NCBI GenBank assembly: GCA_003971905.1
Contig: RSEE01000021.1
Span: 496,001-560,000, forward strand
Direction: 5' to 3'
Length of the DNA stretch: 64,000 bases
Origin: Moniliella sp. 'wahieum'
Lineage: Eukaryota
Shown here: positions 1 through 64,000 of the stretch, one piece after another
Layout: every line of letters begins with the position of its first letter
Numbering within the stretch: the stretch's first letter is position 1
The notes under the pieces: generated by a model
What the model saw: the letters and a program-made list of their open reading frames with translations, nothing else
The model's database searches: none
Told to the model about the DNA's origin: nothing
Program-made: the position numbers and the translations under genes

Positions 1-343
1 GGATTCGGCTCTGTTCAAGTCACTGTTTGCGAAACGGACAAAGATTCACAAGGGCCACACCCTCGATCTTCTCTTCCAGCGTGTCGCACTCAAGGATCGC
101 GCTACCACGGCGGTCACTATTGCTCACGATGGGGTGGCACTGGGTACGGTCGTACCTCAAGTCCATGGCACACCCCTCACCCGCAACCTGGTCCTGGCCT
201 ACGTGTCACAGGGCAACGTGCCTTCTCCTCCGGTACGTTCTTCGATTAGTGCGATGCGCATCAAACTAACATTGTAACGCCTTGACGTACAGTTACGAAA
301 AGCCGTGGAAGAATCTTTTGACCATATCAAGTCCCTTTCTTGA
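1..343 (+). CDS. 3' part of a chalcone-isomerase-fold protein (Aim18/Aim46-like); 5' end lies outside the window
   Basis: Frame 2 reads DSALFKSLFAKRTKIHKGHTLDLLF...LTRNLVLAYVSQGNVPSPP. Intron 233-292 (GTACGT..CTAAC..CAG), then LRKAVEESFDHIKSLS* (TGA 341-343). Family call is from remembered motif resemblance only. Confidence 0.55.
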
Positions 344-1600
344 TCAAGCCTTGGAAGAGAGTTTGCTCACCACTTGTACATCTTTGTGCCAAATAATACA
401 TGGGGCGACCGTCTCGTCTTCTACAGTATCGGGGTAGAAGTGGAATGCAGCAATAGAACTCACAGCAGGAGCAAGGATAGACTGTAAGTGCTTGTTGGGT
501 AGGAAAGATACCACCCTGAGGGGCGGAGTAGAACTTCCTGTGGGGGGCACTCCACCATGATCAAGTTGGAGGAGGAGGATCGGCATCGGCGCATTGAACG
601 CATTTTGACTTGTGCGCTTGGAGAAGCCACTCAAACTGGCAAGAACTCCAATCTGCACTTCAAGCGGAGCAGTGGTGGCCTGGCTCCCTTGGCTAGCCGG
701 AGGCGTCTCGGAAGCATGCGAGTCTGAATGGGGATACCGGGCCACCTCTGCCCCTCCGAAGCATCACGCGCCCACCACCCTCCACTCGTATCGGTAGTCT
801 CGACACCAGCCCCAGCCCAGGCGGCACGATGTAAAGTCCCCTCGAGTTCACGAAGGATCTTGGGCCCCAACGGTCGTTTCTCTCTGCTTTGCACTGTACG
901 ATCACCCGCATGTTCAAACCCGGAGCGTGTTGTCGCCACGCCTTCGCGGGGAGACCAACGAATTTTCCACCACCCCCGCAAGTCCGCACCTTGGTCGTTC
1001 CTCCCCCCCACGATAAAGGTCCATACCCAAGGAAGAGAGGTAGGCGAGCGTGCCAAACTCGAAACGTGTACCACGCGCCACAGTCGACTCCAGCCCGGTG
1101 TCGCACCCTTCACAGGCCCAGACGGTGCAAATGGAGGAGACATGACTGTCATATCAGGATCCTCGGCCCCTTGGGGTAACGAATTCAGCTGGCGCAACGC
1201 ATCCTTCTTGCTTGGCTTGGGCTGGGGAGGTGGATCCCCCAAGGTAAGGGTACCCTCGGCAACAGCCTTCTTGGGGCGCCCTCTGCGACGTGTCGTAACT
1301 GAACCGCTACAGGTAATGTCCCTGCGGGGGCGGCATCTTTCTCGGTCCCAGATATTGCACTTAGCGCCACGCTTTTTTTGGGTCTTCCTCTCGCCCGTTT
1401 CTGTACCAAGCCGTCTGAAGAGTAGGGCGGTGCAGGGACAGGGGCCTGGGCTGGCGTAGGAGCGTAGACCACACGTACAGTGGACAGCTGTGAAGATGGA
1501 AGAAAGGGGCGCAGAGACAGATTGGCATACGTCCTCATCCTCGTGGGCTTCCGCAGACCATGGGATATGGTGCATCGCAGGCATTGAGCCCACGCGGGAG
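344..1600 (-). CDS. Uncharacterised protein with two AT-hook-like motifs (frameshifted; start uncertain)
   Basis: Overlapping ORFs 1185-1931, 631-1914 and 344-745 contain KRARGRPKK and RRRGRPKK and a globular-looking C-terminus ending at stop 344-346. Confidence 0.5.
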
Positions 1601-2039
1601 GACGCATAGGAGGCGATGGTAAATTGGCACGAAGGATGCGCTGATGTCCATGTTGTGCTGCTGTATGCGTTTTTGCAAGTTGCATTTTTGGCTCGTGGGG
1701 ATCCTGGTCCTTTACACCTCTGCTGCATCTGCTGGCATTTTGAGTTACTGAGCTCGGATGAAGGTGAGCACCAAAGGTGTCTCCCCGGTCCACGCTGGAT
1801 AGAATGAACAGCACTATGGGCAAACAACGCTGTATGAGGGGGATCATAGCAATCGCATGATAGGAGAGGGCATGGAGTGCTCGCCTGGCGGAAGCCAGGC
1901 GCGTTTTGGAGCACGATCTAGGCGTGGGCAATAGACCGATGGAACTGGTGTGTGTGCGCCCCTCCAGGGGCAGAATAGACGCCGGGCGGAGAAGGACGCA
2001 GAATACGGGGTCCGATCATGTGAAGACGGACGAAACGAA

Positions 2040-2525
2040 TTAAGCCATGCGCTTGATGAGGGCAGGCATGAAGTGCTCGCGGTCGCCAGTGTCACCGTTG
2101 TTCTCAACGAAGTGCTTGAGCTTGCGGGCACGGAAGCCGCCCGTGGGGTTGGACAGCTTGAAGGGCCAGAGGAAGGTGGTAACCTGCTTGAAGTGGGGGC
2201 CGGCCGTGTAGATCTCGTGAACGAGGTCCTCAACCGAGAGGAAGCCAAGCTTGCTCAGGCGGGACTGGATCAGCTTGTTGTCCGACAGAGGCAGGCGCTG
2301 GCCGTTAATCTTGGCGTAACCGCGCTTGTAGAGAAGCAGACGGATGGTGGCCAGCGAAGGAGTACCGTACGTAACGTAGGGCTCGATAAGCTGCAGCATC
2401 TGGGCCGTGGCCTTGGTGAGCTTGATAAACACACCGTTGTTGACCTGGATCAGACGGAGAAGTTGCATAATCTTGCGGGGCTTAGGGGGGATGTTGCAGA
2501 TACCGCGGAGACGGACCACAAACAC

Positions 2526-2558
<33 letters not shown>

Positions 2559-3058
2559 GGCGGCCTTGGCCACACGGCGGTTCTTCACCTCCTCAGCTTC
2601 AGCCGCAGCGTACTCGGCGACGTAAGCTTCGTTGCGCTTAAGGATCTTCTCGCGGGTTTCCTTGGAAGCCTAAAAAGCGTCAAAAAGGTCAGTCCCAATC
2701 CAGGGAGGCACTCATACGATGCGGAAGGGTTGGGACAGGCACGAGCGCGTCCGGGAGTAGGATGCTCAGACCCGAAAGATGGTATGATATTGAGGCAGCA
2801 TAGCAAAGAAAGGCTAGCCATCAAAGTGGGTGTTATGCATCATAGCGCTCTGCTCCCGGTACAGCGCTTTGGGCGTCCGCCGGCGCTGGATGTCACGAGC
2901 ATCCGGGCCCATCCCATGGCATAGGCAGCACCACGTACCTTCTTCGCCTCCGCCGCCTTGGCAGCGAGCTCGGCCTTGACGGCATCCTGCGCAGCAACCT
3001 GCTTGGCGATCGCCTCAGGGCGCAAAATTGACTCGTGGGAGGGAACCGTCGTGGCCAT
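2040..3058 (-). CDS. RPL7: 60S ribosomal protein uL30 (L7)
   Basis: Exon 1 3058-2939 (MATTVPSHESILRPE..), intron 2938-2670 (GTACGT..CTGAC..TAG), exon 2 2669-2040 with FYVPAQPKVVFVVRLRG, IEPYVTYG, EDLVHEIYTAGPHFKQ, FLWPFKL. Confidence 0.97.
2764..2846 (-). ncRNA. Intronic box C/D snoRNA predicted to guide the LSU rRNA site equivalent to yeast Gm805 (snR39B/SNORD2-type guide)
   Basis: Minus strand: box C-like AUGAUGC (2843-2837), guide ACCAUCUUUCGGGU (2783-2770), box D CUGA (2769-2766). The guide is complementary to the conserved LSU sequence ACCCGAAAGAUGGU. It lies in the RPL7 intron upstream of the branch site. Confidence 0.85.
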
Positions 3059-3194
3059 CTTTCTTGGAGTGTCGGAGGTTGGGGTGCAAAGCTGGATCTC
3101 GCGCCAAGCTTCACCACGGTCTTTCCAGTGTCCGACGCCCATCGCAAGCCCGCCTTAGATTCGAAACTAGGCAGAGGGGCGCACTTCACCGCTT

Positions 3195-3218
3195 ACCCTA
3201 GTATATTACACTAGGGTT
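3195..3218. promoter_or_regulatory. Inverted pair of ACCCTAG / TAGGGTT (telo-box-like) motifs in the RPL7/NRK1 divergent promoter
   Basis: ACCCTAG 3195-3201 and CTAGGGTT 3211-3218; the same motif recurs upstream of the other ribosomal protein genes here. Confidence 0.6.
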
Positions 3219-3407
3219 GACTTATTGCGCCCTGCATGCATCTCAGCCGCAAGGACATCGCTTAGCATGAAACGTTCAATATGGGCGGCTACCGGTTGCC
3301 GGTCAAATAGCTTAACATTTCATATCCGCCTTCGGTTGTCCTTATTCTTTGTCCGCCGGTCCTTGCCATGGAGCACTTGCGGGTCCTTCCGCTCCCCACC
3401 ACGAGCG

Positions 3408-4394
3408 ATGGATTCAACAAACGAGGCAACTGAGCCCGCAACGCGGACGGTGCTCAATCGGGGGGAGGGGCCACGAGCTCGGGAAAAACAACTATGGCCA
3501 AACATCTGGTGGACCTGCTCACGCCCGGGATCAGGGCGATGGAAGAGCGCATGGCCCATCCTTCTTCGACTGCCAGTATGAGTCCCGCCGTGGTCCTGAT
3601 CCATCAAGATGACTTTCTCAACAAAACGCTCCCTTGGAACGAGGCATTTGGTGCTGAAGATTGGGACACACCATATGGAGCGGTGGATTATCAAAAGACG
3701 GCTCAAGCTTTAGCGTATGTGAAGAAACATGGCGATCTTCCGTTGTGGTATAAGACCCATGACCACCTCAATGAGCTGAAGCCGCTTCCCGTCACCCCTG
3801 CCTTTAGGTCCAAGTGGCAATCTCGTTTCCTGTCCCTCTTGGTTCGTGCAGCGGAACAGGCCTGTGGCCAGCGGGTTGAGGGGAAGCCGCTGTACATTGT
3901 GGTGACTGAGGGCTTCCTCTTGTACTTTGACCCTGATGTCAGGAGATATATGGACATCAAACTCTTCATCCGCACTCCCAGGGATGAGGTACTGTATCGA
4001 GAGGGAGAACCGTGGAGGATACGTGACGGAGTCGGGGAGTCACTGGGTGGTGCGTACATTTCGAGCAGTTGCTGAGCTTCACTAACACACACATGCAGGA
4101 CCCGCCAGGGTATTTCGACGAAGTTGTGTGGCCTGCATACAAACTTGCCCACCAGCGCATCTTCCAAGGTGGGGATGTTGAGCATGGGTCACTGATCACA
4201 GCACCCTCTGAGGCGAGTGAATCCGAGAGGGTGGCCCCATCCCGGATCTGATCTTGATCGAGGATCGATCGCAGAGCAAAGCGCAAGACACCAATGAAGT
4301 TGAACGTCAGCTCGAGATCGCTTGCGTAGATTGAGACCAAGCTCCAGGCTTTATTATCAACGGAGAGGCAAGATACTTTGCCGCACGAATCGTA
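3408..4394 (+). CDS. NRK1: Nicotinamide riboside kinase family (P-loop kinase)
   Basis: P-loop GATSSGKTT, HQDDF, DWDTPYGAVD, VVTEGFLLY, DPPGYFDEVVWPAY; intron about 4050-4098; several indels; 3' end approximate. Confidence 0.8.
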
Positions 4395-5098
4395 ACCCAA
4401 AAACCACCGTATGGCTGATCCCTTCTTAAAGTGTGAGCATAGAAACAAGGGTGCTATTAGGATATAGCATGTCTTTGATGGACTTCAGGTGGAGCCATAG
4501 TTACTAGAGCAACATCTGCGCGTGGTACTAGGCATGATACTTGTATGTGACTCGTCAGTGGGGAGGTAAACTGGGTCGTACTCCTAAATGACTGTTTCAC
4601 GCGAACTTGTGCGTCTCCGGGAGGAAGCGAGTCAACCATCGACACTCTAGAGGTCTCACGCAGTGCGCTCTACACTACCTGTTTTACCGCTAAACTATCA
4701 CCTATCACCAGCGTTGCCGCAATCTTGCGGGAAGGGTTATCGCTTCAAATGCAGCAAGTGCTATCGTCTCAAGTGCTGTGGATGAGTGTCTGATGCGTTT
4801 CCCGGTACTGGCAGTTCTTGCCGCGAAAAGAGCCTAAGGGGGTTATCGTGTGACCCCTTCGCACGCTCTTAGTTTGGGCAATACGTTTTGTTCCATGGAT
4901 GTGGACAACTAATGATTGGTCTCATTTCATTCGCCATCTTGAATACGTCCATCACTGGTAGCTACTGGCACTCTATCTTATGTATGTACCGCACTTGTGC
5001 TTCCCCATTGCCTTGGAATTATGTGAGACTTCGGATGGAGAGAGGGGTGCGAAACTCAGGATGAATCAATTTCCTTTTCCATGAAAGCAAGAAAGAGT

Positions 5099-7366
5099 TT
5101 ATTTCCATTCCACCTCGTGGGCTACCTTTCCAAGGGCCCAGATGCAGAACGAATGCTTGTAGTTGGGGTAAGATATCATGCCTGGGGGAAAGGAGACGTG
5201 TCAGAATATTTACAACCATCGAAAAGCGTGACTTACAGTTTTTGTTGAAGACTCCTTCAATTCGCTCTTGTTTCCACGCGCCATCCTTGGTTTGGCGGGA
5301 CATGATGAGCTTGGTAGCACGAATGATGGGCTCTGGATCGTGTTTGTGGTAGTCAGCGTGCATCAGTGCGATCATGCCCATGAAGTCTGAACCACTTGGC
5401 TTTCGGGAGCGGGAGTATAGACGCCGGTTGTGCACGACTCATACGTTTCCCCCCAGCCGCCGTCGGCATTCTGCTTGGAAAGGAGGAACTCTACTCCCCG
5501 TCGTACTTCCGGTGTATTGTCCCACCGATATCCGGCCAAGCGTAGGGAGTGCAGGGAGAACATGGCAGCATAAGTCATGCAGATAGCCCAGGAACCATAC
5601 CAACCCATCAGGCCGTTGTTGTGTGAGGATCCACTTGATCGTCTGGCGAACGGTGCGCTGGATGTCCTCGTGGCGGTACCCGTCTTTGATCTCCGTTCGA
5701 AAGCAGACCTGCCACGACCGAAGTGGAGCACTCCACATAAGGGTATTCGACCATAATGTTGGCAAACACCTCAGCCGGGTTAAGAGCCTCGAGCAGCGAA
5801 CTCCCTCGCACCAATTCATAGCTTGCAAATCCTCCCCCTGGGTTTTGTAGTGAAAGCAGAAGATCGACGGTGTCGTGAAGGCGTTCAACACTGACCCGAG
5901 CATGCAGTTTGAGTGCTGGCTCTTGCAAACGCAAGACAGCCGTCATGCCCTCCGCAGTTGTATCACTGACAGTATAGCCCTGTTCGGGGGTGCTAAAGGG
6001 CCAGGCACCCTTAGTGGCGTGGCGGTAACCTTCCTTGTAGAACTTGGGGTTTTCGCGGATCTGACACTTGTCGAGCCAATCCAGCAAGCGTTGACAGGCT
6101 TCGTTATGCTCCGGCAAGGTTGAAAGTCCTGCATCTGCCATGGCCTGAGCGATGAAGGAGGCATCCCAGAGCTGCGAGCCGTTGGTACCAGTCATCATCA
6201 GACCACGGTCCGACATCCAAACAAAGTCTTTGGTCTTTTCGACGTGCAGAGCAAATGCCTCACTGTCGGTCCATCGACGTGCCATCGAACGAGTTGGTTG
6301 AGCATCTTGTTGACTGGTCCAAGACACTGGCACTTGGTGTTTTCATCTTCCATCACGATCAAGTCATAGGCGCGGCGGATTCCTGCTGTCGCAACGGCTC
6401 AATACGGCACTGCTCGTACACCCCCATCAGGCCAAAAAGACCATCAAGGAAGTAGGAATGCGGAGAGTAGACGTCGGCCGGGTTGACGTACGTTCGCATC
6501 TTGGGCCAATTGATCGTCTCATACGATTGCACGTACAGCTCTTCCCGCAATGAAGCTAGTAGCGCATCGTCTGGTGCTGTGATGCGTTCAGCCCAAATGT
6601 ACCCCATAGGAAGGTAAACCTGTCGGGTGTGGATCCACCATCGGTGCGGGTGGACAGGCAGGAAGTCGGGCAGCACCCAAAGCTCTGGGGGGATGGGTGC
6701 CATGCCTTCCCAGTCGTACACACCCAAGATCGCGAGCCACATCTTACCCCAGGAAGGTGCGCCGGTGGCGCCACCAAGGGTGTGGAGACGGGTGCGCGCT
6801 TTCTGAGCAACAGGGTGGTCTGCTGGAAGGCCGAGCAGACGCAGAACGCAGTAGTTGAGCGCCGTACCGAAGACGGTGCTGTGGTCCTCAATGTGAAGCC
6901 CCCAACCACCGTCCTCGTTCTGCATGTTGGCAAGGTAGCGTACAAACTCGGTCCGCCAAGCGGTGGGCATGGGCACGCGCGCAACGTAGTTGGCAATCAC
7001 CAGGCCCGGCAAGAGGAAGAGCGGGCCACCATATTCGCCGGACCAGTGCCCATCGGGAGCCTGAAGGCGCTTGTAGAAGGCAAACCCATTGGCGGCAGCC
7101 TGAGCAGGCGTGGTGGCAGGTGGGAGGGGTGGGTCGAAGGGCGCAAGCGGGAGGCCGAGCCAATACTTGTCCTCGTCAGTTTGCGGCCAGGCGGCGGCCT
7201 GCTCGGGGGTGAGGAAGGACCAGGTGTGGCGGCCATGGCTGCCGTCGCTGCTGGACAGACGCCAAAGCGTGCGGTCGGTGCGGGGAAGGTCCCCATCGCC
7301 AATGTCAGTAAAGGGGTTGGGCGAGCGCCAGTCCCAAGGCTTGGGGCGCTGCGGGGTGGCCGACAT
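5099..7366 (-). CDS. ERG7: Oxidosqualene cyclase, lanosterol synthase type
   Basis: [19 protein letters not shown] repeats ([17 protein letters not shown]), [34 protein letters not shown]; terminal intron 5236-5182; several indels. Confidence 0.95.
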
Positions 7367-8015
7367 GGTGGAGGTGGGGCAGAAGAATGCGAGGAGGGCA
7401 CTGCATTAGCCGCGCCTCGTTGGGCCGAATACCGAGTATGCATGCCATCAGCCACCGGGCAAAGGGCAGTGGCCCATGCAATGTTCAAGCCGGCATGCCT
7501 GCTGCATGCTGGGTTATGCTACCAGAGCGCGCCTTAGTGATCCGCGCAATCAGCGCGATCAGGCGCGAGTGCACTGATGAGCTGATGTGCCCCATCATGC
7601 ATTACATGCCCATGCATCATGCATCAGCATTTTGAACCCGATGAACCCGTTATTAGAGGTTTTCAGAAAGGCTAGTACCTCCCGAACGACGGTGCGCAAG
7701 AGCGTTGGGTCGGGGTTAGCAGGACAGGTTTTTAAATACTCGTTGCTCGCACACATCCTACGGTGCCCAAAAGTCAAAGAAATGGATGACAAAGAAGTAT
7801 GGCCATATTAGCATCAGCAAGAGAGAGGGGGGGGTCCCCCACACAAGTGGGGACAAAAGGCGATAAAGCAGTAATACGCACTTTCTGTCATCCGCCGCGT
7901 GCAGTGACAAAACACGTCTCCCTCCAAGCTCATGAGAATGGTCCGTAACAGATAACAGAGTGTCTTCCTCCCGTGACCGGCACAGAGGAAGAAAAGTAAA
8001 GGCAAAAGATGGTGT

Positions 8016-9289
8016 TTAGGAAGAATTGTTCACCCAGAAGGTGAACAGATCAGGGCGTGCCGCTCGAGGTGGCAAGGCGATTGACAGAATTGATGTTGAT
8101 GCTCTTCATAACACGTAAAATGCGATCCCCTTCACATAACTAGTCGTGTGGGCCCAGTTGTTAACCTCCTTGACATAGTTGTACGCTTGGCCCAGCGAGG
8201 GCGCGGCCGAACCATCGTAGTTCATGCACGCTGTCTCAGTAATGAAAATGGGCTTCTTGAATGTGTTGTACCAGTTCTCAAAGTAAGAGATAGCCTTTTG
8301 CGGGTCAGTTCCGTAAAAGTGCAAGCTGTCTGCGTCGACCTTAAATATAGAAAACAGGTCAGCAATAAGAAGGCTAAGAGAGGGAGTACGAAGGGGAAAC
8401 GCACTTTGTTCCACACGTCACTGCACTGCGACTTAAAGTTGTTCATCCATGTGATACCGTCGGGAGCGCCATTGGTCGAAGCTCCGATGATGGACCAGCC
8501 ATCTTGATCCTTGAGGGGAACAATGTAGTCGCGGAAAAGGGTACAAGCGTCACTCACGCTCATGTCTGACTGGCCGCCTTGATTGACCTCGTTGGGTCCC
8601 ATAGCGACTTTGGCGCTGTTCTGGGCGGAGGTACGGTCATTGAGTACGTACTTTTTCCAGTTGGAGACGCGCGTGCCCGAGTTACCCCACAACATAGGGA
8701 AGAACTTAATCGAGTCGGGGACGAACGAAGATGCTGTCGGGTTCCCCGTCGCAGGATATGCATCCCAGGAGTAAAGCCACCCATCGTCTTCTTGTAGGAC
8801 TGGATGTTGACCCACGGTCCGTTTGGCCAAGCAAGCCATTCTTATCCACATTCAGTCCGGCCGAAGAGCCAGAGGAGGAACCAGATGAAGAGCCAGACGC
8901 GCTAGGAGCGCTAGAGCTGCTTGATTGCGAGCTAGAGGCACCGTCGGAGGAGCCCGAGCTTGAAGTCGAGCTCGAGCCGGAACCCGAACCTGAACTCCAG
9001 TTGGACGAACCATCCGAGTTATCGCCAGAGCCGGGGCCGGAGCCGGAACCGAGCCAGAGGCTGAAGAACCTGAAGTGGAAGAACCCGACCCGATCCGGAC
9101 GAGTTCGAACCGGAGTCACCGTAGCCGAGTCACCACGCATGCGAAGCTTGCGGCTCATTCCACGATGAGAACGACCCAAGGCACGCCCTGCGATACCAGC
9201 CGGAGCGGCTCCCGAGCTGAACTCGGAGTAGCGGCAATCAATGTCGATCCAGCGACAATGGAAAGAGTGAGAAGGCGGAGGAAGTGCAT
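8016..9289 (-). CDS. Secreted GH128-family beta-1,3-glucanase-like protein with a Ser/Gly linker
   Basis: Signal peptide MHFLRLLTLSIVAGSTLIAA, S/G-rich linker, WLYSW, FFPMLWG, MGPNE, LHFYG, KPIFITETAC; intron 8404-8340. Confidence 0.8.
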
Positions 9290-9898
9290 CGTAGCCAGCA
9301 GTAAAGAGATAGAGGAAGGAAGAGAAAGAGAGAGACGATATAGGTAGAGGGTTGATTGGGGGGGGCAAGATGAAAAAGAGGGAGAAGAGGTGCAGAGGAG
9401 GGTGTGCCAAAAAGATCCGGCTTTCGGGCGCACAGTGTTGGAGGGTGACAGCGTCAAGCTGACTGCAGGTTGGTGGGAAGGATGGAGGGCTGTCGTGCTG
9501 TTGTGGTGGTAGGCCTGTGGGCTATATATAGGGCTGCAAATATCAGGGGACATATGGATGGACGGATAGATGTCAATAGGATGAGCGTGGCGGGGCCTCA
9601 TCGGTGGCTGCGCAGCAGCGGCTGCCAGGGTGCAGTATGCAGGGCCAGTTCCGTTGTCGCAGTGGTGCCGCTCGTCCCGGCTGCGCCAGTGCTGCGCCAC
9701 GAAGTGGGCCAGGGTCGAGGCTCGCGGGGGAGCGTGGGGACATTTAGGACAGAGGGCGACCGCCACGTCGCAGTTGGATGGCGCGCACCCTTCGCGTCGC
9801 ACGGTGAAATGTTACGTGGCGGGGGAATCGGTGCTCGGCAGGAAAGCTTCAAGCCACTGCTAGGCCCAGCCTAGACCCTTAGGCCTTATATATGCAGA

Positions 9899-10060
9899 TG
9901 CATGATGCATGATGCATGATGCAAGCCTCATGCCCCAGGCAGGTCACGGTCACCGGTCATCCGGTCATACATCACCGACTGCGGATACGTTGCCTTTAGA
10001 ATGCTAGATCATCGATCGTCGACCGGTGATCGATGATCACATGTCGATCACAGCTTGTCA
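9899..10060. repeat. Heptamer palindrome arrays
   Basis: (TGCATGA)3TGCA at 9899-9923; TCACCGGTCA near 9950; GA-CCGG-TGA-TCGA-TGA at 10021-10036. Confidence 0.85.
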
Positions 10061-11033
10061 GAGAAAGCCCCGTAAACAGACCTCTGTTATAATAGCGCTA
10101 CACGAGGAAGTGCCACCGGTGCGTGAGGCTTCGCCCTCTCCACGTCTACTATTAGCAAGTGTAGGAAGTAATACTGAAAGGGAAAGGTGCCAGAGTATTA
10201 GCCTGTCAGCCATGTCAGCGCTGCTCAGCATCCTAGCAACGCCCTCTACAGCCTGGCCTCTGTGAGCTATGTGAGCTGAGCGGGGGCATATATTTTGTTT
10301 TGTGTTGCTGTGCCCACGTAGAATCTGTTCCCCTCTCGTTGATAACCTAGTTGGTGTTGTTCATTTGCTAAACCATAAAATGGTGTTGGCGAGGCCCCTA
10401 TGTCAAACCGCAATGTTAATGACGTCTGTGTGCGATATAAATACGCCGGAGAGAGCGAGACAATCGTTATGGTAAAAGTTGTGGGGATGGCTGAGGAGGT
10501 CCATACTCTGTTGAAGAGGCTTTTGCCCTGTTCATGATGCATGCAGTGGCCATGGCACGTTGGGGGGGGGGTGTAGCCTATAGCTCATTAAGGAGACGGC
10601 TGTCTTTTACAGGCGTTTCGGATCGGGCATGCGGAAGAATGCATCACACAGGTGCCGCAAGTGGATTCAATTCCTCCCGCACTTCGACAGGGAAGTTTTC
10701 CAGATCCTTTCGAATTTGGCGCATAATCGACATAATCCCACTGCGTGATCCTTGACATCTAGGCACCTATCAATCCTTCTCTCATATATCTCGACCCCAC
10801 TCATCAAGTCATGCATGTTTGTGCCTGTGTTCACGGCTTGCTGTACACCGAATATCCAGCACCATTTCCCCATTTTAACCTCTCAGGAGCCTACCCGGCA
10901 CCTTTTGTGTCATTGGTTTCTGTCACAGTCCACCCCATGGTCCCAAGCTAGGCGCCATGAGGTAATAGTACATTCGAGGAGTGTGTGGGTCGAGACGAAA
11001 TGCAGGCAAACTAGGCAAAGGTGAACAACGCGG

Positions 11034-11984
11034 TCAGCGGAGGTGGGCAGGGAGCATCATCCCGTCGGTGACCTGGTCGCCATCGTCAATTTCAATGTCC
11101 TCGTCGTCGTCGCTTGCATTCTGGGCCGTGGCAACCTTAGTGCCATCTGCCTTGTTCCGGATTTGACCCACTACCGCCAGGTCCGCTCCGCTTTGCTCAA
11201 TCACAGCTTTCTGTTCAGGAGTGAGCTCAAGCTCGGTAAATGCACCCTCTGCCTTATCGCCGCGAGCCACAGCACTCCAGTAGTACGCCAGCGGGATAAT
11301 GCGGAACTCAGCTTGCTGGACAAGCAGGAGTTTCAGAATCTGTGCAGCCTCCTTGCTCAATTTCTCGCCCTTTTTGCAGACGGTGAAGTCCCGAAGCAGG
11401 GTAGGCACACCACGCTGCAGTTCGGTGGGCATGCCCAACTGCCTCAGTTGGGGCTCGATTGGATGAGGCAGATTCTCGGGCGGTGTGGTGCGCATCTGTA
11501 CGGGTCCCTTCGGGGACGACCGTTTCCGTCGCAATGTTGCCCGCGCGTGCAAAGTCGCGGCGGGAGTAGCTCTCGAACCAGTCCTGCACTTCTTCCGGGG
11601 GAGAATCAGTGAAGAGGATGCCTACTTGACCAGTCAGGCGCTGTAGGGCATAAAAACCATGTTAGTTTCGTTACCGAAAAACCGGCATGATTATGAAACG
11701 TACGTTGGACAGAGCAGAGATACCGGGTCGGAGTTCATTCTGTTCCTCCGTGCCAAGAGCAAAGCGAATGACACCGCTTTTTCCAAAGAAATACGGCTGC
11801 CCTCCCAGAGTTGCCGGACATCCTTGATGTAGGCATTTCGCATGTTGCCAATAGAGAAGAGCCATGCATAGGTAAACTTGTTGGCGGTATCACGGACCGT
11901 GTCGGCGAAAGACTCCTTGTCGGCCCTAGTCTTCTTACTGGTCTGCGTCAGCGAGACAACTTTGTTGCGGCGTGCGCGCGGCAT
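11034..11984 (-). CDS. MRT4: Ribosome assembly factor Mrt4
   Basis: MPRARRNKVVSLTQT, IGNMRNAYIKDVR, GILFT, DFARAG, EPQLRQLGMPT, AQILKLL; intron 11703-11641. Confidence 0.93.
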
Positions 11985-12228
11985 GGTGAAGAGTTCAGAG
12001 GTGGTGGTAGGAGGGGGTGGGGCAGCCCTGGCAGTGCTACTGCTTGTGGGGGAAAAGAAAAAAAATGTCACGGAATCCGGGCAGGCGGAATTGGTGTCCA
12101 TCGATCATCGATCGATCATCCTATCATCTCTGACGCGCAGCTCAAATGCACCGACACAGATATTTCATCTTTGAAATTCCAAAGATTTCAGTATTGTTCA
12201 GAGCAATGCAGTTCCAGCACGTGATGTC

Positions 12229-12325
12229 AACCCTACGTTGGCTAGCTACGGCGCAATTTCTGCGAGGGAGGCGTATCATCAGTGTCCCGTCCTCTCCAAA
12301 GTGCATTATCCACTTCTAACCCTAG
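12229..12325 (+). promoter_or_regulatory. Two AACCCTA motifs in the MRT4/RPL6 divergent promoter
   Basis: AACCCTA at 12229-12235 and 12318-12324. Confidence 0.6.
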
Positions 12326-12506
12326 CACTATCTAGTCAGGCTTCTGCCCTACCGCCGGCCTCGTTGGCCAGCTCATCGTCGTTCACCTCACCCGCAAGAC
12401 CATCAAGGCTTAACTCGTACGTTGCTCCACCTTTGCTCTTCCCTCCGCCTTGCTCGCTGGACCGCCCTTCCGATCTGACTTCCATATCTCCACCACAGAT
12501 AAAAAA

Positions 12507-13101
12507 ATGGCCGCTGTCAACGCCGCTGCTACTCAGAGCAAGCCATTCGGCAAGGGCACCCGTACTTTGCCCGCCCAGCGGGCCCACAAGTACTACCCTG
12601 CTGTGGACGCCCCTAAGCCTAAGGTGACGCGCAAGGTCAACAAGCCCTCTAAGCTGCGTGCCAGCATTACGCCCGGCACTGTGCTCATCCTCCTTGCCGG
12701 CCGCTTCGCGGGCAAGCGTGTCGTCTTCCTCAAGCAGCTCGAGTCGGGTCTCCTCCTCGTCACGGGTCCTTTCAAGGTGAACGGTGTGCCTCTCCGCCGT
12801 GTGAACCAGGCCTACGTTATCGCTACGTCGACGCACATCGATGTGAGCTCTGTTAAGGTGCCCGAGAACGTGACCGATGCCTACTTCGCTCAGGAAAGAC
12901 CCGTGGCCCCAAGCCCGAGCAGGCCTTCTTCCTTGACCCGGCCAACAAGGCGGCCCCCCCGCTGCTAAGGTTGCCGACCAGAAGGCCATCGACGAAGCCG
13001 TCATCGCGGCTGTCAAGAAGGCTGGCCCAACCCACCTCAAGTACCTGGCCACCACCTTCTCGCTCAGCAACTCGGACAAGCCTCACGCCATGAAGTTCTA
13101 A
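12507..13101 (+). CDS. RPL6: 60S ribosomal protein eL6
   Basis: [53 protein letters not shown]-terminal [19 protein letters not shown]; indels near 12895-12960. Confidence 0.96.
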
Positions 13102-14681
13102 ATGGCACCATGACGATTCTCCTTTTGGAAGAGAACCCGCCCTGCTTGTTTCGGTGTCATACTCCGGCGTCTGTTTGACGAACCAGCGGTAAAAGAGGAA
13201 GGCGAACGGGCAGGTCGACTCACGGGCTACCTGTTTTCCCTCCTTACCTTCCACCTATCCCTGTGATCCTTCTGATGGCGTAGATCCTACCTCCCAGCAG
13301 CCTCTATGAAGGTTGAGACCAACCGCATGTTTCATCCTATGCCATGCACCCACTCAAGCATGGCACCTTCCAATGGTTGTGATATATAGTACCGACACGC
13401 GATGATGAGTGGAGTGCTTGGTACGATGGGCAGGGGAACGTGCGGATGACCGCAGGATGTGGTCGATGTTTTTAGAGCCCGGGATGCTCCAATCGACTGG
13501 CCGAGCTTGAAAATAACTTGCCCACTGCCTAGTATGAGAGCGTCTTGGTAGCTATCCTGAATTTCGTCATTGAGGCCCGTGATCGATGATCAATGCTCCG
13601 GGTGGTTAGGATCTTTGTCGCGAAACGACGTGCATGAGATGCCATGTTAGGGAGTGCCTCAGCCCACGAAGTGAGGTGAGGGTCGTCCCCGACGCTGCAT
13701 GGCGAGCCATTGATCTTGCCACAATCATGGACGTACTTGGGGTCGCACATCAACGACAGCTGTCGCATTTGTTTCAATGCTAGATGGCGTCGTCATAATA
13801 CCAGCACCGCCGCAAATCAGTCGCCTCCATCCAACACTCTCCGTCACCATGACCACCCCTACCTTCCAACAGCCGTCACTTGTTATGGATCGTGCGTGAG
13901 TATGGACCCTTCCAGTTGTTAGAGTGCAGTAGGCCAGCTCAATATATATGCGCGTGTACTATACACAGTCCTCATATGTATAAGTGCGGTGGTGTTACCG
14001 TGGACACTGGTAATATCTCCCTGTGCCCCTTTTCAGGTCTTCGACTCAAATCATGAATTAGTCCCCCACTTCCCCCTCTTCTGATGGCACTGACCTTAAA
14101 TCTGCACACGCCAACCCCCGCGCTGTAACAAAACGAGAGACACGGTCGAATCGGCCAGGATGGCCATGTGGTGGACTTGCAATTGAGGAGAGGCACACTG
14201 GTGCTATGTCCATGTCCAGGAAAATGAGTCTCATCAACTAACGCTGCTGTCGAGAGTATGTCGCCTCGCCACACCAACCTCTTTGCCAACAAGGCTTGGC
14301 AAGTCAACCTGCCTGCTAGCACCAATACTTATTCGCATCCCCAGTATACTGGTCTAATCCGCCCTAGTCCGCCCCTTCATACGGAAGATGGGTGCCAACC
14401 AGCTTCTCGAGCGGCAGGATCCGTAGTAATCATGCCCTCCCACATATAGGCATTTGTTTCCCATGCGCTATGGTCCATTCCATAGTCCTGATCCTTTTGG
14501 CAAATGCAAAGTCGGCTGTAACCTGGCCGTAAAACAAGGCCAAAAGTATGCCATGACAAGATGCAGGAGCACAGGTCGCGTGCCCCTGATAATTACCGGA
14601 GGTTCGGCATCGCTCGACTCGTACATGGACTTGGATTTTGGGAGTGCAATAACACCCAGTCACAGAGTGTACAATGCATGT

Positions 14682-15050
14682 TTAGACTGCACAAGGGTTC
14701 AGTGGTTAGTCCTTGTCGACACGGCAAAAACCGGATGAACTACGCACTGTCGAGGGGTAAAGCATGATGCGAACGCTTTTGCCGAAAGCCGCAGGAGGGA
14801 TGTTGGTGGCAACTTGGCGCGCACAATACCGAGTTGCCGTGAGAGCGAGTGACGCGGCCCAGATAAACACGGACCTTGGTGCCACGGATCTCCTTGGTAC
14901 CCTTGTACGTAGGCCACACGCTTGCCGAGGTAGAACTTGGCATCCGCCTGTTGTCACACCGTCGATCTGGATGAGCGACGTGTGCGGGTGGCTGACATGC
15001 TTGGAGCGCTGGTGGCCCTGGATGCGGCCCTTGGCGTACAGGCGCGACAT
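14682..15050 (-). CDS. RPL33: 60S ribosomal protein eL33 (L33/L35A)
   Basis: MSRLYAKGRIQGHQRSK, TSLIQIDGV, GRVTRSHGNS, VRIMLYPST; terminal intron about 14747-14687 (GTGCGT..CTAAC..CAG); TAGGGTT at 15135-15141 upstream. Confidence 0.93.
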
Positions 15051-15674
15051 TTTTGATAGCTTGGTGGTCAAAGAGCAGCTGGCCGGAAAGGTACAACGAG
15101 CGTCCGGGCATCATCTCTGGAGGAGAACTTCTGCTAGGGTTGGAGCACTGGAACACTAGCTGCGGCGAATATTGCGCCTGACACATTGGGTCGAGATAAC
15201 CTACCACTGAAATTTAAAATTGGACTTGCTGGCCAAAATGGGACTACGTCCATCCTTCGACGGTAGTGGCACGTGAGGGACATGTGACATGCGACGACGC
15301 TGTGATGTGTGTGCTATGGCGGGATATGTGATGGGATACCTGACCACGCTGCTGCCATGGCAGGCTGTGCCCCCCAGGCGCTATCAATATCAGGGCCCGA
15401 TTGCCTCATATAGCTTGTGTTGAGGGACCGCCTCTTCCGGCTTCCTTCTCGTTATATACGCTGTGCAGGAAAGGAGGCGAGAACTTCACCATCTCCCTGT
15501 GGAAGAAGAAGAACATCGCCTACGATGAGCAACAACCAAAAGACGTCTCCCCGTTCAAAAAGCTGCCTAGTAACAAGGGCGCGGTGAGGATGCTGACCAG
15601 CTGACTCCTTTGAAGTAATTCCCCTCCCATCTAAGCTCCATCCCACTGGCATAAATGTTGAAAAAGCGAATCAG

Positions 15675-15727
15675 GCGAAGGCTGCGAGGCTGCGAAGGCT
15701 GCGAAGGCTGCGAAGGCTGCGAAGGCT
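15675..15727. repeat. 9-bp tandem repeat (GCGAAGGCT)~6
   Basis: Directly visible; one unit has a 1-nt deletion. Confidence 0.9.
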
Positions 15728-15984
15728 CTCGGCGCTATAGAAGTAATCCTCCGATAGCATTTCCTCGTGTGGCATGCCACGGGTATGTCAGACGACAGCT
15801 TTTGGCAGATTATGTGGACTGTGGTCCAGTGGAGATCCAATACTGCTGAGTATTGCAATCATCGGGCGACGGGGCCTTGCATGTTACTGAAACATGATCC
15901 CGTGTAGTTCTGCTGTTTTGCGTCTCGCTATGATACACTGTCGGTGCGTTGCGATGGACATGTGGACAGCAATCTTCCCGAAAT

Positions 15985-16300
15985 TGTAACCATATCATTG
16001 ACAGAGGTTCAGGATGTGGGACAAAGAAACGGGGCCTAAACCCATCTCATCTGGCGTGTGTTTCTTGTTGGCGCTAAATCTGGTTAGGAAACCAGAGGAA
16101 CCGCCAGCAGATGAGGTCCCTCTGGGCTCCGCCATCCGTTTCCAAACCGGAGATAGTCGGTGTGTGGACACGAATGAGCGTGGTAGACACCACAGCTGTG
16201 AGCATCTCCATGGAGACTCAGTAATTCTCATTGTTTCATTCATTCAAGTGCCCAAACATCTTGGCTCGCCGTCTAGGTGCATGGCACAGTATCCTGGCGT
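15985..16300 (-). mobile_element. Decayed 3' fragment of a CRE-like non-LTR retrotransposon
   Basis: CCATATCATTGACAGAG..GGGACAAAGAAAC..GCCTAAACC and CGCCATCCGTT..GTGTGGACAC..CGTGGTAGACA match the copies at 28.2, 29.4 and 38.6 kb. Confidence 0.75.
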
Positions 16301-16684
16301 CGCCATATAACCAAAAAAACTATGCCAAACCGACTGTCATACAGTTTTCCCTGATCTCGCTCCCATTTCCAATTTCTTCGTCCCGAGCGTCTCGCGTTTT
16401 CCCTGTCACTTCTACTTCGCACCATGTCCTCTACTCTTGCTCCTTCCCCACGAAAAGTCTCGACCCTGGTCTCCCCCTCGCCTTAGCCCCGACCGTGTCA
16501 AAAACAGAGTGGTCTTATCACACTACGTTGTGCAGCGCTAAACCGAACCCGCCAGGACGCCATTTATAGTAGGTGATAAATAACGAAAGTGAACCGGTGG
16601 CTAGGTGGATGGGGGAACGGTGGCTACGGTGGCGACGATGGAACGGTGGACGAGGGAACTATGGAACGTAGCACCCACAAGTCG

Positions 16685-17160
16685 GGCCTTAAGCCCTGGG
16701 GTCCTTTAGTTAATCATTAATCGCAAACGTACGACGTTCAACGTTTCAAATTGCAACGTTCATCTGAACGACCTTCGATCATCGAGATCATCGATCTGTA
16801 CGCGGTACGCGGTACGGTTCATCGCGGTTCATCGATTGATCAAGTATCAATCATGCATGCATGCGTGACAGCAAAGTGCGTCCCTGGTGGCGAACGCGTC
16901 GTCGACGAGCTCCGGGAACTGCGGGACAACGGGAACTGCGGCAACGGGGCACCAGGGCGCACCCTGGTGCATCGGCTCCCGGCTGAGATCCGAGATCAGA
17001 TCGATCAGCGATCGACCATCATGCGTCCATCATGCATTCAAAAGCTTCAAGTGAATAGCTAGTGACTAGTGACCGGTGATCATCGATCAAGTGATATAAG
17101 ATAGCCGATAATCGATAGCCTTGGGCCTTAGGCTTAGGCGCTAGGCCCTTAGCGATCGGT
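16685..17160. repeat. Heptamer palindrome arrays upstream of the WOPR gene
   Basis: Blocks with ACGT, TCGA, TGCA, AGCT, CTAG, CCGG and GGCC cores, e.g. CTAG-TGA-CTAG-TGA-CCGG-TGA at 17059-17079. Confidence 0.8.
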
Positions 17161-17717
17161 GATGGATGTGACCTGGGGTACATATGGCGGACAAGCGTGT
17201 ATCTGCCCACGGGTGCCAGGCAGAGGCGATGGCCAAAGCGCCGCAAGAGCCTGCAGGTACATGGTGCAAAACAGGGCACAGCCCGGCACAGTCCCTCCAA
17301 GCTAGTGGGCTTCCGTCTCGCATCCAGAGCTGAGTCTCAGCGCTCCAGAGCCTGAGCACTCTCGTGCTGCTTTCTATGCTTTGGAAGATACTCGGTCCTG
17401 CATATCTGCCTTGTGCTTTTGGCCCTCGCACGCCTGCCTTTGCCTTCAACACACGACCATCTGTGCTCCGAGCCTCCACCACTGCCGCCGCCACAGCCAG
17501 CTCTGCTCCCTTCCATTCGCCTGGTCACGACCGTTTCCGTAGCGCTACTGCTCCTGCTACAACCACTCTAGTTGCCACATCCTCCGTGCCTAGCCCAGGT
17601 GCCCTCAGGCTGAGAGACCTCAGTTCCCCTCTTGAACACATTCATCCCCAGTGTCCCAACCGCCAGGGGTTTCCCGCCGCGCCACAACTCTCATCGTTTG
17701 TTGCTCACGCGCAGCCC

Positions 17718-19330
17718 ATGGCTCACCCCATAAGTACCATGGGCTTCCGCCCCCTTGGCGATCCCCGGTCCCAGACCGCCTATTCGTCTCGCTTCCCTAC
17801 CCATATGGTGCCACTGCCATACGATCCACAGACACAGCAACACGCGCTGCTCGACCCATCCGAGTTACCGTTCCCGCTACGCCCCGACGTCCCTGTCTCC
17901 GATGTCGGCCCCTCCTCCGACTCTCACATCCAGCATCGGTCCTTCCCTACCCATTCCCGCCACACCCTCCTCGTATCATCAGTCGCAGTATGCCTTCCCG
18001 CGTGACTCGCGTCTGCACGATGAAGACCCTGCCCATTAATCCTCACCTTCATGCTCATGAGCATCCTCACAGTCACGCAGACGACTACTTGAATGCGTCG
18101 TATTACGCATCCCAGCGCTCTGAGCGCGAACACACACACATCATTGAGCCCCTAAGCAATAGCTTCCACTTCCGCCCTGACGCTCCTATCCAGCCGCCCC
18201 CTCTTATTTGTCGTCCCCCCAACAAGCCCTTACGCCGGCTCAGACGCAAATGCAAGTGCAAATCACGCAAGCGCGGCAACAACCCACCTATGTCGGTCTC
18301 ATCCGTACTACCAAGGAGGCGCTGAAGCTACTGGCTGCCTGCGATTTGCCCGAAAGTATGCCCAACAATCCCCCTCGTCGCCTTCGCCGTCGTCTCCTCG
18401 ACTCTGAGCGCTCTACCCTGTTCGCTCGGGCAACGTCTTTGTGTGGGACGAGGCTGAGTCTGGTATCCGTCGCTGGACTGATGGACGCGTGTGGTCCGCC
18501 AGTCGAGTGAATGGCTGCTTTCTCACATACCGCGAGCTCTTGGTCCGAAAGCAGTAAGTCCCTATTTTTTGGTCTACCATTTTCAGGACAGACACTCTGA
18601 CCTGCATTGCTACCAGCCGGGAGGGCCTGGTTGCCCCACACACAACGAGTACAAAGTCGACGGTCTACTGAAACAGTCTTTCACGGTGACGACCACTTCC
18701 GGTCGTAAACTGCACATTATTTCCTACTACCGTAAGCGAGACCTGCGTAACCGTCTCTTCCGTCGGGTGGATGACGACCCTCGTTTCACGTCTACCGACG
18801 GTTCGGGATGGCCTATCAACATCGACCTGGCTGAATATCCTGACCCCGAAGTGCACTTGGAGCCTCTGATGGATCGCAAGCGTTCGTCTGATTCCAACGT
18901 GGTAATGTCTGTGGATGGTGAGTGGAACGACCAAGAAAGGCGCAAGCGTGCTCGCATTGAGCCATTTGACGACTGTGGCAATGCGACGCGGACCAGTTAT
19001 AGCGGGAGCTCTAAATCAGTCGGACTCGTTTCCGCTGGTACAGGCCCAGGTTCGGGTTCGGGTTCATTCTCAGGGCCGGCCTCGGACGTATCTGACTCGG
19101 GATACCGCTTTGCCCCGCCCACTCGCTGGTCCTCCAAGCTACCCTGGTCGATGTGGGAACTGATCCGGGAATGGACCGTTCAGCAGCAGGAGCGCTCATG
19201 TGTCTGGCCAAGGACGATCCCGTGCTACCGCCCTATTCGCAGGCAGTCGTCTATCCATCACAGCCTCGCTCGGCTCCCGTTTTTCCTAAGCTGCACCTAC
19301 GATTTTCTGCTGCATCTCGTTGTCTAGGGT
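17718..19330 (+). CDS. Gti1/Pac2 (WOPR-domain) transcription factor
   Basis: PTYVGLIRTTKEALKLLAAC, RRLLDSER, SGNVFVWDEAESGIRRWTDGRVWSASRVNGCFLTYREL, YKVDGLLKQSFTV, HIISYY; intron 18554-18616; both ends approximate. Confidence 0.9.
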
Positions 19331-21014
19331 GCCCCAAGATCCTGTTTGCCCAACGCTTACCACCTCTGTGTCCATATTATATACTCTCCTGTGCTTATAT
19401 CGTTCGTACCATCATCTTGACTTCCACACCACCCTGCTCGTCATGTCTCGCCGCGCCTTGTTTGTCCAACGTATTTGTGTTGCTTTTTTATATTTTTCTC
19501 ATCGTTTTCTATGTCTTTTTTGTGCTCTTGGGATCAATGATTCATTACCGGTTACGTGCCTGATCACTTTTTAGCAATATACTTTTTATGAGGCCCAATG
19601 ACCGGAATGACCAGTCATCACATGATGGCCCTTTTCACCTCTGGTGTGCCGCTCTGTTAAGTGAGCGATGGCGTATCCATTGACGCGTTCTGTACATGAT
19701 TACTATCAGGGCGTGTGGATGTGGGTGCATCCACTCGAATGAACCTGGGCAGGTCACCGTCTTACTGGCATGTCTTTTCTAAATCGGCCAAGGGAAAATG
19801 GATCTTTTGTTTGCACATATCAGCATTATATATCCAGTGGACACAACTTTTTGCTTTCGGAACCCCAGCCGTTAACAGGAGCCAACTGTGGCTCTGTGGG
19901 TTATCCCAGCCTTGCTTCCGTGCTCCTGGCACGGACTATAGCGCTCAAACCGACCAGTAGTTATTGTGATGGCCGCTTTGATTGTACGCGATGAATCATC
20001 GTGTATCATCCTATTAAGGCTGTAGTGTGTAGGTCACCTGTAGTGCCTAGAACGCCCATCATCATGAGATCTCTCATGCAAAACCCTCTTGTGCTTCTTC
20101 ATGATTCATTGTTGAGGCCAGAAGATACCAAGTTTTGTGCTATAATTACTCTAGGGTAGTAGTATATACAAAATGCTATCGCATATGATGATGCGATCCT
20201 TTGGTTGTGGGGAGACCACACATCGCCATGATGAAGCCTGATATAGCGCATTCTTTGTGTTTCTATGTGTCTCTCACCCACCCATGTGATGCGCAGGCGT
20301 GGTACAGTGTATAATGTGGTTGTGGGGATATCATGCCTGTTGGGTTTTGTCTTGCACATAGCCTCTCATTTTATGTGGGATCAGTGGTTCACCCAGCATC
20401 AAAACATCCTGCCGACCCGTCGTGAACCCTTTCGGTCATATGCGCCTCTGCCATCATGATCAGATAGTCCGTTCTGTCCGCTATAGGGGTCACGTCCTGC
20501 GATATGCATGTGGCATATACTATGAATGCTGGGTATTCATCAGAGACCCCAGACTGTTGAATGCTGGATGCCGTTGATGGCACAAAAATGGACACCGTGA
20601 TTGGCGTCCTTCGAAACTGCAAAGACAACCTTCTCAGTGTGGGCACGACGGTATTGTAGCATGTATCGCACTGCAACGACCTATAACTCTCGGCTCTCCT
20701 TCGCACGCCCCCTACGCGGTCATGCGGAACCCTAAGTCAAAAAGGACTACAAAATGAGTGGAAAAGCGTGTGTACTTGGCATCAAAATGTCATAGCGCGT
20801 TGTTCATGCCATCCGTGTTGTGGACTAGATGGAGCTCGTATACTGTCCACCCATAATACACAATGTGGAAGTGTCCCCGCGCATTTGATCCACAAAAAGA
20901 AGTTCAGCTTGAGATGGGATGTGTGTGGTCAAAACGTAGTAAAAAAGACCCACACAATTGCTGTGTCGGAACTTGGCACAGTAGATGATGATATTCCATT
21001 GTGGAAGAACGTCA

Positions 21015-21182
21015 TTACAATCCACATTTAAGAATGATGCAGTGCGTGGCAATCGCGTCCTCGTTAGGAGCTGGGACTGGGGCCGGGACTGGAGCGGGGG
21101 CCGGGCTGGGGGCGGGGACCGGGGCTGCACCGACCACGGTGGCTAGAACAGCGGCGAGAGCAAAGACGGTAAAGACCTTCAT
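21015..21182 (-). CDS. Small secreted Pro/Ala-rich peptide (about 55 aa, 2 Cys)
   Basis: MKVFTVFALAAVLATVVGA-APVPAPSPAPAPVPAPVPAP-NEDAIATHCIILKCGL*; TATA-like TATATAAA on the minus strand near 21278-21285. Confidence 0.65.
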   Translation of the reverse strand: MKVFTVFALAAVLATVVGAAPVPAPSPAPAPVPAPVPAPNEDAIATHCIILKCGL

Positions 21183-21594
21183 GATGGGATAGGAAGAAAT
21201 CCTGAGGAGGAGAGCCAAACCGAACGTGTGCCGATTTGCGGATGAAGATCCGGAAAGGAGGGGCTGCATACGGGGCCGTTTATATATTAGTTTTCCCTTT
21301 AGCAGTCGTTACGTCATTCTGTTGGCTACTATAGTAGTACTAACCATATGCGCACATGGTTGTGAAACAGAGTGTGTCACATGTCAGGTAGCCACTGCGT
21401 CCACACCACATCTTGCCACTTAAAGTGTAACAGGCTACTATACTGACGGCTATACTTCGAATACTCTACTCGCGTGGGATACATAAGTGCCACTGGTAGC
21501 ACACTTTCAAGAATGTAGAACAAAGAACAGAATCGGTTCGTCTTTATCTTGTAGTGGAGAGGCTCGATTCCCATGTGGTTTACTGTGGGAAGTT

Positions 21595-22050
21595 CTTCAC
21601 GTTCAACGTACTCAACGTTCACACGTTCACGGTTCACGTTCATGCCCCTCAGGCCGGCCTCATGCACATGGCACAGAAGTATTTGGCACACCAGATATAT
21701 CCCCCACACCTGCATCATGCATGATGCATGAGATGCCTCTTGTGCCACCTGTGGGGCCTCGCAGGGCGTCGCACTAGCTGTTGCGTGGGAGCGAAACTGG
21801 GCCATGTGCTAGAAGCCATTTTTGTATCAGCGCCTATCATATATCAACGATGCCCATGTAGCTGATCACGCATCACTTATCACTACTAAGTCACTTTCAA
21901 CGCTGTTGTTATCCACTCATCTATACGGGCTCTCTCCTCTCTCGGAATAGTAATTCATCTTCTCTTTTTTATAGACTTGAAGCTTGAGCTCACCGCATAC
22001 TCCGTGCAGAAGCGAGGTGATGAACCTCGCGAAGCTTGAAGCAACTTGAA
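21595..22050. repeat. Heptamer palindrome arrays
   Basis: Degenerate ACGT-TCA run 21597-21642; TGCA-TCA-TGCA-TGA-TGCA-TGA 21711-21731; TGA-AGCT-TGA near 21978; AAGCTTGA near 22033. Confidence 0.75.
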
Positions 22051-22435
22051 CTGTTGGGACCCGCGGTCCCGTACTTAGGCTAAAGGCATCACCTTCTCGA
22101 TCATCACCCTTCGCCCCTGATTTGACCTCCGAAGCCTCCACGTGTATACTCACTGCAGGCTTGTTTGAACCCCTGTCTCCTCTAGGTGTGGCATAAGGCT
22201 TAGACCTAACCACCACCACATGCACCACCGCGATTGCATTGCTCTACATTTCCAGAGGTTCATCACCCAACCCCTTGGGTTTCTCCGGTCTTACAGATCT
22301 TACACAAGCTTAAAGCGAATGAAAATATTTATCGCTGTCCTTGGTGGGCGCCCACAGCCACATGGCACAGTAACTCAGGACGAAGAAAAGCCCTATTGGA
22401 CGAGAAGTATACTAACTGGGAGACCACCGGGCCTC

Positions 22436-22520
22436 ACACGCCGGATGAGCGGGTCGGTTTAGGCGTAGTGTTTCCCTGTCCCAGCCTTAAGCTCTGTCAA
22501 TGATACGGATGCAATATAGT
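22436..22520 (+). mobile_element. 3' terminus of the CRE-like element
   Basis: GGTTTAGGCGTAGTGTTTCCCTGTCCCAGCCTTAAGCTCTGTCAATGATACGGATGCAATATAG, nearly identical to 29375-29442. Confidence 0.8.
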
Positions 22521-23029
22521 ACGCTCCTTACACCGGCCGACGTCATGATGAAGATGGTGTTAGAGTTGATGTAGGCGCAGGGCGCACGCGAAGACCTGTG
22601 TGTGTATTTGTGGTACATTTGGACGCTTCACGGACATAAGCGGGGGCGCCGATTGAACTCTGCGAGGTCAATATTCAGTGCTGTAGACATGAGACTAGGA
22701 ATTGGAGACGAAGAGGGTCACGAGATGAAAAGTGTTACATCCTCTTGCCCGGCTTCACAGCTTCATAACACCAACTTCCTTTGTTCCCATTCAAAGCAGC
22801 TGTATAGGTATGACGGTGTCACAAGGATCATCTGCCAGTGAAGAAGCGGAAAATGACGTGCCCGCAACGCCAAAGATCCCCACAAATGTGAGTCAGGCTT
22901 AAGGTGAAGTCCTAGACACTAGCAGTGCCTATACGTGTATGGATCATTTTCGATGTAACCCAGATTCCGGGCACGGTCGGCACACAAGCCAAACGACGTA
23001 TCATATGTGCACTGAGGGACATGACAGAC

Positions 23030-23596
23030 TTAAGCAGACTCCTCAACGGCCACGACGGGCTTCTTGGCTCCACGGACCTTGCGGGGAGGGCGGGGGGCCA
23101 CACCACCCTGTTGGGCGCGGATGATGCCCTGGGCCTTGGAGACGGCAGCCCTGTGCAGGTCCGGGCGGGTGGCGGAGACCTGGCGAGAGACAATACCAGC
23201 CGCGCGACGGGCGCCGCCAGTGACCGTGTTGCGGTTGAATTGGCGGGCGACATCCTGCGACGTGGCCTTGGGGTTTTTTGGGAAATGACAACGCCCTTAC
23301 CGTTCTTGGCGGGAGCAACGCCAACTGCAGCAGGGAAAACCGAGGAGTACTGGGAGCCCAAAGCGTTAGAGATACTCTCCATCGCGTCTGGGCGGTTGAC
23401 TCTTTGAAACGTCACAGGCACCCAGGCAGATCCGCATCGTCCGGGTCCAAGAGGGGTAGGGCACACATACCTTGGCCTGGTTGACGGCAGCGATGTTGCC
23501 CGCCTCGCGCGAGAAGAAGAGGGGCACCTGCTGCTGCTTAACAATGTAAGCGTTGCTCTTCTTGGTGAGCAGCCACTGAAGGTCGGAGGAAGCCAT
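23030..23596 (-). CDS. RPL28: 60S ribosomal protein eL28
   Basis: MASSDLQWLLTKKSNAYIVK, FSREAGNI, RPDLHRAAVSKA; intron 23470-23350; TAGGGTT at 23680-23686 and 23761-23767 upstream. Confidence 0.88.
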
Positions 23597-24889
23597 TGCG
23601 CTAAACAGTCGTGTCCAAACGGTGGGGGTTGGATAGGTGGGACAACGATGCGTCCCACTGGTTACGAGAGCAAGAGAGTTAGGGTTAGAAAATGTACCGC
23701 AGTAAGTAGGTTCTTAATTTGTGAAAGCAGGGATAAAGCTGTAATACAGTAAGACAACGTTAGGGTTTGTATTTTCCAGAAACATCAGCCATCCATCGGC
23801 CGCCAGCGTGTCGAGGTACATCTTCTTGCGCCGGTGTATCATCAACTGGTCGCAATCAGAAGGTCCTTACTGACTGAAAGATCTATATACGGAGCTGATC
23901 ACGGGTGGGGAGAGTGAACGAAGTTCGAGTGGAAGTGGTGTTGGGCATGAGAGAGACAGGAGAGGAAGCGACACAGGAGCGCAAACTGGCAGGCGCGGGA
24001 CCTGGGGCAGAACAGTGTGGCCTACCCACTGGTGCAAGGTCATCACGGCCGTGGTCAGGGATATGTCGAGGAGGGAGGTCGAAACAGGAGTTCTCTCGGG
24101 GCTATGCATACCATGAAAATCAGCAGGGAGAGTAGTAGGGGCTAAGCCACATTTGCTCTATATCCATACATGCGCCTTATTCCCCTACGTGTTGCATCAA
24201 GACGAACAGACCGCGGGATGACGAGATGGGTGGTGTGATTGTTGGAGAGAGGAACATATCCCTCTCCGCACTTGGTCACCACTGATTCATCTTTTCAGGG
24301 AGTGGGAGTAAGAAGCTTGGGATTGGAGCAGAACAGACTGTGTACTTCGTTTGGGAGTGGTCCACCTGACGCGGGGTTACGACAGCATCGTCGAGCTGTT
24401 TCAAAAGACGGCCTATAGGTCATCGTCTCCCACGAGAGATGCAACTGTCGATCATCGAAACAGCGCGTAGACTTGAGAGGTAACTACGGGAGACTAATTC
24501 GTAGCTTCATTCGCCATACAAGTCCGGGCGGTCACACATCGTTGGACGTCTGTGGAGACACGACGTCGAGAGCGGTCAACTTCTAAAGCTCACTGTCTAT
24601 GGTGCGGTTATAATCAGTACAACCTATATATCAACGAAAAGTATAAAAAACATCGTTCGTGGCAGCGTTTTTGTATGAAGACGTATAGCAAATCATGACG
24701 ACCAGATAGAGGGGGGAGCGAATAATCGCAGAAGTCGAAACCGTGACCGTTTACAGACCCATGCATCATGGCAAATACAAGGGCATGAGAAGGGAGGCAA
24801 AAAGAGACAAAAACTAATAGGGTCTTGGGACAAGAAGAAAAGACCAATGACCATGGCGAAATAGAAACGTATTAACCAGAAGGGCAACT

Positions 24890-27096
24890 TTACACGTCAA
24901 GACCAATTTGTCCGTTCTGGGGAACGTACTGTGGGGGCGCGTGAGGGGAATGGAGGACGTTGTCAGGGATTTGCGACATGGGGAGAGCGTTGCCCTGGGC
25001 CCAGAGAACGCTCATGCCACTTCCCAAGTGAACAGCAATATGGCAATGCCAGGGAACGACGCCGTCTTCCAGCACCCGGTGGCGTGTGATAACCCAGCCG
25101 CCGGCGGGGATGTGCCACGAGTCGCGGAATGGTGGGTTAACCAAGTTGAGCAGGCCGGGCTGCTTGGCCTGAGCTTCTTCCACGGATGCGTAGGGGAACT
25201 CGCCTTCGCCCATACCAAGAACCCACACTTGTTTTGGTGCTTGTGGATGGGATGAGGAGGGTTACCAAGGTTCGAGCTGGCCGCCTGGTGAATCACGTCC
25301 ACCACTGCGCCGACGGGAACGCTAATGATACTGTGGTGGAAGTCCGGTCCATGAGGGCGGTTCTTGGACCAGAGAAGAGGATCGAGCTGGGATGTAAGGC
25401 CGATAGAGGTTGAGTGTTGAGAGCCCACGACACTCCATTGGTAATGTTGAGGTTGAACTTGAACGTGTGGGTTGACTGGGCGGGCGGAGGGTTTTTTGTC
25501 CATGGGTGCATGGTGGAGTAGTTGGACACCGTGACGCCAGCAATGCCAGAACCATTGTAGAGCATCCACTGCTTTCCCTCCGTACCCAGGTCATTGGTCA
25601 CGTGCATGCCATCACTGGGCTTCATACCGTTGCTAAACTTGGTTTCTGGAGAGGAAGATGCTCTTGGCCATGGCCTGCATGTAAGGCTGGACAGAAGGCT
25701 TGATAGCCCCAACTGCAATCTCGGGAGAACCGTCACCCTCATTGTACATAACGGTGTTCCAGCGCGCTTCCCGTAGGCCAATTCGTCATTATCATAGTCA
25801 CCGTCGGTGTCGGGTGTGTTGTCCAGAACATCATCCTTAACCGTCACGTCCACCGTAGCCTCAGACCTTTTCGAAGTCGACTTGTTCTCCACATCCAGAA
25901 CGGCATACCCAGACTTAATCTGAGGCATGTTGTTGCACAGGGAAGCGCGCATTGTGTAGCTCCCTCTCTTGTAGCGGAACCATTACCGTGTAGCGTTGTC
26001 CCAATTGGGTATCAAGAATTTGAACCTTCTGTGGGTGGACGAACGTACCGTCCGTAGCAACAACCCACATGTCGTGACCATCAATGGAGAAACACGTCTC
26101 GTACTCAGTCCCGCCATTGAGGATGTGGAAAGCGGCAAACTTTCCGTCCGCGGAGCCATGCACCGAGGACTTATACTCTCCCAAGGCCGAGGTGGAGTTC
26201 TGGCACGTGGAGGGGTTCACCTTAGCGAAAGCGTTCTTGAATCCAAAACTGGACCGACGCATCCGTTGGAGTCGAGGTCATCAATAAAGGTGCTTGCAAG
26301 CCCGCGATGGACTTCAGGTACTCCACATCGTAACAGTAATTGCGACCCTGTGAGTTGATCAAAAGGGAGTCGATGCAGTAGGGGTCCTGCCCGGTGAAGC
26401 GGTAACGAGTCAAGGCATTGTCCATCGACTCATGACGCCAGTCGTGCAGTATGAGAGGCCCAGCCTTGTGGTACGCTTCCTCCATGGCACGTTGGTCATC
26501 CTTGTTCTGGGAAATGGCTTCCCACGGACGAGGACGGGACGGCTGGGGGTGTAGAATGATGGGCCCACGCAGCCCGTCAGCGTAGGTGGCCGAGGCATGG
26601 GAGTGATAGTAATGAATCCCATAGTTCTTGGCCGTCCACTCGTATGTATAGTTCGAGTAGGGCATGATGTTGTACTGAGTCACGCCGGAACACCTGAAAA
26701 GCCCGGAGGTCAGGACAAAGTGTGGAAATATGATGAAGAGGAAACGTACCATCCTGATGCATGGGAACATCGAGCCCATGCCAGTGCATCGACATTTGAA
26801 TGCCGAGGTTATTGACGATGGTGATACGGAATGTGTCACCCTCATTACTTCAATGGGGGGCCAGGGGTTTTCCGTTGATGGCATATGTCTGGCGCCAATA
26901 CCCGTCGGGCGCGAGCCATTGATTTCCGAGCTCAAGAGTGTACTCGCGCACCTTTGGCTTGAACGAGGCCGGCTCTGCACCCGGAGCGCGGGCAGAAAGA
27001 GAGGTGGTGGAAGTGCGATGGTGACGGAGTGATGACGACCCGCATTGACACCGAGTGCGTATGCGGCGGTTGCGGCGCGGCCACAGTCCAGCGCAT
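24890..27096 (-). CDS. Multicopper oxidase (laccase-like, AA1), probably secreted
   Basis: All four copper motifs present: MHWHG, HYYHSH, HPIHKH, WHCHIAVHLGSGM; intron 26749-26694; several indels. Confidence 0.93.
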
Positions 27097-27984
27097 GGTG
27101 TGAACAAGCAAAGAGAATGTGGGTGGGGGGAGGGTGGAAGGGTCGTTGAAGAGGGGTAGTGGTAGGTGGGTTCCCTTTGGAGTGGAAGGTAGCTATCCAG
27201 CGACTTTATGACCACGGATCAACACCCCGCCCGGAGCCACCGTGATGGCAACAGTGGGTGGGCGACTAAGGGTGGTCAGCCCATTTCTCCCCAGCCAGCG
27301 TCACGCTGCGCGCCGGAAAGCGTAATAAAATGGGATCCGCAGATCTGCGCGGCCAGACACAGGCCCCGTGCTGCACAACTATTTCTTTGTGCTCCAGTCC
27401 CGCCACGCTCCCGCCCCGCCTTCCGAGTGGCGAACATGGAACATTGAGTTTCAGCACTGTAGTCACTCCATCCGCTTCGCCCTGCGCGAGTCCAGTGTCC
27501 CCTGGGCTGGCTGAACGCTGCCAATGTGCCGAGGCTAGTGGTTGGACAGCAGGACCATTGTGACATGCGAACGTGCTATGTGAACGTACATCACCACCCC
27601 ACCCTTGAAGATGTTTAGCACCGCCTACATTTTGTCGACCGGACTTTGACCGTCCGGCGTGTGACTAGGTGACTATTGAAGCTCGGCTAGTTGCTAGTAG
27701 TCTGGCCCTCAGGCCATGTAAATGACTACTGTGATGTATGCCAAACAACTATATGTTTTTCGCTTTTGTCGATCATATCGACCGTCCAGCACAGTGACCG
27801 AATTGACGGCTACTTTTGTGCACCACCGCTTTCCCGCTCTTCTCGACCACCTGCTGCGCAAACTCAGCTCCCTTGTGGCCTATTTGAACCATCGTCTCCT
27901 GGGATTAGCCACTGCAGTCCGGCTTTCATATGGCCAAAACTTCTCTGACCACAGCACAGATCTCGCAATGCATGCCGGCATATT

Positions 27985-28175
27985 TCAAGCTTGAAGCTTG
28001 GAGCTTCAAGCCAACCTTTGAGCCATCACGTCAGCCTTCAAGCTCTTTCTGCGTTGGCCAGCCTTACCAACGTTGTTAACGATAGTCGATTATCGATTAT
28101 CGATGATCGAATGATCGAAATGATCAATGTCTTTTCAATAAGCTTCTTCAGCGCCTCAGCGCCGAAAGCCGGCTG
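27985..28175. repeat. Heptamer palindrome arrays
   Basis: TCA-AGCT-TGA-AGCT-TGG-AGCT-TCA at 27985-28008; TCGA-TTA-TCGA-TTA-TCGA-TGA-TCGA at 28086-28110. Confidence 0.85.
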
Positions 28176-28197
28176 AGGTGAGTATTGAGTCTCTACT

Positions 28198-28570
28198 TTG
28201 CAACCATATCATTGGCAGAGCTTATAAGGCTGGAACAAATAAACGTTGCGCTTGAACCAATAACTGTTCATCCGGCGTATATTTGCTTGTTAGCGCCATC
28301 CTCGTCTAGGGAACCAGGGGAATCGCCATGAGATCAGGACCCTTTGGTACCCGCCATCCGTTCCCATACACGGGGAAGCGCGCGTGGATACGGATGAAGA
28401 ACGTGGTAGTAGACATCCGAACGGTGAACCATCTGCATCGAGACTGGAGTCCATTCCTTCCAGATACCAGCATCTTTGTCCGCTGCTAACCAGGGGGAAA
28501 ACGGTTTTGGGCGCGTCAATGGTATTTGGCGTTCTAGAGTTAACAGGAGCTGCTCCACAAGCTGGACGCT
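28198..28570 (-). mobile_element. Decayed 3' fragment of the CRE-like element
   Basis: Reverse-complement homologue of about 29060-29442. Confidence 0.8.
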
Positions 28571-28574
28571 GCTG

Positions 28575-29442
28575 ATGGTCGCCATGTGGTTGAGCACAAC
28601 CCGACCCAATTGGCTCTCCGCCATTCCATCCGTCCCCTGCCTCAAGCTCTCTGACCAGCAGGTTCAGGTGGTCTCCAGCTCCACACGCTGTGCGGCTCCA
28701 AGCGCAGCATGTGCAAGTGCGGCGTCAGTCCTCGATGGAGCACATCATGGTGTGCACCCGCTCTCATTCCAAGTTAGTGCGTTGCATGAGCAGTGCGGGA
28801 GCCAGTTCGTGCGCTCCATCCCCCGGCACCCCATCCACACGAACACTATGCCAGTGTGGAGGAAGATGGGGCGGGCGCGGACGGAGCGCACAGCGCACTG
28901 ATTACGGCGTGATAGGGCCTGGAGCAATCGGATCTGTAATGGAGGTGGACCATATGCTGCGCGACACGGGAACGCAGGAGGCGCAGAGCGCGTACCGGAG
29001 GGTGGTGCACGAGAGCGCTGCGTCGCCTTTGGAACGCCGGGAGAAGAAGCTGCTTCGGCTGCTGGAACAAGCAGAATGCTACAAGAAAGCCAAGTACCAG
29101 GGACGCACTCAAGAGCCGTTTTCCCCTCTGGTTTTGACGACGCGAGGATACTACGGTGGTACCAAGACAGCGGGCAATTGGAAGGATTTGGTTACTGAGT
29201 CTCAATGGAAATGATTCCTCGCTCGGATGTCTACCACGTTCATCCGTGTCCACACGCGCTTCCTAGGGTACGGGACCGGATGGCGACCACCGGAGGGTTC
29301 TGATAGCTTGCCGGCGATCCCGCTGGTTCCTTAATCTTGGTGGCGCTTCCAAATAAACCCGCAAGATGAACGGTTCGGTTTAGACGTAGCGTTCCCCCTG
29401 TCCCAGCCTTATGCTCTGTCAACGATATGGATGCAGTATAGT
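28575..29442 (+). mobile_element. 5'-truncated CRE-clade (RLE) non-LTR retrotransposon, the longest copy in the window
   Basis: Across frameshifts: NWLSAIPSVPCLKLSDQQV, a CCHC-like knuckle (CKCG..MEHIMVC), RTDY..EVD and KKAKY..FSPLVLTTRGYYG (restriction-like endonuclease layout), then the shared 3' UTR. Confidence 0.75.
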
Positions 29443-29477
29443 AAAGGATATACTGCATATCATCTGGTCATTTTTCC

Positions 29478-29700
29478 TACACTGCAATCATATCGTTGAC
29501 AGAACTGTGAAGGTTGGGACAAAGAAACACTGCGCCTAAACCGACTTCTATATGCTATAACCATATCATTGACAGAGCTTAACGCCTCGTTCCATCCTCC
29601 TCCTTCACAGTCGACTCGTTGTGGATGTGGGCTGGAGCGCACCAGCTGAAAGAAATGGGCACCCGAACCGTCCCGTTCAATATGAGGTAGGAGCCAAAAC
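29478..29700 (-). mobile_element. Two short inverted fragments of the same element
   Basis: 29478-29545 is a 3' terminus; 29555-29580 is a second terminus joined to an internal piece homologous to about 28800-28870. Confidence 0.7.
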
Positions 29701-30114
29701 GAAAAAGCACGGAAGGCGTAAAAACTTGCGCCGACGGATCCATCGAAGCATATATCCCCACAACATGGGGGTTTCTTCCACAATGCCCGTCCGCCTCTCT
29801 GCCTATAAAACAACAACCTCGTTGCTCATCATCCACCCTCTCCCATACCATTACCTACACTGTATTCCTTTTCCTGTATTACCGTTACCGGTTACCCGCC
29901 ATCAAACTCACCACCCCAGACCCGGTTACACTATCTATACACTATGCCCTACTCACCTTCGCACCGTGCAATGTCATAGTGTCAGATCACTGTGATACTG
30001 GAGAGGGGTTTCAAGAATAGAGCGGTGTGACTAATGACGTTGTGACGTTTTTTATGAGTGGGCAAAAAGACTGAGTTGATGTCCCGAGAAATCATATCTC
30101 CACCCCCCTCACTT

Positions 30115-32687
30115 CTAATGTCTGGGTGGACCTGACTTCCTTTTTGCCGCACCCCCTAGTACTCTTATACGTGCTTCCTTGTCAGGGTGCGCCCTTTTTG
30201 ACTTAATGTGGGCGCTAAACCCTATGCAATCATAGACATACACTGGGCGGGCGAATGAAATGAAGAGAGTAGGTGAGTCTTGTGAAGGATGTGAGAAACA
30301 TGCGTATGCCAGAAACGCGCCATTGGCCGATGGCAAAGAATGAAAGCAACGAGCACCAACGCTCCTGGACATGAGATCCATCCCAAATCTGGGCTTGTAC
30401 AAATGAGGCGGCATATGTGTGGGGATGTTAGGAATGAGGAAGTGTTTCCTGCCCGCGGTGTGGGCAGAATGAGCCTGGCGCCCCCGAGCCGAAGAAGCAT
30501 GCTTGTTAACCAGAGGCGTGCTACTCATTGATGCTGACGAGACGGACTCGTGCGACCCATGATCCCCCTCCGATCTCGAGCCTGAATGCGCCGAGGAATC
30601 CGTCCCGGAAGTTTCGCGCACGTGTTCGCCAGAAGGAGCGCTCCGTCCCTGTGTAGACACGTCCAGCATTCCTGCCGCCACCATCGCCGCCACACTTTCC
30701 CCGATGGCTTCGGGAGCCTTGCCCTTATTATAATTCGCCGGCCTCGTTGCTTCTGTAGAGGCGCGAATGAGGTAGTAGCTGCGATGGGGGCTGTTGCTTG
30801 AGCGTTCGAGGTTGCCTGAGCGTTCGAGGTTGTCTGGGCGTTCGAGGTGTCTGGGCGTTCGAGGTTGCCTGGGTAGAGTCTGGCTTGGCATCCATATCGA
30901 CCGCGTCCACCTCCTCGTCCAGTCGGCAAAGCTGCGGCACAAGGGACAGAGCAAGCCTGGGTGAAGGCGCATCAGCAGAGGGGGATGCACTTGTAGTGAA
31001 AGGAATGGCGGCAGGGAGCAATAAACAAGCTCTGAGAAACCGTCATGCAAAGAGGCAGATACAGCATTCAGCTATCGGCACGGCTGGGGTACATCTTTCG
31101 CTGGCACGGCTGCGGTGCCATCTTTGGCCGGCACATGCAGCGTGGCACTGTCGCTTTTGTGCAACTGCTGGCACGGTAGGTAGCGCCGAGCTTGGGCCGC
31201 ATACTCCGTCTGCACATCAACGTCATGTAGCTCGACCTTCTGAACCGCCTGGTAGGCGTTGCGTCCTCTGGAATAGTTAACACCCGAGCTTCACAACGTC
31301 TCCCTCGTGCAGCTCGGTTGGCCACTGGCCACCAAAGGCTTGGAGAGACGTGTATTGTTGACAAACGTGCCAGCACTGCTACCCAGGTCACGGATCCACC
31401 ACTTGACAGCAGGGGTTTCTGACGTTTGTGCAGGCGCCTGAACAGACGAATCCAGAGCTTCTTCCCCGAAGACGCATGCTCATCGTTCGCCCCTAGGGCC
31501 AGAGGTGAGATGGGACGATTCATATCTAGGGGGCCCACGTCTTCGGAAAGAGGTTTCCCAGCCTTGGGGGGGGAGGGTCAGAGGTGCACCAAATCTCAAC
31601 GTGTTTTCGCGAAACGACCTTGGCCGACAACGCAGCACGATGTTGTTCCAGGCGTGGTGGGTTGCCATTGGTATTGGGGATTGCGCCACCACGCATTCGA
31701 TGAGGAGATAGAGGAGTAGGGCCGGTAGAATGATTGCCGCCATCACTCCCATCGGCATTGCCTAAGGCGCGTGCTTCGACGTGTGAGGGAGACATGGGTG
31801 CTCGCCTGCCCAGTTGGGTGCACCCCTCCCGTGTCAGCGGAGAGTTCCGGATTAAAGGGCGAGCGATCAGTAAAGCGACCAAGGAACAGTGCCTCTCCAT
31901 CTTGCTCGATCTGGCGCTCGATGGGATCAAACCAGACCTGCATTCCTCGTGCTCCGTCCAACATTGGAACAAGGCGAAACGTATGAAGTGGATTTTGACC
32001 ACGATCCGAGCCCGGTGGAGCAGGGGGAGGAACCTTTTCATGCCAGGACAAATCCCAAGAGGGGGAAGTCACCTCGGGGGCAATTTCAGGGGAAAGCTGG
32101 GGAGCAGCATTAGCAGACACGTGGTGGCCATCACTGCCGAGTAACCGAGCAGCGGCAGCGGTAAAATGACCAACCAAGCCAAATGAGCTGCGGTGGGTGG
32201 GGCTGTCAAGGGCGAGGACGGAGCCGCCAGCAGATGCCGCGCTGGTATAACCGTCCATTATGTTGGTGCCGCTTTGTTGTTGTTCGAGGAAAGGGGTTGG
32301 CTCCGGTGCCGCTTCCGGTGCAGGCTCCGGTGCCGCCGCTGGCTGTGACGATGCGACAGTGCTATTCATGGGACCGGATGCGCGACGGAAGGGGTTTTTA
32401 GAGGGCGTATACTTCGCCATACGGGGTCCGAGTCGTGGCGATGCCCTCAGCAGTAGATTGGTGGTGGAGACGCTCACAGGGCGGGGAGGCTGGGATGAAG
32501 TGTCGCTGCCACCCATGGCGTGTGGGGCCGCGGCATTGGCAGCAGTCGCACGCAGATCGGATGCGGGTGGGACAGGGACTGAGCCGCGACGGCGAAACCA
32601 CGTGCGTGGAGCAGAGAGGCGCGAAGACGACGGACCGGGCGAAACGCTGCGGTCGATGCCTGGAAATGAAGACGGTGGCGGTGCCAT
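30115..32687 (-). CDS. DMA1: FHA + RING-H2 E3 ubiquitin ligase (Dma1/Chf family); 3' end uncertain
   Basis: LFLGRFTDR and SAKVVSRKHVEIW (FHA); ECCICLF..LFIAPCRHSFHYKCI..CPLCRSFAD (RING-H2) read across indels; 18-bp coding repeat (QATSNA)x4 at 30800-30870. Confidence 0.88.
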
Positions 32688-32869
32688 AATTATGGCGACG
32701 ATGCTAATGGTGGTGGTGGTGGGGGCAAGCTAGGGGGGTTGGGAAGGAAACAGAGGGAAAAGCGACTCGCGGCCCAGCACAAGGGAGCTGAGGTAGGTTT
32801 TATGCCGCCATCGCGCTCACAGGCTGAGCAGCCTGGCGGCCCCACGCTGGCATTGGACCAGTCTGGTCA

Positions 32870-34035
32870 TCGAGCTCATGCGTCATGCATCACGCGTCAA
32901 GCTTCAGCTCGTCCCTCAAGCCCCAGGCTGAGGCGGGCTAAGCGCTAACGCTCAGGATGGCCAGGGCCTGCGGCTCTGGGGCCCATCGGGAGATGATCGA
33001 TGATCCGTGGTGCATGATCCGTGGTGCATGATGCATGATGCATGACATGAGTGACTAGAACTCTAGTAACGAGTAGACTGCAAAGGTAAGTGTTCCACTG
33101 CCCCTGCTCGCTCTGCCTGAGCTCTCGGAGACGTGCGTCTGCAGTCTCTGGAACAAGTACGTTTAGTACAAGGACTAATGCAAGGCACAGGAGGGTACAG
33201 GACATTCGCCCGCCCGCCCGCACCGTTTTCTCCGCACTGATGCAGTGCCTGCCTCCGACAGTTCCCCCACAGTCTCCCCCGCAGCCTCGCCGCAGGCAGC
33301 AGGCTTCTCTCTCATGCTGACGTCACATGATCACATACATTCAGGGTACCTTTGCTCGGCGCTCCTTCCAAAATTCACAAGCTCTCAGATCTCAATCTCA
33401 GATCTCAGATCTAAAGCTTCCAGCACTGAGGCTGAGGCGCTGAGGATGCCACGTCCTGTGGGCACACTCTAGGTGGGATAATGTGGCGGCACATTGATAT
33501 TGAGATTGGGGTTCTCAAGCTTCACTTGAAGCTTGAAGTCCAACAAGCTCTGATGCCTGCTGATGCAGCCATGCACTTCCTTCCAAACACGACGACGACA
33601 GAAGGCGAGAGCATGGTGGAATGTAACGTGCGTTGGTGCTACCGCTCTCTTGTCCCGCACATTGGTATTCTGCCCCAGTAGCACCACAACCTCCACATCG
33701 TAGCTGAGACTCAGCTTTGAGATCTGGAGAGCACTGCTTCCTATGTTCAACGTTCACATGTTCACAACAGGCCCCGGTCGCATGTCGCATGTCACATGTT
33801 ACATGTTTACAGCCTCTATGCCTCTGTTCCACAACTATTTCTCAGGTGCCCGATGCCCGGTGCTGCAGGTTAGTTTTGTAACGCATGATTTCGATCATGC
33901 GTATCATCGATACTAAATCTTAAGCCACAAACTCGCTCGAAAAGCGAGGTACGGGAAGCAGCTCCACGTAGCCTCCCTATTAATTAACCCGTTAGCCCTA
34001 AGTTAAGCACTTAGCCTATTAAAAGCGCTAAGCCC
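32870..34035. repeat. Dense heptamer palindrome arrays upstream of DMA1
   Basis: Mixed-core run 32876-32906; TGCA-TGA run about 33024-33045; TCA-GATC-TCA-GATC-TAA-AGCT 33398-33418; TGA-AGCT-TGA about 33526; CATG run 33781-33806. Confidence 0.85.
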
Positions 34036-34149
34036 ACACCTGTTCGTATTATCATCGGATGGTGACAAAAAAGCACGATTTTGTAACGAGATAGACTAAA
34101 AAACCGGAGGGTACCCTGACGCGTGACGTGGCTCTAAATCATCCCTACG

Positions 34150-34726
34150 GCTGTGGCTACTGTGCCAGTGGCACGGAAGCTTATATTTGGCCGGGGCCCT
34201 GCACCTCTCTTCAGTGTGTAGGGCACAGAGAGAGCCACACGGCCATGCAGGGGGTATACTATGCTTCCAAGGGATGTGGCGCATTTTTAGAAGCAACAGA
34301 AGTGAACGCCGCAACACTCAAGAGCCTTTCTTCCCCTTGTGGTCATGACGACGTGCGGATACTATGCTACCGCAAGACCCCCACCAACAGATGTTTTGCT
34401 GGGCACCGCAAGGAGAATAAAAATGTACTAAATCGAGAAAAGTCCCTCATTATGATTGAAGAAGGTTCACCGGTCACCGGTCACCGGTCACCGCGCTCAC
34501 ATGTGTATACCAACACGTTATTCATTCGCATCATTCGTATTCACGGACGCTACGTCCATTTTGTGGAAGCGAATGGCGGGCACCCAAGGGTCCGACTTAT
34601 ACTAGCGGGGCTCCCTTGGTTTCTTGAATGATTTTGGCGCCAAAACAAGCATGCAACGCACGCCGCATCAGCAGGGTTTTTCGAGCGCAACGTTTTTTGT
34701 CCCACAACTCTGGCCTTAGGCCTTAA
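34150..34726 (+). mobile_element. Highly decayed CRE-like fragment containing heptamer expansions
   Basis: CACTCAAGAGCC..TTCCCC..TGACGACG..GGATACTA (34315-34365) matches 29106-29152; 34500-34705 matches 29226-29405. Confidence 0.7.
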
Positions 34727-34893
34727 GTCCTGAAAAAGGACAAGTCTTCCCTGCTACAGCTTCAACGTGTGTCAGCTTTCTTCATCGGGTGGTATATATC
34801 TCCACATGGAAGGGAAGGACGGTAGGGGCCTATGTGTTTGATAGGGGTGTTGCGTAAAATAACATCACACAGGAAATACAGGCAATACGGTAA

Positions 34894-35309
34894 AAGCTTC
34901 AAGCTTCAAGCTTCAAGTGTGAGACTCTGTCTCAGGGGTAGTGCATGCGGGGGATGGGAAAAAGGGCCTAGCAACTGAGACTGCTGTGCGGCCGACCGCT
35001 ACAAACACACTTTTTTATTACAGTGCTAATTGAGATGACATGTGACATTCATTGATTTGATCGCGGTTCCATAGGTATGATTATGTTGACGTATGTTACG
35101 CAAGGATGATGAGATCTGGGACCACGCAAGGCAACCCTGTTTCCCGCCATATATAATGCACCAGTACCCCCCCAGCAAATCATTGTGGAAGACTGGGGGA
35201 ACCGGGAGAACCCACGGAGTTGAAATTTGAGCGGGTAACCGTATAAACCGGATAACCGATATTGCAATGGCGATGATCGATGATGCATGATGCATGATGC
35301 ATGATGCAT
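34894..35309. repeat. Heptamer palindrome arrays
   Basis: (AAGCTTC)3 at 34894-34914; TGA-TCGA-(TGA-TGCA)4 at 35274-35308. Confidence 0.9.
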
Positions 35310-38300
35310 TTGATGTTGCAGTAGTACTGAGTGAGTGCAGTGTTGAGACGTTGAGGTCTAATAAGCTTAAGAAGGCTACACACCTGAAGCCTGATGGAAG
35401 AGACCGGGGTTTGAACAATTAAAAAAACCGCAGTGTGTAACAGACTTCTCTCGGAAGGCAACAAACCTTATAGAAGAGAGAGTTATGACTACTAAGTGGT
35501 CCATGAAGCATGAAGCATTGGGCCCGTCCCAAAACATACGTTGCGCTCTCTGCTATTTGGGGGCACGATTTGGATGTTGAACATCTTGAAATGTATATTT
35601 GAGCAATGCAATATCGATGGTATATATGGTTAAGGTCTAAACCTTCTGTAACGGGAGTTACAGGCTTCCCAGGCGGAGACCTTCCCTGATGCCTATATAC
35701 CGGAGACAAGACTTGCGGAGAACTGAACGCTGTTTATATCCAAAGTCGAAAGAACACTGGCATAAACGTAGGAGGGTCACGAGTAGTGCTTGCTGTTCGT
35801 CCGAAGAACCTAGCCCCTGCAAAAGAGGTTGCATGTTAGGGGCTGTGCGAGAAAACGAGAAGCTCCGATGATGGGCGAGGGAGGGGAAGCGAACTAATCT
35901 AAAAGATGATTCTTCTAGAGTGGAGAGTGACTACAGAATAAGGGTGAAGGGGAAACAATGGCGGGCAGCTTAATAGGCCATGACAACTGGATCTAATAAC
36001 AAGCAGGTTTTATATAGAAGAGACGGGGAAAAGGAAAGACCAATAGGCCTATACAGCGAAAAGGGGAAACGATTCAGGAGGAAGGAGTGTTGATCAATCA
36101 CGAGAGGCACGAGGTGAGAGACGGGGCGAGGTTCAAGATGCAAAGCGGACCTGAGACGAGAAACGAGAGGCGATAAACCGAGTCGAAACCATGTGTAGTA
36201 GTGTTTTGGAGTTTAGACGAGCCCGAGCGCAGAAGAGATGATTGTTGTGGGTTTTGTAGTTAGGCCGAGAATCCGAGTCACGATAGCGAGCACAATGGCG
36301 AAAGATTGAGGACTCGAGAAGTGATCATAGGGAGAGAAGCCGAGAAGCAAGAGCGATCGTCGTCCCGTGACACCTTTTCCTAGCTCCATAATACCCGGAA
36401 GAGACAGGGTTTCGAACAAGCCAGAGTAAACACGTGGAGGCTTCGTCGTAAGAGCAAAGGACATGGTGCGAAGCGGAAGAGCAGGGAAAGTGTCTCGGGA
36501 TGAAAGATTGGTAATGGGAGCGAGATGCGCGAGGTCCGTGAGATACTCTATTATAGTATGACAGAGGACAACGAGCATATACCGTTATAATATACTGGGT
36601 CTGTTGAACTCCTCAAGTCCACCCGATACCTAGAAATAGAGTTCAAAAACTCATTGCAAGCATTGAAAGAGAGGTGACGACAGCTTCGGTATGATGCATG
36701 ATACTCAAAAGACTCAGAGATCGAGGGACGCGATGTGTATACGTGTGTGGTTGATCCATTCAGAGGCTATGCCAGTTAACTGGATTTAGTACACTTTTCG
36801 CTGCCATTTGTGTTTGCGATTAATTGAACGTAGTATGCCTCTTGAGAGTACCGACAACCAGGTTCAGACTTTCCCTAAAGTCCCCTTGTCATTGTGTGCG
36901 TGTCACGGTCGTTAGTTCCCAAAGCGCAAGTGCACATCTTGAGGGATGACCTCATGTAAGCAATGAGAATCCTCGCCTGCACCCGTTTTCAAGATATAAG
37001 CCTCACACAGGTACTCCAAGTACTTTTGTAAATACAGATGTATTCCATATTTAGTGTGCTCCCATATATCCCTAACGAACATAACTTGTTGCGACAATAA
37101 AGAAGGGGAAGTAAACATGGCGGGACCTATATACCCTAATGGCACCAACATACGACCGCCGGTGATGGAGGCAGGGACATTTGATTAATGTCACAGAGGA
37201 TGTGAAGATAGACTATTCCATACATACGTGTAGAGGAGAACAGAGACAGGATGAGAGGCGGGTGATGCCTTACGGAAGGTAAATATATACGCCCAGGAGA
37301 GACACGACTCAAAGGCGAGAGAACAAAGACCTCAGTCGAGACGAAAGGCAGCAGAATGGAGGAATTGTTCTTGAGACACAACAGAAAAGAGGGCATGGAT
37401 CAAAGCACGAAAACAGGGGAAGGACGAGAGACGCTCAACAGAAGGAAATTGTTGACGATGGGAGTGAAGTCTACCAAGGTACTATGATATGTGACAGCTG
37501 TCGGACGTGTAGATGATGGCTTCCCTAGACAGTCGCTTTTTGTGTTACGATGCCCGGACGGGGATACGCCACTGTACTACCCCCCCCCCCCCCCCCCTCC
37601 ACCCTCTCTGCGCGCCTTTTTGTGCTCCTGTGTTGCGGTCACATCTCCTGTCGTCCTCTCTGGACGAACGACAAACCGATTTCATACTCGATACTTCACT
37701 CGCTCTCATCCGTGTTTTCGTGATCCATCCCCTTAGCTCTCCTTGAGTCAGTAAGGGCTATCTGTGATTGTACGGCCATTTGATCACGGAGAATCTGGTC
37801 ATGGCTCAACGCAGCGCCCATATTCATCCAGAACGGTGAGAAAAGATGGCACTAAATTGCTTGTTATAAGTAGACGATCACATGAGAAATTTCCTAACGT
37901 TTTCCGGAAAACTATATTGAATACGTCTTTCCCCCCTTCCCTGGTGTGGCCGTCTTGAAACGGATAAAATCTTCGTCATCAAGAGCCTGCTATAAGAATA
38001 TAGAAGTTTGACACCTGGAAATAACTATGGCTCAAAAAAGTCTCTCTCTCTCTTTGACTGCTTTATGGTTAACCGGTACACTAGTATAATGCTCGTCCGT
38101 ATATTCACATCATTCGTGCGACATCCCACATAGGAACGAAGAAAAATGGAAGGAGAGCCGGAAAAGTTATATACTGAGTGCCCTACAGTTGTATGGCGAC
38201 GCCATTTGCATTCTCATTGGGCGAGGGCGAGCTGAGGGAACCCCGGACGAACGCGGACTTGGTGCAAGAAGCGTTTTCTATGGTATTTGTTCCGGCTTCA

Positions 38301-38547
38301 AAGGAAATTCAGATGTTCGGCGTTCTTTTCGTGGCTTTCTTCCCTCTTACAACGCTTTCATTTTATTTTGCTCTTTGACTTCCCCTTTTTCATCGGCTGT
38401 GCTAACGCTTATGACTTTTTGAGGTTCAGAAAAGCGCACCACGTCGCCTTCACGCTTTGTCTGAAGCAACTGATCCCGTAGACACACCCCGGCGGGCTCT
38501 TGAGTCGCCCCCTCTGTCATCTATCATCTGTGCTCTTCGGAATGTAG

Positions 38548-39230
38548 CTATATTGCATCCATATCATTGACAGAGCTGTGAAGGCTGGGACGGGGAAACG
38601 CTACGCCTAAACCGCGACCCGTTCATCTTGCGTGTGCTGCTTGGTAGCGCCAACCCCGCTTTAAGGAACGGAATCGCCAGGAGGTCAGGATGCCCGCCAT
38701 CCGTTCCCATACCCTAGGAAGCGCGTGTGAACATGGATGAACGTGGTAGACATTCGAGCGAGGAACCATTTCCATTGACAGTCAGTAGTCAAATCCTTCC
38801 AGTGCCCGAGCATCTTGCCCGCTGTCTTGGTACCGTAGTATCCTCATCGCGTCGTCCAAATCAGAGGGGGAAACGGCTCTTGAGTGCGTCCCTGGTGTAT
38901 TTGGCATTTTGTCGCATTCTGATTGCTCCCCAGCAGCTGAAGCAGGTCCTTCTCCCGGCGTTCCAACTATAACGGCGGCGTCGCGGTGCTCTCATCATCA
39001 TGCACCATCTTCCGGTACGCGCTGTGCGCCTACTCTTCCTGCGATCCCGTGTGGTGCGCAGCGTGTGGTCCACCTCCGTTCCTGATCCTCCGATTGTTCC
39101 AGGCCCCATTACGCGGTAGTCGGTGCGCAGTGCCCTCCCCCCGAGCCTCGACCCATCCTCTTCCTCCACAGGAGGTTCGTTGTGGACGTGGGTGTCGGGG
39201 ATGGCTATCATATATCACAGCATCACCGTG
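38548..39230 (-). mobile_element. 5'-truncated CRE-like element copy
   Basis: 3' terminus CTATATTGCATCCATATCATTGACAGAGC at 38548; translation RTDYRVMGPG..EVDHT..NAKY; homologous to 28810-29442. Confidence 0.8.
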
Positions 39231-39775
39231 TTCAACTGAACGTTCACCTTGAACGCACCTTGAAGCTCTTGAAGCTTGAGCGCGCTTGAACGTTCAACTG
39301 TGTAAACACTGCTGTCCGCATGCGGCATTGTCACATGTGATGTCACGTGGGCAACATGTGATGCATGAGTGCGGCACATCAACCCTAACGCCTAAGGCTA
39401 TCCCCTGTCTGGCGTTGGCCGGAATGCATCATGCATCATGCATCATTCATCACACGCCACTCGTCACGCGTCATGCATCATGTAACACGTCACTCCAGTC
39501 ACATGTCACAAGTGACTGATAGTGACTAACGACTGCGGCGACGATAATCTAATCGATAACCCGATTCATCGATAACATGGAGATAACAATACAGACCACT
39601 GCGCGTTACAAATATGCTACCCGCACGCTCAAGAACCTTATTGTTGCCGCGGCTCCTCTTGCTGGACGCCGTATTGAGGCGCCAGTTGAGCCCGTTGGAT
39701 GATGAGAAGGCCTTAGGCCTGCGACAAGGTCCGGAGGCCTGAGGGGGCCTAAGGCCTAAGGCCTAAGGCCTGAAA
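39230..39775. repeat. Dense heptamer palindrome arrays
   Basis: ACGT/AGCT block 39230-39300; TGCA/CGCG register 39425-39484; TCGA block 39550-39575; (GGCC-TAA)3GGCC-TGA 39746-39773. Confidence 0.88.
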
Positions 39776-40783
39776 AGGTAAATGAGGTGGGGGAACGAGC
39801 AATTCATGCCGTTCGTTCCTGACGGTGGAGCCCTGAGGGACAGGTGATAGTATCGTGGGTACTAGGGGATAGAAAAAGGTTTGATTAACGATGAGGTGGC
39901 GGAGGCTTGACAGGGGCAGAAGGGGTTTGTTGGTGATGGTGGAACGGGGGCGCGGGGGGAGGGGACAGAAGAGTGGAAGGCGGAGTTGTGGGATCTGCTG
40001 GTGCAGTGTTTTGACTCCAGCCGTTAGCCGCGAGATACAAGGCTCGATAAGGCCCAAGAGCTAAAGCGCTTCAGACGTGTGGACGTGATAATACAGAGAG
40101 AGGGCGAGCCGGTGAGTGAGCCCGGGGAGATAAAAGATATCTGGTTCGTGGACCCTGGCCATCGGCCAAACGGGAACAGGGCGGGGTAACTGCCATAGTG
40201 GCGCTGTGCTGATGCAGGAAACTGGACACTGGGTACTGCGGCCAGGCGCAGTTACCTTCGCATACTCTTCGAACGCAAAACCCGTGCTTCGGCACACTGC
40301 TGTTGTCCGCAGTCCTGTCCCCTGGCCTCACCTCAGCCTCAGGGCTGCTCCAAGCCCCAGACCACAAGCGCGTCACGCCCAGGCACAGGCCAGGCAGTTC
40401 AACGCTCTTGCAGCACCATGCATCATGCATCATGGTTCACGAGCGATGATCGTTGAGAGTATGTTGAACCCGGGTCTGTTTGAGCAGACCGCGCACACCA
40501 GGGAACACTGCCCCCGCTGTTGCGAGGGCCCCTCCAGTGCTACTGCGCCATTCACCATTCCGTATAGTATTTGTGCAAGCTTAAGCGCACTTACACTGAC
40601 CCCCGGCGTACGTCATGTTATTTTTGTGCAAAACCACCAGTGTTCGGCCCAGAGGCATTCTTACAGTAAGCGCAAGCCCGGGCACTCTTGGATACCCATA
40701 TCTCTCCAACTATAATAGGGCGGCCCACTCGGAGCAACATTCCGGTTGCATCCACCCACCTACCTTCCTGGCGCTTTTCTGCC

Positions 40784-42561
40784 ATGGCTCTCCAGTCCTC
40801 ATCCGCAGGCGACCCTGTGTACGACGACCGCAAGAAGTTTACAAGCAATGACGACCTGCCCACTACCCATGTTGTTGCTGCCAACGAGGATGTCATTCAA
40901 ACATCCGACGACGATGAATTGGCCGCACGCATGGGGCACCACAGCGAGTTTTCTCGCGAGTTCAAGAGCATGAGCACCATTTCCTTTGCCTTCTCCATCA
41001 TGTTCGTTCATTCTTTCTTGTTTAAGCACTCCCATGACTGACGACTATTGCATCTATCTTCAGGGGCCTCGTATCGTCCGTTGCGACAACCTTCAACTCG
41101 CCATATCAGTCTGGCGGGCCAACGGCTGTGGTCTGGGCTTGGTTCATGGGCTCCTGCTTCAACCTGGCCCTTGGATCTGCCATCGGTGAGCTTGTATCGG
41201 CCTACCCTTCGGCCGGGGGGCTCTATTCGGCTGCTGGTCTGTCGTCCCCCGTCGCTGGGCCCTCTTGTGGCCTGGGTTACGGGCTGGCTTAACTTTACCG
41301 GCCAGATTGCTGGTATTGCCGGAACGGCCTGGGGTCTGTCGTCCATGCTGTGGGCCTACGCTTATGTGGCCAATGGATACATCCCAGCCCCCAACAGCTA
41401 TGGCTCCAACACAGGTGCCTACGTGGGCCTCTACATTGCCATCATGGTTATTCACGGTGCGATCTGCTGCTTCCCAAACAAGTGGCTTGCTCGCTTCACA
41501 TCAAGCTATGTGTTTATCAACCTGGGTGCAACTGTCGTCACGGCCATTGTATGCCTCGCTCGTACACCCTCGCACGAGATGTTGAGCTCGCATGATGCTG
41601 TGGGCAACCTGCAAGACCTGACAGGCTGGGGATCAAAAGCAATGGGACTCTTTGTTGGCCTGCAGTCGGTTCAGTTTGTCATGACTGACTACGACGCAAG
41701 TGCCCACATGTCAGAGGACATTGCCCGTGCCTCTTTTGCTGCACCGGTAGCCATCTTTGTTGCTGTGATTGGCACCGGCTTGTTTGGCCTCTTCCTCAAC
41801 GTTGCCCTCGTCTACTCTTCGGGTGGAATGGACTTGAGTGATGTGTCCACTATGCCGGGCGAACTTATCTTTGCTCAGATTCTGCGGGTCCGGGCTACCA
41901 AGGTGGGCTTCCTTATCATCTGGCCTTTCATTATGGCTACAGCTTGGTTTGTCATCCAGACGGCCCTCCAAGCGAATGCTCGCTCCTTCTACGCATTCTC
42001 TCGTGACGGTGGCCTGCCCGACCGCAAGTTCTTTGCCAAGGTGAGCAAGAAGACCAAACAGACAGTCAATGCCGTCTGGCTCGTTGTCATCCTCTGTATC
42101 GCTCTTATTTTCCTTTCCTTTGCTTCGCGCGTAGCCGTGTCGGCCATCTTTTCCCTTTCGGCGGTGGGGATGGACACTTCCTACCTTATCCCTATCGTCT
42201 GTCGCCAATTTTCCAAAACCATCCTGACGTCCAATTCAAACCCGGGCCCTTTTACCTTGGCCAAGGCATTCTTTCCCGCGTGGTGAACGGCATTGCGATT
42301 GTATGGACCACGTTTGAAGTGACGGTTCTTTGTTTCCCTGTGATTCGGGACTACGACGCTTCCACCTTTAATTACTCTTGGGTTGTTGCCCTAGGTTATT
42401 TTGCTGGCCATGATTTGGTACGTTCCTATGCCTGGCGTACCTACCATGGACCCATTTCGTCCCTGCACAAGAGTCAACTGGACAAGCTTGGGATTGTGGA
42501 CCGCGAAAATGAGGCCTCGGTTGAGTCAGGGAGTCAACAAGAATCCCAGCTGGAAAAGTGA
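40784..42561 (+). CDS. APC-superfamily amino acid/polyamine permease (GABA/choline-permease-like)
   Basis: REFKSMSTISFAFSIM, WVTGWLN, TDYDASAHMSED, RSFYAFSRDGGLP, NAVWL; intron 41002-41063. Confidence 0.9.
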
Positions 42562-43299
42562 GGGCTGGTCATCGAAACTCTACGCCTGGTTCTGCGGGCA
42601 GGTGATGCGCTATACGTTTTTCTGTTGATATCCTTCTGTATCTGCATCACCACCCTTTTTCTTTGTCGCTGTCACGGCTCTGTCTCACGTTATTCTATCA
42701 TGCCACGAAGCGTAACAAGGAATATATATATCCTTCATCATCGAGGCGATCATCTAAACCTAGAGAGTTGTTGCAGTGAACGTTTTTGTTGCATGTGCTC
42801 ATCAATCCCAAGGACTCGATGGGCGTTGACGGTTCATGATAAACTGAAGTCAGTGACTGTCTTCTTGTAGTACCTTACTGGCGTGGGAGTGAGGTGTTTC
42901 CCAAAATGCCCACCCCCCACACTGGCAGTGCATTGAAGTTTTGCAAATGCTATATGTGGATTCAAACATGGGTGGCAGACCAAACTGTTGATCTGCGAGA
43001 GAAGCATATAACAGATTTTTTGCGTCCGAGACCTTCAGGAACGCAATCAAAGGGAAATGGAAGGCACACAGCCGAATAATGGAGATCATGGCATGCAGGT
43101 TGAGTGTACTGAGCCGTGGATGCTAAACGTCTCAGTATTAATGACCGAAGTGAATCAACAGTGGAAGAATCAAAATAACCGTAACTGGGAATACATTGTG
43201 CACACTGTGGGCGCACAAAAATTGTAGGGAAGTGAACCGGATATCGCACGCGGCGGCAAGTCCAGGGGATGATGCAGGAGTGTGAGAGAGTGCGTAGTA

Positions 43300-45067
43300 G
43301 TCTCTCCGTGGCGTTCCCATCCTTTGTTGGAGCGACAGAGGGTTATTACGCGTCAAGCTGAAGACGACTTTGATTCTGACATGGTTGAGCTGAGTTCGTT
43401 CTCTTTTTCTCTGCGGCGCGCGGCGGTACTGGTCAACATTGAACAACAAGGCCAGTATGAGCCCCAGCACGGCCATGCCTAAGCCAAAGTAGAGAGCTCC
43501 CCGAATGCCCAGCAGGCGATCGGCCTTAGTCACCCCTCCGTGGTTGACATGGGACTCCACCGTGCCCGCCAGGCCGAGGGCGATGGAGATGGAATAATTT
43601 ACCAGGGTGGTGACGAGACTTGCTGCCACTCCTTGGTGTTCCCTTGATACTGCTTGGGACAAAATGATTGTCGCAGCAGGGAAAGAACAATCCATCCCGA
43701 TCGGCTGGATGAGTACCGAGACAAAGGTAAGCCCCCAGTAAGATTGATGAGTGCCAGCGATGGATAGAGCAGCGTTCCCAGGCTGAAGGCACTCATGGAG
43801 ACGAGCATGACCCGATGGGGCCCGAGGTAGTGCAGCCCCAGTGGTGTGAGAATAGCGGCACACAAACCACTGATAGGAGCGGGGAGAAACATTACCCCGC
43901 TCATGATCATTGACACCCCTCTCATTGTTTGAAGGAACTGAACCAAGTAGTAGATCCAGATCCCGAATGCGGACCAGCCAGCAACAATACAGCCCAGCAC
44001 AAATCCCGTTTCGACGTTGAGCGCATGAAACGGGATCAGCGGGTGACTCGCCCACCGCATCTCCCACAAGCCAAACGCGGCGAGAAAGATGATGCCAATG
44101 ATGAGCAAAACATAGACGTAGGCCATCTGCCACCCCACCACAGGTGCTTGGTTAAACCCAAAGTTGACCAGCACCATTCCCGTTACACCCAACACACACC
44201 AGGAAGATCGAGCGCGTCAATGATCGACCTCCAGCTCATCGTCTCCGAAGGCGAACGGATCGAAGGAATGACCCAGAGAGCAAGGAGGGTGAGACCCGTG
44301 AGATACATTGCCATCACGTAAAAGGCCCAAGGCCACGACGCCAGCTGGGCGATGACACCAGAAAATAGGCCACCGAAGCAACCGCCCATGGGCGCAACCG
44401 CCCCAAAGAGGGATAAGAACAGTCGCAATTTCTTAACGTGTTGAGGAGCGCCGTATGTGGCACCCAAAATGGCCACACCGTTTGGAAGTAACATTGCTGG
44501 ACCGAACCCGGCTAGAACTCGGGCAAAGACATAAAGGATGTAGTTGGAGTAAACCGCTACACCGGCAACCAGGCTCCATAAGGCAAACCAGGCATAGCCA
44601 CTTATGATCATGGTGCGATACCCAAACAGGTCCCCCCAGCGGCCAAAGATAAGGATGAAGGTGCCGGAAGTAAGCGAGTAGCCAGCAATCAACCAGCTCT
44701 GCACCCCAGGGTTGGTCAATCCAAAACTCGCCGAGATGGCATGGAGGGGGAACAGGGACATGGTGAGGCCAATCTGGGTGGTGAGCTGGGCCATGACAAT
44801 GACCATGACAAACACGGCCTCGTGCAGGGGTGACATGGAGCTGGCCATATCGTCCTGTTCCTGTGAGAGTTGGTTGGCAAGCTGGTCGGCAGTCATGGGT
44901 GTATCCGGAGTGTCTTTTTCTCCAATGGCATGGTCAGGAGTGAAGAGAGAGGTATCCGAATGGTGGCGATGGAGCTTATCGGGCGGCACCGCTTCGTGGG
45001 GGGCAGAGGCGCCTAAGGAAGGGGCGGGATTGAGTGTGTCGAGGTCATCCGGGGTTTCAACGGCCAT
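43300..45067 (-). CDS. MFS drug:H+ antiporter, DHA2 (ATR1-like)
   Basis: SWLIAGYSLTSGTFILIFGRWGDLFG, ARVLAGFGPAMLLPN, GMDCSFPAATIILS, EHQGVAASLV; 3' end approximate. Confidence 0.9.
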
Positions 45068-45553
45068 GTTCGTCGCTTGTGGATGTGCAGTGAAGAAGGG
45101 GCGATGCCTGCAGGAGCAGGAGGGGCGTGGGCAGCAAAGGCAGCAAGGACAGCAAGGACAGCAAGCAGCAAGGCAGTTGCGGTTGGCTTCGGCGGGGGGG
45201 TGGAGTTAAATAGCCCGTCGAGCTTCAAGCTCCGGAAGGAGCTGGGTTTCCATCGAAACGGGCCGGTGGAAACTGGGTGTGTGACAGGCACGGGAGAGAC
45301 ACTGCGTGGGTGTGCACCTACAGCCGGGGCGTCGCACCTGCAATTTGAAAGTTGTCACATCCAACCCGGGCCGCAAATCGAGATGGGCCCGGTGGCAGTC
45401 GGTCTTACGTCCGGGTGAGTCCAGGCGCGGCCCGCCGCGGAAGCGCGGGCCATCACGTGACCATGCGCGTCGCCGCTGGCCAAGCGGTCAAACAAACCAA
45501 CACGGGGCCCAGTGGCAACCGCTCGTGTTTGCCCCATCTCAACCATCTGCACC

Positions 45554-48500
45554 ATGCCGCCAGCTCGTACCCGCAATGGGCGGACCAGTGGCGCCCAGTC
45601 GGACTCCGAGGTGCTCCACGCCTTGCCTCGCACCGTCGCCTCCGTCTTTGCCCAGGTCCAGCATTCTGTCGCTGTCCACCGCAAACACCAAGTCGCCCTC
45701 AGCGCCATCCACCAGCGCTGCGCCGAAATTCTTGGCAAACGCGCCGATGGCTCCCCACGTTTGGTGGGCGAGAAGGCGTTCATTGAGGCCTTTCTCGCTA
45801 GCATCAATCGCGTACTGGGCATCAAGCGCGGAGAGGCGGTGGCAGAGAGATGCATCCGCTTTGCTGCGTCCTACACTGTTTATGCACAGGAGGCCTTTCG
45901 CCCCTCTGCCGAAGTTGGAGACGACTACGACGAGACACCCGCCGAGCGTTTTTCAGAGAAGCTTCTCAAACACCTGCTCCGTGGATTCGGCGCCAAGGAT
46001 AAGAACGTACGCTTCCGCTGCGTTGAGCTCGTTGCTCTTCTCGTTATGGGTTTGGGCACGATCGACGACGACATGTTTGTTCTGCTCAAATCGCTTTTGA
46101 AGGAGCGAATCTTCGACAAGGAAGCACCTGTCCGTGTCACGCCGTCATTGCCCTCTCTACGCTTCAGGGTCCCCCCGATGACTCGGAAGCTGACGAGGAG
46201 GCTGATGAGATCCGCTCTACTCTTCTTTGGCTCCTTCGTCATGATCCCAGCGCGTACGTTGATCATTGAAAGGCACCTACTGTTTACTGACATCCTTTTC
46301 TTCTAGCGATGTACGTCGCACTGTCCTTTTCAACCTGGCCAAGACTCAGGAGAACCTCCCCTTCATCTTGGAGCGTATGCGTGATGTCGACACCCTCACT
46401 CGCCGCAGCATCTTTACGCCTCAACTCTCCGGCCTCCCTCCGGAAGCATGGGAGGGCGTGTCGTCCCACCCCCCTCCCAAAGGTCACCTCGTCTTTCAGG
46501 GGAGCCTAACCAACAAGGTCATAATGGATGGGCTCAAAGATCGGGAGCCATCCGTTCAGCTCGCCACGAAGCGCCTCTTGACCACTTGGCTCTCCGAGAG
46601 TAGTAATGACCTGGTCAAGTTTCTGGATCACTTTGACTTGCTCGCCGTCGAGACAAATGAAGAGGAAGCGGAAGAGGACGAAATGATGCAGCCCGATCCC
46701 ACCAAGAGCGGGATAGTGATTGCCGAGCAAGCGTTACTTGCAATGTTTGAGGCACAGCCAAGCCTGACTGAGCATGTTGCCCTTGTTGGCCAGGAGGCGG
46801 ATCAGAGTGACACGGTTTGGGCACAACTCACCCCAGCCAAAGCTCTGATGGCCAAGACAGCCCTGGATTTCTGGCGCACCCACAACCTGCTTTCCCAGTT
46901 CGAGAATGGCATGCCTGCCATGACGGCCCTTGCGTTCCGCATTCAAAAACACTTCAACGATATGTTGGATGCGGCGGAACAAGTCGTGCTGGCTGGAGAG
47001 GGGGGGGCGTCCGAGGCGACCCTAAGCCAGAAGCGCAAGGTTCAAGCGGCGCAGGAGATGATTGTGCACGTCCTCATGCAGATCCTGCTTAACGCCGACT
47101 ATGGAGACGAGATTGGCCGCCGCAAGGTCTTTGGTCTGGTGCGCGAGATGATGAGCGGGGAAAACGCTCTAACCCTTTCCGAGACGCTCTTGGCTGATTG
47201 TCTGGACCTTATGGCCAAGTTGGCGGATAGCCAAACCGATTTGCTTCGTCTTGTGGTCGAGATTACACAGCAACTCGAGGAAGAGGAGGACGAAGAGGAG
47301 GAGGCGGAGGTGGATAATGACTTGAGTCTTGCCCCTGCACAAGATCCAACACTTGACCAATCCGCCTCCCAAATTCAGCGGCCCAAGTCCCGTGCACCCA
47401 AAGCGGCTGATCCTTTGGCACTGCGTACTCGCACTATTTGCCGCCTGGTGGTGCGGCTCATGCTGGAGCGTGTTGATGGGGGACAGTCGATGAACAATGC
47501 ACTGAGTGGGCCACTGCAAGGCCTATTAAGTGGACTCATCGCCCCAGCTGTACGTTCGAAGGAACCCCTTCTTCGGTGGCATGGCCTACGTGCTCTAGGC
47601 CTGTGCTGTCTTCTCAATCGCACCATGGCCCTGGAGACGTTCCCTCTCTTTTTGGACCAAGTCAAGCGCGATGCTGGCGATGCGATCCGCGAGTGTGCCG
47701 TTTCGGTGGTGTTTGACGTGATTCTGGTGCATGGGCTTAGTTACTTGGCGAGCAAGTCTGTTGATGCCGCATCAGATCCCAACACAGCAACAGCGACACT
47801 AAAGGAAGCTTACCGGCAGATGTTTGACTTCCTCAAGGTACTTCTTGAGGACGACTCGTTGCGTGTGCAAGCCGCGGCCGCGCTAGGAATTGGCAAGCTC
47901 ATGCTGGCAGGGGTGTTGGACGTGGACCCGGCACTGGTGCAAGAGGCACTCAAGGCTATGGTACTCGTGTACATGTCTCCTGATACAGCGGACAACATTG
48001 ACATGCGCCAATGCCTGAGCTACTTTTTGCCGGCCTACTGCTACTCGTCGCGGTCGAATCAGCGGGCTCTCCATACGGCCTGGGTGGAGATTCTGAGCAA
48101 CCTGACCGAGGTCTATCGTGAAGACGAGCCAGATCCTGATGCCCCACCGATGTTGACTCCGCAGCAAATTGCACTGCAGCTGATCGATTGGATGGATGCT
48201 TCCAAGGCTGCCTATCCAGGCATCAAAGACGAGGCTCTCAACCTTGATATCTTGAGTGACATTCTGCGTGAAGTGCTGGTGGATAACCCGGTGAACGCAA
48301 GCTTTACCTATCCCTCCTCTCCAAGGTTCATCTTCCGAATCAACCTGATGAGGAGAGTGTGTATGCTGCCCTCACCTGGGCTGACTTGGTCGGTTCGTCC
48401 ACTGCTTGGCAGCTGGCTCTGCACCATGATCGCCCCCGTTCTGCCTCGATTTTCGAAGCAACCGCACAGAGAACTCGTTCGCTCGGATCCACACCACACT

Positions 48501-48835
48501 GCGTAAAAAGTACGAGGACCTGGTTGAGACGCTCGACTATCGCCGAGTATTTATCGGGAACGAGGAAGAGGAGGAGGTTCCCCCGGCCTATTCTGCTCTC
48601 CGGGACTTGCTTGTCCAGACAGGTGCGGACGCTGAAGACGTCATTGCGGCCTTGGAGAAGGAGAAGGAGGTTTCAGCCCCAGCGGGTACCACACGGGCGA
48701 AGAAGACTGCATCCAGTGCGTTAGCACCACGGGTGCCTTCTAGTCGAAGTGCTGCCAGTGGGAGAACCGTATCAGCCAGCTCGACGGCGAGGACAGTCTC
48801 AAGTGCCTCGTCTTCGGCGGCGAACAGAAGTGGAG

Positions 48836-48866
<31 letters not shown>

Positions 48867-48970
48867 TTGATGACGAGGAAGAAGAGGAGCTCGAGGAACA
48901 GACTCCCCCCGCCGCAAGCCATCCAGATCTGTATCTTCGCGTCACGCTCCTCCCAGGCACCGTCGGATGA
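45554..48970 (+). CDS. YCG1: Condensin non-SMC subunit CAP-G
   Basis: VFAQVQHSVAVHRKH, LLRGFGAKDKNVRFRC, DYGDEIGRRK, IGKLMLAG, RQCLSYFLPAYC, acidic C-terminus; intron 46254-46306. Confidence 0.93.
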
Positions 48971-49419
48971 CGAAGACGACTTCGACAGCCTGCTTTAATG
49001 TCCTCTCTATTTCGGCTTGGGTGCTCTGCTCTTTGTGTCTTGATTTGTGTTGGCGATGCTATGTTGAAACCCTTCCTCTTTTGTTGCGCTGGCTGTTCCA
49101 CCTCAGGCTAGTCTAAGGAGGCCTCAGTCAATCTGCGATGGGCCCATGTAAACGAGGGACAAGGCGGCAAAGCTGCAAGCGTGATGCATTACGCACCATG
49201 GAGGATGCAATAGACACGATAGTCTGCTAGGCGGTGGGACGTGGGAACGATGTGTTCTTGTGTTGGCAATGCCGGCGGAGCGGCGCCGGCAGGCGCAAGG
49301 CGGCAGGCGTGCGCAGCCCTGCGCCAGTGTCCTGGTGGCGCGCGTGCCGGGCACACTCCCCCGTGCGCGCCCCGGGTCGGGGCATAATGCAGGCTGGGCA
49401 GACCGGAAGTCTGGGCCTG

Positions 49420-49545
49420 AGTGCCAGCTCAGCCTGAGCGCTCAGCGTTTGAGATGACTTGTGACATGTGACATCTGACGATCTGACGTCTCATTTGAGA
49501 TCTGACGTCTGAGGGGGACTATACCGAACACCTCAGCCTCAGCCG
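49420..49545. repeat. Heptamer palindrome arrays
   Basis: TGA-GCGC-TCA; TGA-CTTG-TGA-CATG-TGA-CATC-TGA 49455-49478; TGA-GATC-TGA-CGTC-TGA 49496-49512. Confidence 0.75.
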
Positions 49546-49613
49546 TCGCCTCACCATCTCACCCCTCCAACAGCCCCCCCCCCCTCCCGCACGTCTCCGT
49601 CCGCGCCCGTTGC

Positions 49614-52600
49614 ATGGCCAGCGAGCACACCCCCGGGTGCTTGATTGTCCGGACGCCACGTCGAGCACAATGGGTTTGTTCACGCCTCTAGGGCGCCGCC
49701 TGCATCTACAGCGCCTCCTTCCGTTGCACCCCCAGTGGAGCAGGACTCGCAGGCACTCACGCCAACAAACAGGGGCTCCAAACGTTGCGTCGTGCTATCT
49801 CTGTAAGCCCACGCAGTGCCCGTAAACTCATCGCCTCCTCCATCAAGGACCCAGACAGAGCGGTCGATGCTCCGAAAGAGGTCTCAAGAGTAAGCGCAAC
49901 AGTGTGGCGGGCACTGGAGGCCTCCAGCGGCTCTTCTCCACCCGCCGTGCAAATAAGTCTGCTCAGCAAAAAGAGAGGGCCACCGAGCCGTCGACCAAAG
50001 TCCTGAATCTACCTTGGACCCGCTGCCGAAGAGGAACCTAATGAAGAGGAACTCTACTACCACAGGTTTCGGATGCGCTCCTAAGCTTCCCTCGTTGACA
50101 TTGGAGTAAGACAAGCAGGGAACACGATTCGTCGCTTGGTGATGTCAATGGGCCGATCCATTTTCCGAGGTGAGGAGACCGCTTCCTTGCCCCTCCTCGA
50201 AAAAACAACGGGGGTAAGCTCTTCTCCAACGCACTTTGTCGGATCTTAATCTTGCCGAGCCAAGGCTCGAGACCATCCGCGCTGAAACGGCCCAAACCCA
50301 GTCTGACCTCCAATCCTTTTTAAAGCAGTATGCATTTTCTTCCCCCATGCCATTGTACTCATGTTCTGACTTGATTCCAGACGCCGTCATTGGCAACCTA
50401 TTTTCTCTCAGCCAACCTCCCCAGCCGGGCCATCTGGTCCAGGTAACTTGTCTTATATCTCCCCTGCCGCTTCTGGTCCAGTCCCCACTGAATCGGGTCT
50501 CCCAAGCGACGAGTCACTAAACAAGCTGTTCAACTTTGACACGGACCAGAGGCCGCTGACGCTGGATCCTGCCCTTGGGCCAGCGGAAGATCCAGTCAAC
50601 GCTGAAGACATGGTCCTGGACAAGGACAAGAGCAACGTCAAAATGCCACAGAAAAACTTCCAGAGCAGTCCGCTCTCGTATTGAGAGTGGACGGGTGTCG
50701 ACGAGCCAAGTTCCGTGGAGGCATTACCCCAGGCCGGTTCTCACCCTCAACCAAGAAAGCACAGGAGAAGAGAAGCAAGTCTCCTGAAGCAATTCCGCAC
50801 GAAGAGGAAGAGCTTGTTCCGGGGTTGGGCTGTATCCCACACGTCTCCCTTTCGGGAAGTATGCGCGACTTTATCTATGCTCCGCCGGAGCCCAGTCAGC
50901 TCTGCCCTGAGAATAGCGCCTATATCCCTACTGTGCCCTTGCAGACCTTACTCAACGAGCATTCCTCTGATCCATTGAAACCTGGTTCATCTGCCCCTAT
51001 CCCTCCGGTTCCGTTGGGACAGAAGTCCATCCCTTACTCCGTTCCACTTGTCCCGACCACATCTGGGTCCTCTCTCCAGAGGTAGCCAAGAAGCAGTGGT
51101 CGTGCATCTCAAGGACGATGATGCAGCCGTCAAAGCGCCCGCTGCGAAACGCTTCATCAAGGAAGGGACACTGAAAGAAGGAGTGTCTGCCAATCAGGTG
51201 CCAATGAAGGAGGAAGATCCTGTCAAGGAGGAGCCTATTCGGATGAGTCTACAAATGAGGGAACTGTCAACGAAGAACCTGCCCAGGAGGGTCCCGTACA
51301 GGAAAACGAAGTTGAGGTGGATCCGGCCAAAGAAGATTTGGTTAAGAAGGGTCGGGCAAGGATGATGTTGTTGTGGAAGAATCCGTCAAGGAGAATCCTC
51401 TTCAGCAGAGAGCTTCTCCCTTTACAAAGAACATAACATCTATTGCGACGGAACCAATTGTGGAGGAGCAAGATCACCTCATGCGTTCTACTGCGGAGGA
51501 ACCCATTAATCTAAAGAACAAAGAGGTCCCGAGCGTCGAAGAGACGATGCCTGAAGGTCTTGCGCCGGCTGTGGTGGCCACGAAGGAAAACACTGGCGTG
51601 CCTTCTTCTTCCTGTTGGAGGCCAAGCAAGATAAATCGGTACCAGCTGAACCTGCCGCTGCTCCTGCCCAGTTCAAATGGCCCTCAAACAGTGGAACCTT
51701 CTAACGAATCAGCGCAAGCAATCGCGGTACTTTCTCAGCCCGACACCGTGGGAGTAACCATCAATTCCACGCTGATAGAGAAGCCCAAGGCGGTCACCAT
51801 TTCTCAAGATCCATTTCAGGTGCATCCCTTCCTGGGGCCGCGGTCCTGCCCGAACCCTGGATCAACACCCCACAGCACACGGATGAGCATGACCTCCCGT
51901 ACCTGAAGCCACCCTTGTGGCCAGTCAAAGGACCATAACGAGCTTGAGCCCAAGAAAGAGCCGATGTCTGTAACCAAACTACGCACTCTTCCATCTGTTT
52001 TAGCCCGGGCCCCTGCGGCGATTCGGGACGCAGATCTAACACATCAGCAGCCCAACCCCCTGCCGCGTACACGTCCGCCTGCTTTTATTGGCTCACGAGT
52101 AGCCGCTGCTGCTTCCCGATTTCAGTCACTTTCGTCGCCAGGGCAACCTGGAGTCCAGTCACACAAGAAGCCTCAGGGTCTTCCTGTTGCAACCAAGAAA
52201 GTATCGCTTTCTGCCACCCACACATGCACCAGCCCACGCCTACAGATAAGGCAGAGACTGGTGAGCAACCCAAGCACGTTGAGCGACCCGAGCCAGTTGA
52301 ACAACTTGAGCCAGCTCACCTAGACGTGGAGGAGCCCGATCGTTCCTTCCCCTGTGCACATTGACCCACCCAAGCCTGCCGTTCAGTCGGAGCGTGTGAT
52401 CATCCCAACACTGTTTATCAACCCGAGACCCTAACGGTGTCAAAAAAGGATGAGGTTGCCTCAGGAGAAGAGGCAAAGCAGGCAAAGGTCAATATTCCCG
52501 CGGGGAATGTTAGTGTTCCAGTGCCCTTGGCGACAAAGGAGGAGATGCCCGCGAACCTTTCAACTCAGCCCGCCAGGAGAGTGTATCGAATCCCTGACCC

Positions 52601-53680
52601 ATATTCTCCAGGAATCCAGTGTACTTGATCAAGCTCAGAAGACCAAAGAGGATGTTCCTGACGCGAAAAATGCCGTTGAGGATCAGATGGCACTGTCATC
52701 CCGTCAAAAGAGGATAAAGGGAATTCGCTTCTGACCACTGAATTACAGCAGACTCTGTCTACTGGGGAAAACTGTCTTGAGGTGCGGTTCAATCCCAAAG
52801 AGAGCACCAGGATGCCAATAAGCCTATTGCGGGGGGGCGCCAATCGTCACCCAGACCGTGAAGGTAGAGGCTGCGATGGACAATGAGACCAGTGCTTCCC
52901 CCCTAAAGGCGAAGGAGGAAGTGCCCAAGATCCCTCCCAATTCCATGGTCGAAGAGATGCCATCTACACCGCAGGTGAAGGGCCAATGGGCTCATTTGAG
53001 CGTGTCAATTCCATCGGTGAAGAATCCGAGGAGGAGGAATCGTCTCCGAGTCCGAGCCCAGGGCTGAAGGAAAGACGTTTCGGCTGCTGCTGTCGTTCCA
53101 GAGTCTGTTGCCCGTGCAGTGGACAGCGCCAGCCCCGAATGGGTGAAGGAGCAGGCTAAGGCTGAGATGGTCCCTCCTACCGTTCTCACCCCAGCCACTA
53201 CATCTTCCCTTCTTGGTGCCGCCGCGACAGTAAGAGAATCAGAGCCTCCGGTACCGATGAGTAAGAACGCGCATCATACACGGCCACGGGTACCGAGACT
53301 AAAGAGGTGGTGGTGTTGTAGCGACTGCTACTTTCGCTTTAAGTCTTCCACGCCCACGTCCTCCGCACCAAAAGAAAACTGCACCCTCCCGGTCGAGCTG
53401 GTTGACCAAACTTCCTTTTCGAGCGACACCACAGCCCTACTATGGCAAGTCCGGATGGAGCGGGGAAGACCACCCTCTTCTCGCCTGGTTCCTCTAGTAG
53501 TGGGTAAGGTCACGCGTCTATTAACGTTGCTCCTCAGATTCTACCCTTCTCAAGGATACCACTGAGCATACCTACATTTTACCGGATGCCACTACAAATA
53601 CAGTGTGAAGCCCACAAGGTTTGACAGGGTCGGAAGTGTGCCGTCCGGTGTTGACCCTTCCCCAGAAAGTGGATAAGGAT
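49614..53680 (+). CDS. Long uncharacterised low-complexity (P/S/E-rich) protein, heavily frameshifted; ends uncertain
   Basis: Chain of overlapping plus-strand ORFs of similar composition; a canonical intron at 50328-50380; no domain recognised. Confidence 0.5.
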
Positions 53681-54129
53681 GAGTAATCTTCTCGCCAAGA
53701 GGTCAGAGTTTGCGATGATGCTGACCCTCAACACTTTCCCCGATCCACTCATTGGCATTTTGTTACACAAGAGACGGCCCGACAGTACCTTCTATCAGCG
53801 TTCTTAGTTTTCATCGGCAAGTGCCAAGTGCTCTCTTAACTTCTTCCTACCGTTCCCAGCTGTTCCCGACTTCCTTTTTTCACCTTTTTGTGGCTGTCGG
53901 GGGCCCGCACACTCTCTATCAATGATTACGTACAGCCCGTCCACAACGGGTAGTACCCTTTCACACTTCTGCATATTTTCTTTTTACTGTCGATGCCCCT
54001 GAAGGGACAACGGTACTAGGGACACTCCACTATCATTTTGACGTCGGTTTTTGGAAGACCCATCTTATTACATGTGATGATCTCTTTTGCTCTTCTCATG
54101 TAGGCGCGTATCTTAATCGTAAGATACTA

Positions 54130-54157
54130 CTAGGAGACCACCGGGCCTACGGCCCGG
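54130..54157 (-). mobile_element. Helitron-like 3' terminus
   Basis: Minus strand: perfect hairpin CCGGGCC-GTA-GGCCCGG, 7 nt, then CTAG followed by T; a degenerate twin lies at 22415-22444. Confidence 0.4.
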
Positions 54158-54229
54158 ATTGCGTCTCGCCACCTTGCCATTGTTCCACCGTCGCCGTTTA
54201 CCCCCCCCCATTCGTTTTCAAACCAGAAA

Positions 54230-54500
54230 GTAGCGCGGGTAATAGATATACCAATGGGCGTGTGGACATGTAAGCCAGTGAATAACTCTTCATCGGTTAA
54301 TTGTTTCCACAGGGTTCTCAAACACCTTGCCCGCCGTCGTCTTGGCGGCAGAGTATCTTCGTGCCATCATAATCAAGGGACAGAAATGCTCTTGAGTGCC
54401 ACTCTGGTCCTTTGTCGCCGTGCGCGCTTGTCCCAACAGTCGAAACAGCTGCTCTCTCCCTCGTTTCAAAGGCGTCGTGAGTCCCTCTCGTGTATACCAT
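54230..54500 (-). mobile_element. Decayed CRE-like internal fragment
   Basis: GCGTGTGGACA, CTTGCCCGCCGTCGTCTTGG, CTCTTGAGTG and CAGCTGCTCTCTCCC match 38722-38965. Confidence 0.65.
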
Positions 54501-54537
54501 CACGTTCCGAAAAAAAGGGTTGTCGCCTCCTTGCATG

Positions 54538-56075
54538 GTGCATGATGCATGATCGATCGATGCTAGGCGCTAGTGTGCGTGCCACGTGCGACATGCATCA
54601 TGCATCATGCATCATGCATCATGCACCACGCACCATGCATCACGCCCATCGATATCTCCGCTTGTCAATAGGGATAGTTAGTTACTAGCTACTAGTTACT
54701 AGTTTTACTAACAAACTGCGATGCGGCCCTGCTGAGACACCCACAGTTCCCACCAAGCGGGGCCGCTCGTGTCAGCGCGTTCAGCGCCATAGGAGCAGCA
54801 GAGGGCAGCGCGAGGCGGCGCAGGGCAGCATAATTGCTGGTTGAACGTGTTGAAAACGCTGAAGCTTCAAGTCAAGCTTCAAGTTCAAGTGAACTTCGAG
54901 GACGGAAGGTGGAAGGTGGGATCCCGTCAAGCACTGGGACTGAACGTTCAGCTGAATGTTGAACCGCTAAACTTCAACCCTCGGCCTCAGCGCCTCAGCG
55001 CTGAGGCTCAGCACTGCCTCAGGACGCGGGACCGTGACCGCGTGACCGGGGACCAGGGACCGGTCCAAAGCGCTACTCGCTATTAACATACTGGTCGATG
55101 ATCGATGATCGATGATCTGCCACGCCTTAGATGGCCCGTGCGCAATTGCGGGTACATGGTACACAGGCCCCGGTACGTATTGCGCGTCTCTTCGTTCGCT
55201 GTTGCGGTAACGTAACGTCGTAACTAGCGTAACTAGTAACTAGCTAGTAACTAGTAAAAACGCTCACAACAACCCCATGGTACAGCCAGCAGAAGCTTGA
55301 AGCGCTTCAAGTTCAGCCTGAACGTCCTGAGGCCTGAGGCCTCGTGAACGTGTGAACGTTCTGAGGCCGGCCTGAACGTGTTGAACGTCAATCGACATCG
55401 TTCTTGAAGCTTGAAGCTTGAAGCTTGAAGCTTGAAGCTTGAGGCTTCAAGTTCGTTCGAACGGTGCAAACGATCAGCTCTCCCTGATCGTTCGATGTGG
55501 GCAAATTCGGGTGAGCGGGGTAACCGGTACGGTAACAGGTAACCGGCAAAATGATCGAATGATCTGTAACTTGATAGCCGTGATTGAGGCGTAACGCGTA
55601 ACGCGTGATGCATCCCAGTACCCAGTCTCGATTGCTTGGGTTCTCCCCACGCCTGGGGTGGCAAATGCGCCAACAAGCTATGACTGCAAGCCAGCTACTT
55701 GCACGACCTGCCCTTGGACTTGGTTTCTGGGATCTTGTGTAGTGGTGCACTGCTGTGCTGGTTGGGGCCGACCCACTCCGATCACAGATTAGTGCTGGGC
55801 ACTGGGTCGCGGAGCCAGACCGGCCCAAGGCCATGCAGCACAGCGACAGTGCTCCTGCGCTCGTCGGCTAAGCGCTAAGGCCAGCCGGCCCACCACCTGT
55901 GCAGCGCTGCCATGTGCAACGCAGCACACTGCACCTGTGCGCTTCCATGCGTCACACTCGCCATCATGCGTCACGCGTCACGCTGCGCCTGGCTCGCCGG
56001 TTTTGTGGGAACGCACGGCGCCAGTGCGCCCGAGTTGGGCGAGATAGCCTAACGTGAACGTTCAAGTCGCACTTG
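54538..56075. repeat. Largest heptamer palindrome array field, upstream of glycogen synthase
   Basis: (TGCATCA)4TGCA 54594-54625; CTAG block 54682-54702; (TCGATGA)3 55095-55115; (TGAAGCT)5 55405-55439; TAA-CGCG-TAA-CGCG-TGA-TGCA 55592-55612; TAA-GCGC-TAA-GGCC 55869-55882. Confidence 0.92.
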
Positions 56076-56194
56076 AACCAACCCTCAGCGGGCTCTCCGG
56101 CTCAGCAGCCCCACCCATCCCCCAACGGGCAGTCCAGCCAAGTTCAGCCGCTCCCACCACCACCCCGCCTCCGCTGGATTGCCCACGTTTCCCC

Positions 56195-58604
56195 ATGGAA
56201 CAGTCTCTCGCCGTGCGCAATGTGCGCTCCCCCATCCTCTTCGAATGTGCTTGGGAAGTCGCCAACAAAGGTGAGTTGTGTGCTAGCGCATGTTGGCTCA
56301 TGTACCCCCCCCCCTTCCCCCTCCCCTCGCTCTCCCTGACCGCGGCGGACTGACCCTGCTGCCCCCAGTTGGCGGAATCTACACTGTCATCAAGACCAAG
56401 GCTCCATCACGAGCAAGATATGGTAACCGCTACACTCTTCTCGGCCCCTGTCCTACAAGAATGCTCGCATGGAAGTAGAGGAGGCCGAACCGACTGACGC
56501 GGCGATGAAGGCGACACTTGAGGCGATGCGGGCACAGGGTGTGCGCCTTCTCTATGGCCGTTGGCTGATTGATCGCACCCCGCAAGTGTTGCTCTTCGAC
56601 CTTGGCTCTGTCTCGCATCGGCTGGACGAAGGGAAGAAGGATCTTTGGGAGAAAGGCCCAGATCCCGACGCCCCGACTGACACGGAGACCAATGACACGT
56701 TGCTGTTGGGTTACCTTACCGCCTGGTTCTTGGGCGAGTATGCCTTTCACAGCGCGAGCATGCCATCATTGCCCACTTCCACGAGTGGCAGGCTGGTCTG
56801 GCTATTCCCCTAATCCGCAAGCGACGTTTGGACGTGACCACCATCTTTACCACCCACGCGACCCTTCTCGGCAGGACTTGTGCGCAGGTGATGTGGACTT
56901 TTACAACATCTCAATACTTTGACGTTGATGTTGAGGCAGGCAAGCGCGGCATCTACCATCGTTACTGCATTGAACGCTCCGCCGCCCATTCCGCTGATGT
57001 GTTCACTACAGTTTCTCACATTACTGCTTACGAGTCGGAGCACCTACTCAAGCGCCGCCCTGATGGAGTTTTGCCCAACGGCCTCAATGTCGTCAAGTTT
57101 TCCGCCGTGCACGAGTTCCAGAACCTCCATGCCGTTTCTAAGGCCAAGATCAACGAGTTTGTCCGAGGACATTTCTATGGCCACTACGACTTTGATCTTG
57201 AAAACACCATCTTCATGTTCACAGCGGGGCGGTACGAGTTCCGCAATAAAGGTGTCGACATGTTTATCGAATCGCTTGCACGGCTCAACGGGCGGCTGAA
57301 GGCCTCCGGTTCCAAGATGACAGTCGTGGCGTTCATCATTATGCCGGCGGCCACCACCAGCTATACGATGGAAGCTCTTAAGGGCCAGGCGGTCACCAAG
57401 GCACTTAAGGAAACGGTGGACCAGATCAGCGCGCGGGTAGGCCAACGCCTACTTGAGCGTACCGCTCGCTCGGCTGGGTCTGAGTCGGCCAACTTGGAGC
57501 AGATTGATCCAGAGCGTTGCTCGACGAGAAGGACAAGATCGCCCTGAAGAGAAGGCTGTTTGCGATGCGTCGCCAGACGTTCCCTCCTGTGGTGACTCAC
57601 AACATGGCGGACGATTCCAAGGACCCGATCTCAGCCAAATTCGCCGCGTAACTCTTCAACCGGCCTGAGGACCGTGTCAAGATTATCTTCCACCCCGAGT
57701 TCCTTAATGCCAATAACCCCATCCTCGGCATGGACTATGAAGACTTCGTCCGCGGCTGTCACTTGGGCGTCTTCCCGTCGTATTATGAGCCATGGGGCTA
57801 CACTCCAGCCGAATGCACTGTCATGGGTATCCCAGCATCTCGACCAACTTGTCGGGCTTTGGATGTTTCATGGAAGACATGATTGAGGATGCTGAAGACT
57901 ATGGGATCTACATTGTCGATCGTCGGTCCAAGGGGGTGGAGGACTCGGTTAATATGCTGACTGACCAGATGGAGTCCTTTGTCTCAAGACGCGGCGGCAG
58001 CGCATCAACCAGCGCAACCGCACCGAACGTCTGTCGGAGCTACTCGACTGGAACAAGTTGGGGCTGGAGTATGCCAAAGCACGGCAACTCGCTCTCCGTC
58101 GGCCTACCCGGACAGCTTTGACGACGACGATGATGGCCTCTTTGCTCTGGGAGAGGACGAGGGCGAAGGGTATCAGATTGATCCCTCGCAAGACTTGGCG
58201 ATGGACGCATGCGGATTCCGCTGAGTGTGCCCGCCTCGCCTCGCCTGTCGGGTCTGCGGACGCCGGGTGACTTTGGTACGCTGACCGACTCGCTTGCTCG
58301 TGCCACGTGTCGGGGGTGAGCGATGCTGGCTCCAACGCCTCGACGCACACCGACTTTTGGCGCTCGATCGCCCGCCCGCCCGAGGACGACCCGGACGAGG
58401 AACGGTTCCGGTTCCCGTTGGCCGTCAAGCCGCGTTCGCGCCGCGGCACCCTCTCCTCCCGGTCGGGTGCGTCGACGCCTTCGGCTACCCGGGTTGCGCG
58501 GGGCGGCGGCGGCGCAAGCGGCCAACGCGCGCGATGGTGCCGGTCCTTCCTCGGCCGAGCTCGATCAGGCGAATCAAGCGCTGCATGCGCACAACAACCA
58601 CTAG
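56195..58604 (+). CDS. GSY1: Glycogen synthase (GT3)
   Basis: [84 protein letters not shown]; intron 56271-56368. Confidence 0.96.
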
Positions 58605-59771
58605 CACTTTGGTCCTTTGTTCCCTTGCCTATCTCCTTCTATTCCTGTCCACTCCACTTCTTCTGGTCGTGACGCGTGGTGGTTACGTATGGTGAATGAT
58701 GCGTGGCGCGTTGCCGCTTGTAGCAGTGCACTAGGGCCGAATTGAAGCGCTGAAAAATTGTAAGGCGCGGCAGGCCGCAGAGCGTGGCACTGGCGTGGCT
58801 TGTTGGCTAATACCTTGTTCGTAGAGCTTGAGACAAAATGCCTTGCGTCTTGTGTGTTGTTATGGGGCCTTGGGCCTTAGGCTGTAGGCCTTACCTACAT
58901 GCTACTTGTACACTGCCAGTATTCCTTTGTTTTACAGTGGGCTGAATGGCTTAACGGTTCATGATATTCATGATCGGTGAGGTGATGACCATGAGAAGGA
59001 CGAGGCAATCCCATTTTATTGGGCCAGGGATGGTTGAGACTCAGACGGAGTGGTGAGGTGGAATATTGAGTACGAGCACTCGTACTCCGTACTCATACAG
59101 ATTGGAGGATGGTTGGTGAGATTGGGTGAGATAGATGATGAATCTGAGAAGGGGGGGGGTGCCATGATGAATGATGCATGATGTAGGAGCATGGGTGATG
59201 TCTGGTATGTAAATATGAGCCTGGTGCATGAGGTAAGCACATGCGCCAAGGCTTGCGCCGTGCTGCGCTGTGAGATCTGCTGGGCTTGCCTGGGCGCGGG
59301 GGAGGCGGCGCACGTGGCGCAGGAGGAGCAGGCAGGCACGGGGCGGCAGTGGGGCGCGACGGGCATCGGAAAATATCAGCTGAGCGCTGTCGGCAGCCCG
59401 GCAGTGCAGCGCTGCGGCGCCCCTGGCAGTCCTTGGTAGCGTAAGCCAGCGCTACGCTTAGCGCTTCCTGGGCTGTCGCTGCGCTCCGCCGCTTACGCAG
59501 CAGTGTCCCAGCCACATGCAGCAGCAGTCCTAGTCACTAGTACTCAGTACGCTCTGCCACTGGTCGCTGCCTCTGGCCGCTGTCACATGCCACATGCGCC
59601 TCGCCCGCCTCGCACTGCCCCAGCCTCCCACCGCACCCCAGATCACCGCGCCACCTCCCCGGGTAGCAGCCTCGGCCTGCCCTCGGCCGCGCTCCTTCCC
59701 ACCGCCATCCCCATCCCCACCACCCCCCCGCTCTCGGCTCCCCATTGCCCCCCAGCAGCCATCCCCCCTCC

Positions 59772-62700
59772 ATGCCGCCTGGCGCCCCCGTGCTCCTGGC
59801 GGTAGCCCCGTGGCTCCTCCCCCGCCGCTCAGGGCACGCCGCCTCAGCCGCCGCCTGTCCGCCGCCGGTGTCTCCTCGGCCGCTGCCGCGGCTTCCGTCT
59901 CGTCTGCCTCGCCTTGGCTCGCGCTGCCCCCCCTCCCCGCCACCCTTCCGCCCGCCCCGCCTTCATTTCCCCCGCCCATGCTGCCCGCATTGCATCAGAG
60001 GCAGCCAACCGACGTGTGCGCGTCCAGCCCGACGCCCTTGCCGCTCTCCATCAGCTGCTCGACGAGGTTATCCTGCGCATTGTCCTTGGCGCACGCTCTC
60101 TCCACCACGACCGCATCCGCGCCCATGCCCTGCTTCCTCTTCTACGCAATCCCCCTCTGACACTCCCGGAATGCCCTCGGCGTCCGTTGCGGCCTTTGCG
60201 CGCGAGATTCTGACGGATGCCGAAATGGCGATCAAGGCTCACGAGGCTCACCTGCGTACCACCCGCGGTGTCGCCCCCCTCGGCCTTGCCGCTTATAGCC
60301 GTTGGGATGGTGCTGACGCGTTTCCCACTGTGGCTGCCTACATCGAAGTACGTTGCGCCATCATCTGATTGTTTCCCTCCGTTAACCAATATCCACCGCC
60401 TTAGCTCCGTCAACATGCATACTATTACTGCACCCTTCCTGCCCGTTCCCACAAGCGCCACCGGCCCAACGCCTCGGACCCACCTGCCCCGCCTGCTGAC
60501 ACGCGCATCCCCATTGGCTCATCACCCAATTCCTTTGTGCAGCTTACCCCGCAAACAAGTGTGTACGTATCGGCTGTGCTCCAAGCCCTCGCCCAGGCTG
60601 TTCTCCAGGCGGTGGGACAAACCATGACAGAGCATGCGCTCTTGCGATCCGAGCTTGCCTCTCCGCCCACCCCAGATCATCTCTCTGATTCCGAAGGATC
60701 AGACGAGTTTGAGAACGATTTGGCCGGAGCCGAGTCGGCAGGCGTCCAAGATCTTGCCGCTGCATTGGCCGACATGGAAGCGTATGCGCCCATCTTTCTT
60801 GCTCTGGATTCGTCACGGAGTCTTCTAGGACTGGAACCCCTGTCACTTCCGACCAGTCTTGCCGTGTTACCTCCGTCTACTACCGGGACAGATCCTTCTG
60901 CCCTGGACACGCACTTGTCCGTCACTGTTCCCATGGCTGTTACGAGGTCGCGCCTGCAAGTGCAGGCTTACCCAGCATATCGCCATACGCCCGTATCTCT
61001 TCCCCTTTCACATCATTCTTCCATGGGGGCTGGGGATGAACCGCACTCTCTCAAGGGCTCGCAAAGCAACTCGACTGCTGCTCAAACGTGCCCCACAATC
61101 TCTCCTATCGACGTTGCCCACCCACTTTCCCGTCATACCTCGAATGCGGGGGTCCGAATCGGCCTTGGAACGACCATTTTGTCTTGAGGGGGAACTTCCA
61201 AGAGATGCGCGCCCATTCCCGTCAACGATCCTGCTCAGATTCAGTCAACCTACCCTTCGTGGATGCCCAGGCCTCGCTGCCGAGTTTGTTCCTGGCTCCA
61301 TTCGCCTCGCTCGACCAGCTCACTTCTGCATTCTTCCAACCTTCTACCTCCCAGAAACGTGACCTCCCCCACCACTGAGAAGGATGGCGCGTTCGACACG
61401 GCATTACTCGGGACCCCTACAGTACACATGAGCCTCACTCCGGCCTCTTTGAAGTCAGCTTTGCCAACGCAAGCGTCGGCGTCGTTGTCAGCCACAGTCC
61501 GAAATCGCGCGCCCCACCGTCCCACCTCCACCTAGTTCGTATCAGTTCCGTACAGAGGACGAGGGCTCCCGACGAAGCTCGCCGTGTCCGCTCCCGTGCT
61601 TCGGGACGCAGCGATGCTCCCTCGTCTACAGACCTTTCTACACAACGAGTCGAGGAGCAAGACGAGCCTGAGTGGCACAGTCGATGGGGAGGATGATTCA
61701 AGGCTGTACCTGCAGGAGCGCAGAGAGGGCGTGATGAGGCTTCTGCTGCTTCCGCAGATCCCGGGACTAGCCTCCCCTCTCGAACCATCCCTTGGGGATA
61801 TCGTGCTGCCCCTCGAGGACGTCCGAGGCGATATTCCCTTAACGACTTGGCCTTGCGGAGCTTCAGGGAGACAGTCGTATGGTGAAGAAGCGCACCATGA
61901 TTGACGATTTGCACAATCGTACCCAGCTCAATCGCCCCTCCACTGCAGCAGCCATGCTTCCCTCCCACCCTCATCAGCCGGTATTTCGCCCTCCTCACTC
62001 ACACCCTGGTTTCTCCGTCCTCTCAAAAGAGGAAGATGGAGTCGTACCTTAGGAGAGTCAACCCAGTCCCACGTGAGCAGCCATGAAAGCGATCCACGTG
62101 TCCTTCACTCGATGCAACACACGATCTCCGTATTGGAAGATCTTCTTGCCCGCGCCTCTAATGGGGCAGATGCTAAGCAGCTCATCGAAGATAAAGTGGA
62201 CGAACTCAGGCGCTCATTGGCCTCTTCTCCGGTCTTTCATTCATCCAGAACAGATCCCTCCGCTGCCACCCCGACATCCCTTCCTGCCATCATCGCTCCA
62301 ACCTCTTCCAAGACTATCCCGACTCCACGCTCTTCCCCTTTGCGCTCCATCCGTGGCCTGAGTTTGGCTGGTCCGACTCGACGGTGGCCTCGGGAACGAG
62401 TGCACGCCTCTCCTGGGTCTGGCCCCAATACGCCCGTGTCCCCATGTGGCGCTTGCTCCTGTTCGCACCCCGTTCGAAAAGGGTGCCAGCCCCGTTTCGC
62501 CCACTGAATTGGCGAACTTGAGGTCCATCACCACTTCTCCCGATTTGATCGGCACGGGGGGACTAAGCGACCCGCGTCGCTTCGCTTCACGTCCTGGATC
62601 GGCCAGCGGATTCCGAGCTGCGGTTCCCTCCCCGTCGCAACGGACCTCACGACAGTATCCTACCCGGATGCGATTTCATGCCCGCGTGGGCACGACTGGC

Positions 62701-63214
62701 TCAGGCCGTACTTCTCCCTCCCTGTCATCTCTTACGGAGGATGGGCCGCGCTTGCGCCGCCCGAGCCTCCCATCACCTGGACCCAGCTGGAATCGGCCGA
62801 GGAACCGCCGTCGCCTCCCCAACCTGTGGGGCCGACGTGCGCGTACCGCAGCGGCACTCCGAGCCCAGATTGAGCGGGACAAGGCGGTGCAGAACCGCGT
62901 ATTGGCCTCACTGTTTGGATCGGCTACCAGTACCCACAGTGCTGGCACCACTTCCACCCCGTCCCCTGCTCCATCCAGCACACTGCTGTAGAATCAAGAA
63001 CGAGCATGACATCCTCTGTTCATTCGTCAGCCCCGCAAGGTGGGCGTTCGCCTTCTTCCCCCCTCCCCTTCTTCCCCCCCCCAATCTTGGTCCCCCAGGC
63101 CAAGACTCGCACCTTCCCCGTCACAGGAAGTGTCGCATGCCTTGAGCCAGGACCGAAAAACGATGACGGGCATGCTCGGTCGCGCTGCTCGCGCTTGTCG
63201 GATCCGGGAAAAAT
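59772..63214 (+). CDS. Uncharacterised protein: possible N-terminal tandem histone-fold-like region plus a long disordered tail; ends uncertain
   Basis: VRVQPDALAALHQLLDEVILRIVLGARSL, VYVSAVLQALAQAVLQAVG, VQDLAAAL; intron 60348-60404; many indels. Confidence 0.55.
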
Positions 63215-63721
63215 AGATCCGCCCTCCTCTTTTCCTACTTTTTTTGTTGAGTGTTTTGTGTTGGTTGTGTCTCCATCCTATACCCTGCCCTGTACGATGT
63301 GTGCCCCCCTCTTCCTCCCCAGTCTTCTTTTCTGTGGCTTGTTCCTTCCTATGCGTGCTCATCTCCCTAGTGCATCGGTAGGTGTGCTCATTGTTCTCAT
63401 TGTTCTCAACGAATCAGTCTCTTGTATCCTGCCCCGGTGTGTCCGGGTCCATGAGTTCCTTATACGTTTTTCCTCAGTCGATTTCGTCTCGTCTTCAGTG
63501 CTGGTCACCATTCCAGTGTCTCTCGTTCAGCCCTCATGCCAAAGTCACCATGAAGAGCTGTGTGCATGAGCGTGCCTCTCACAAGCATCTATAGTCCGCG
63601 GTTCATCTCGCTACGTTGTCTAGAAATCTCTTCGTTCCTTCATCCTACGCTGTTCCCCCAATCATTTGTTACTGATGTATCAGGAATCCATTTTCCAGCG
63701 TCGGACAAGATTCAAGTGAGA

Positions 63722-64000
63722 CTACAAATGAATCGAGTACTCGAAGGCGTGTATCGTTCCCGACAGCAATCTTGTGTAGGAATCAAGCCCGTGCAGCCTA
63801 GCGGCAGCGACAAAGGCTTCGATCTTCTGTGGTCTTTGATCCCGTCGGTCTCTACCCCGAGGAAGTGTCGACGATGAGCGTGCCCGGCCCAGCGGCCTGG
63901 ACCGCCTCCTGCACATTCTCCGCCGTCAACCCACCAGCAGCAGGAAAGGGGTGGTCCCAGCCAAGCGCCGGGCCACGGCCCAATCAAACGAATGCCCGTC
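63722..64000 (-). CDS. TRP1: C-terminal phosphoribosylanthranilate isomerase domain (tryptophan biosynthesis); gene continues beyond the window
   Basis: Across indels: TGHSFDW..PFLL(A)GGLTAENVQEAV..VDTSSGVETDGIKD..KIEAFV. Confidence 0.88.

What the first reader, a model, noticed from the sequence alone, without database searches (positions are those of the whole stretch)
32876..32906. Different palindromic cores sit side by side in unbroken 7-bp register
Seen: TCA-TGCG-TCA-TGCA-TCA-CGCG-TCA-AGCT-TCA. Also CTAG-TGA-CTAG-TGA-CCGG-TGA (17059-17079), TGA-TCGA-(TGA-TGCA)4 (35274-35308), TCA-GATC-TCA-GATC-TAA-AGCT (33398-33418), TCA-ACGT-TCA-CATG (33747-33760) and TAA-GCGC-TAA-GGCC (55869-55882). 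Inference: slippage alone copies identical units, and changing core needs two symmetric substitutions, so something restores or selects for symmetry. Some switches (CGCG>TGCG>TGCA, CCGG>CTAG) fit C>T at CpG on both strands; others (TCGA/TGCA, GCGC/GGCC, GATC/AGCT) do not.
Basis: partly seen in the sequence, partly recalled or inferred. Interest (0 to 1): 0.75.

Follow-up and report, generated by a model that had tools for sequence, protein, structure and literature searches.

The report
Palindrome-cored seven-base repeats in a fungus
The spaces between genes in this fungal DNA are dotted with short 7-base repeats that all obey one strict rule (T-any-A followed by a 4-base palindrome), a pattern far beyond chance that points to an undescribed way of making repeats rather than to ordinary copying errors alone.

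Summary
The window is nuclear DNA of a basidiomycete (best named relative Tilletiaria, 47% identity in one protein). Its non-coding DNA holds a repeat family with a strict grammar: T-N-A plus a 4-bp palindrome, that is, a hexamer palindrome A-NNNN-T plus one free base. Of 254 TNA-NNNN-TNA frames, 102 (40%) have palindromic cores, against 2.7-8.8% for the 15 other flank types. Of 47 exact period-7 runs, 31 obey the rule (about 3% expected). Different palindromic hexamers adjoin at exactly 7 bp 12 times, against about 2.3 at other spacings.

CpG decay explains only the CGCG/TGCA switches. Hairpin selection does not explain mixed arrays. No transposon or transposase was found in the window.

The commonest element is a 12-mer, TNA-N1N2 / N2'N1' / TNA-N1N2. 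I read the family as the product of a site- and spacing-specific mutational process, later extended by slippage; the mechanism is inferred (confidence 0.35).

118 metagenome loci holding (ATGCATG)n lack the grammar overall. Six of them, at least one from an agaricomycete, show a weaker form.

The scan's earlier notes describe bacterial heptamer arrays, not this grammar. Six literature searches found no description of it.

The parts
32876..32906 (.). The reported mixed array: TCA spacers with cores TGCG, TGCA, CGCG, AGCT in one 7-bp register
   Evidence: folds no better than shuffles (z -0.48)
17059..17079 (.). Mixed array (CTAG-TGA)2 then CCGG-TGA
   Evidence: fold z -0.32
35273..35309 (.). 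TGA-TCGA followed by (TGA-TGCA)4; switch TCGA to TGCA is not a CpG transition
33383..33418 (.). (AGATCT-C) units then TAA-AGCT
33743..33807 (.). TCA-ACGT-TCA-CATG, then GCATGT/ACATGT units with X = C or T
55869..55882 (.). TAA-GCGC-TAA-GGCC
55403..55451 (.). Longest uniform array, (CTTGAAG)7 = AAGCTT+G; last unit flips X to C
   Evidence: 40-bp exact run; hairpin with T-G-A triloop, z -5.6
54532..54649 (.). (ATGCAT-G)3 plus doubled core TCGATCGA, then the inverse-oriented (ATGCAT-C)4 with 14-bp sub-period
39424..39518 (.). About 13 units in one TCA register; cores TGCA, TTCA, CACG, CTCG, CGCG, TGCA, TGTA, CATG, CAAG: an eroding mixed array
34467..34493 (.). (TCACCGG)3.9 = ACCGGT+C
34894..34917 (.). 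(AAGCTTC)3.4
39746..39771 (.). (GGCCTAA)3.7 = AGGCCT+A
9892..9923 (.). (ATGCATG)4.7
10001..10038 (.). Degenerate register of six units ending ACCGGT-G, ATCGAT-G
12099..12120 (.). TCA-TCGA units with a doubled core TCGATCGA, in the gap between the divergent RPP0 and RPL6 genes
21711..21731 (.). TGCATCA then (TGCATGA)2: free base flips C to G inside the array
27987..28110 (.). (AAGCTTG)3.6 with X flip, and (ATCGAT-T)/(ATCGAT-G) array, upstream of the multicopper oxidase gene
55095..55117 (.). (TCGATGA)3.3
54679..54704 (.). (TAGTTAC)3.7 = ACTAGT+T
55229..55257 (.). (GTAACTA) units = ACTAGT+A with doubled core CTAGCTAG
32850..35550 (.). Hot stretch 1: 27 of the 102 units
39200..40450 (.). Hot stretch 2: 17 of the 102 units
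54500..56100 (.). Hot stretch 3, upstream of glycogen synthase: 23 of the 102 units

Best explanation
What it is. The reported array is one member of a lineage-restricted family of non-coding heptanucleotide repeats with a fixed grammar: the triplet T-N-A followed by a 4-bp palindrome of almost any sequence. Equivalently, it is a hexamer palindrome A-NNNN-T plus one free base.

How I think it arises. I read the family as the trace of a sequence- and spacing-specific mutational reaction, not of selection on each copy.
1. A recurrent break-and-repair event happens at T-N-A. It could be a staggered-cutting nuclease or a cut-and-paste transposase that works through hairpin or fold-back intermediates.
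2. The event duplicates T-N-A-N1-N2 and fills the junction with the inverted copy N2'N1'. The net gain is 7 bp. The palindrome is born perfect and takes its sequence from the local flank.
3. Ordinary slippage then lengthens arrays in 7- and 14-bp steps.
4. Point mutation, including CpG transitions, erodes them.
5. Rejoining or deletion at the shared T-N-A places different cores next to each other in register.

Shown: the grammar and its statistics, its restriction to T-N-A and to 4-bp cores, the 12-bp modal element, the exclusion from coding DNA, and the failure of hairpin stability and CpG decay to explain mixed arrays.

Inferred: the break, the hairpin-type copying, the enzyme, and the rejoining step.
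For: Specific in sequence.
- Palindromic cores fill 102 of 254 TNA-NNNN-TNA frames (40%), against 2.7-8.8% for the 15 other aNb flank types. The ten commonest cores are all palindromes.
- By spacer: TGA 34 of 59, TCA 31 of 51, TAA 8 of 17, TTA 6 of 8.
- The window has no general excess of hexamer palindromes: 974 against 1000 expected.

Specific in geometry.
- Only 4-bp cores show the effect. 2-bp cores: 22 of 108. 6-bp cores: 2 of 183. 8-bp cores: 4 of 126, all of them doubled 4-bp cores.
- 31 of 47 exact period-7 runs of at least 14 bp carry an A-NNNN-T+N unit; about 2.7% is expected.

Modal element.
- Exact lag-7 runs that hold a unit peak at 12 bp. Counts at lengths 10/11/12/13/14 are 10/3/17/6/5. 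Runs without a unit fall off smoothly: 598/205/70/32/12.
- 16 of the 23 palindromic-junction 12-mers, out of 87 12-bp runs, read TNA-N1N2 / N2'N1' / TNA-N1N2. Other pentamers sit at chance.
- Of 118 TNANN pentamer repeats at lag 7, 95 have the inverted 2-nt junction (7.4 expected). At lag 6, 12 of 21 have an inverted 1-nt junction (5.2 expected). All other pentamers: 61 against 53.6 expected.

Array ends. The periodicity stops preferentially 0, 2 or 4 bases beyond the outermost T-N-A, that is, at the spacer/core boundary, at the core centre or after a full core: 65, 34 and 15 of 152 ends. Stops at 1, 3, 5 and 6 bases number 18, 10, 4 and 6. Control frames decay smoothly.

Mixed arrays. Different cores in register share the same free base. 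The five cases found with any T-N-A are the same five found when identical spacers are demanded.

Not selected as coding or gene-linked sequence. 1 of 102 units lies in Pfam-supported ORFs, which cover 22% of the window. 67 of 102 lie in three stretches totalling 5.55 kb.

Lineage-specific.
- In 118 metagenome loci (393,912 b) holding (ATGCATG)n, other palindromic cores fill 105 of 1592 TNA frames (6.6%). In the window the figure is 77 of 229 (34%).
- Six of those loci show 15 of 66 (23%); the other 112 loci show 90 of 1526 (5.9%). One of the six, L064, has Thelephora as its only named protein hits.

From print. Passages of PMC12730594 state that Basidiomycota carry DNA-transposon lineages making 7-bp target duplications (hAT7, Kyakuja) and 2-5-bp ones (the CMCT clade).

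From recall, not tested here. Hairpin-forming transposases (hAT, Transib/RAG, MULE) leave direct repeats joined by short inverted 'P' nucleotides. T-N-A is the target triplet of PIF/Harbinger and IS5-type elements.
Against: - No element with inverted ends and a T-N-A duplication was found in the window. All 30 candidates were chance pairs or the arrays themselves.
- No transposase domain was found in 87 ORFs from the four repeat-rich stretches, nor in 140 of the 172 long ORFs.
- A pentamer target T-N-A-N-N is not dyad-symmetric, unlike usual transposase targets.
- Only one of the two symmetric junction types is seen.
- Junction-free pentamer duplications (lag 5) show no excess, although hairpins opened at the tip should give them.
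- Chains of two or more units do not keep the predicted end phases. Only 1 of 17 is of the (0,2)/(2,0) type. Start and end phases of the 31 longer runs are spread over all seven positions.
- The two ends of a chain behave nearly independently, so the 12-mer may simply combine the two commonest end types.
- The model does not by itself create a new core next to an old one. The rejoining step is an added assumption.
- No population or sister-species data could be obtained.
Confidence: 0.35

Rival explanations
1. Hairpin-stabilised slippage alone. A unit N2'N1'-T-N-A-N1N2 is a minimal self-complementary heptamer (2-bp stem, 3-nt loop). Looped-out strands or Okazaki flaps made of such units fold, escape repair, and expand. 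Only self-complementary variants amplify, which mimics selection for symmetry.
For: - Uniform arrays fold as predicted, with a T-N-A triloop at the tip and one N.N mismatch every 7 nt. Fold z-scores: -5.6 for 55398-55453; -2.4, -2.1 and -1.6 for three others.
- Arrays reach 5-7 units and show 14-bp sub-periods.
- Ends of the longer runs fall in all phases.
- The commonest change at the free base is C<->G, 19 of about 61 mismatches. This is what a strand flip would give.
- AT-only cores are rare, 6 of 102.
- From recall: hairpin-forming flaps drive repeat expansion, and the heptamer d(GCGAAGC) is an unusually stable mini-hairpin.
Against: - Thermodynamics should favour longer stems and G.C closure, yet 6-bp cores (2 of 183) and the palindrome classes C..G, G..C and T..A (0-1 pairs at 7 bp) show nothing.
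- Self-complementary heptamers NN-TNA-NN not adjoining a palindromic core are at chance, 166 of 2490 = 6.7%.
- The modal element is 12 bp, shorter than one slippage product of 14 bp.
- Mixed arrays fold no better than shuffles, so their perfect cores are unexplained.
- 112 of the 118 other (ATGCATG)n-bearing loci show no spread to other palindromic units.
Confidence: 0.25
2. In-place restoration of symmetry. A substitution in one half of a core is followed by a templated change in the other half, through quasi-palindrome strand switching or a methylation-linked repair that recognises half-sites.
For: - Symmetric differences between neighbours are far too many for independent point mutation. 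5 both-palindromic differing pairs stand beside 13 pairs with exactly one palindromic core, the pool that holds the single-substitution variants.
- 8 of the 12 different-hexamer pairs differ by just one symmetric step (my count from the list).
- C<->G changes are frequent at the two central core positions.
Against: - A 4-6-bp palindrome is too short for fold-back templating on its own (inference).
- Strand switching inside an array should flip the neighbouring free base, but the mixed arrays keep the same base throughout.
- 4 of 12 pairs differ at all four core positions.
- CpG depletion is slight (0.86), which gives no sign of a strong methylation-linked process.
- No ancestral states are available.
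Confidence: 0.1
3. Protein-binding arrays kept by selection. A dimeric DNA-binding protein reads T.A half-sites 7 bp apart and a symmetric core. The arrays would serve as regulatory, insulator or topoisomerase-loading sites between genes.
For: - TNA-NNNN-TNA is two-fold symmetric in its T and A positions.
- The sequence and spacing specificity is protein-like.
- The arrays lie only outside coding DNA.
- A weaker form occurs in a distant basidiomycete contig.
Against: - At least 12 different cores are used, and no single protein reads 'any palindrome'.
- Arrays occur in divergent, tandem and convergent gene gaps alike, for example 12099 (divergent) and 13577 (convergent).
- The free base shows no strand preference: C 31, G 34.
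- Spacer positions are no better conserved than core positions; lag-7 identity is 0.57-0.70 at all seven positions.
- Two thirds of units sit in three hot stretches rather than at every gene.
Confidence: 0.1
4. Classical transposon excision scars of the Tc1/mariner type. A 3-bp target duplication T-N-A flanks 2 nt left from each inverted transposon end, which gives 3+4 = 7 bp per visit. Different cores would come from different transposon families.
For: - The grammar 'direct repeat - 4-bp palindrome - direct repeat' is exactly that of such scars (recall).
- The free base is the same on both sides in 79 of 102 units.
- Different cores in one register follow naturally from repeated visits.
- GGCC cores go mostly with TAA/TTA, 4 of 6, as expected for PIF/Harbinger ends and targets (recall).
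Against: - At least 12 terminal dinucleotides would be needed, all with the same 3-bp target.
- Bare 10-mers without further periodicity number 14, about the chance level of 10, and only 7 of the 14 have the same free base.
- Array ends do not sit at the duplication.
- No such element or transposase is in the window.
- PIF/Harbinger excision is usually precise (recall).
Confidence: 0.08
5. Chance plus CpG decay of ordinary microsatellites.
For: - ACGCGT to ATGCAT fits two CpG transitions, and intermediates exist: ATGCGT at 32878 and 55966, CACG and CGCA cores.
- About 10 of the 102 units are expected by chance (my estimate from the 152 non-palindromic frames).
Against: - Every control.
- TGTG and CACA are missing.
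- CpG observed/expected is 0.86.
- 9 of the 12 different-hexamer pairs are not CpG-explainable.
Confidence: 0.01

Closest known systems
Heptanucleotide simple-sequence repeats of prokaryotes (cyanobacterial STRR; long 7-nt SSRs; GGGAATC arrays of Xanthomonas/Nostoc, PMC4692102)
   Same: 7-nt unit, intergenic position, arrays often in mirror orientation that can form hairpins, and no accepted mechanism. I saw only the search listing and the start of the abstract of PMC4692102, plus this scan's earlier notes.
   Different: Those units are not themselves palindromes and follow no T-N-A plus palindrome rule. They occur in bacteria, whereas this window is fungal. This is a resemblance in period only.
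Excision footprints of cut-and-paste DNA transposons (hairpin-forming hAT/Transib/MULE with P nucleotides; Tc1/mariner end remnants); 7-bp-duplicating hAT7 and Kyakuja of Basidiomycota (PMC12730594)
   Same: A short direct repeat flanks a short inverted-symmetric filler. Each event adds a fixed number of bases. The paper's passages give 7-bp, 3-bp and 2-5-bp target duplications in basidiomycete elements.
   Different: No element, transposase or empty/filled site was seen here. The arrays run up to 7 units. The pentamer target would be asymmetric. Junction-free duplications are not enriched. The paper's Figure 1, which holds the actual duplicated sequences, is not held, so the targets could not be compared.
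Hairpin-driven repeat expansion (flap and slipped-strand model) and stable DNA mini-hairpins such as d(GCGAAGC)
   Same: The repeat unit is self-complementary. The predicted hairpins have a 3-nt loop and stems built from the cores. Arrays expand in whole units.
   Different: The rule here is stricter than stability would dictate: only T..A, only 4-bp cores. The comparison rests on recall; nothing was measured.
Quasi-palindrome (template-switch) mutagenesis
   Different: The known cases involve longer arms with a loop. Here the cores are 4-6 bp with no loop, and the free base does not flip next to changed cores.
Palindromically arranged (A)n-TATA-(T)n microsatellites in Fusarium mitochondrial DNA (PMC7218506)
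   Same: [quoted passage not shown] I read passages only.
   Different: They are mononucleotide runs around one centre, in mitochondrial DNA, with no 7-bp unit and no T-N-A rule.

Membership tests
Microsatellite / simple sequence repeat (heptanucleotide class) | Head-to-tail tandem copies of a short unit | tested here: met
   TRF lists many period-7 arrays of up to 7.3 copies. There are 47 exact period-7 runs of at least 14 bp.
Microsatellite / simple sequence repeat (heptanucleotide class) | Copy number varies between individuals by slippage | not testable with these tools
   No genome is held for the window and no sequencing run was listed.
Transposon excision footprint | Short direct repeat (target duplication) on both sides of a short filler | tested here: met
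   T-N-A lies on both sides of the core in 102 units, with the same N in 79. The pentamer TNANN is repeated at lag 7 118 times, counting both strands.
Transposon excision footprint | Filler is inverted-symmetric (end remnants or P nucleotides) | tested here: met
   102 of 254 frames have palindromic cores. 95 of 118 junctions are the inverted copy of the last two bases of the repeat.
Transposon excision footprint | A transposon family in the genome with the same target duplication and fitting ends | tested here: not met
   Tested in the window only. 30 candidate TIR pairs with T-N-A flanks were all chance pairs or arrays. No transposase domain was found in 87 ORFs of repeat-rich stretches or in 140 of 172 long ORFs. 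The rest of the genome could not be searched.
Transposon excision footprint | Scar begins and ends with the duplication; size classes follow the reaction | tested here: inconclusive
   The 12-bp modal class fits a 5+2+5 scar. However, longer arrays have ends in all phases, and junction-free duplications are not enriched.
Prokaryotic heptamer repeats (STRR / long SSR) | Bacterial or cyanobacterial genome | tested here: not met
   The window has intron-split eukaryotic genes (ribosomal proteins, oxidosqualene cyclase, condensin Cnd3, glycogen synthase). The best named relatives are Ustilaginomycotina. No tRNA and no Rfam hit was found.
CpG-deamination decay of one founder unit | Differences between neighbours are C>T / G>A at CpG | tested here: not met
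   Met for 3 of the 12 different-hexamer pairs (ACGCGT/ATGCAT). Not met for the other 9. TGTG and CACA are missing. CpG observed/expected is 0.86.
Hairpin / cruciform-forming inverted repeat | Strand folds better than composition-matched shuffles | tested here: inconclusive
   Uniform arrays do fold better (z = -1.6 to -5.6). The two mixed arrays do not (z = -0.48, -0.32), and neither does 54587-54646 (z = -0.15).

The most novel reading that the evidence does not exclude
The T-N-A plus 4-bp-palindrome grammar is the genomic signature of an undescribed site-specific DNA break-and-repair or transposase-type reaction in Basidiomycota. The reaction adds 7 bp at a time and writes a perfect palindrome from the flanking bases. 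If so, a whole class of non-coding DNA in these fungi is built by one enzyme, and standard microsatellite surveys that stop at 6-bp units would have missed it.
Probability: 0.3. Interest if true: 0.85.

Novelty: new variant of a known kind. Interest (0 to 1): 0.68.

Why it matters
Simple repeats are usually treated as structureless by-products of polymerase slippage. Here a repeat class obeys a rule as strict as an enzyme recognition site: a fixed triplet, a fixed spacing, and obligatory dyad symmetry with free sequence.

If the rule reflects a specific break, hairpin or rejoining reaction, it offers three things:
- a readable record of that reaction across the genome;
- a way to find the enzyme;
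- a concrete case of how new non-coding DNA and new palindromic sites (many of them potential protein-binding or restriction-type sites) are generated between genes.

It would also show that surveys limited to units of 1-6 bp miss a major repeat class in fungi. If the rule instead comes from hairpin physics, it gives a natural experiment on the smallest DNA hairpin that can drive repeat expansion.

Tried and rejected
- Whole genome of the window: none is held.
- Public sequencing runs for 30001-40000: none was listed. Strain polymorphism and expression therefore could not be examined, and read laying was not used.
- Earlier notes of this scan: nothing on this genome, none by sequence, none by fungal key words. 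Only bacterial heptamer arrays were noted.
- tRNA and Rfam scans of the window: nothing.
- My first homologue search used the 'longer' length class by mistake and gave only three distant hits. It was repeated with 'near'.
- Search for TIR elements with T-N-A duplications: chance pairs only.
- Comparison of two diverged copies of a dispersed repeat, to catch an array being born: their indels are not 7-bp units.
- Pfam on 87 ORFs from the four repeat-rich stretches (15.9-16.7, 19.5-22.9, 28.1-29.7, 33.9-38.6 kb; the third holds the dispersed-repeat copy and the fourth the low-GC stretch): no transposase. The only hits were two sub-threshold matches, which I disregard.
- Extra conservation of the T-N-A spacer relative to the core: not seen.
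- Independent enrichment of N-centred palindromic heptamers: not seen.
- One symmetric step versus two between neighbouring cores: 8 versus 4 of 12, against 40% expected, which is not significant (my count).
- Left/right asymmetry of chain ends, (2,0) 13 versus (0,2) 5: not significant.
- Literature: six searches found no description of this grammar. Their terms covered heptanucleotide, palindromic, fungi, excision footprints, Ustilaginomycotina, self-complementary microsatellites, 7-bp tandem repeat, palindromic microsatellites and quasipalindrome.
- The Fusarium 'palindromic microsatellites' are a different thing.
- The supplement of PMC12730594 gives consensus sequences and Harbinger/Plavaka flanks, but not the 7-bp duplications of hAT7 or Kyakuja.
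Full report
WHAT THE WINDOW IS

It looks like nuclear DNA of a fungus. No tRNA gene and no Rfam family was found. ORFs are short and split.

Pfam was run on 140 of the 172 stop-free frames of at least 110 codons. It finds:
- pieces of ribosomal proteins L7, P0, L6, L35A and L28;
- an oxidosqualene cyclase in at least three exons (5375-7405, minus strand);
- a multicopper oxidase (24893-27205, minus strand);
- an amino-acid permease and an MFS transporter;
- condensin subunit Cnd3 (46263-48503, plus strand);
- glycogen synthase (56427-58118, plus strand).

The Cnd3 exon has its best named hit in Tilletiaria anomala (47% identity). Other Ustilaginomycotina follow at 36-39%, then Agaricomycetes and rusts at about 30-35%. 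The organism is therefore a basidiomycete, probably in or near Ustilaginomycotina, with no close relative in the protein collection. No whole genome is held and no sequencing run was listed.

THE OBSERVATION

The first core of the main example, TGCG, is not a palindrome. It is one step from both TGCA and CGCG.

THE WIDER RULE

The spacer in every example is T-N-A. So the 7-bp unit is a hexamer palindrome of the class A-NNNN-T plus one free base.

- Hexamer palindromes as a whole are not enriched: 974 against 1000 expected.
- Pairs of A-NNNN-T palindromes exactly 7 bp apart number 34 identical and 12 different.
- At spacings 8-22, leaving out 14 and 21, there are 0-3 identical pairs and a mean of 2.3 different pairs.
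- The three other palindrome classes give 0-1 pairs at 7 bp.
- Among all 16 flank types aNb-NNNN-aNb, only T-N-A stands out. It has 102 palindromic cores in 254 frames (40%), against 2.7-8.8% for the rest. Its ten commonest cores are all palindromes: TGCA 25, AGCT 16, TCGA 11, CCGG, CATG and CGCG 7 each, GGCC and ACGT 6 each, GCGC and GATC 4 each.
- The free base is C or G in most units and is the same on both sides in 79 of 102.
- The effect is confined to 4-bp cores. With 2-, 6- and 10-bp cores there is nothing. The four 8-bp cases are doubled cores: TCGATCGA, GGCCGGCC twice, CTAGCTAG.
- Of 47 exact period-7 runs of at least 14 bp, 31 have such a unit, where about 2.7% is expected. Several of the other 16 are one substitution away.
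- A tool-made control gives TSA-N4-TSA-N4-TSA 34 times against 2.62 +/- 1.56 in shuffles.

THE SPECIFIC CLAIM: DIFFERENT PALINDROMIC CORES SIDE BY SIDE

In 47 frames TNA-core-TNA-core-TNA, 21 have equal cores, and all 21 are palindromic. The other 26 have different cores: 5 with both palindromic, 13 with one, 8 with none. The expectation for both is 0.10 (p = 5.6e-8).

These five are the same five found when all three spacers must be identical, so mixed arrays keep one free base.

A looser count is less impressive. Any T-N-A flanked by two different palindromic tetramers gives 34 cases, against roughly 23-32 expected from the marginal frequencies. The claim holds, but it rests on 5-12 cases.

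WHERE THE UNITS LIE

- One of the 102 units lies in Pfam-supported ORFs, which cover 22% of the window.
- Three lie in stop-free frames of at least 200 codons, which cover 40%.
- 67 of 102 lie in three stretches totalling 5.55 kb: 32.85-35.55, 39.2-40.45 and 54.5-56.1 kb.
- The rest are scattered through gene gaps of every kind. Examples are the gap between divergent RPP0 and RPL6 (12099) and the gap between convergent RPL6 and RPL35A (13577).

IS IT GENERAL?

I scanned the metagenome collection for three copies of the commonest unit and obtained 118 loci (393,912 bases).

- In these loci, palindromic cores other than TGCA fill 105 of 1592 T-N-A frames (6.6%, the chance level).
- In the window the figure is 77 of 229 (34%). 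Such arrays elsewhere are ordinary isolated microsatellites.
- Six loci that share the start of their contig names are an exception, at 15 of 66 (23%). The other 112 loci show 90 of 1526 (5.9%).
- This grouping was made after seeing three of the six rank high. The three loci added by name alone give 4 of 18.
- One locus, L064, has TGCA units followed in register by GGCC. It encodes a DUF6593 protein whose only named hits are from Thelephora.

A weaker form of the grammar may therefore exist in distant basidiomycetes.

WHAT DOES NOT EXPLAIN IT

CpG decay.
- It fits ACGCGT to ATGCAT (3 of the 12 different pairs), and intermediates are present.
- The equally likely products TGTG and CACA do not reach two occurrences.
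- CpG is barely depleted (0.86).
- The other nine pairs need transversions or four changes.

Hairpin selection.
- Uniform arrays fold into hairpins with T-N-A at the tip and one mismatch per unit (z down to -5.6).
- The two mixed arrays fold like shuffles (z = -0.48 and -0.32).
- Stability would favour 6-bp cores and G.C-closed units, which are absent.
- Self-complementary heptamers centred on T-N-A are at chance unless a palindromic core adjoins: 166 of 2490.

Selection for a binding site.
- At least 12 cores are used.
- There is no strand bias of the free base.
- The spacer is not more conserved than the core; lag-7 identity is 0.57-0.70 at all positions.

Ordinary transposon scars with end remnants.
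- They would need a dozen families sharing one target.
- The bare 10-mers such scars predict are at about the chance number: 14 observed, about 10 expected, and only 7 with the same free base.

ANATOMY OF THE SMALLEST ELEMENTS

- The 102 units form 76 chains: 59 single, 11 double, and 6 longer.
- Exact lag-7 runs that contain a unit peak at 12 bp. Counts at lengths 10/11/12/13/14/15 are 10/3/17/6/5/5. Runs without a unit fall off smoothly: 598/205/70/32/12/3.
- Sixteen of these 12-mers read TNA-N1N2 / N2'N1' / TNA-N1N2 in one or the other orientation. That is a 5-bp direct repeat joined by the inverted copy of its last two bases.
- Among the 87 12-bp runs, palindromic junctions with other pentamers are at chance.
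- Counting both strands, 95 of 118 TNANN repeats at lag 7 have this junction (7.4 expected). At lag 6, 12 of 21 have a 1-nt inverted junction (5.2 expected). At lags 8 and 9 the counts are 2 and 1. Other pentamers show nothing.
- The periodicity ends preferentially at the spacer/core boundary, at the core centre, or after a full core: 65, 34 and 15 of 152 ends. The odd positions have 18, 10 and 4. Control frames decay smoothly.
- The adjoining tetramer matches in its near half far more often than in its far half. Patterns 11xx number 69; patterns 0011, 0111 and 1011 together number 6. These are true ends, not internal substitutions.

MOST LIKELY MECHANISM

The strictness in sequence (T.A), in spacing (3+4) and in symmetry, combined with free core sequence, points to copying by an enzyme-defined reaction. 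It does not point to thermodynamics or to selection.

My best reading (0.35) is as follows:
1. A recurrent break-and-repair or transposase-type event occurs at T-N-A.
2. It duplicates TNA-N1N2 and inserts the inverted dinucleotide. This is the formal signature of hairpin opening two bases off the tip (P nucleotides; recall).
3. Slippage, erosion and rejoining at the shared T-N-A follow.

Basidiomycetes do carry DNA-transposon lineages with 7-bp (hAT7, Kyakuja) and 2-5-bp (CMCT clade) target duplications, according to passages of PMC12730594. The duplicated sequences themselves are in a figure that is not held.

Against this reading:
- There is no element or transposase in the window.
- The pentamer target is asymmetric.
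- Junction-free duplications are not enriched.
- Longer arrays have ends in all phases.
- The two ends of a chain look independent, so the 12-mer may be a by-product of two preferred end types.

The main rival (0.25) is hairpin-stabilised slippage of a minimal 2+3+2 mini-hairpin. It explains the period and the symmetry neatly. It does not explain the restriction to T..A and to 4-bp cores, nor the mixed arrays.

COMPARISON WITH WHAT IS KNOWN

- The period recalls the unexplained heptamer repeats of bacteria. I saw the earlier notes of this scan and the search listing for PMC4692102.
- The grammar recalls transposon excision scars.
- The symmetry recalls quasi-palindrome correction.
- None of these families' defining features is fully met (see the membership table).
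- Six literature searches found no description of T-N-A plus palindrome heptamer repeats in fungi. This is a limited search of open-access text.
- Microsatellite surveys commonly stop at 6-bp units (recall), which may be why such a pattern could go unnoticed.

VERDICT

Its mechanism is open. I class it as a new variant of a known kind, a microsatellite-like repeat with an enzyme-like grammar, and score interest at 0.68.

Noticed in passing
window 15984-16224, 22435-22522, 28198-29580, 38548-39204: A dispersed repeat family of 73-88% identity. It has a roughly 30-nt end motif (TTGCA[AT]CCATATCATTGACAGAGCT) in both orientations, and two 0.65-kb copies in inverse orientation about 9.4 kb apart. 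It looks like a non-autonomous element with inverted ends. It has no Pfam hit, and its target duplication could not be read. Its indels between copies are not 7-bp units.
   Followed up: partly
window 39237, 39287, 54941, 56055: The perfect 10-bp palindrome TGAACGTTCA occurs four times (0.04 expected). It is a unit whose free base is complementary on the two sides, and all four copies lie in or beside the hot stretches.
   Followed up: partly
window 12107-12120, 54550-54557, 55240-55247, 55366-55373: Cores doubled to 8-bp palindromes (TCGATCGA, CTAGCTAG, GGCCGGCC) between T-N-A spacers: 4 of 126 frames against about 0.5 expected. This is what filling in a 4-nt staggered cut at the core would give (inference).
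   Followed up: partly
window 34000-38500: A 4.5-kb stretch of lower G+C (0.48 against 0.55 overall). It has no Pfam hit in any of its 37 ORFs of at least 55 codons, and it contains an 18-base run of C at 37580-37597.
   Followed up: partly
window 2043-23713: Five cytosolic ribosomal protein genes (L7, P0, L6, L35A, L28) lie within 22 kb. P0 and L6 are divergent neighbours.
   Followed up: no
window 30793-30873 and 15675-15727: Other tandem repeats that do not follow the grammar. One is an 18-bp unit x4.4 inside a long minus-strand ORF, probably a coding repeat (translation ...NLERSGNLERS...). The other is a 9-bp unit GCGAAGGCT x6.
   Followed up: no
window 35502-35518 and 21625-21638: Two period-7 arrays whose units join half-sites of two different families around T-N-A: CAT-G-AAG and GTT-C-ACG. 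Such hybrids are rare, about 3 against 31 symmetric units.
   Followed up: partly
L051 4150-5030; L064 1667-1691 and 4996-5029: Metagenome contigs with the same vocabulary (at least L064 is from an agaricomycete). L051 holds TAATCGATAA, TCAGCGCTCA, TCATCGATCA, TAAGTACTTA twice and (TCATGCA)3 within 900 bp. L064 holds (AACGTTG)2 and TGCA units followed in register by GGCC.
   Followed up: partly
window 32989-33050 and 54598-54659: Two array-bearing stretches 21.5 kb apart are 86% identical in inverse orientation over 64 bp, including the same variant units (GTGCATG, CCGTG). This is either dispersal of an array segment or parallel decay.
   Followed up: no

Follow-up and report, generated by a model that had tools for sequence, protein, structure and literature searches.

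The window, by which we mean the whole 64-kb stretch of DNA analysed here, is nuclear DNA of a smut-related basidiomycete (Ustilaginomycotina). Its open reading frames (ORFs) encode condensin Cnd3, a glycogen synthase, a squalene/lanosterol-type cyclase, a multicopper oxidase, transporters and five ribosomal proteins. One glycogen synthase exon shares 76-78% identity with Exobasidium, Tilletiaria and Ceraceosorus. Cnd3, which is less conserved than glycogen synthase, has its best named match in Tilletiaria anomala at only 47% identity, and the host lineage is therefore poorly sampled. Across the entire window no Rfam family reached its gathering threshold.

For identification of repeated DNA, the window was compared with itself. 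This revealed repeat pairs among the segments 15983-16278, 22435-22521, 28198-28485, 28816-29441 and 38548-39204, and when positions 33001-36500 were searched against the window, 34531-34704 aligned with 28397-28231 (68% identity). An nhmmer profile of about 634 model positions was built from five sister copies, with copies F and G left out. Its search recovered copy F plus two extra copies at 54508-54204 and 29544-29473. Copy D (28544-29448, forward strand, E 1.6e-202) is the best preserved and is also found by tblastn with residues 35-278 of the protein P0212 (E 1e-67). Copy B (28189-28533, reverse strand, E 1.4e-105; tblastn E 9e-15) lies head-to-head with copy D. Copy C (38541-39235, E 3e-195; tblastn E 1e-54), copy A (15971-16329, E 1.4e-90) and copy G (54192-54530, E 9.3e-19, not in the profile) are likewise on the reverse strand. 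Copy E (22411-22528, forward strand, E 4.3e-30) consists of the 3'-terminal ~100 nt only and carries CAGCCTTAAG at 22482-22491. Fragment H (29473-29551, reverse strand, E 2.5e-17) consists of the 3'-terminal ~72 nt with two weaker matches beside it; it belongs to a cluster of 3'-end fragments at 29449-29646. Copy F, the subject of this study, covers 34315-34707 on the forward strand (E 1.8e-20, model positions 302-592).

The nature of this family follows from a chain of protein matches. The 206-residue ORF of copy D (28594-29211) matches P0212, a protein of 279 residues (E 7e-45, 60% identity), as well as P0214 with 353 residues (E 3.7e-6). RVT_1 is present in all six longer relatives of P0214 and in P0216, a reverse transcriptase (RT) protein of 1036 aa. 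P0212 aligns with residues 822-1028 of P0216 (E 2e-21), downstream of the RT domain at 439-638. The best solved matches of this RT are R2 proteins (E 2.8e-6 and 3.7e-6), followed by LINE-1 ORF2 (E 7e-5). In an alignment of the C-terminal region, C163, C166, H174, C178, R226, D228 and D244 are invariant (C-x2-C...H...C, then R-x-D ... D). No Pfam family matches this conserved C-terminal region; the module resembles the CCHC motif and restriction-like nuclease of R2-type elements and may correspond to them. C2H2-like motifs were found at the N-terminus of P0216 and P0220. Pfam searches of the window revealed no RT, integrase or transposase in a set of 16 ORFs, in 115 of the 172 ORFs of at least 110 aa, or in 123 ORFs of 45 aa or more from the regions 27.7-29.9 kb and 33.3-40.1 kb. 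The idea that the family is not a retrotransposon, which had been drawn from these Pfam-negative ORFs, was overturned by the remote-homology chain from P0212 and P0214 to the RT of P0216. Searches by tblastn with RT-family proteins place the ORF remnant on copies D, C, B, A and G. Copy F was undetected by tblastn with eight such proteins and is found by the nucleotide profile alone.

The copies start at different model positions (D 2, C 2, B 5, G 193, F 302, A 329, E 529 and H 560). Six of the eight (D, C, B, A, E and H) reach the 3' part of the model at 631-634, while F ends at 592 and G at 472. The common 3' terminus reads ...GCAATATAG and is followed by unrelated sequence. Variable starts together with a common 3' end correspond to the 5'-truncation pattern of non-LTR elements. 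As the protein matches lead to RT proteins, the family is assigned, on sequence comparison, to the 3' end of a non-LTR retrotransposon with an RT, comprising the ORF C-terminus and a UTR of ~120 nt. It resembles R2-like elements in its RT-bearing relatives with R2 proteins as best solved matches, in the common 3' end with variable 5' truncation, in the N-terminal C2H2-like motifs and putatively in the C-terminal C-x2-C...H...C and R-x-D ... D residues. Unlike R2-like elements, its copies have differing 3' flanks, and no site specificity is evident. Target-site duplications, a further trait of R2-like and other non-LTR elements, could not be recognised: in six copies, which are old and have imprecise 5' ends, the 5' and 3' flanks have no k-mer of 6 nt or longer in common. 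An A-rich tail is also lacking at the 3' ends of the copies; A-rich or simple-repeat 3' tails are not universal among non-LTR elements.

Copy F retains the final ~70 codons of the ORF that bears the RT, along with part of the 3' UTR. It is identical to the sister majority in 192 of 283 columns (67.8%), the lowest value among the eight copies, with copy G next at 68.1%. We regard it as an old, dead, 5'-truncated retrotransposon fragment. A dead retrotransposon copy had been proposed here in an earlier note, whose quoted strings all proved exact in a string check; the RT-linked family and the 67.8% identity agree with that proposal. Alignment to the family, which the note presupposed for 34150-34726 across its two sites, holds for 34315-34707, which includes the first of two heptamer repeats (site 1), while 34150-34314 shows no detectable homology to the family and the second repeat (site 2) is unaligned. 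The last ~40 nt of the family have no recognisable counterpart in copy F.

Site 1 is a heptamer array, (TCACCGG)3.9 or (GGTCACC)n, at 34467-34493 (TRF: period 7, 3.9 copies, 100% matches, score 54). This 27-nt run is perfectly periodic to an extent that far exceeds chance, lies inside the profile alignment of copy F and appears in hmmalign and nhmmer alignments as an insert state of +25 nt relative to the family. In the rotation GGTCACC the array unit is a 3+1+3 palindrome with a T-N-A centre. The surrounding positions 34464-34504 read GGT(TCACCGG)3TCACCGCGCTCACATGT. The hexamer ACATGT just downstream of site 1 is common to copies G and F.

The sister copies provide the ancestral state. The seed GGTTCACCG (34464-34472, forward strand) is common to the sisters in an hmmalign alignment of the eight copies, and the first array unit starts within it at 34467. 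At the seed site copy B reads GGTTCACCG, C GGTTCCTCG, D GATTCCTCG, A GCTCACAGC and G TTATTCACTGG. Over a wider stretch, B reads GGTTCACCGTTCGGATGT (reverse complement of 28413-28430), C GGTTCCTCGCTCGAATGT (reverse complement of 38750-38767), D GATTCCTCGCTCGGATGT (at about 29208-29230), A GCTCACAGCTGTGGTGT and G TTATTCACTGGCTTACATGT. The array is absent in all five sisters covering site 1 (A, B, C, D and G) and in the better-preserved relative P0212. Site 1 falls on the codons W-F-T-A-R-M, some 35 codons from the end of the ORF, where P0212 reads RWFTARMS. Neither of the two palindromes, the heptamer GGTCACC and the hexamer ACCGGT, occurs in the ancestral site, which reads GGTTCACC. Repetition is in the frame TCACCGG, which is itself not palindromic; GGTCACC and ACCGGT arise only after the first duplication.

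Since the five sisters and P0212 lack the array, it is derived, in agreement with the earlier view that it was born after insertion. Its first unit overlaps the ancestral GGTTCACCG; the array therefore grew in place from the ancestral TCACCG, a chance seed, and was not imported. The opposite explanation would be that the array did not arise de novo, either because a subfamily master carried it or because it was converted from another (GGTCACC)n locus. This we consider extremely unlikely. The comparison of ancestral states covers the copies within the window together with P0212, which leaves some room for a master copy elsewhere, and a degenerate GGTCACC-type array, the only other such locus, does lie at 9942-9968. 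However, the 25-nt insert would shift the frame of the ORF, which makes an active master element with the array unlikely, and ancestral family sequence runs on unbroken into the first unit. Conversion from 9942-9968 was rejected, as the flanks of that locus are unrelated to site 1.

Perfect periodicity over 27 nt stands against a copy that differs from its family at roughly every third site. The array is thus either much younger than copy F or kept uniform by continuing turnover. The purity of the array against the 32% divergence of the copy is the one observation that points to an ongoing process, as the note had called it. That note had further raised the question whether derived changes in the retrotransposon copies favour T-N-A palindromes, which is not supported in this small sample. 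Among the copy-specific palindromic 7-mers, counted in 3363 nt of these copies, T-N-A centres (13, of which 4 lie within the arrays of copy F) are as frequent as C-N-G centres (13), compared to 9 for G-N-C and 5 for A-N-T. Arrays are carried by one of the eight family copies, namely copy F.

Site 2 is a pair of GGCCTTA units of the CCTTAGG type at 34712-34725, an exact 14-nt run of period 7 that belongs to the T-N-A class. Positions 34712-34727 read GGCCTTAGGCCTTAAG, and the family counterpart nearby reads CAGCCTTAAG. The site begins 5 nt past the end of detectable homology (34707), where the tail of copy F is unaligned. A lone 14-nt run of period 7 is weak evidence, with 3.3 such runs per window expected in shuffles. 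Chance origin is nevertheless unlikely because the pair belongs to the T-N-A palindrome class. Derivation from the family motif after insertion is plausible for this site, which lies outside the aligned part.

The two sites are members of a class that is found throughout the window. Period 7 accounts for 38 of the 113 TRF rows. At period 7 there are 18 perfect arrays of 17 nt or more versus a mean of 0.1 in 20 shuffles; with the corresponding limit of 2p+3 nt, periods 6, 8 and 9 have 3, 0 and 3. Perfect runs of 14 nt or more number 47 at period 7. A 3+1+3 palindromic rotation exists for 32 of these, and 31 are of the form XY-T-N-A-Y'X', for which the calculated chance is at most 2.7% per unit. 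After low-complexity filtering, 45 runs of at least two units remain at period 7 versus 3.3 in shuffles (~14x), of which 32 are self-complementary. At other periods self-complementary runs amount to 11 of 51 (period 5, about chance), 1 of 33 (period 6), 0 of 9 (period 8) and 0 of 6 (period 9). Two-copy runs that are not palindromic also occur (13 for period 7, 9 for period 8, 6 for period 9). Palindromic 7-mers with a T-N-A centre are enriched as well (320 versus 206 +/- 15 in dinucleotide-preserving shuffles, z 7.7), whereas those with A-N-T, C-N-G and G-N-C centres are at or below the shuffle expectation. Most of them, 271, are isolated single-copy sites, for which the enrichment is only modest.

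The T-N-A 7-mers cluster in 1-kb bins at 21, 33-35, 39 and 54-55 kb, which by rough gene models appear to be mostly non-coding DNA upstream of genes. The flanking pairs (XY) of the arrays are of at least 10 different types. One element or one binding factor is therefore insufficient to explain the class, and the suggestion that the pattern is not carried by one element is supported by this diversity of flanks at a uniform period of 7 in non-coding patches across the window. The same diversity weighs against selected cis-regulatory modules, in which the arrays would be tandem sites of dimeric factors and the array in copy F would have been retained in a long divergent promoter region. The concentration upstream of genes in the rough gene models and the dyad symmetry of the units would suit such modules. 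The arrays, however, have only the T-N-A centre and the 7-nt period in common, for which a mutational rule fits better, the strict head-to-tail spacing of 7 nt is not explained by selection, and isolated sites are only modestly enriched. We consider a regulatory origin very improbable.

How the arrays grow can be read in part from their lengths and boundaries. Divided by 7, the run lengths most often leave a remainder of 0, 1 or 2 (20 of 31 arrays), which points to growth by whole units. The phases of the array boundaries are near uniform, with left indices 0 to 6 represented 10, 6, 7, 10, 11, 11 and 7 times among 62 boundaries. A boundary test for the frame of a 4-bp palindrome plus TNA gave 18 of 62 versus ~17.7 expected and is uninformative for that frame. 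In-register neighbours of different palindromic units, which would indicate compensatory change, gave no signal (4 pairs at distance 7 versus 0-8 elsewhere). The mean fold-back energy is -4.2 kcal/mol for T-N-A units, the weakest of the four centre classes, compared to -7.4 for C-N-G and -8.1 for G-N-C. We rejected fold-back stability as an explanation for the T-N-A rule, because T-N-A units are the weakest.

These data bear on replication slippage, in which heptamer microsatellites would originate and lengthen through strand misalignment and self-complementary units would expand faster via slipped-strand hairpins. Boundaries without a preferred phase, growth by whole units and a site-1 seed that is a plain single-copy heptamer without palindrome are all expected from slippage, and the arrays are able to fold back. 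As the sole cause we nevertheless consider it rather unlikely. It explains neither the restriction to period 7, with no self-complementary excess at periods 5, 6, 8 and 9, nor the rule that T and A flank the centre, which 31 of the 32 palindromic units obey, and the fold-backs of the T-N-A class are those of least stability.

The uniform phases are also difficult to reconcile with footprints of a cut-and-paste transposon with 7-bp target-site duplications (TSDs). In such a model, insertion and clean excision at a T-N-A target would add one copy and recreate the target. Unit length, dyad symmetry and gene-upstream non-coding location would fit, and DNA transposons with 7-bp TSDs exist in basidiomycetes, hAT7 in Pucciniales and Kyakuja in Agaricomycotina, as stated in the portion of PMC12730594 that we draw on. 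However, the array boundaries show no framing on the palindrome, and the ancestral site 1, GGTTCACC, lacks GGTCACC, the unit duplicated there being TCACCGG. Perfect arrays would in addition demand scarless excision each time, and no transposase was found in the Pfam-scanned ORFs of the window. Footprints are thus quite improbable as the source of the class.

The reading that we favour, with about even confidence, is a chance first duplication followed by palindrome-specific amplification in whole units. After insertion, the ancestral heptamer (TCACCG plus G or C) in the former C-terminal region of the ORF would have been duplicated in place. This first step would be a small tandem duplication of random phase, of the ordinary slippage or repair type; such generic seeds are plausible because non-palindromic two-copy runs exist at periods 7, 8 and 9. 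At site 1 the first duplication would have created the T-N-A palindrome GGTCACC across the unit junction. In a second step, amplification specific to the lineage would act only on arrays with a 3+1+3 palindromic unit and with T and A beside its centre. It would require at least two copies and add whole 7-nt units, giving the perfect (TCACCGG)3.9. The other T-N-A arrays in the non-coding patches of the window may stem from the same amplification.

The most likely candidate agent for the second step would be a dyad-symmetric DNA-binding or DNA-cutting protein that adds 7 nt per event via a staggered break and fill-in. With its dyad symmetry and 7-nt stagger, such a protein would account for the period as well as for the palindromy, the T/A rule and the base left free at the centre. 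The sets of 16, 115 and 123 window ORFs that were scanned yielded no transposase or nuclease domain as an enzyme candidate. Several observations speak against the favoured reading. A dyad-symmetric stagger predicts palindrome-framed arrays, yet the boundary phases are near uniform. Single-copy T-N-A palindromes are common (271 isolated sites) and would be expected to be the main targets. At site 1, the sole site with a known ancestor, the duplicated TCACCGG is not palindromic. Site 1 is also the one secure case in 3363 nt of retrotransposon copies, and its purity could reflect continuing slippage. It is possible, if doubtful, that an active sequence-specific mutator operates in this lineage, namely a dyad-symmetric nuclease, or else a transposase or domesticated derivative, acting with a 7-nt stagger. 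Such a mutator might, as a part of the same tentative reading, write and extend T-N-A heptamer arrays in open, mostly gene-upstream DNA.

The birth of tandem repeats is usually inferred without an ancestral sequence; here a transposable element (TE) fossil provides the ancestor. Site 1 shows an ordinary single heptamer as seed, growth by whole 7-nt steps and a class-defining palindrome that appears only after the first duplication. If the class rule (period 7 only, a 3+1+3 palindrome, T and A flanking its centre) holds genome-wide, it would point to a form of sequence-specific duplication not yet described, at work in a branch of Ustilaginomycotina that is poorly sampled. Such a process would, if real, continually remodel promoter-proximal DNA. 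If the mutator reading is true, the seed, phase and step size that govern how repeats are born would be readable from the before and after states in dead retrotransposons. The excerpts returned by our literature searches contained no description of palindromic heptamer arrays in fungi. Surveys of simple sequence repeats usually cover units of 1-6 nt, according to the part of PMC4700210 used here, and surveys that end at 6-nt units would miss these arrays.

Several known systems share single traits with the arrays. Transposons with 7-bp TSDs such as hAT7 and Kyakuja, as far as the cited portion of PMC12730594 describes them, also produce a 7-bp direct duplication per event and also occur in Basidiomycota. 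Unlike their footprints, the arrays lie in a window without such an element, the ancestral site 34464-34472 has no palindromic heptamer and the array frames are off the palindrome. Fill-in at staggered double-strand breaks duplicates sequence, as with the 4-bp duplications at topoisomerase II breaks. The likeness to the arrays is that the stagger length of an enzyme sets the length of a small tandem duplication. No enzyme known to us combines a 7-nt stagger with a preference for T-N-A palindromes.

In cyanobacteria, short tandemly repeated heptamers are known as STRR. They are similar to the fungal arrays in that many 7-nt units stand head to tail in the intergenic DNA of one lineage, with an unexplained cause. 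To our knowledge, STRR units are not T-N-A-centred palindromes. Heptamer repeats of Nostoc and other bacteria are treated in the parts of PMC4692102 and bioRxiv 10.1101/2022.06.06.494920 that we refer to. Unlike the fungal arrays STRR are bacterial, and no relationship is implied. Microsatellites can arise inside TE copies, where proto-microsatellites are extended from chance seeds. Site 1 agrees with this in its growth from a short seed after insertion in a neutral fossil, with the sisters representing the ancestral state. It differs from the usual TE-born microsatellites in its 7-nt unit and in its membership in a T-N-A 3+1+3 palindrome class, which is not predicted by ordinary slippage. Repeat birth in TE fossils is already known, and the new element is the heptamer 3+1+3 T-N-A class itself.

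Across the window, palindromic heptamers centred on T-N-A (7-mers of the form XY-T-N-A-Y'X') saturate non-coding patches, most of which are upstream of genes. Their density is highest at 21.4-21.8, 32.9-35.5, 39.2-40.4 and 54.5-56.0 kb of the window, and they occur both as isolated units and in arrays of 2-6 units, like (CTTGAAG)5.7 at 55403-55442, (CATCATG)4.9 at 54592-54625 or (GGCCTAA)3.7 at 39746-39771. The unit can equally be described as a palindrome of 6 bp (A....T) followed by one spacer base.

Higher-order arrays of 14 nt, in which two heptamers alternate (ATGATCC GTGGTGC type), were identified at 33000-33045 and 35273-35309. These two arrays are about 90% alike; the first lies 1.3 kb upstream of a dead copy of the LINE (non-LTR retrotransposon) family at 34315-34707 (plus strand), the second 0.6 kb downstream of it. 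At 17059-17090, differing 6-bp palindromes are all in a single register of 7 nt (ACTAGT G ACTAGT G ACCGGT G); the step from ACTAGT to ACCGGT requires two palindrome-preserving changes. Counting of in-register pairs of different palindromes across the whole window revealed no clear signal.

The dead LINE copy and its internal array, (TCACCGG)3.9, are spanned by an open frame of 178 codons on the plus strand (34095-34628). No family match was found for this frame, and only downstream of the array is it in phase with the LINE ORF; it is therefore probably open by chance.

Several repeats lie outside the heptamer class, namely (GCGAAGGCT)6 at 15675-15727, an 18-nt unit (4.4 copies, 30793-30873), a 27-nt unit (2.2 copies, 31076-31134) and a run of 18 C at 37580-37597. 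The 18-nt and 27-nt repeats sit within a long ORF on the minus strand, for which no family match was found. A second, diverged repeat family, unrelated to the LINE family and without a protein match, is present in short pieces of 73-85% identity (35570-36526, 22130-22270 and 16354-16438) and lies less than 2 kb from a LINE copy in three places. Five ribosomal-protein genes are grouped in about 22 kb: L7 (2043-2669), P0 (11037-12104), L6 (12414-12965), L35A (14709-15213) and L28 (23369-23713).

Two further LINE copies, at 28189-28533 (minus strand) and 28544-29448 (plus strand), are arranged head-to-head at about 28535. The second is directly followed by a terminus fragment of about 22 nt on the plus strand, and the minus strand carries two 3'-terminal fragments in head-to-tail order, 29581-29552 and then 29544-29473. 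The region 29449-29646 is a cluster of short LINE-family fragments, all of them 3'-terminal. It is possible that the LINE family inserted repeatedly near its own 3' ends.

Follow-up and report, generated by a model that had tools for sequence, protein, structure and literature searches.

Upstream of a glycogen synthase gene of several exons (56427..58118, + strand), the positions 54538..56075 of the window, as we call the whole 64-kb stretch of DNA analysed here, carry a field of short tandem heptamers. Each heptamer consists of TNA followed by a self-complementary tetramer (pal4, the core), and the features are given by coordinates without assignment to a strand. The field holds 18 matches to TNA-pal4-TNA, all of them flank-matched (18/18), where simulations of orders 1-4 trained on the stretch alone gave means of 0.1-2.4 and a largest value of 7. 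That the pattern fills this field, as the preliminary description had it, is overstated, since exact events cover 282 of the 1538 bp in 25 intervals, with only two in the last 450 bp. Within the glycogen synthase gene there are 0 events.

Several events in the field add 7 bp to a single site, namely CA-TGA-TGCA-TGA at 54541..54554, where the upstream flank is mirrored, CC-TGA-GGCC-TGA-GG at 55326..55339, CG-TAA-CGCG-TAA-CG at 55590..55603, GC-TAA-GCGC-TAA at 55867..55880 and CG-TCA-CGCG-TCA-CG at 55969..55982. A further +7 event, TCA-AGCT-TCA (54870..54889), mirrors its downstream flank and overlaps a +6 variant. Longer runs comprise four TCA separated by TGCA at 54596..54623, with decayed copies on to ~54649, three TGA separated by TCGA at 55097..55117 and, longest of all, a run of 5 units at 55403..55444 where AGCT stands between six TGA, the upstream flank CT being mirrored and the downstream flank GG free. 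In the +8 variants a complete 7-bp site occurs twice around 1 palindromic (P) nucleotide, as in CCTCAGC + G + CCTCAGC at 54985..54999; the others are CGTGACC + G + CGTGACC at 55033..55047, a variant at TCA (55343..55357, GTTCAC.. on the - strand) and GATCATT + C + GATCATT in the - strand reading of 55550..55564. The nested TAA complex at 55219..55259 chains junctions of +9, +7, +11 and +7, the products of one event being the site of the next. A single long decayed heptamer satellite is ruled out as the source of the field: the TNA phases modulo 7 are scattered among the blocks, which therefore do not belong to one decayed array.

The same rule holds throughout the window. With N identical in both TNA, TNA-pal4-TNA is found 79 times where order-3 Markov simulations give 3.0, and the other 15 combinations of outer bases occur 3-15 times with pal4 against 2.0-6.3 in the same simulations, the highest of them, ANG and CNT, both being the alternate phase of ATGCATG arrays. 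Among exact tandem repeats of two or more copies, period 7 leads with 46 cases (38 for period 6, 9 for period 8), and of these three periods it alone has repeats of three or more copies (10, against 0 for each of the others). A 6-bp palindrome plus one base makes up 32 of the 46 period-7 units, and in 31 of these 32 the palindrome is of the A....T type. TNA pairs with a spacer of 4 number 135, of which 79 are palindromic (expected 42.3 and 2.5), and palindromes are not in excess at spacer 2 (8 against 9.6) or spacer 6 (0 against 0.43). This confirms that the intergenic heptamers of this fungus, a relative of the smuts, are genuine and that they are tied to T..A and to a period of 7, as first described, and the period-7 A..T excess survives comparison with Markov expectation, other periods and other base pairs. 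It had also been proposed that the units share a rule rather than a sequence, and 14 cores do indeed follow the one rule. All 11 cores originally named are present (TGCA, AGCT, ACGT, TCGA, CATG, CTAG, GATC, CCGG, GGCC, GCGC and CGCG) together with TATA, ATAT and AATT, which had been missed; GTAC and TTAA, listed earlier as weak, have 0 occurrences among the arrays of the window. A search of the literature returned no description of such repeats, in agreement with the initial impression of an undescribed family.

Coding DNA is nearly free of events, as had been noticed for exons: of 108 event intervals, only 1 falls within Pfam-supported ORFs, which total 15,147 bases. The intervals lie mainly 5′ of genes, among them those for glycogen synthase and an amino-acid permease, and are also found 3′ of genes at 49.4 and 59.2 kb. 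A second dense field occupies 32881..35310, and 28 event intervals fall between 32 and 36 kb. Most of the recurrences proposed earlier were found again (9.9, 16.7-17.2, 21.6, 28.0, 32.9-35.3, 39.2-39.8 and 49.4 kb); that at 58.9-59.5 kb is weak, as the 58-60 kb bin contains a single event interval. Altogether the window contains 63 arrays, 53 of them consisting of just one event. The ends of the arrays are fixed at TNA and repeat the flank in mirror image, and the copies show decay through point mutation. Arrays of 3-5 units are commoner in the window than random re-hits would yield, and slippage therefore probably adds units. Growth by slippage and growth by repeated visits are indistinguishable from these sequences.

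One half of the core equals the 2 bases beside TNA in 49 of the 63 arrays, as opposed to ~12% by chance. Among the 53 single events, 20 match the upstream flank only, 10 the downstream flank only, 9 both and 14 neither. When a 5-bp sequence pqTNA is repeated at a lag of 7, the spacer is q′p′ in 53/65 cases on the + strand and in 42/53 on the - strand, and pure 7-bp duplications without inversion are scarce (3 per strand). The smallest events consist of 5 bases copied directly and 2 bases copied inversely from the immediate flank; they are not repeats of an earlier palindrome. The site itself is sharply defined: among signatures of the form [ab][XYZ][b′a′][ab][XYZ], XYZ is TNA in 95 of 156 against 0.38 simulated. 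The central N is used roughly according to availability (50 arrays for 2170 TSA sites, 13 arrays for 872 TWA sites), and the target has a weak palindromic extension, with C at -3 in 47/98 and A at -2 in 35/98. The target preferences of DDE transposases are likewise for symmetric sites with a weak palindromic extension.

Sorted by net size, the 108 distinct intervals comprise 15 of +6, 68 of +7, 13 of +8, 9 of +9 and 3 of +11, and the minor size classes follow the mirror rule of the +7 events. The +7 product retains 5 and 7 bases of two target copies, and the +8, +9 and +11 variants contain two complete 7-bp site copies with palindromic filler. Counted on both strands against 20 simulations, full-copy junctions of the +9 type (site + 2 P + site) number 8 against 0.05, those of the +8 type 9 against 0.2 and 12 against 0, and those of the +11 type 6 (representing 3 loci) against 0. 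The product expected if both overhangs were lost (+3) shows no excess in the window (TNATNA 59 against 69.4 expected). The most informative junction is the +11 joint GA-TCA-CATG-TCGA-TCA-CA at 10035..10052, where the 7-bp site GATCACA is complete twice and each copy carries 2 P nucleotides mirroring its own end; two different palindromes, one per end, are found at only one of the three +11 loci. Close by, at 10204..10219, lies the +9 junction TGTCAGC + CA + TGTCAGC. Two arrays combine two cores. In GA-TGA-TCGA-TGA-(TGCA-TGA)x3-TG (35272..35306) the left core mirrors the upstream flank and the right core the downstream flank, and the other chain, at 39462..39482, reads CG-TCA-CGCG-TCA-TGCA-TCA-TG. 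The junction signature is that of covalently closed hairpins at broken ends, as in transposon excision or V(D)J-type joining, and not that of (CNG)n-like slippage.

What the window shows is a sequence rule with its statistics, a spectrum of junctions and an exclusion from coding DNA; from these we infer a transposon, hairpins and a series of joining steps. The heptamers are probably footprints left by repeated excision of a cut-and-paste DNA transposon or of a family of them. Integration would proceed by a 7-bp staggered cut centred on T-N-A, within a target NN-TNA-NN that may be weakly C-R-T-N-A-Y-G, so that pq-TNA-rs would be duplicated on either side of the element. At excision the transposase would close each flank as a hairpin precisely at the border between element and flank, and host nucleases would nick the hairpins ~2 nt off the tip, producing 4-nt self-complementary overhangs, q′p′pq on one flank and rss′r′ on the other. 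Overhang-to-overhang joining would give pq-TNA-q′p′pq-TNA-rs or pq-TNA-rss′r′-TNA-rs, in either case the empty site plus 7 bp, and these two forms would correspond to the two strands of a single mismatched joint. Among the rarer joints, +11 may arise where both overhangs are retained and +6 where a base is lost, and +9 and +8 where the hairpin is opened at the tip or 1 nt from it. Every scar would rebuild TNA sites with palindromic flanks; a revisit within an array would then meet perfectly cohesive overhangs and add one further identical unit, and arrays would lengthen, possibly with a contribution from slippage. Since frameshifting scars would be removed from exons, they would accumulate between genes. 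In both two-core chains the order of the cores is the one predicted by this footprint model. Counting against the footprint reading are the 14 of 53 single events that fit neither flank and a density (108 per 64 kb) and a uniformity (68/108 one product) that exceed those of reported excision scars.

The element itself was looked for in the window. No transposase domain was detected in the 142 ORFs scanned (14 + 128), and the search for inverted-repeat elements flanked by a TNA-centred 7-bp duplication came up empty, the 7-bp direct repeats bordering inverted repeats being array artefacts only. The end motif CTCACTG had 4 matches in the window against 12.3 expected. No occupied-versus-empty site pair turned up, in the window or elsewhere, and we therefore infer both the transposon and its tie to the scars. 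Alignment of one pair of copies of a ~650-bp dispersed repeat in the window revealed no copy-specific +7 indels. CNIRT6 is ruled out as the agent by its 3-bp duplication, as given in the part of PMC12810828 that describes it. Candidate agents may be seen in basidiomycete transposons with 7-bp target duplications, matched by duplication length and phylum: Kyakuja, of the KDZ group, from Agaricomycotina including Russulales, and hAT7 from rusts (excerpts of PMC12730594). Neither is reported from Ustilaginomycotina in those excerpts, and there is no copy of either in the window. It is conceivable, and we put it forward tentatively, that a long-lived lineage of cut-and-paste elements with a 7-bp target centred on T-N-A, Kyakuja/KDZ-like or undescribed and forming RAG-like hairpins, has left tens of thousands of uniform scars between the genes of basidiomycetes of at least two subphyla. 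Each scar would rebuild an improved target with cohesive hairpin-derived overhangs, and scars would therefore spread into heptamer arrays, a new transposase-driven route to microsatellites and promoter sequence.

That hAT, Transib, MULE and RAG form hairpins on the flanking DNA is well established (PMC5499845, in excerpt), and end joining of opened hairpins leads to graded junction heterogeneity (sections of PMC5873905 and PMC5499845), an outcome that the graded junction sizes described here match. In the portions of PMC5499845 dealing with RAG V(D)J coding joints and with excision of Transib and Muta1, the hairpin forms precisely at the border (in Muta1 as a flank hairpin of 43 + 43 nt), the P nucleotides are centred between bases, the hairpin is opened a few nt off its tip and end joining involves variable trimming; the last three features are shared by the reading given here. 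Muta1 excision in yeast is >90% precise, unlike the scars in the window, and recombination-signal-like ends of the RAG kind were not seen here. The duplications made by RAG and Transib are 5-bp long; a 5-bp duplication with 2 P nucleotides was considered as the geometry and rejected, as it fails to yield the +8, +9 and +11 joints. For Muta1 a duplication of 8-9 bp is reported (PMC5225508).

Footprints of Ac/Ds and other hAT elements in plants, budding yeast and Candida albicans also join a duplicated target via short flank-templated palindromic insertions and small deletions, with a few dominant products (PMC5873905, as far as its footprint descriptions extend). They differ in that the hAT duplication is 8 bp and not 7 bp, and in that hAT palindromes have their centre on the complement of the base that borders the element, whereas those here are centred between bases at the exact duplication end. 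The strict T-N-A target centre, the iteration of scars into very dense arrays and the fact that the footprints are known with no element in view also set the present case apart from hAT. The odd-centred geometry of hAT was rejected, with residual products of 1, 0, 0, 3 and 5 over five classes, about chance, once intervals overlapping the even-centred class had been removed. On the whole the footprint geometry resembles that of RAG, Transib and Muta1 and not that of Ac/Ds. Excision scars in rice are, like these events, small insertions near genes and not in exons; those covered by the relevant passages of PMC4423477, found via occupied sites, are messy, with filler and deletions and a clean double target site in only 8 of 94 excisions, whereas the scars here are uniform, reiterated and read from the sequence alone.

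A host process of break repair or replication with no mobile element could leave similar traces, and we regard this as unlikely though deserving serious attention. In one version, TNA would be cut with a 7-nt stagger by a site-specific nuclease or a domesticated transposase, and the break would then be filled in with fold-back synthesis; in another, the nascent strand would switch templates at TNA and leave a short duplication plus an inverted insert. Fill-in of a 7-nt 5′ overhang with snap-back of the template end would yield identical site + P + site products, the window has no element, the products are highly uniform and dense, and the rule is common to a distant basidiomycete contig (L062, see below), as a shared host enzyme could explain. 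We know of no nuclease that cuts NN-TNA-NN with a 7-nt stagger, however, and the +11 joint with two palindromes, the varied P lengths and the small losses are typical of ends processed separately. Integration plus excision moreover accounts for both the duplication and the hairpins by known chemistry (PMC5499845, in the sections cited above). Less probable still is an origin and expansion of the heptamers as hairpin-prone quasi-palindromic microsatellites by slipped-strand or cruciform structures. The likeness to (CNG)n repeats proposed earlier is real insofar as each unit leaves one base unpaired beside its palindrome and single strands form mismatched hairpins, and in placing a hairpin at the root of the pattern the preliminary description was right. 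Two arrays fold better than shuffled sequences, with one mismatch per unit (z of -5.8 for that at 55403..55444 and of -3.7), copies on L062 differ in unit number and the 3-5-unit arrays exceed the random re-hit expectation; a third array folds no better than shuffles (z of -0.4). Slippage requires a repeat to start from, yet 53 of 63 arrays are single and are built of 5 direct and 2 inverted bases of unique flank, uninverted 7-bp duplications are rare, and the T-N-A restriction and the +8, +9 and +11 variants go unexplained. What is seen here is flank-templated insertion at a specific site, in many unit sequences under one rule, which is not the manner of (CNG)n. The single events already contradict an origin of the pattern by slippage, and the flank copies and junction variants give no sign of creation by structures of the repeat itself.

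That the arrays are selected cis-regulatory elements, read by a dimeric factor on TNA-N4-TNA or on the palindromes in promoters, is in our estimation very improbable. The fields do lie mostly 5′ of genes, and TGA and TCA resemble the half-sites of bZIP factors; yet there is no consensus among 14 cores dictated by the adjacent bases, events occur 3′ of genes as well, copies decay by point mutation and block phases are mutually unrelated. The sequence therefore argues against the factor reading TNA-N4-TNA that had been suggested, and the accompanying remark that three units span about two helical turns played a role in no result. We give the smallest chance of all to a 3-bp TNA duplication footprint of the PIF/Harbinger type, or to a duplication with element-end nucleotides of the Tc1/mariner type. 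PIF/Harbinger and IS5 classically duplicate a 3-bp TNA target, a scar of 3 + 4 bp would also add 7, and inverted element ends would give a palindromic 4-bp core. Hairpins on TNA-ended flanks predict, however, a core T-N′-N′-A that does not match those observed, nucleotides from element ends would tie each family to a single core, whereas there are 14, with 49 of 63 arrays mirroring the flank, the +8 and +9 junctions repeat the whole 7-bp site, and TNATNA is not in excess.

If the excision reading is true, ~100 small insertions per 64 kb stem from one mobile-element process, and excision, not insertion, would rank among the leading sources both of 7-bp repeats and of altered non-coding sequence in the fungus. 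Each scar would then document one instance of hairpin opening and end joining, and together the scars would form a dense natural archive of DNA-break repair from which the repair preferences of a non-model fungus could be read in the genome alone; they would also provide a sequence-only assay of past activity and target choice for a poorly characterised class of elements. In annotation, heptamer arrays of this kind are not to be mistaken for regulatory motifs.

A metagenome scan with (TGAAGCT)3 retrieved 121 loci totalling 542,944 bases. Signatures with other cores occur across them at 0.07 per kb, about chance, so that arrays of this kind found elsewhere are for the most part isolated repeats of the common sort. 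A bacterial-looking contig (L073) had 4 clusters; small counts on short contigs can therefore mislead and are not taken as support. Among the 121 loci the multi-core grammar is found in L062 only, and weakly in L034 and L030. The best protein matches of L062 are to Lactarius (84%), and this Russulaceae-like contig, which resembles the order in which Kyakuja occurs, has 7 clusters within 12 kb, where simulations give 0.53. Its sharing of the grammar suggests that the process may be widespread in Basidiomycota. The two copies of an internal 5.4-kb duplication on L062 differ by +7, +14 and ~+14 bp precisely at arrays, and at one site of this contig a single TAA in one copy is matched by GG-TAA-CCGG-TAA-CCGG-TAA in the other.

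The heptamer pattern put forward in the preliminary description is borne out in the window by period, palindrome, spacing and simulation counts. At period 7 there are 46 exact tandem repeats with two or more copies, compared with 38 at period 6 and nine at period 8; for at least three copies, the counts are 10, 0 and 0, respectively. The period-7 unit consists of a 6-bp palindrome plus one base in 32 of the 46 cases, 31 of these 32 being A....T palindromes. Identity runs at lag 7 exceed an order-3 Markov simulation at every length (87 versus 38.9 at length 5, 38 versus 10.3 at length 6, 17 versus 2.4 at length 7, 9 versus 0 at length 15 or more), and those at lags 5, 8 and 10 lie much closer to expectation at lengths 5-7 (at most about 2.5-fold). 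TNA followed by a 4-nt palindrome and the same TNA was observed 79 times versus 3.0 in simulations; the remaining 15 outer-base pairs give 3-15 versus 2.0-6.3, the two highest being the alternative phase of ATGCATG arrays. Palindromic spacers between TNA reach 79 versus 2.5 expected at spacer 4, with no excess at spacer 2 or 6 in the window and a small one at 8 nt (4 versus 0.23). The stretch at 54538-56075 contains 18 matches, where simulations trained on this stretch alone average 0.1-2.4. The events are thus real, but to say that the pattern fills the field is too strong, since exact events cover 282 of its 1538 bp. Nor do its blocks derive from a single long array, as their phases modulo 7 are scattered. 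Fourteen of the 16 possible cores are seen, GTAC and TTAA being absent among the arrays in the window, and a single event interval of 108 falls in coding DNA (15,147 bases of Pfam-supported ORFs).

The rule behind the palindrome lies in the flanks. For a site pq-TNA-rs, with primes for complementary bases, the core is expected to be q′p′pq or rss′r′. At least one flank matches in 49 of 63 arrays (chance about 12%), and the 53 single events match upstream only in 20 cases, downstream only in 10, on both sides in nine and on neither in 14. Repeats of pqTNA at lag 7 mostly have q′p′, the reverse complement of pq, as their 2-nt spacer (+ strand, 53 of 65; - strand, 42 of 53); 7-bp duplications lacking inversion occur three times per strand. 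With flank-copied spacers and so few duplications of the latter kind, the smallest event does not repeat a palindrome that was already there, but is a 7-base insertion templated part forwards and part backwards from unique flanking DNA. Such an insertion excludes slippage as the origin, as well as a binding-site code and scars of element-end nucleotides. The earlier structural intuition was partly right in pointing to hairpins, but slippage and a reading factor give way to probable break repair at hairpinned ends.

Junctions of NN-TNA-NN sites were enumerated on both strands against 20 simulations, as a site trimmed by 0-3 bases, or extended by hairpin-derived palindromic (P) nucleotides, followed by P nucleotides and a second site; classes are named by the net gain in bp over the empty site. 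The +7 class dominates (95 observed, 0.3 simulated). Site + 1 P + site and site minus 1 + 2 P + site, both +8, were found nine and 12 times (simulated 0.2 and 0), site + 2 P + site (+9) eight times (0.05), site + 2 P + 2 P + site (+11) six times at three loci (0) and +6 products 7-12 times (about 1). As distinct event intervals in the window, this amounts to 15 +6, 68 +7, 13 +8, nine +9 and three +11. All seven bases are present twice in the +8, +9 and +11 products, so the staggered cut must be 7 bp, symmetric about N, and a 5-bp cut is ruled out. A textbook +11 form, GA-TCA-CATG-TCGA-TCA-CA, lies at 10035-10052, where GATCACA occurs twice, with TG after the left copy and TC before the right one, each mirrored from the end that it adjoins. 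Period-8 and period-9 arrays reported by Tandem Repeats Finder in the 54538-56075 field (e.g. 54984-55001 and 55033-55048) are +8/+9 variants, and the complex at 55219-55259 is a chain of +9, +7, +11 and +7 junctions in which later sites include earlier filler.

A scheme compatible with these products would begin with an integration that duplicates pq-TNA-rs and an excision that leaves both flanks as hairpins. Opening 2 nt from the tip would produce the 4-nt self-complementary overhangs q′p′pq and rss′r′; if overhang is set against overhang and each strand ligated, 3 + 4 = 7 bp would be gained over the empty site, whatever the sequence. The joint would carry q′p′pq on one strand and rss′r′ on the other, and its replication would yield an upstream-mirrored or a downstream-mirrored allele. 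Opening 3 nt from the tip would give an identical product, because T and A are complementary. Such joining would explain why +7 dominates, why there are two mirror classes (20 and 10 single events) and why the window shows no excess of the +3 product (TNATNA, 59 versus 69.4 expected). Inside an array, a further visit would meet palindromic flanks, create identical, cohesive overhangs from them and add exactly one unit; at an array edge, the outward flank would supply a new core. Edge visits predict chains of an upstream-derived core, TNA and a downstream-derived core, which are present at 35272-35306 and 39462-39482 and, with one mismatch, at 17061-17081. A three-core chain at 32883-32906, CG-TCA-TGCA-TCA-CGCG-TCA-AGCT-TCA-GC, has outer cores that are not mirrored by its outer flanks, and fits the simple model only with point changes at a later stage (two CpG transitions turn CGCG into TGCA).

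Ac/Ds footprints are described with palindromes centred on the complement of the element-adjacent base (PMC5873905). When this odd-centred geometry was counted for 7-bp sites in the window, after removal of intervals overlapping the even-centred class, 1, 0, 0, 3 and 5 products were left in five classes, near chance. The hairpin tip should therefore coincide with the end of the duplicated site, and canonical hAT chemistry was rejected on the same counts. In RAG and Transib, too, the tip is exactly at the border. So it is in Muta1, whose flank hairpin is reported as 43 + 43 nt (PMC5499845). Despite their different geometry, hAT footprints remain, by analogy, the best-documented counterpart. Flank hairpins, P nucleotides and end-joined footprints are established for hAT, Transib, MULE and RAG (PMC5499845, PMC5873905). 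Two footprints, 35 and 18 of 128, are reported as dominant in Candida albicans, with short P tracts, so that uniform scars are plausible in a fungus (PMC5873905); in rice, only 8 of 94 excisions are reported to have left a clean double site (PMC4423477). A full-text literature search, with subscription journals outside its coverage, returned nothing that describes such arrays. New features are a 7-bp site centred on T-N-A, an even-centred geometry, scars iterated into arrays, a density of 108 events in 64 kb and their presence in two subphyla. Our analysis uses the +8, +9 and +11 junctions to prove the 7-bp site, tests the geometry against that of hAT, proposes the overhang-to-overhang model and adds a second organism and a link to published 7-bp lineages.

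Repeated excision of a cut-and-paste transposon that hairpins its flanks is, on balance, the probable source of the scars: the anatomy supports it well, but no transposase domain was found in 142 ORFs scanned in the window, nor any inverted-repeat element with a TNA-centred 7-bp duplication within its 64 kb. A break or copying process encoded by the host is the main rival and seems rather unlikely. Two basidiomycete lineages with 7-bp duplications, described by Kojima 2025, are candidate agents: Kyakuja, with CA..TG termini, in Agaricomycotina including Russulales, and hAT7 in rust fungi (PMC12730594). For Cryptococcus, duplications of 4-8 bp are given for KDZ elements and of 3 bp for CNIRT6 (PMC12810828).

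The base N is used about as available (50 arrays per 2170 TSA sites, 13 per 872 TWA sites). The 49 reconstructed sites show a weak, symmetric flank preference, C-R-T-N-A-Y-G (C at -3 in 47 of 98, A at -2 in 35 of 98), a preference that accounts for TGCA as the most frequent core. The events are concentrated in fields at 54-56 kb (25), 32-36 kb (28) and 38-40 kb (10). Nine of 16 2-kb bins (0-4 kb and 36 kb onward) have none; these are mostly long-ORF stretches, but 36-38 kb is ORF-poor.

A single scan of metagenome contigs for (TGAAGCT)3 gave 121 loci totalling 542,944 bases, over which other-core signatures occur at 0.07 per kb, about chance; (TGAAGCT)n arrays alone are therefore ordinary. One 12-kb locus, L062, has seven clusters against 0.53 simulated (maximum 2 in 100 simulations), flank matches in 10 of 11 signatures and one +9 junction. 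The best match to its helicase ORF comes from Lactarius (84% identity), followed by proteins of Lactarius, Lactifluus, Russula and Gloeopeniophorella, which indicates a Russulaceae-like agaricomycete far from the organism of the window. L062 contains a 5.4-kb tandem duplication with copies 79-87% identical, and three of the 43 indels between them coincide with arrays: +7 (one TGA-GATC unit), +14 (two AGCT units) and 13-14 bp (a single TAA in one copy versus GG-TAA-CCGG-TAA-CCGG-TAA in the other). These appear to be before-and-after views of the process, unpolarised in direction and with unit numbers that slippage could alter. Coming from an independent data set, they also speak against an assembly artefact. 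One L062 paralog also has a palindromic 6-bp insertion, CCCGGG, before CCCC (alignment column 371), a possible scar left by an element that duplicates 3 bp (site + 3 P). A bacterial-looking contig, L073, has four clusters, a caution on cluster counts; at L073:67-500, on a contig with a phosphoglucomutase ORF, (TGAAGCT)n and its complement flank a short ORF in inverted orientation, so heptamer arrays of this kind also occur outside fungi.

The window is nuclear DNA of a basidiomycete fungus, with ORF matches to glycogen synthase, condensin Cnd3, lanosterol synthase, multicopper oxidase, an amino-acid permease, an MFS transporter, Gti1/Pac2 and five ribosomal proteins. The closest named proteins to the glycogen-synthase exon are from Exobasidium (78%) and Ceraceosorus, Tilletiaria and Ustilago (76-77%), which relates the organism to the smuts (Ustilaginomycotina); 54538-56075 lies upstream of this gene, whose exons start at 56427. 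The ribosomal-protein genes, L7/L30, P0/L10, L6e, L35Ae and L28e (2043-2669, 11037-12104, 12414-12965, 14709-15213 and 23369-23713), form an unusual local concentration inside 22 kb. About 8 kb at 32730-41040 have no ORF of at least 200 aa, a lower GC content (46-48% at 35-38 kb), a C18 run at 37580-37597 and two dense scar fields, 36-38 kb being scar-free. One family of dispersed repeats, reaching about 650 bp in length (72-88% identity, common terminus TGCATCCATATCATTGACAGAG), is found at 15984-16224, 22435-22522, 28198-28485, 28816-29441 (-) and 38548-39204, two copies standing tail to tail at 28.2-29.4 kb. These may be solo LTRs; they contain no Pfam domain, and the one pair aligned showed no TNA-type indel. 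Tandem repeats outside the TNA rule are GCGAAGGCT, six copies at 15675-15727, and an 18-bp unit repeated 4.4 times at 30793-30873 within a long - strand ORF.
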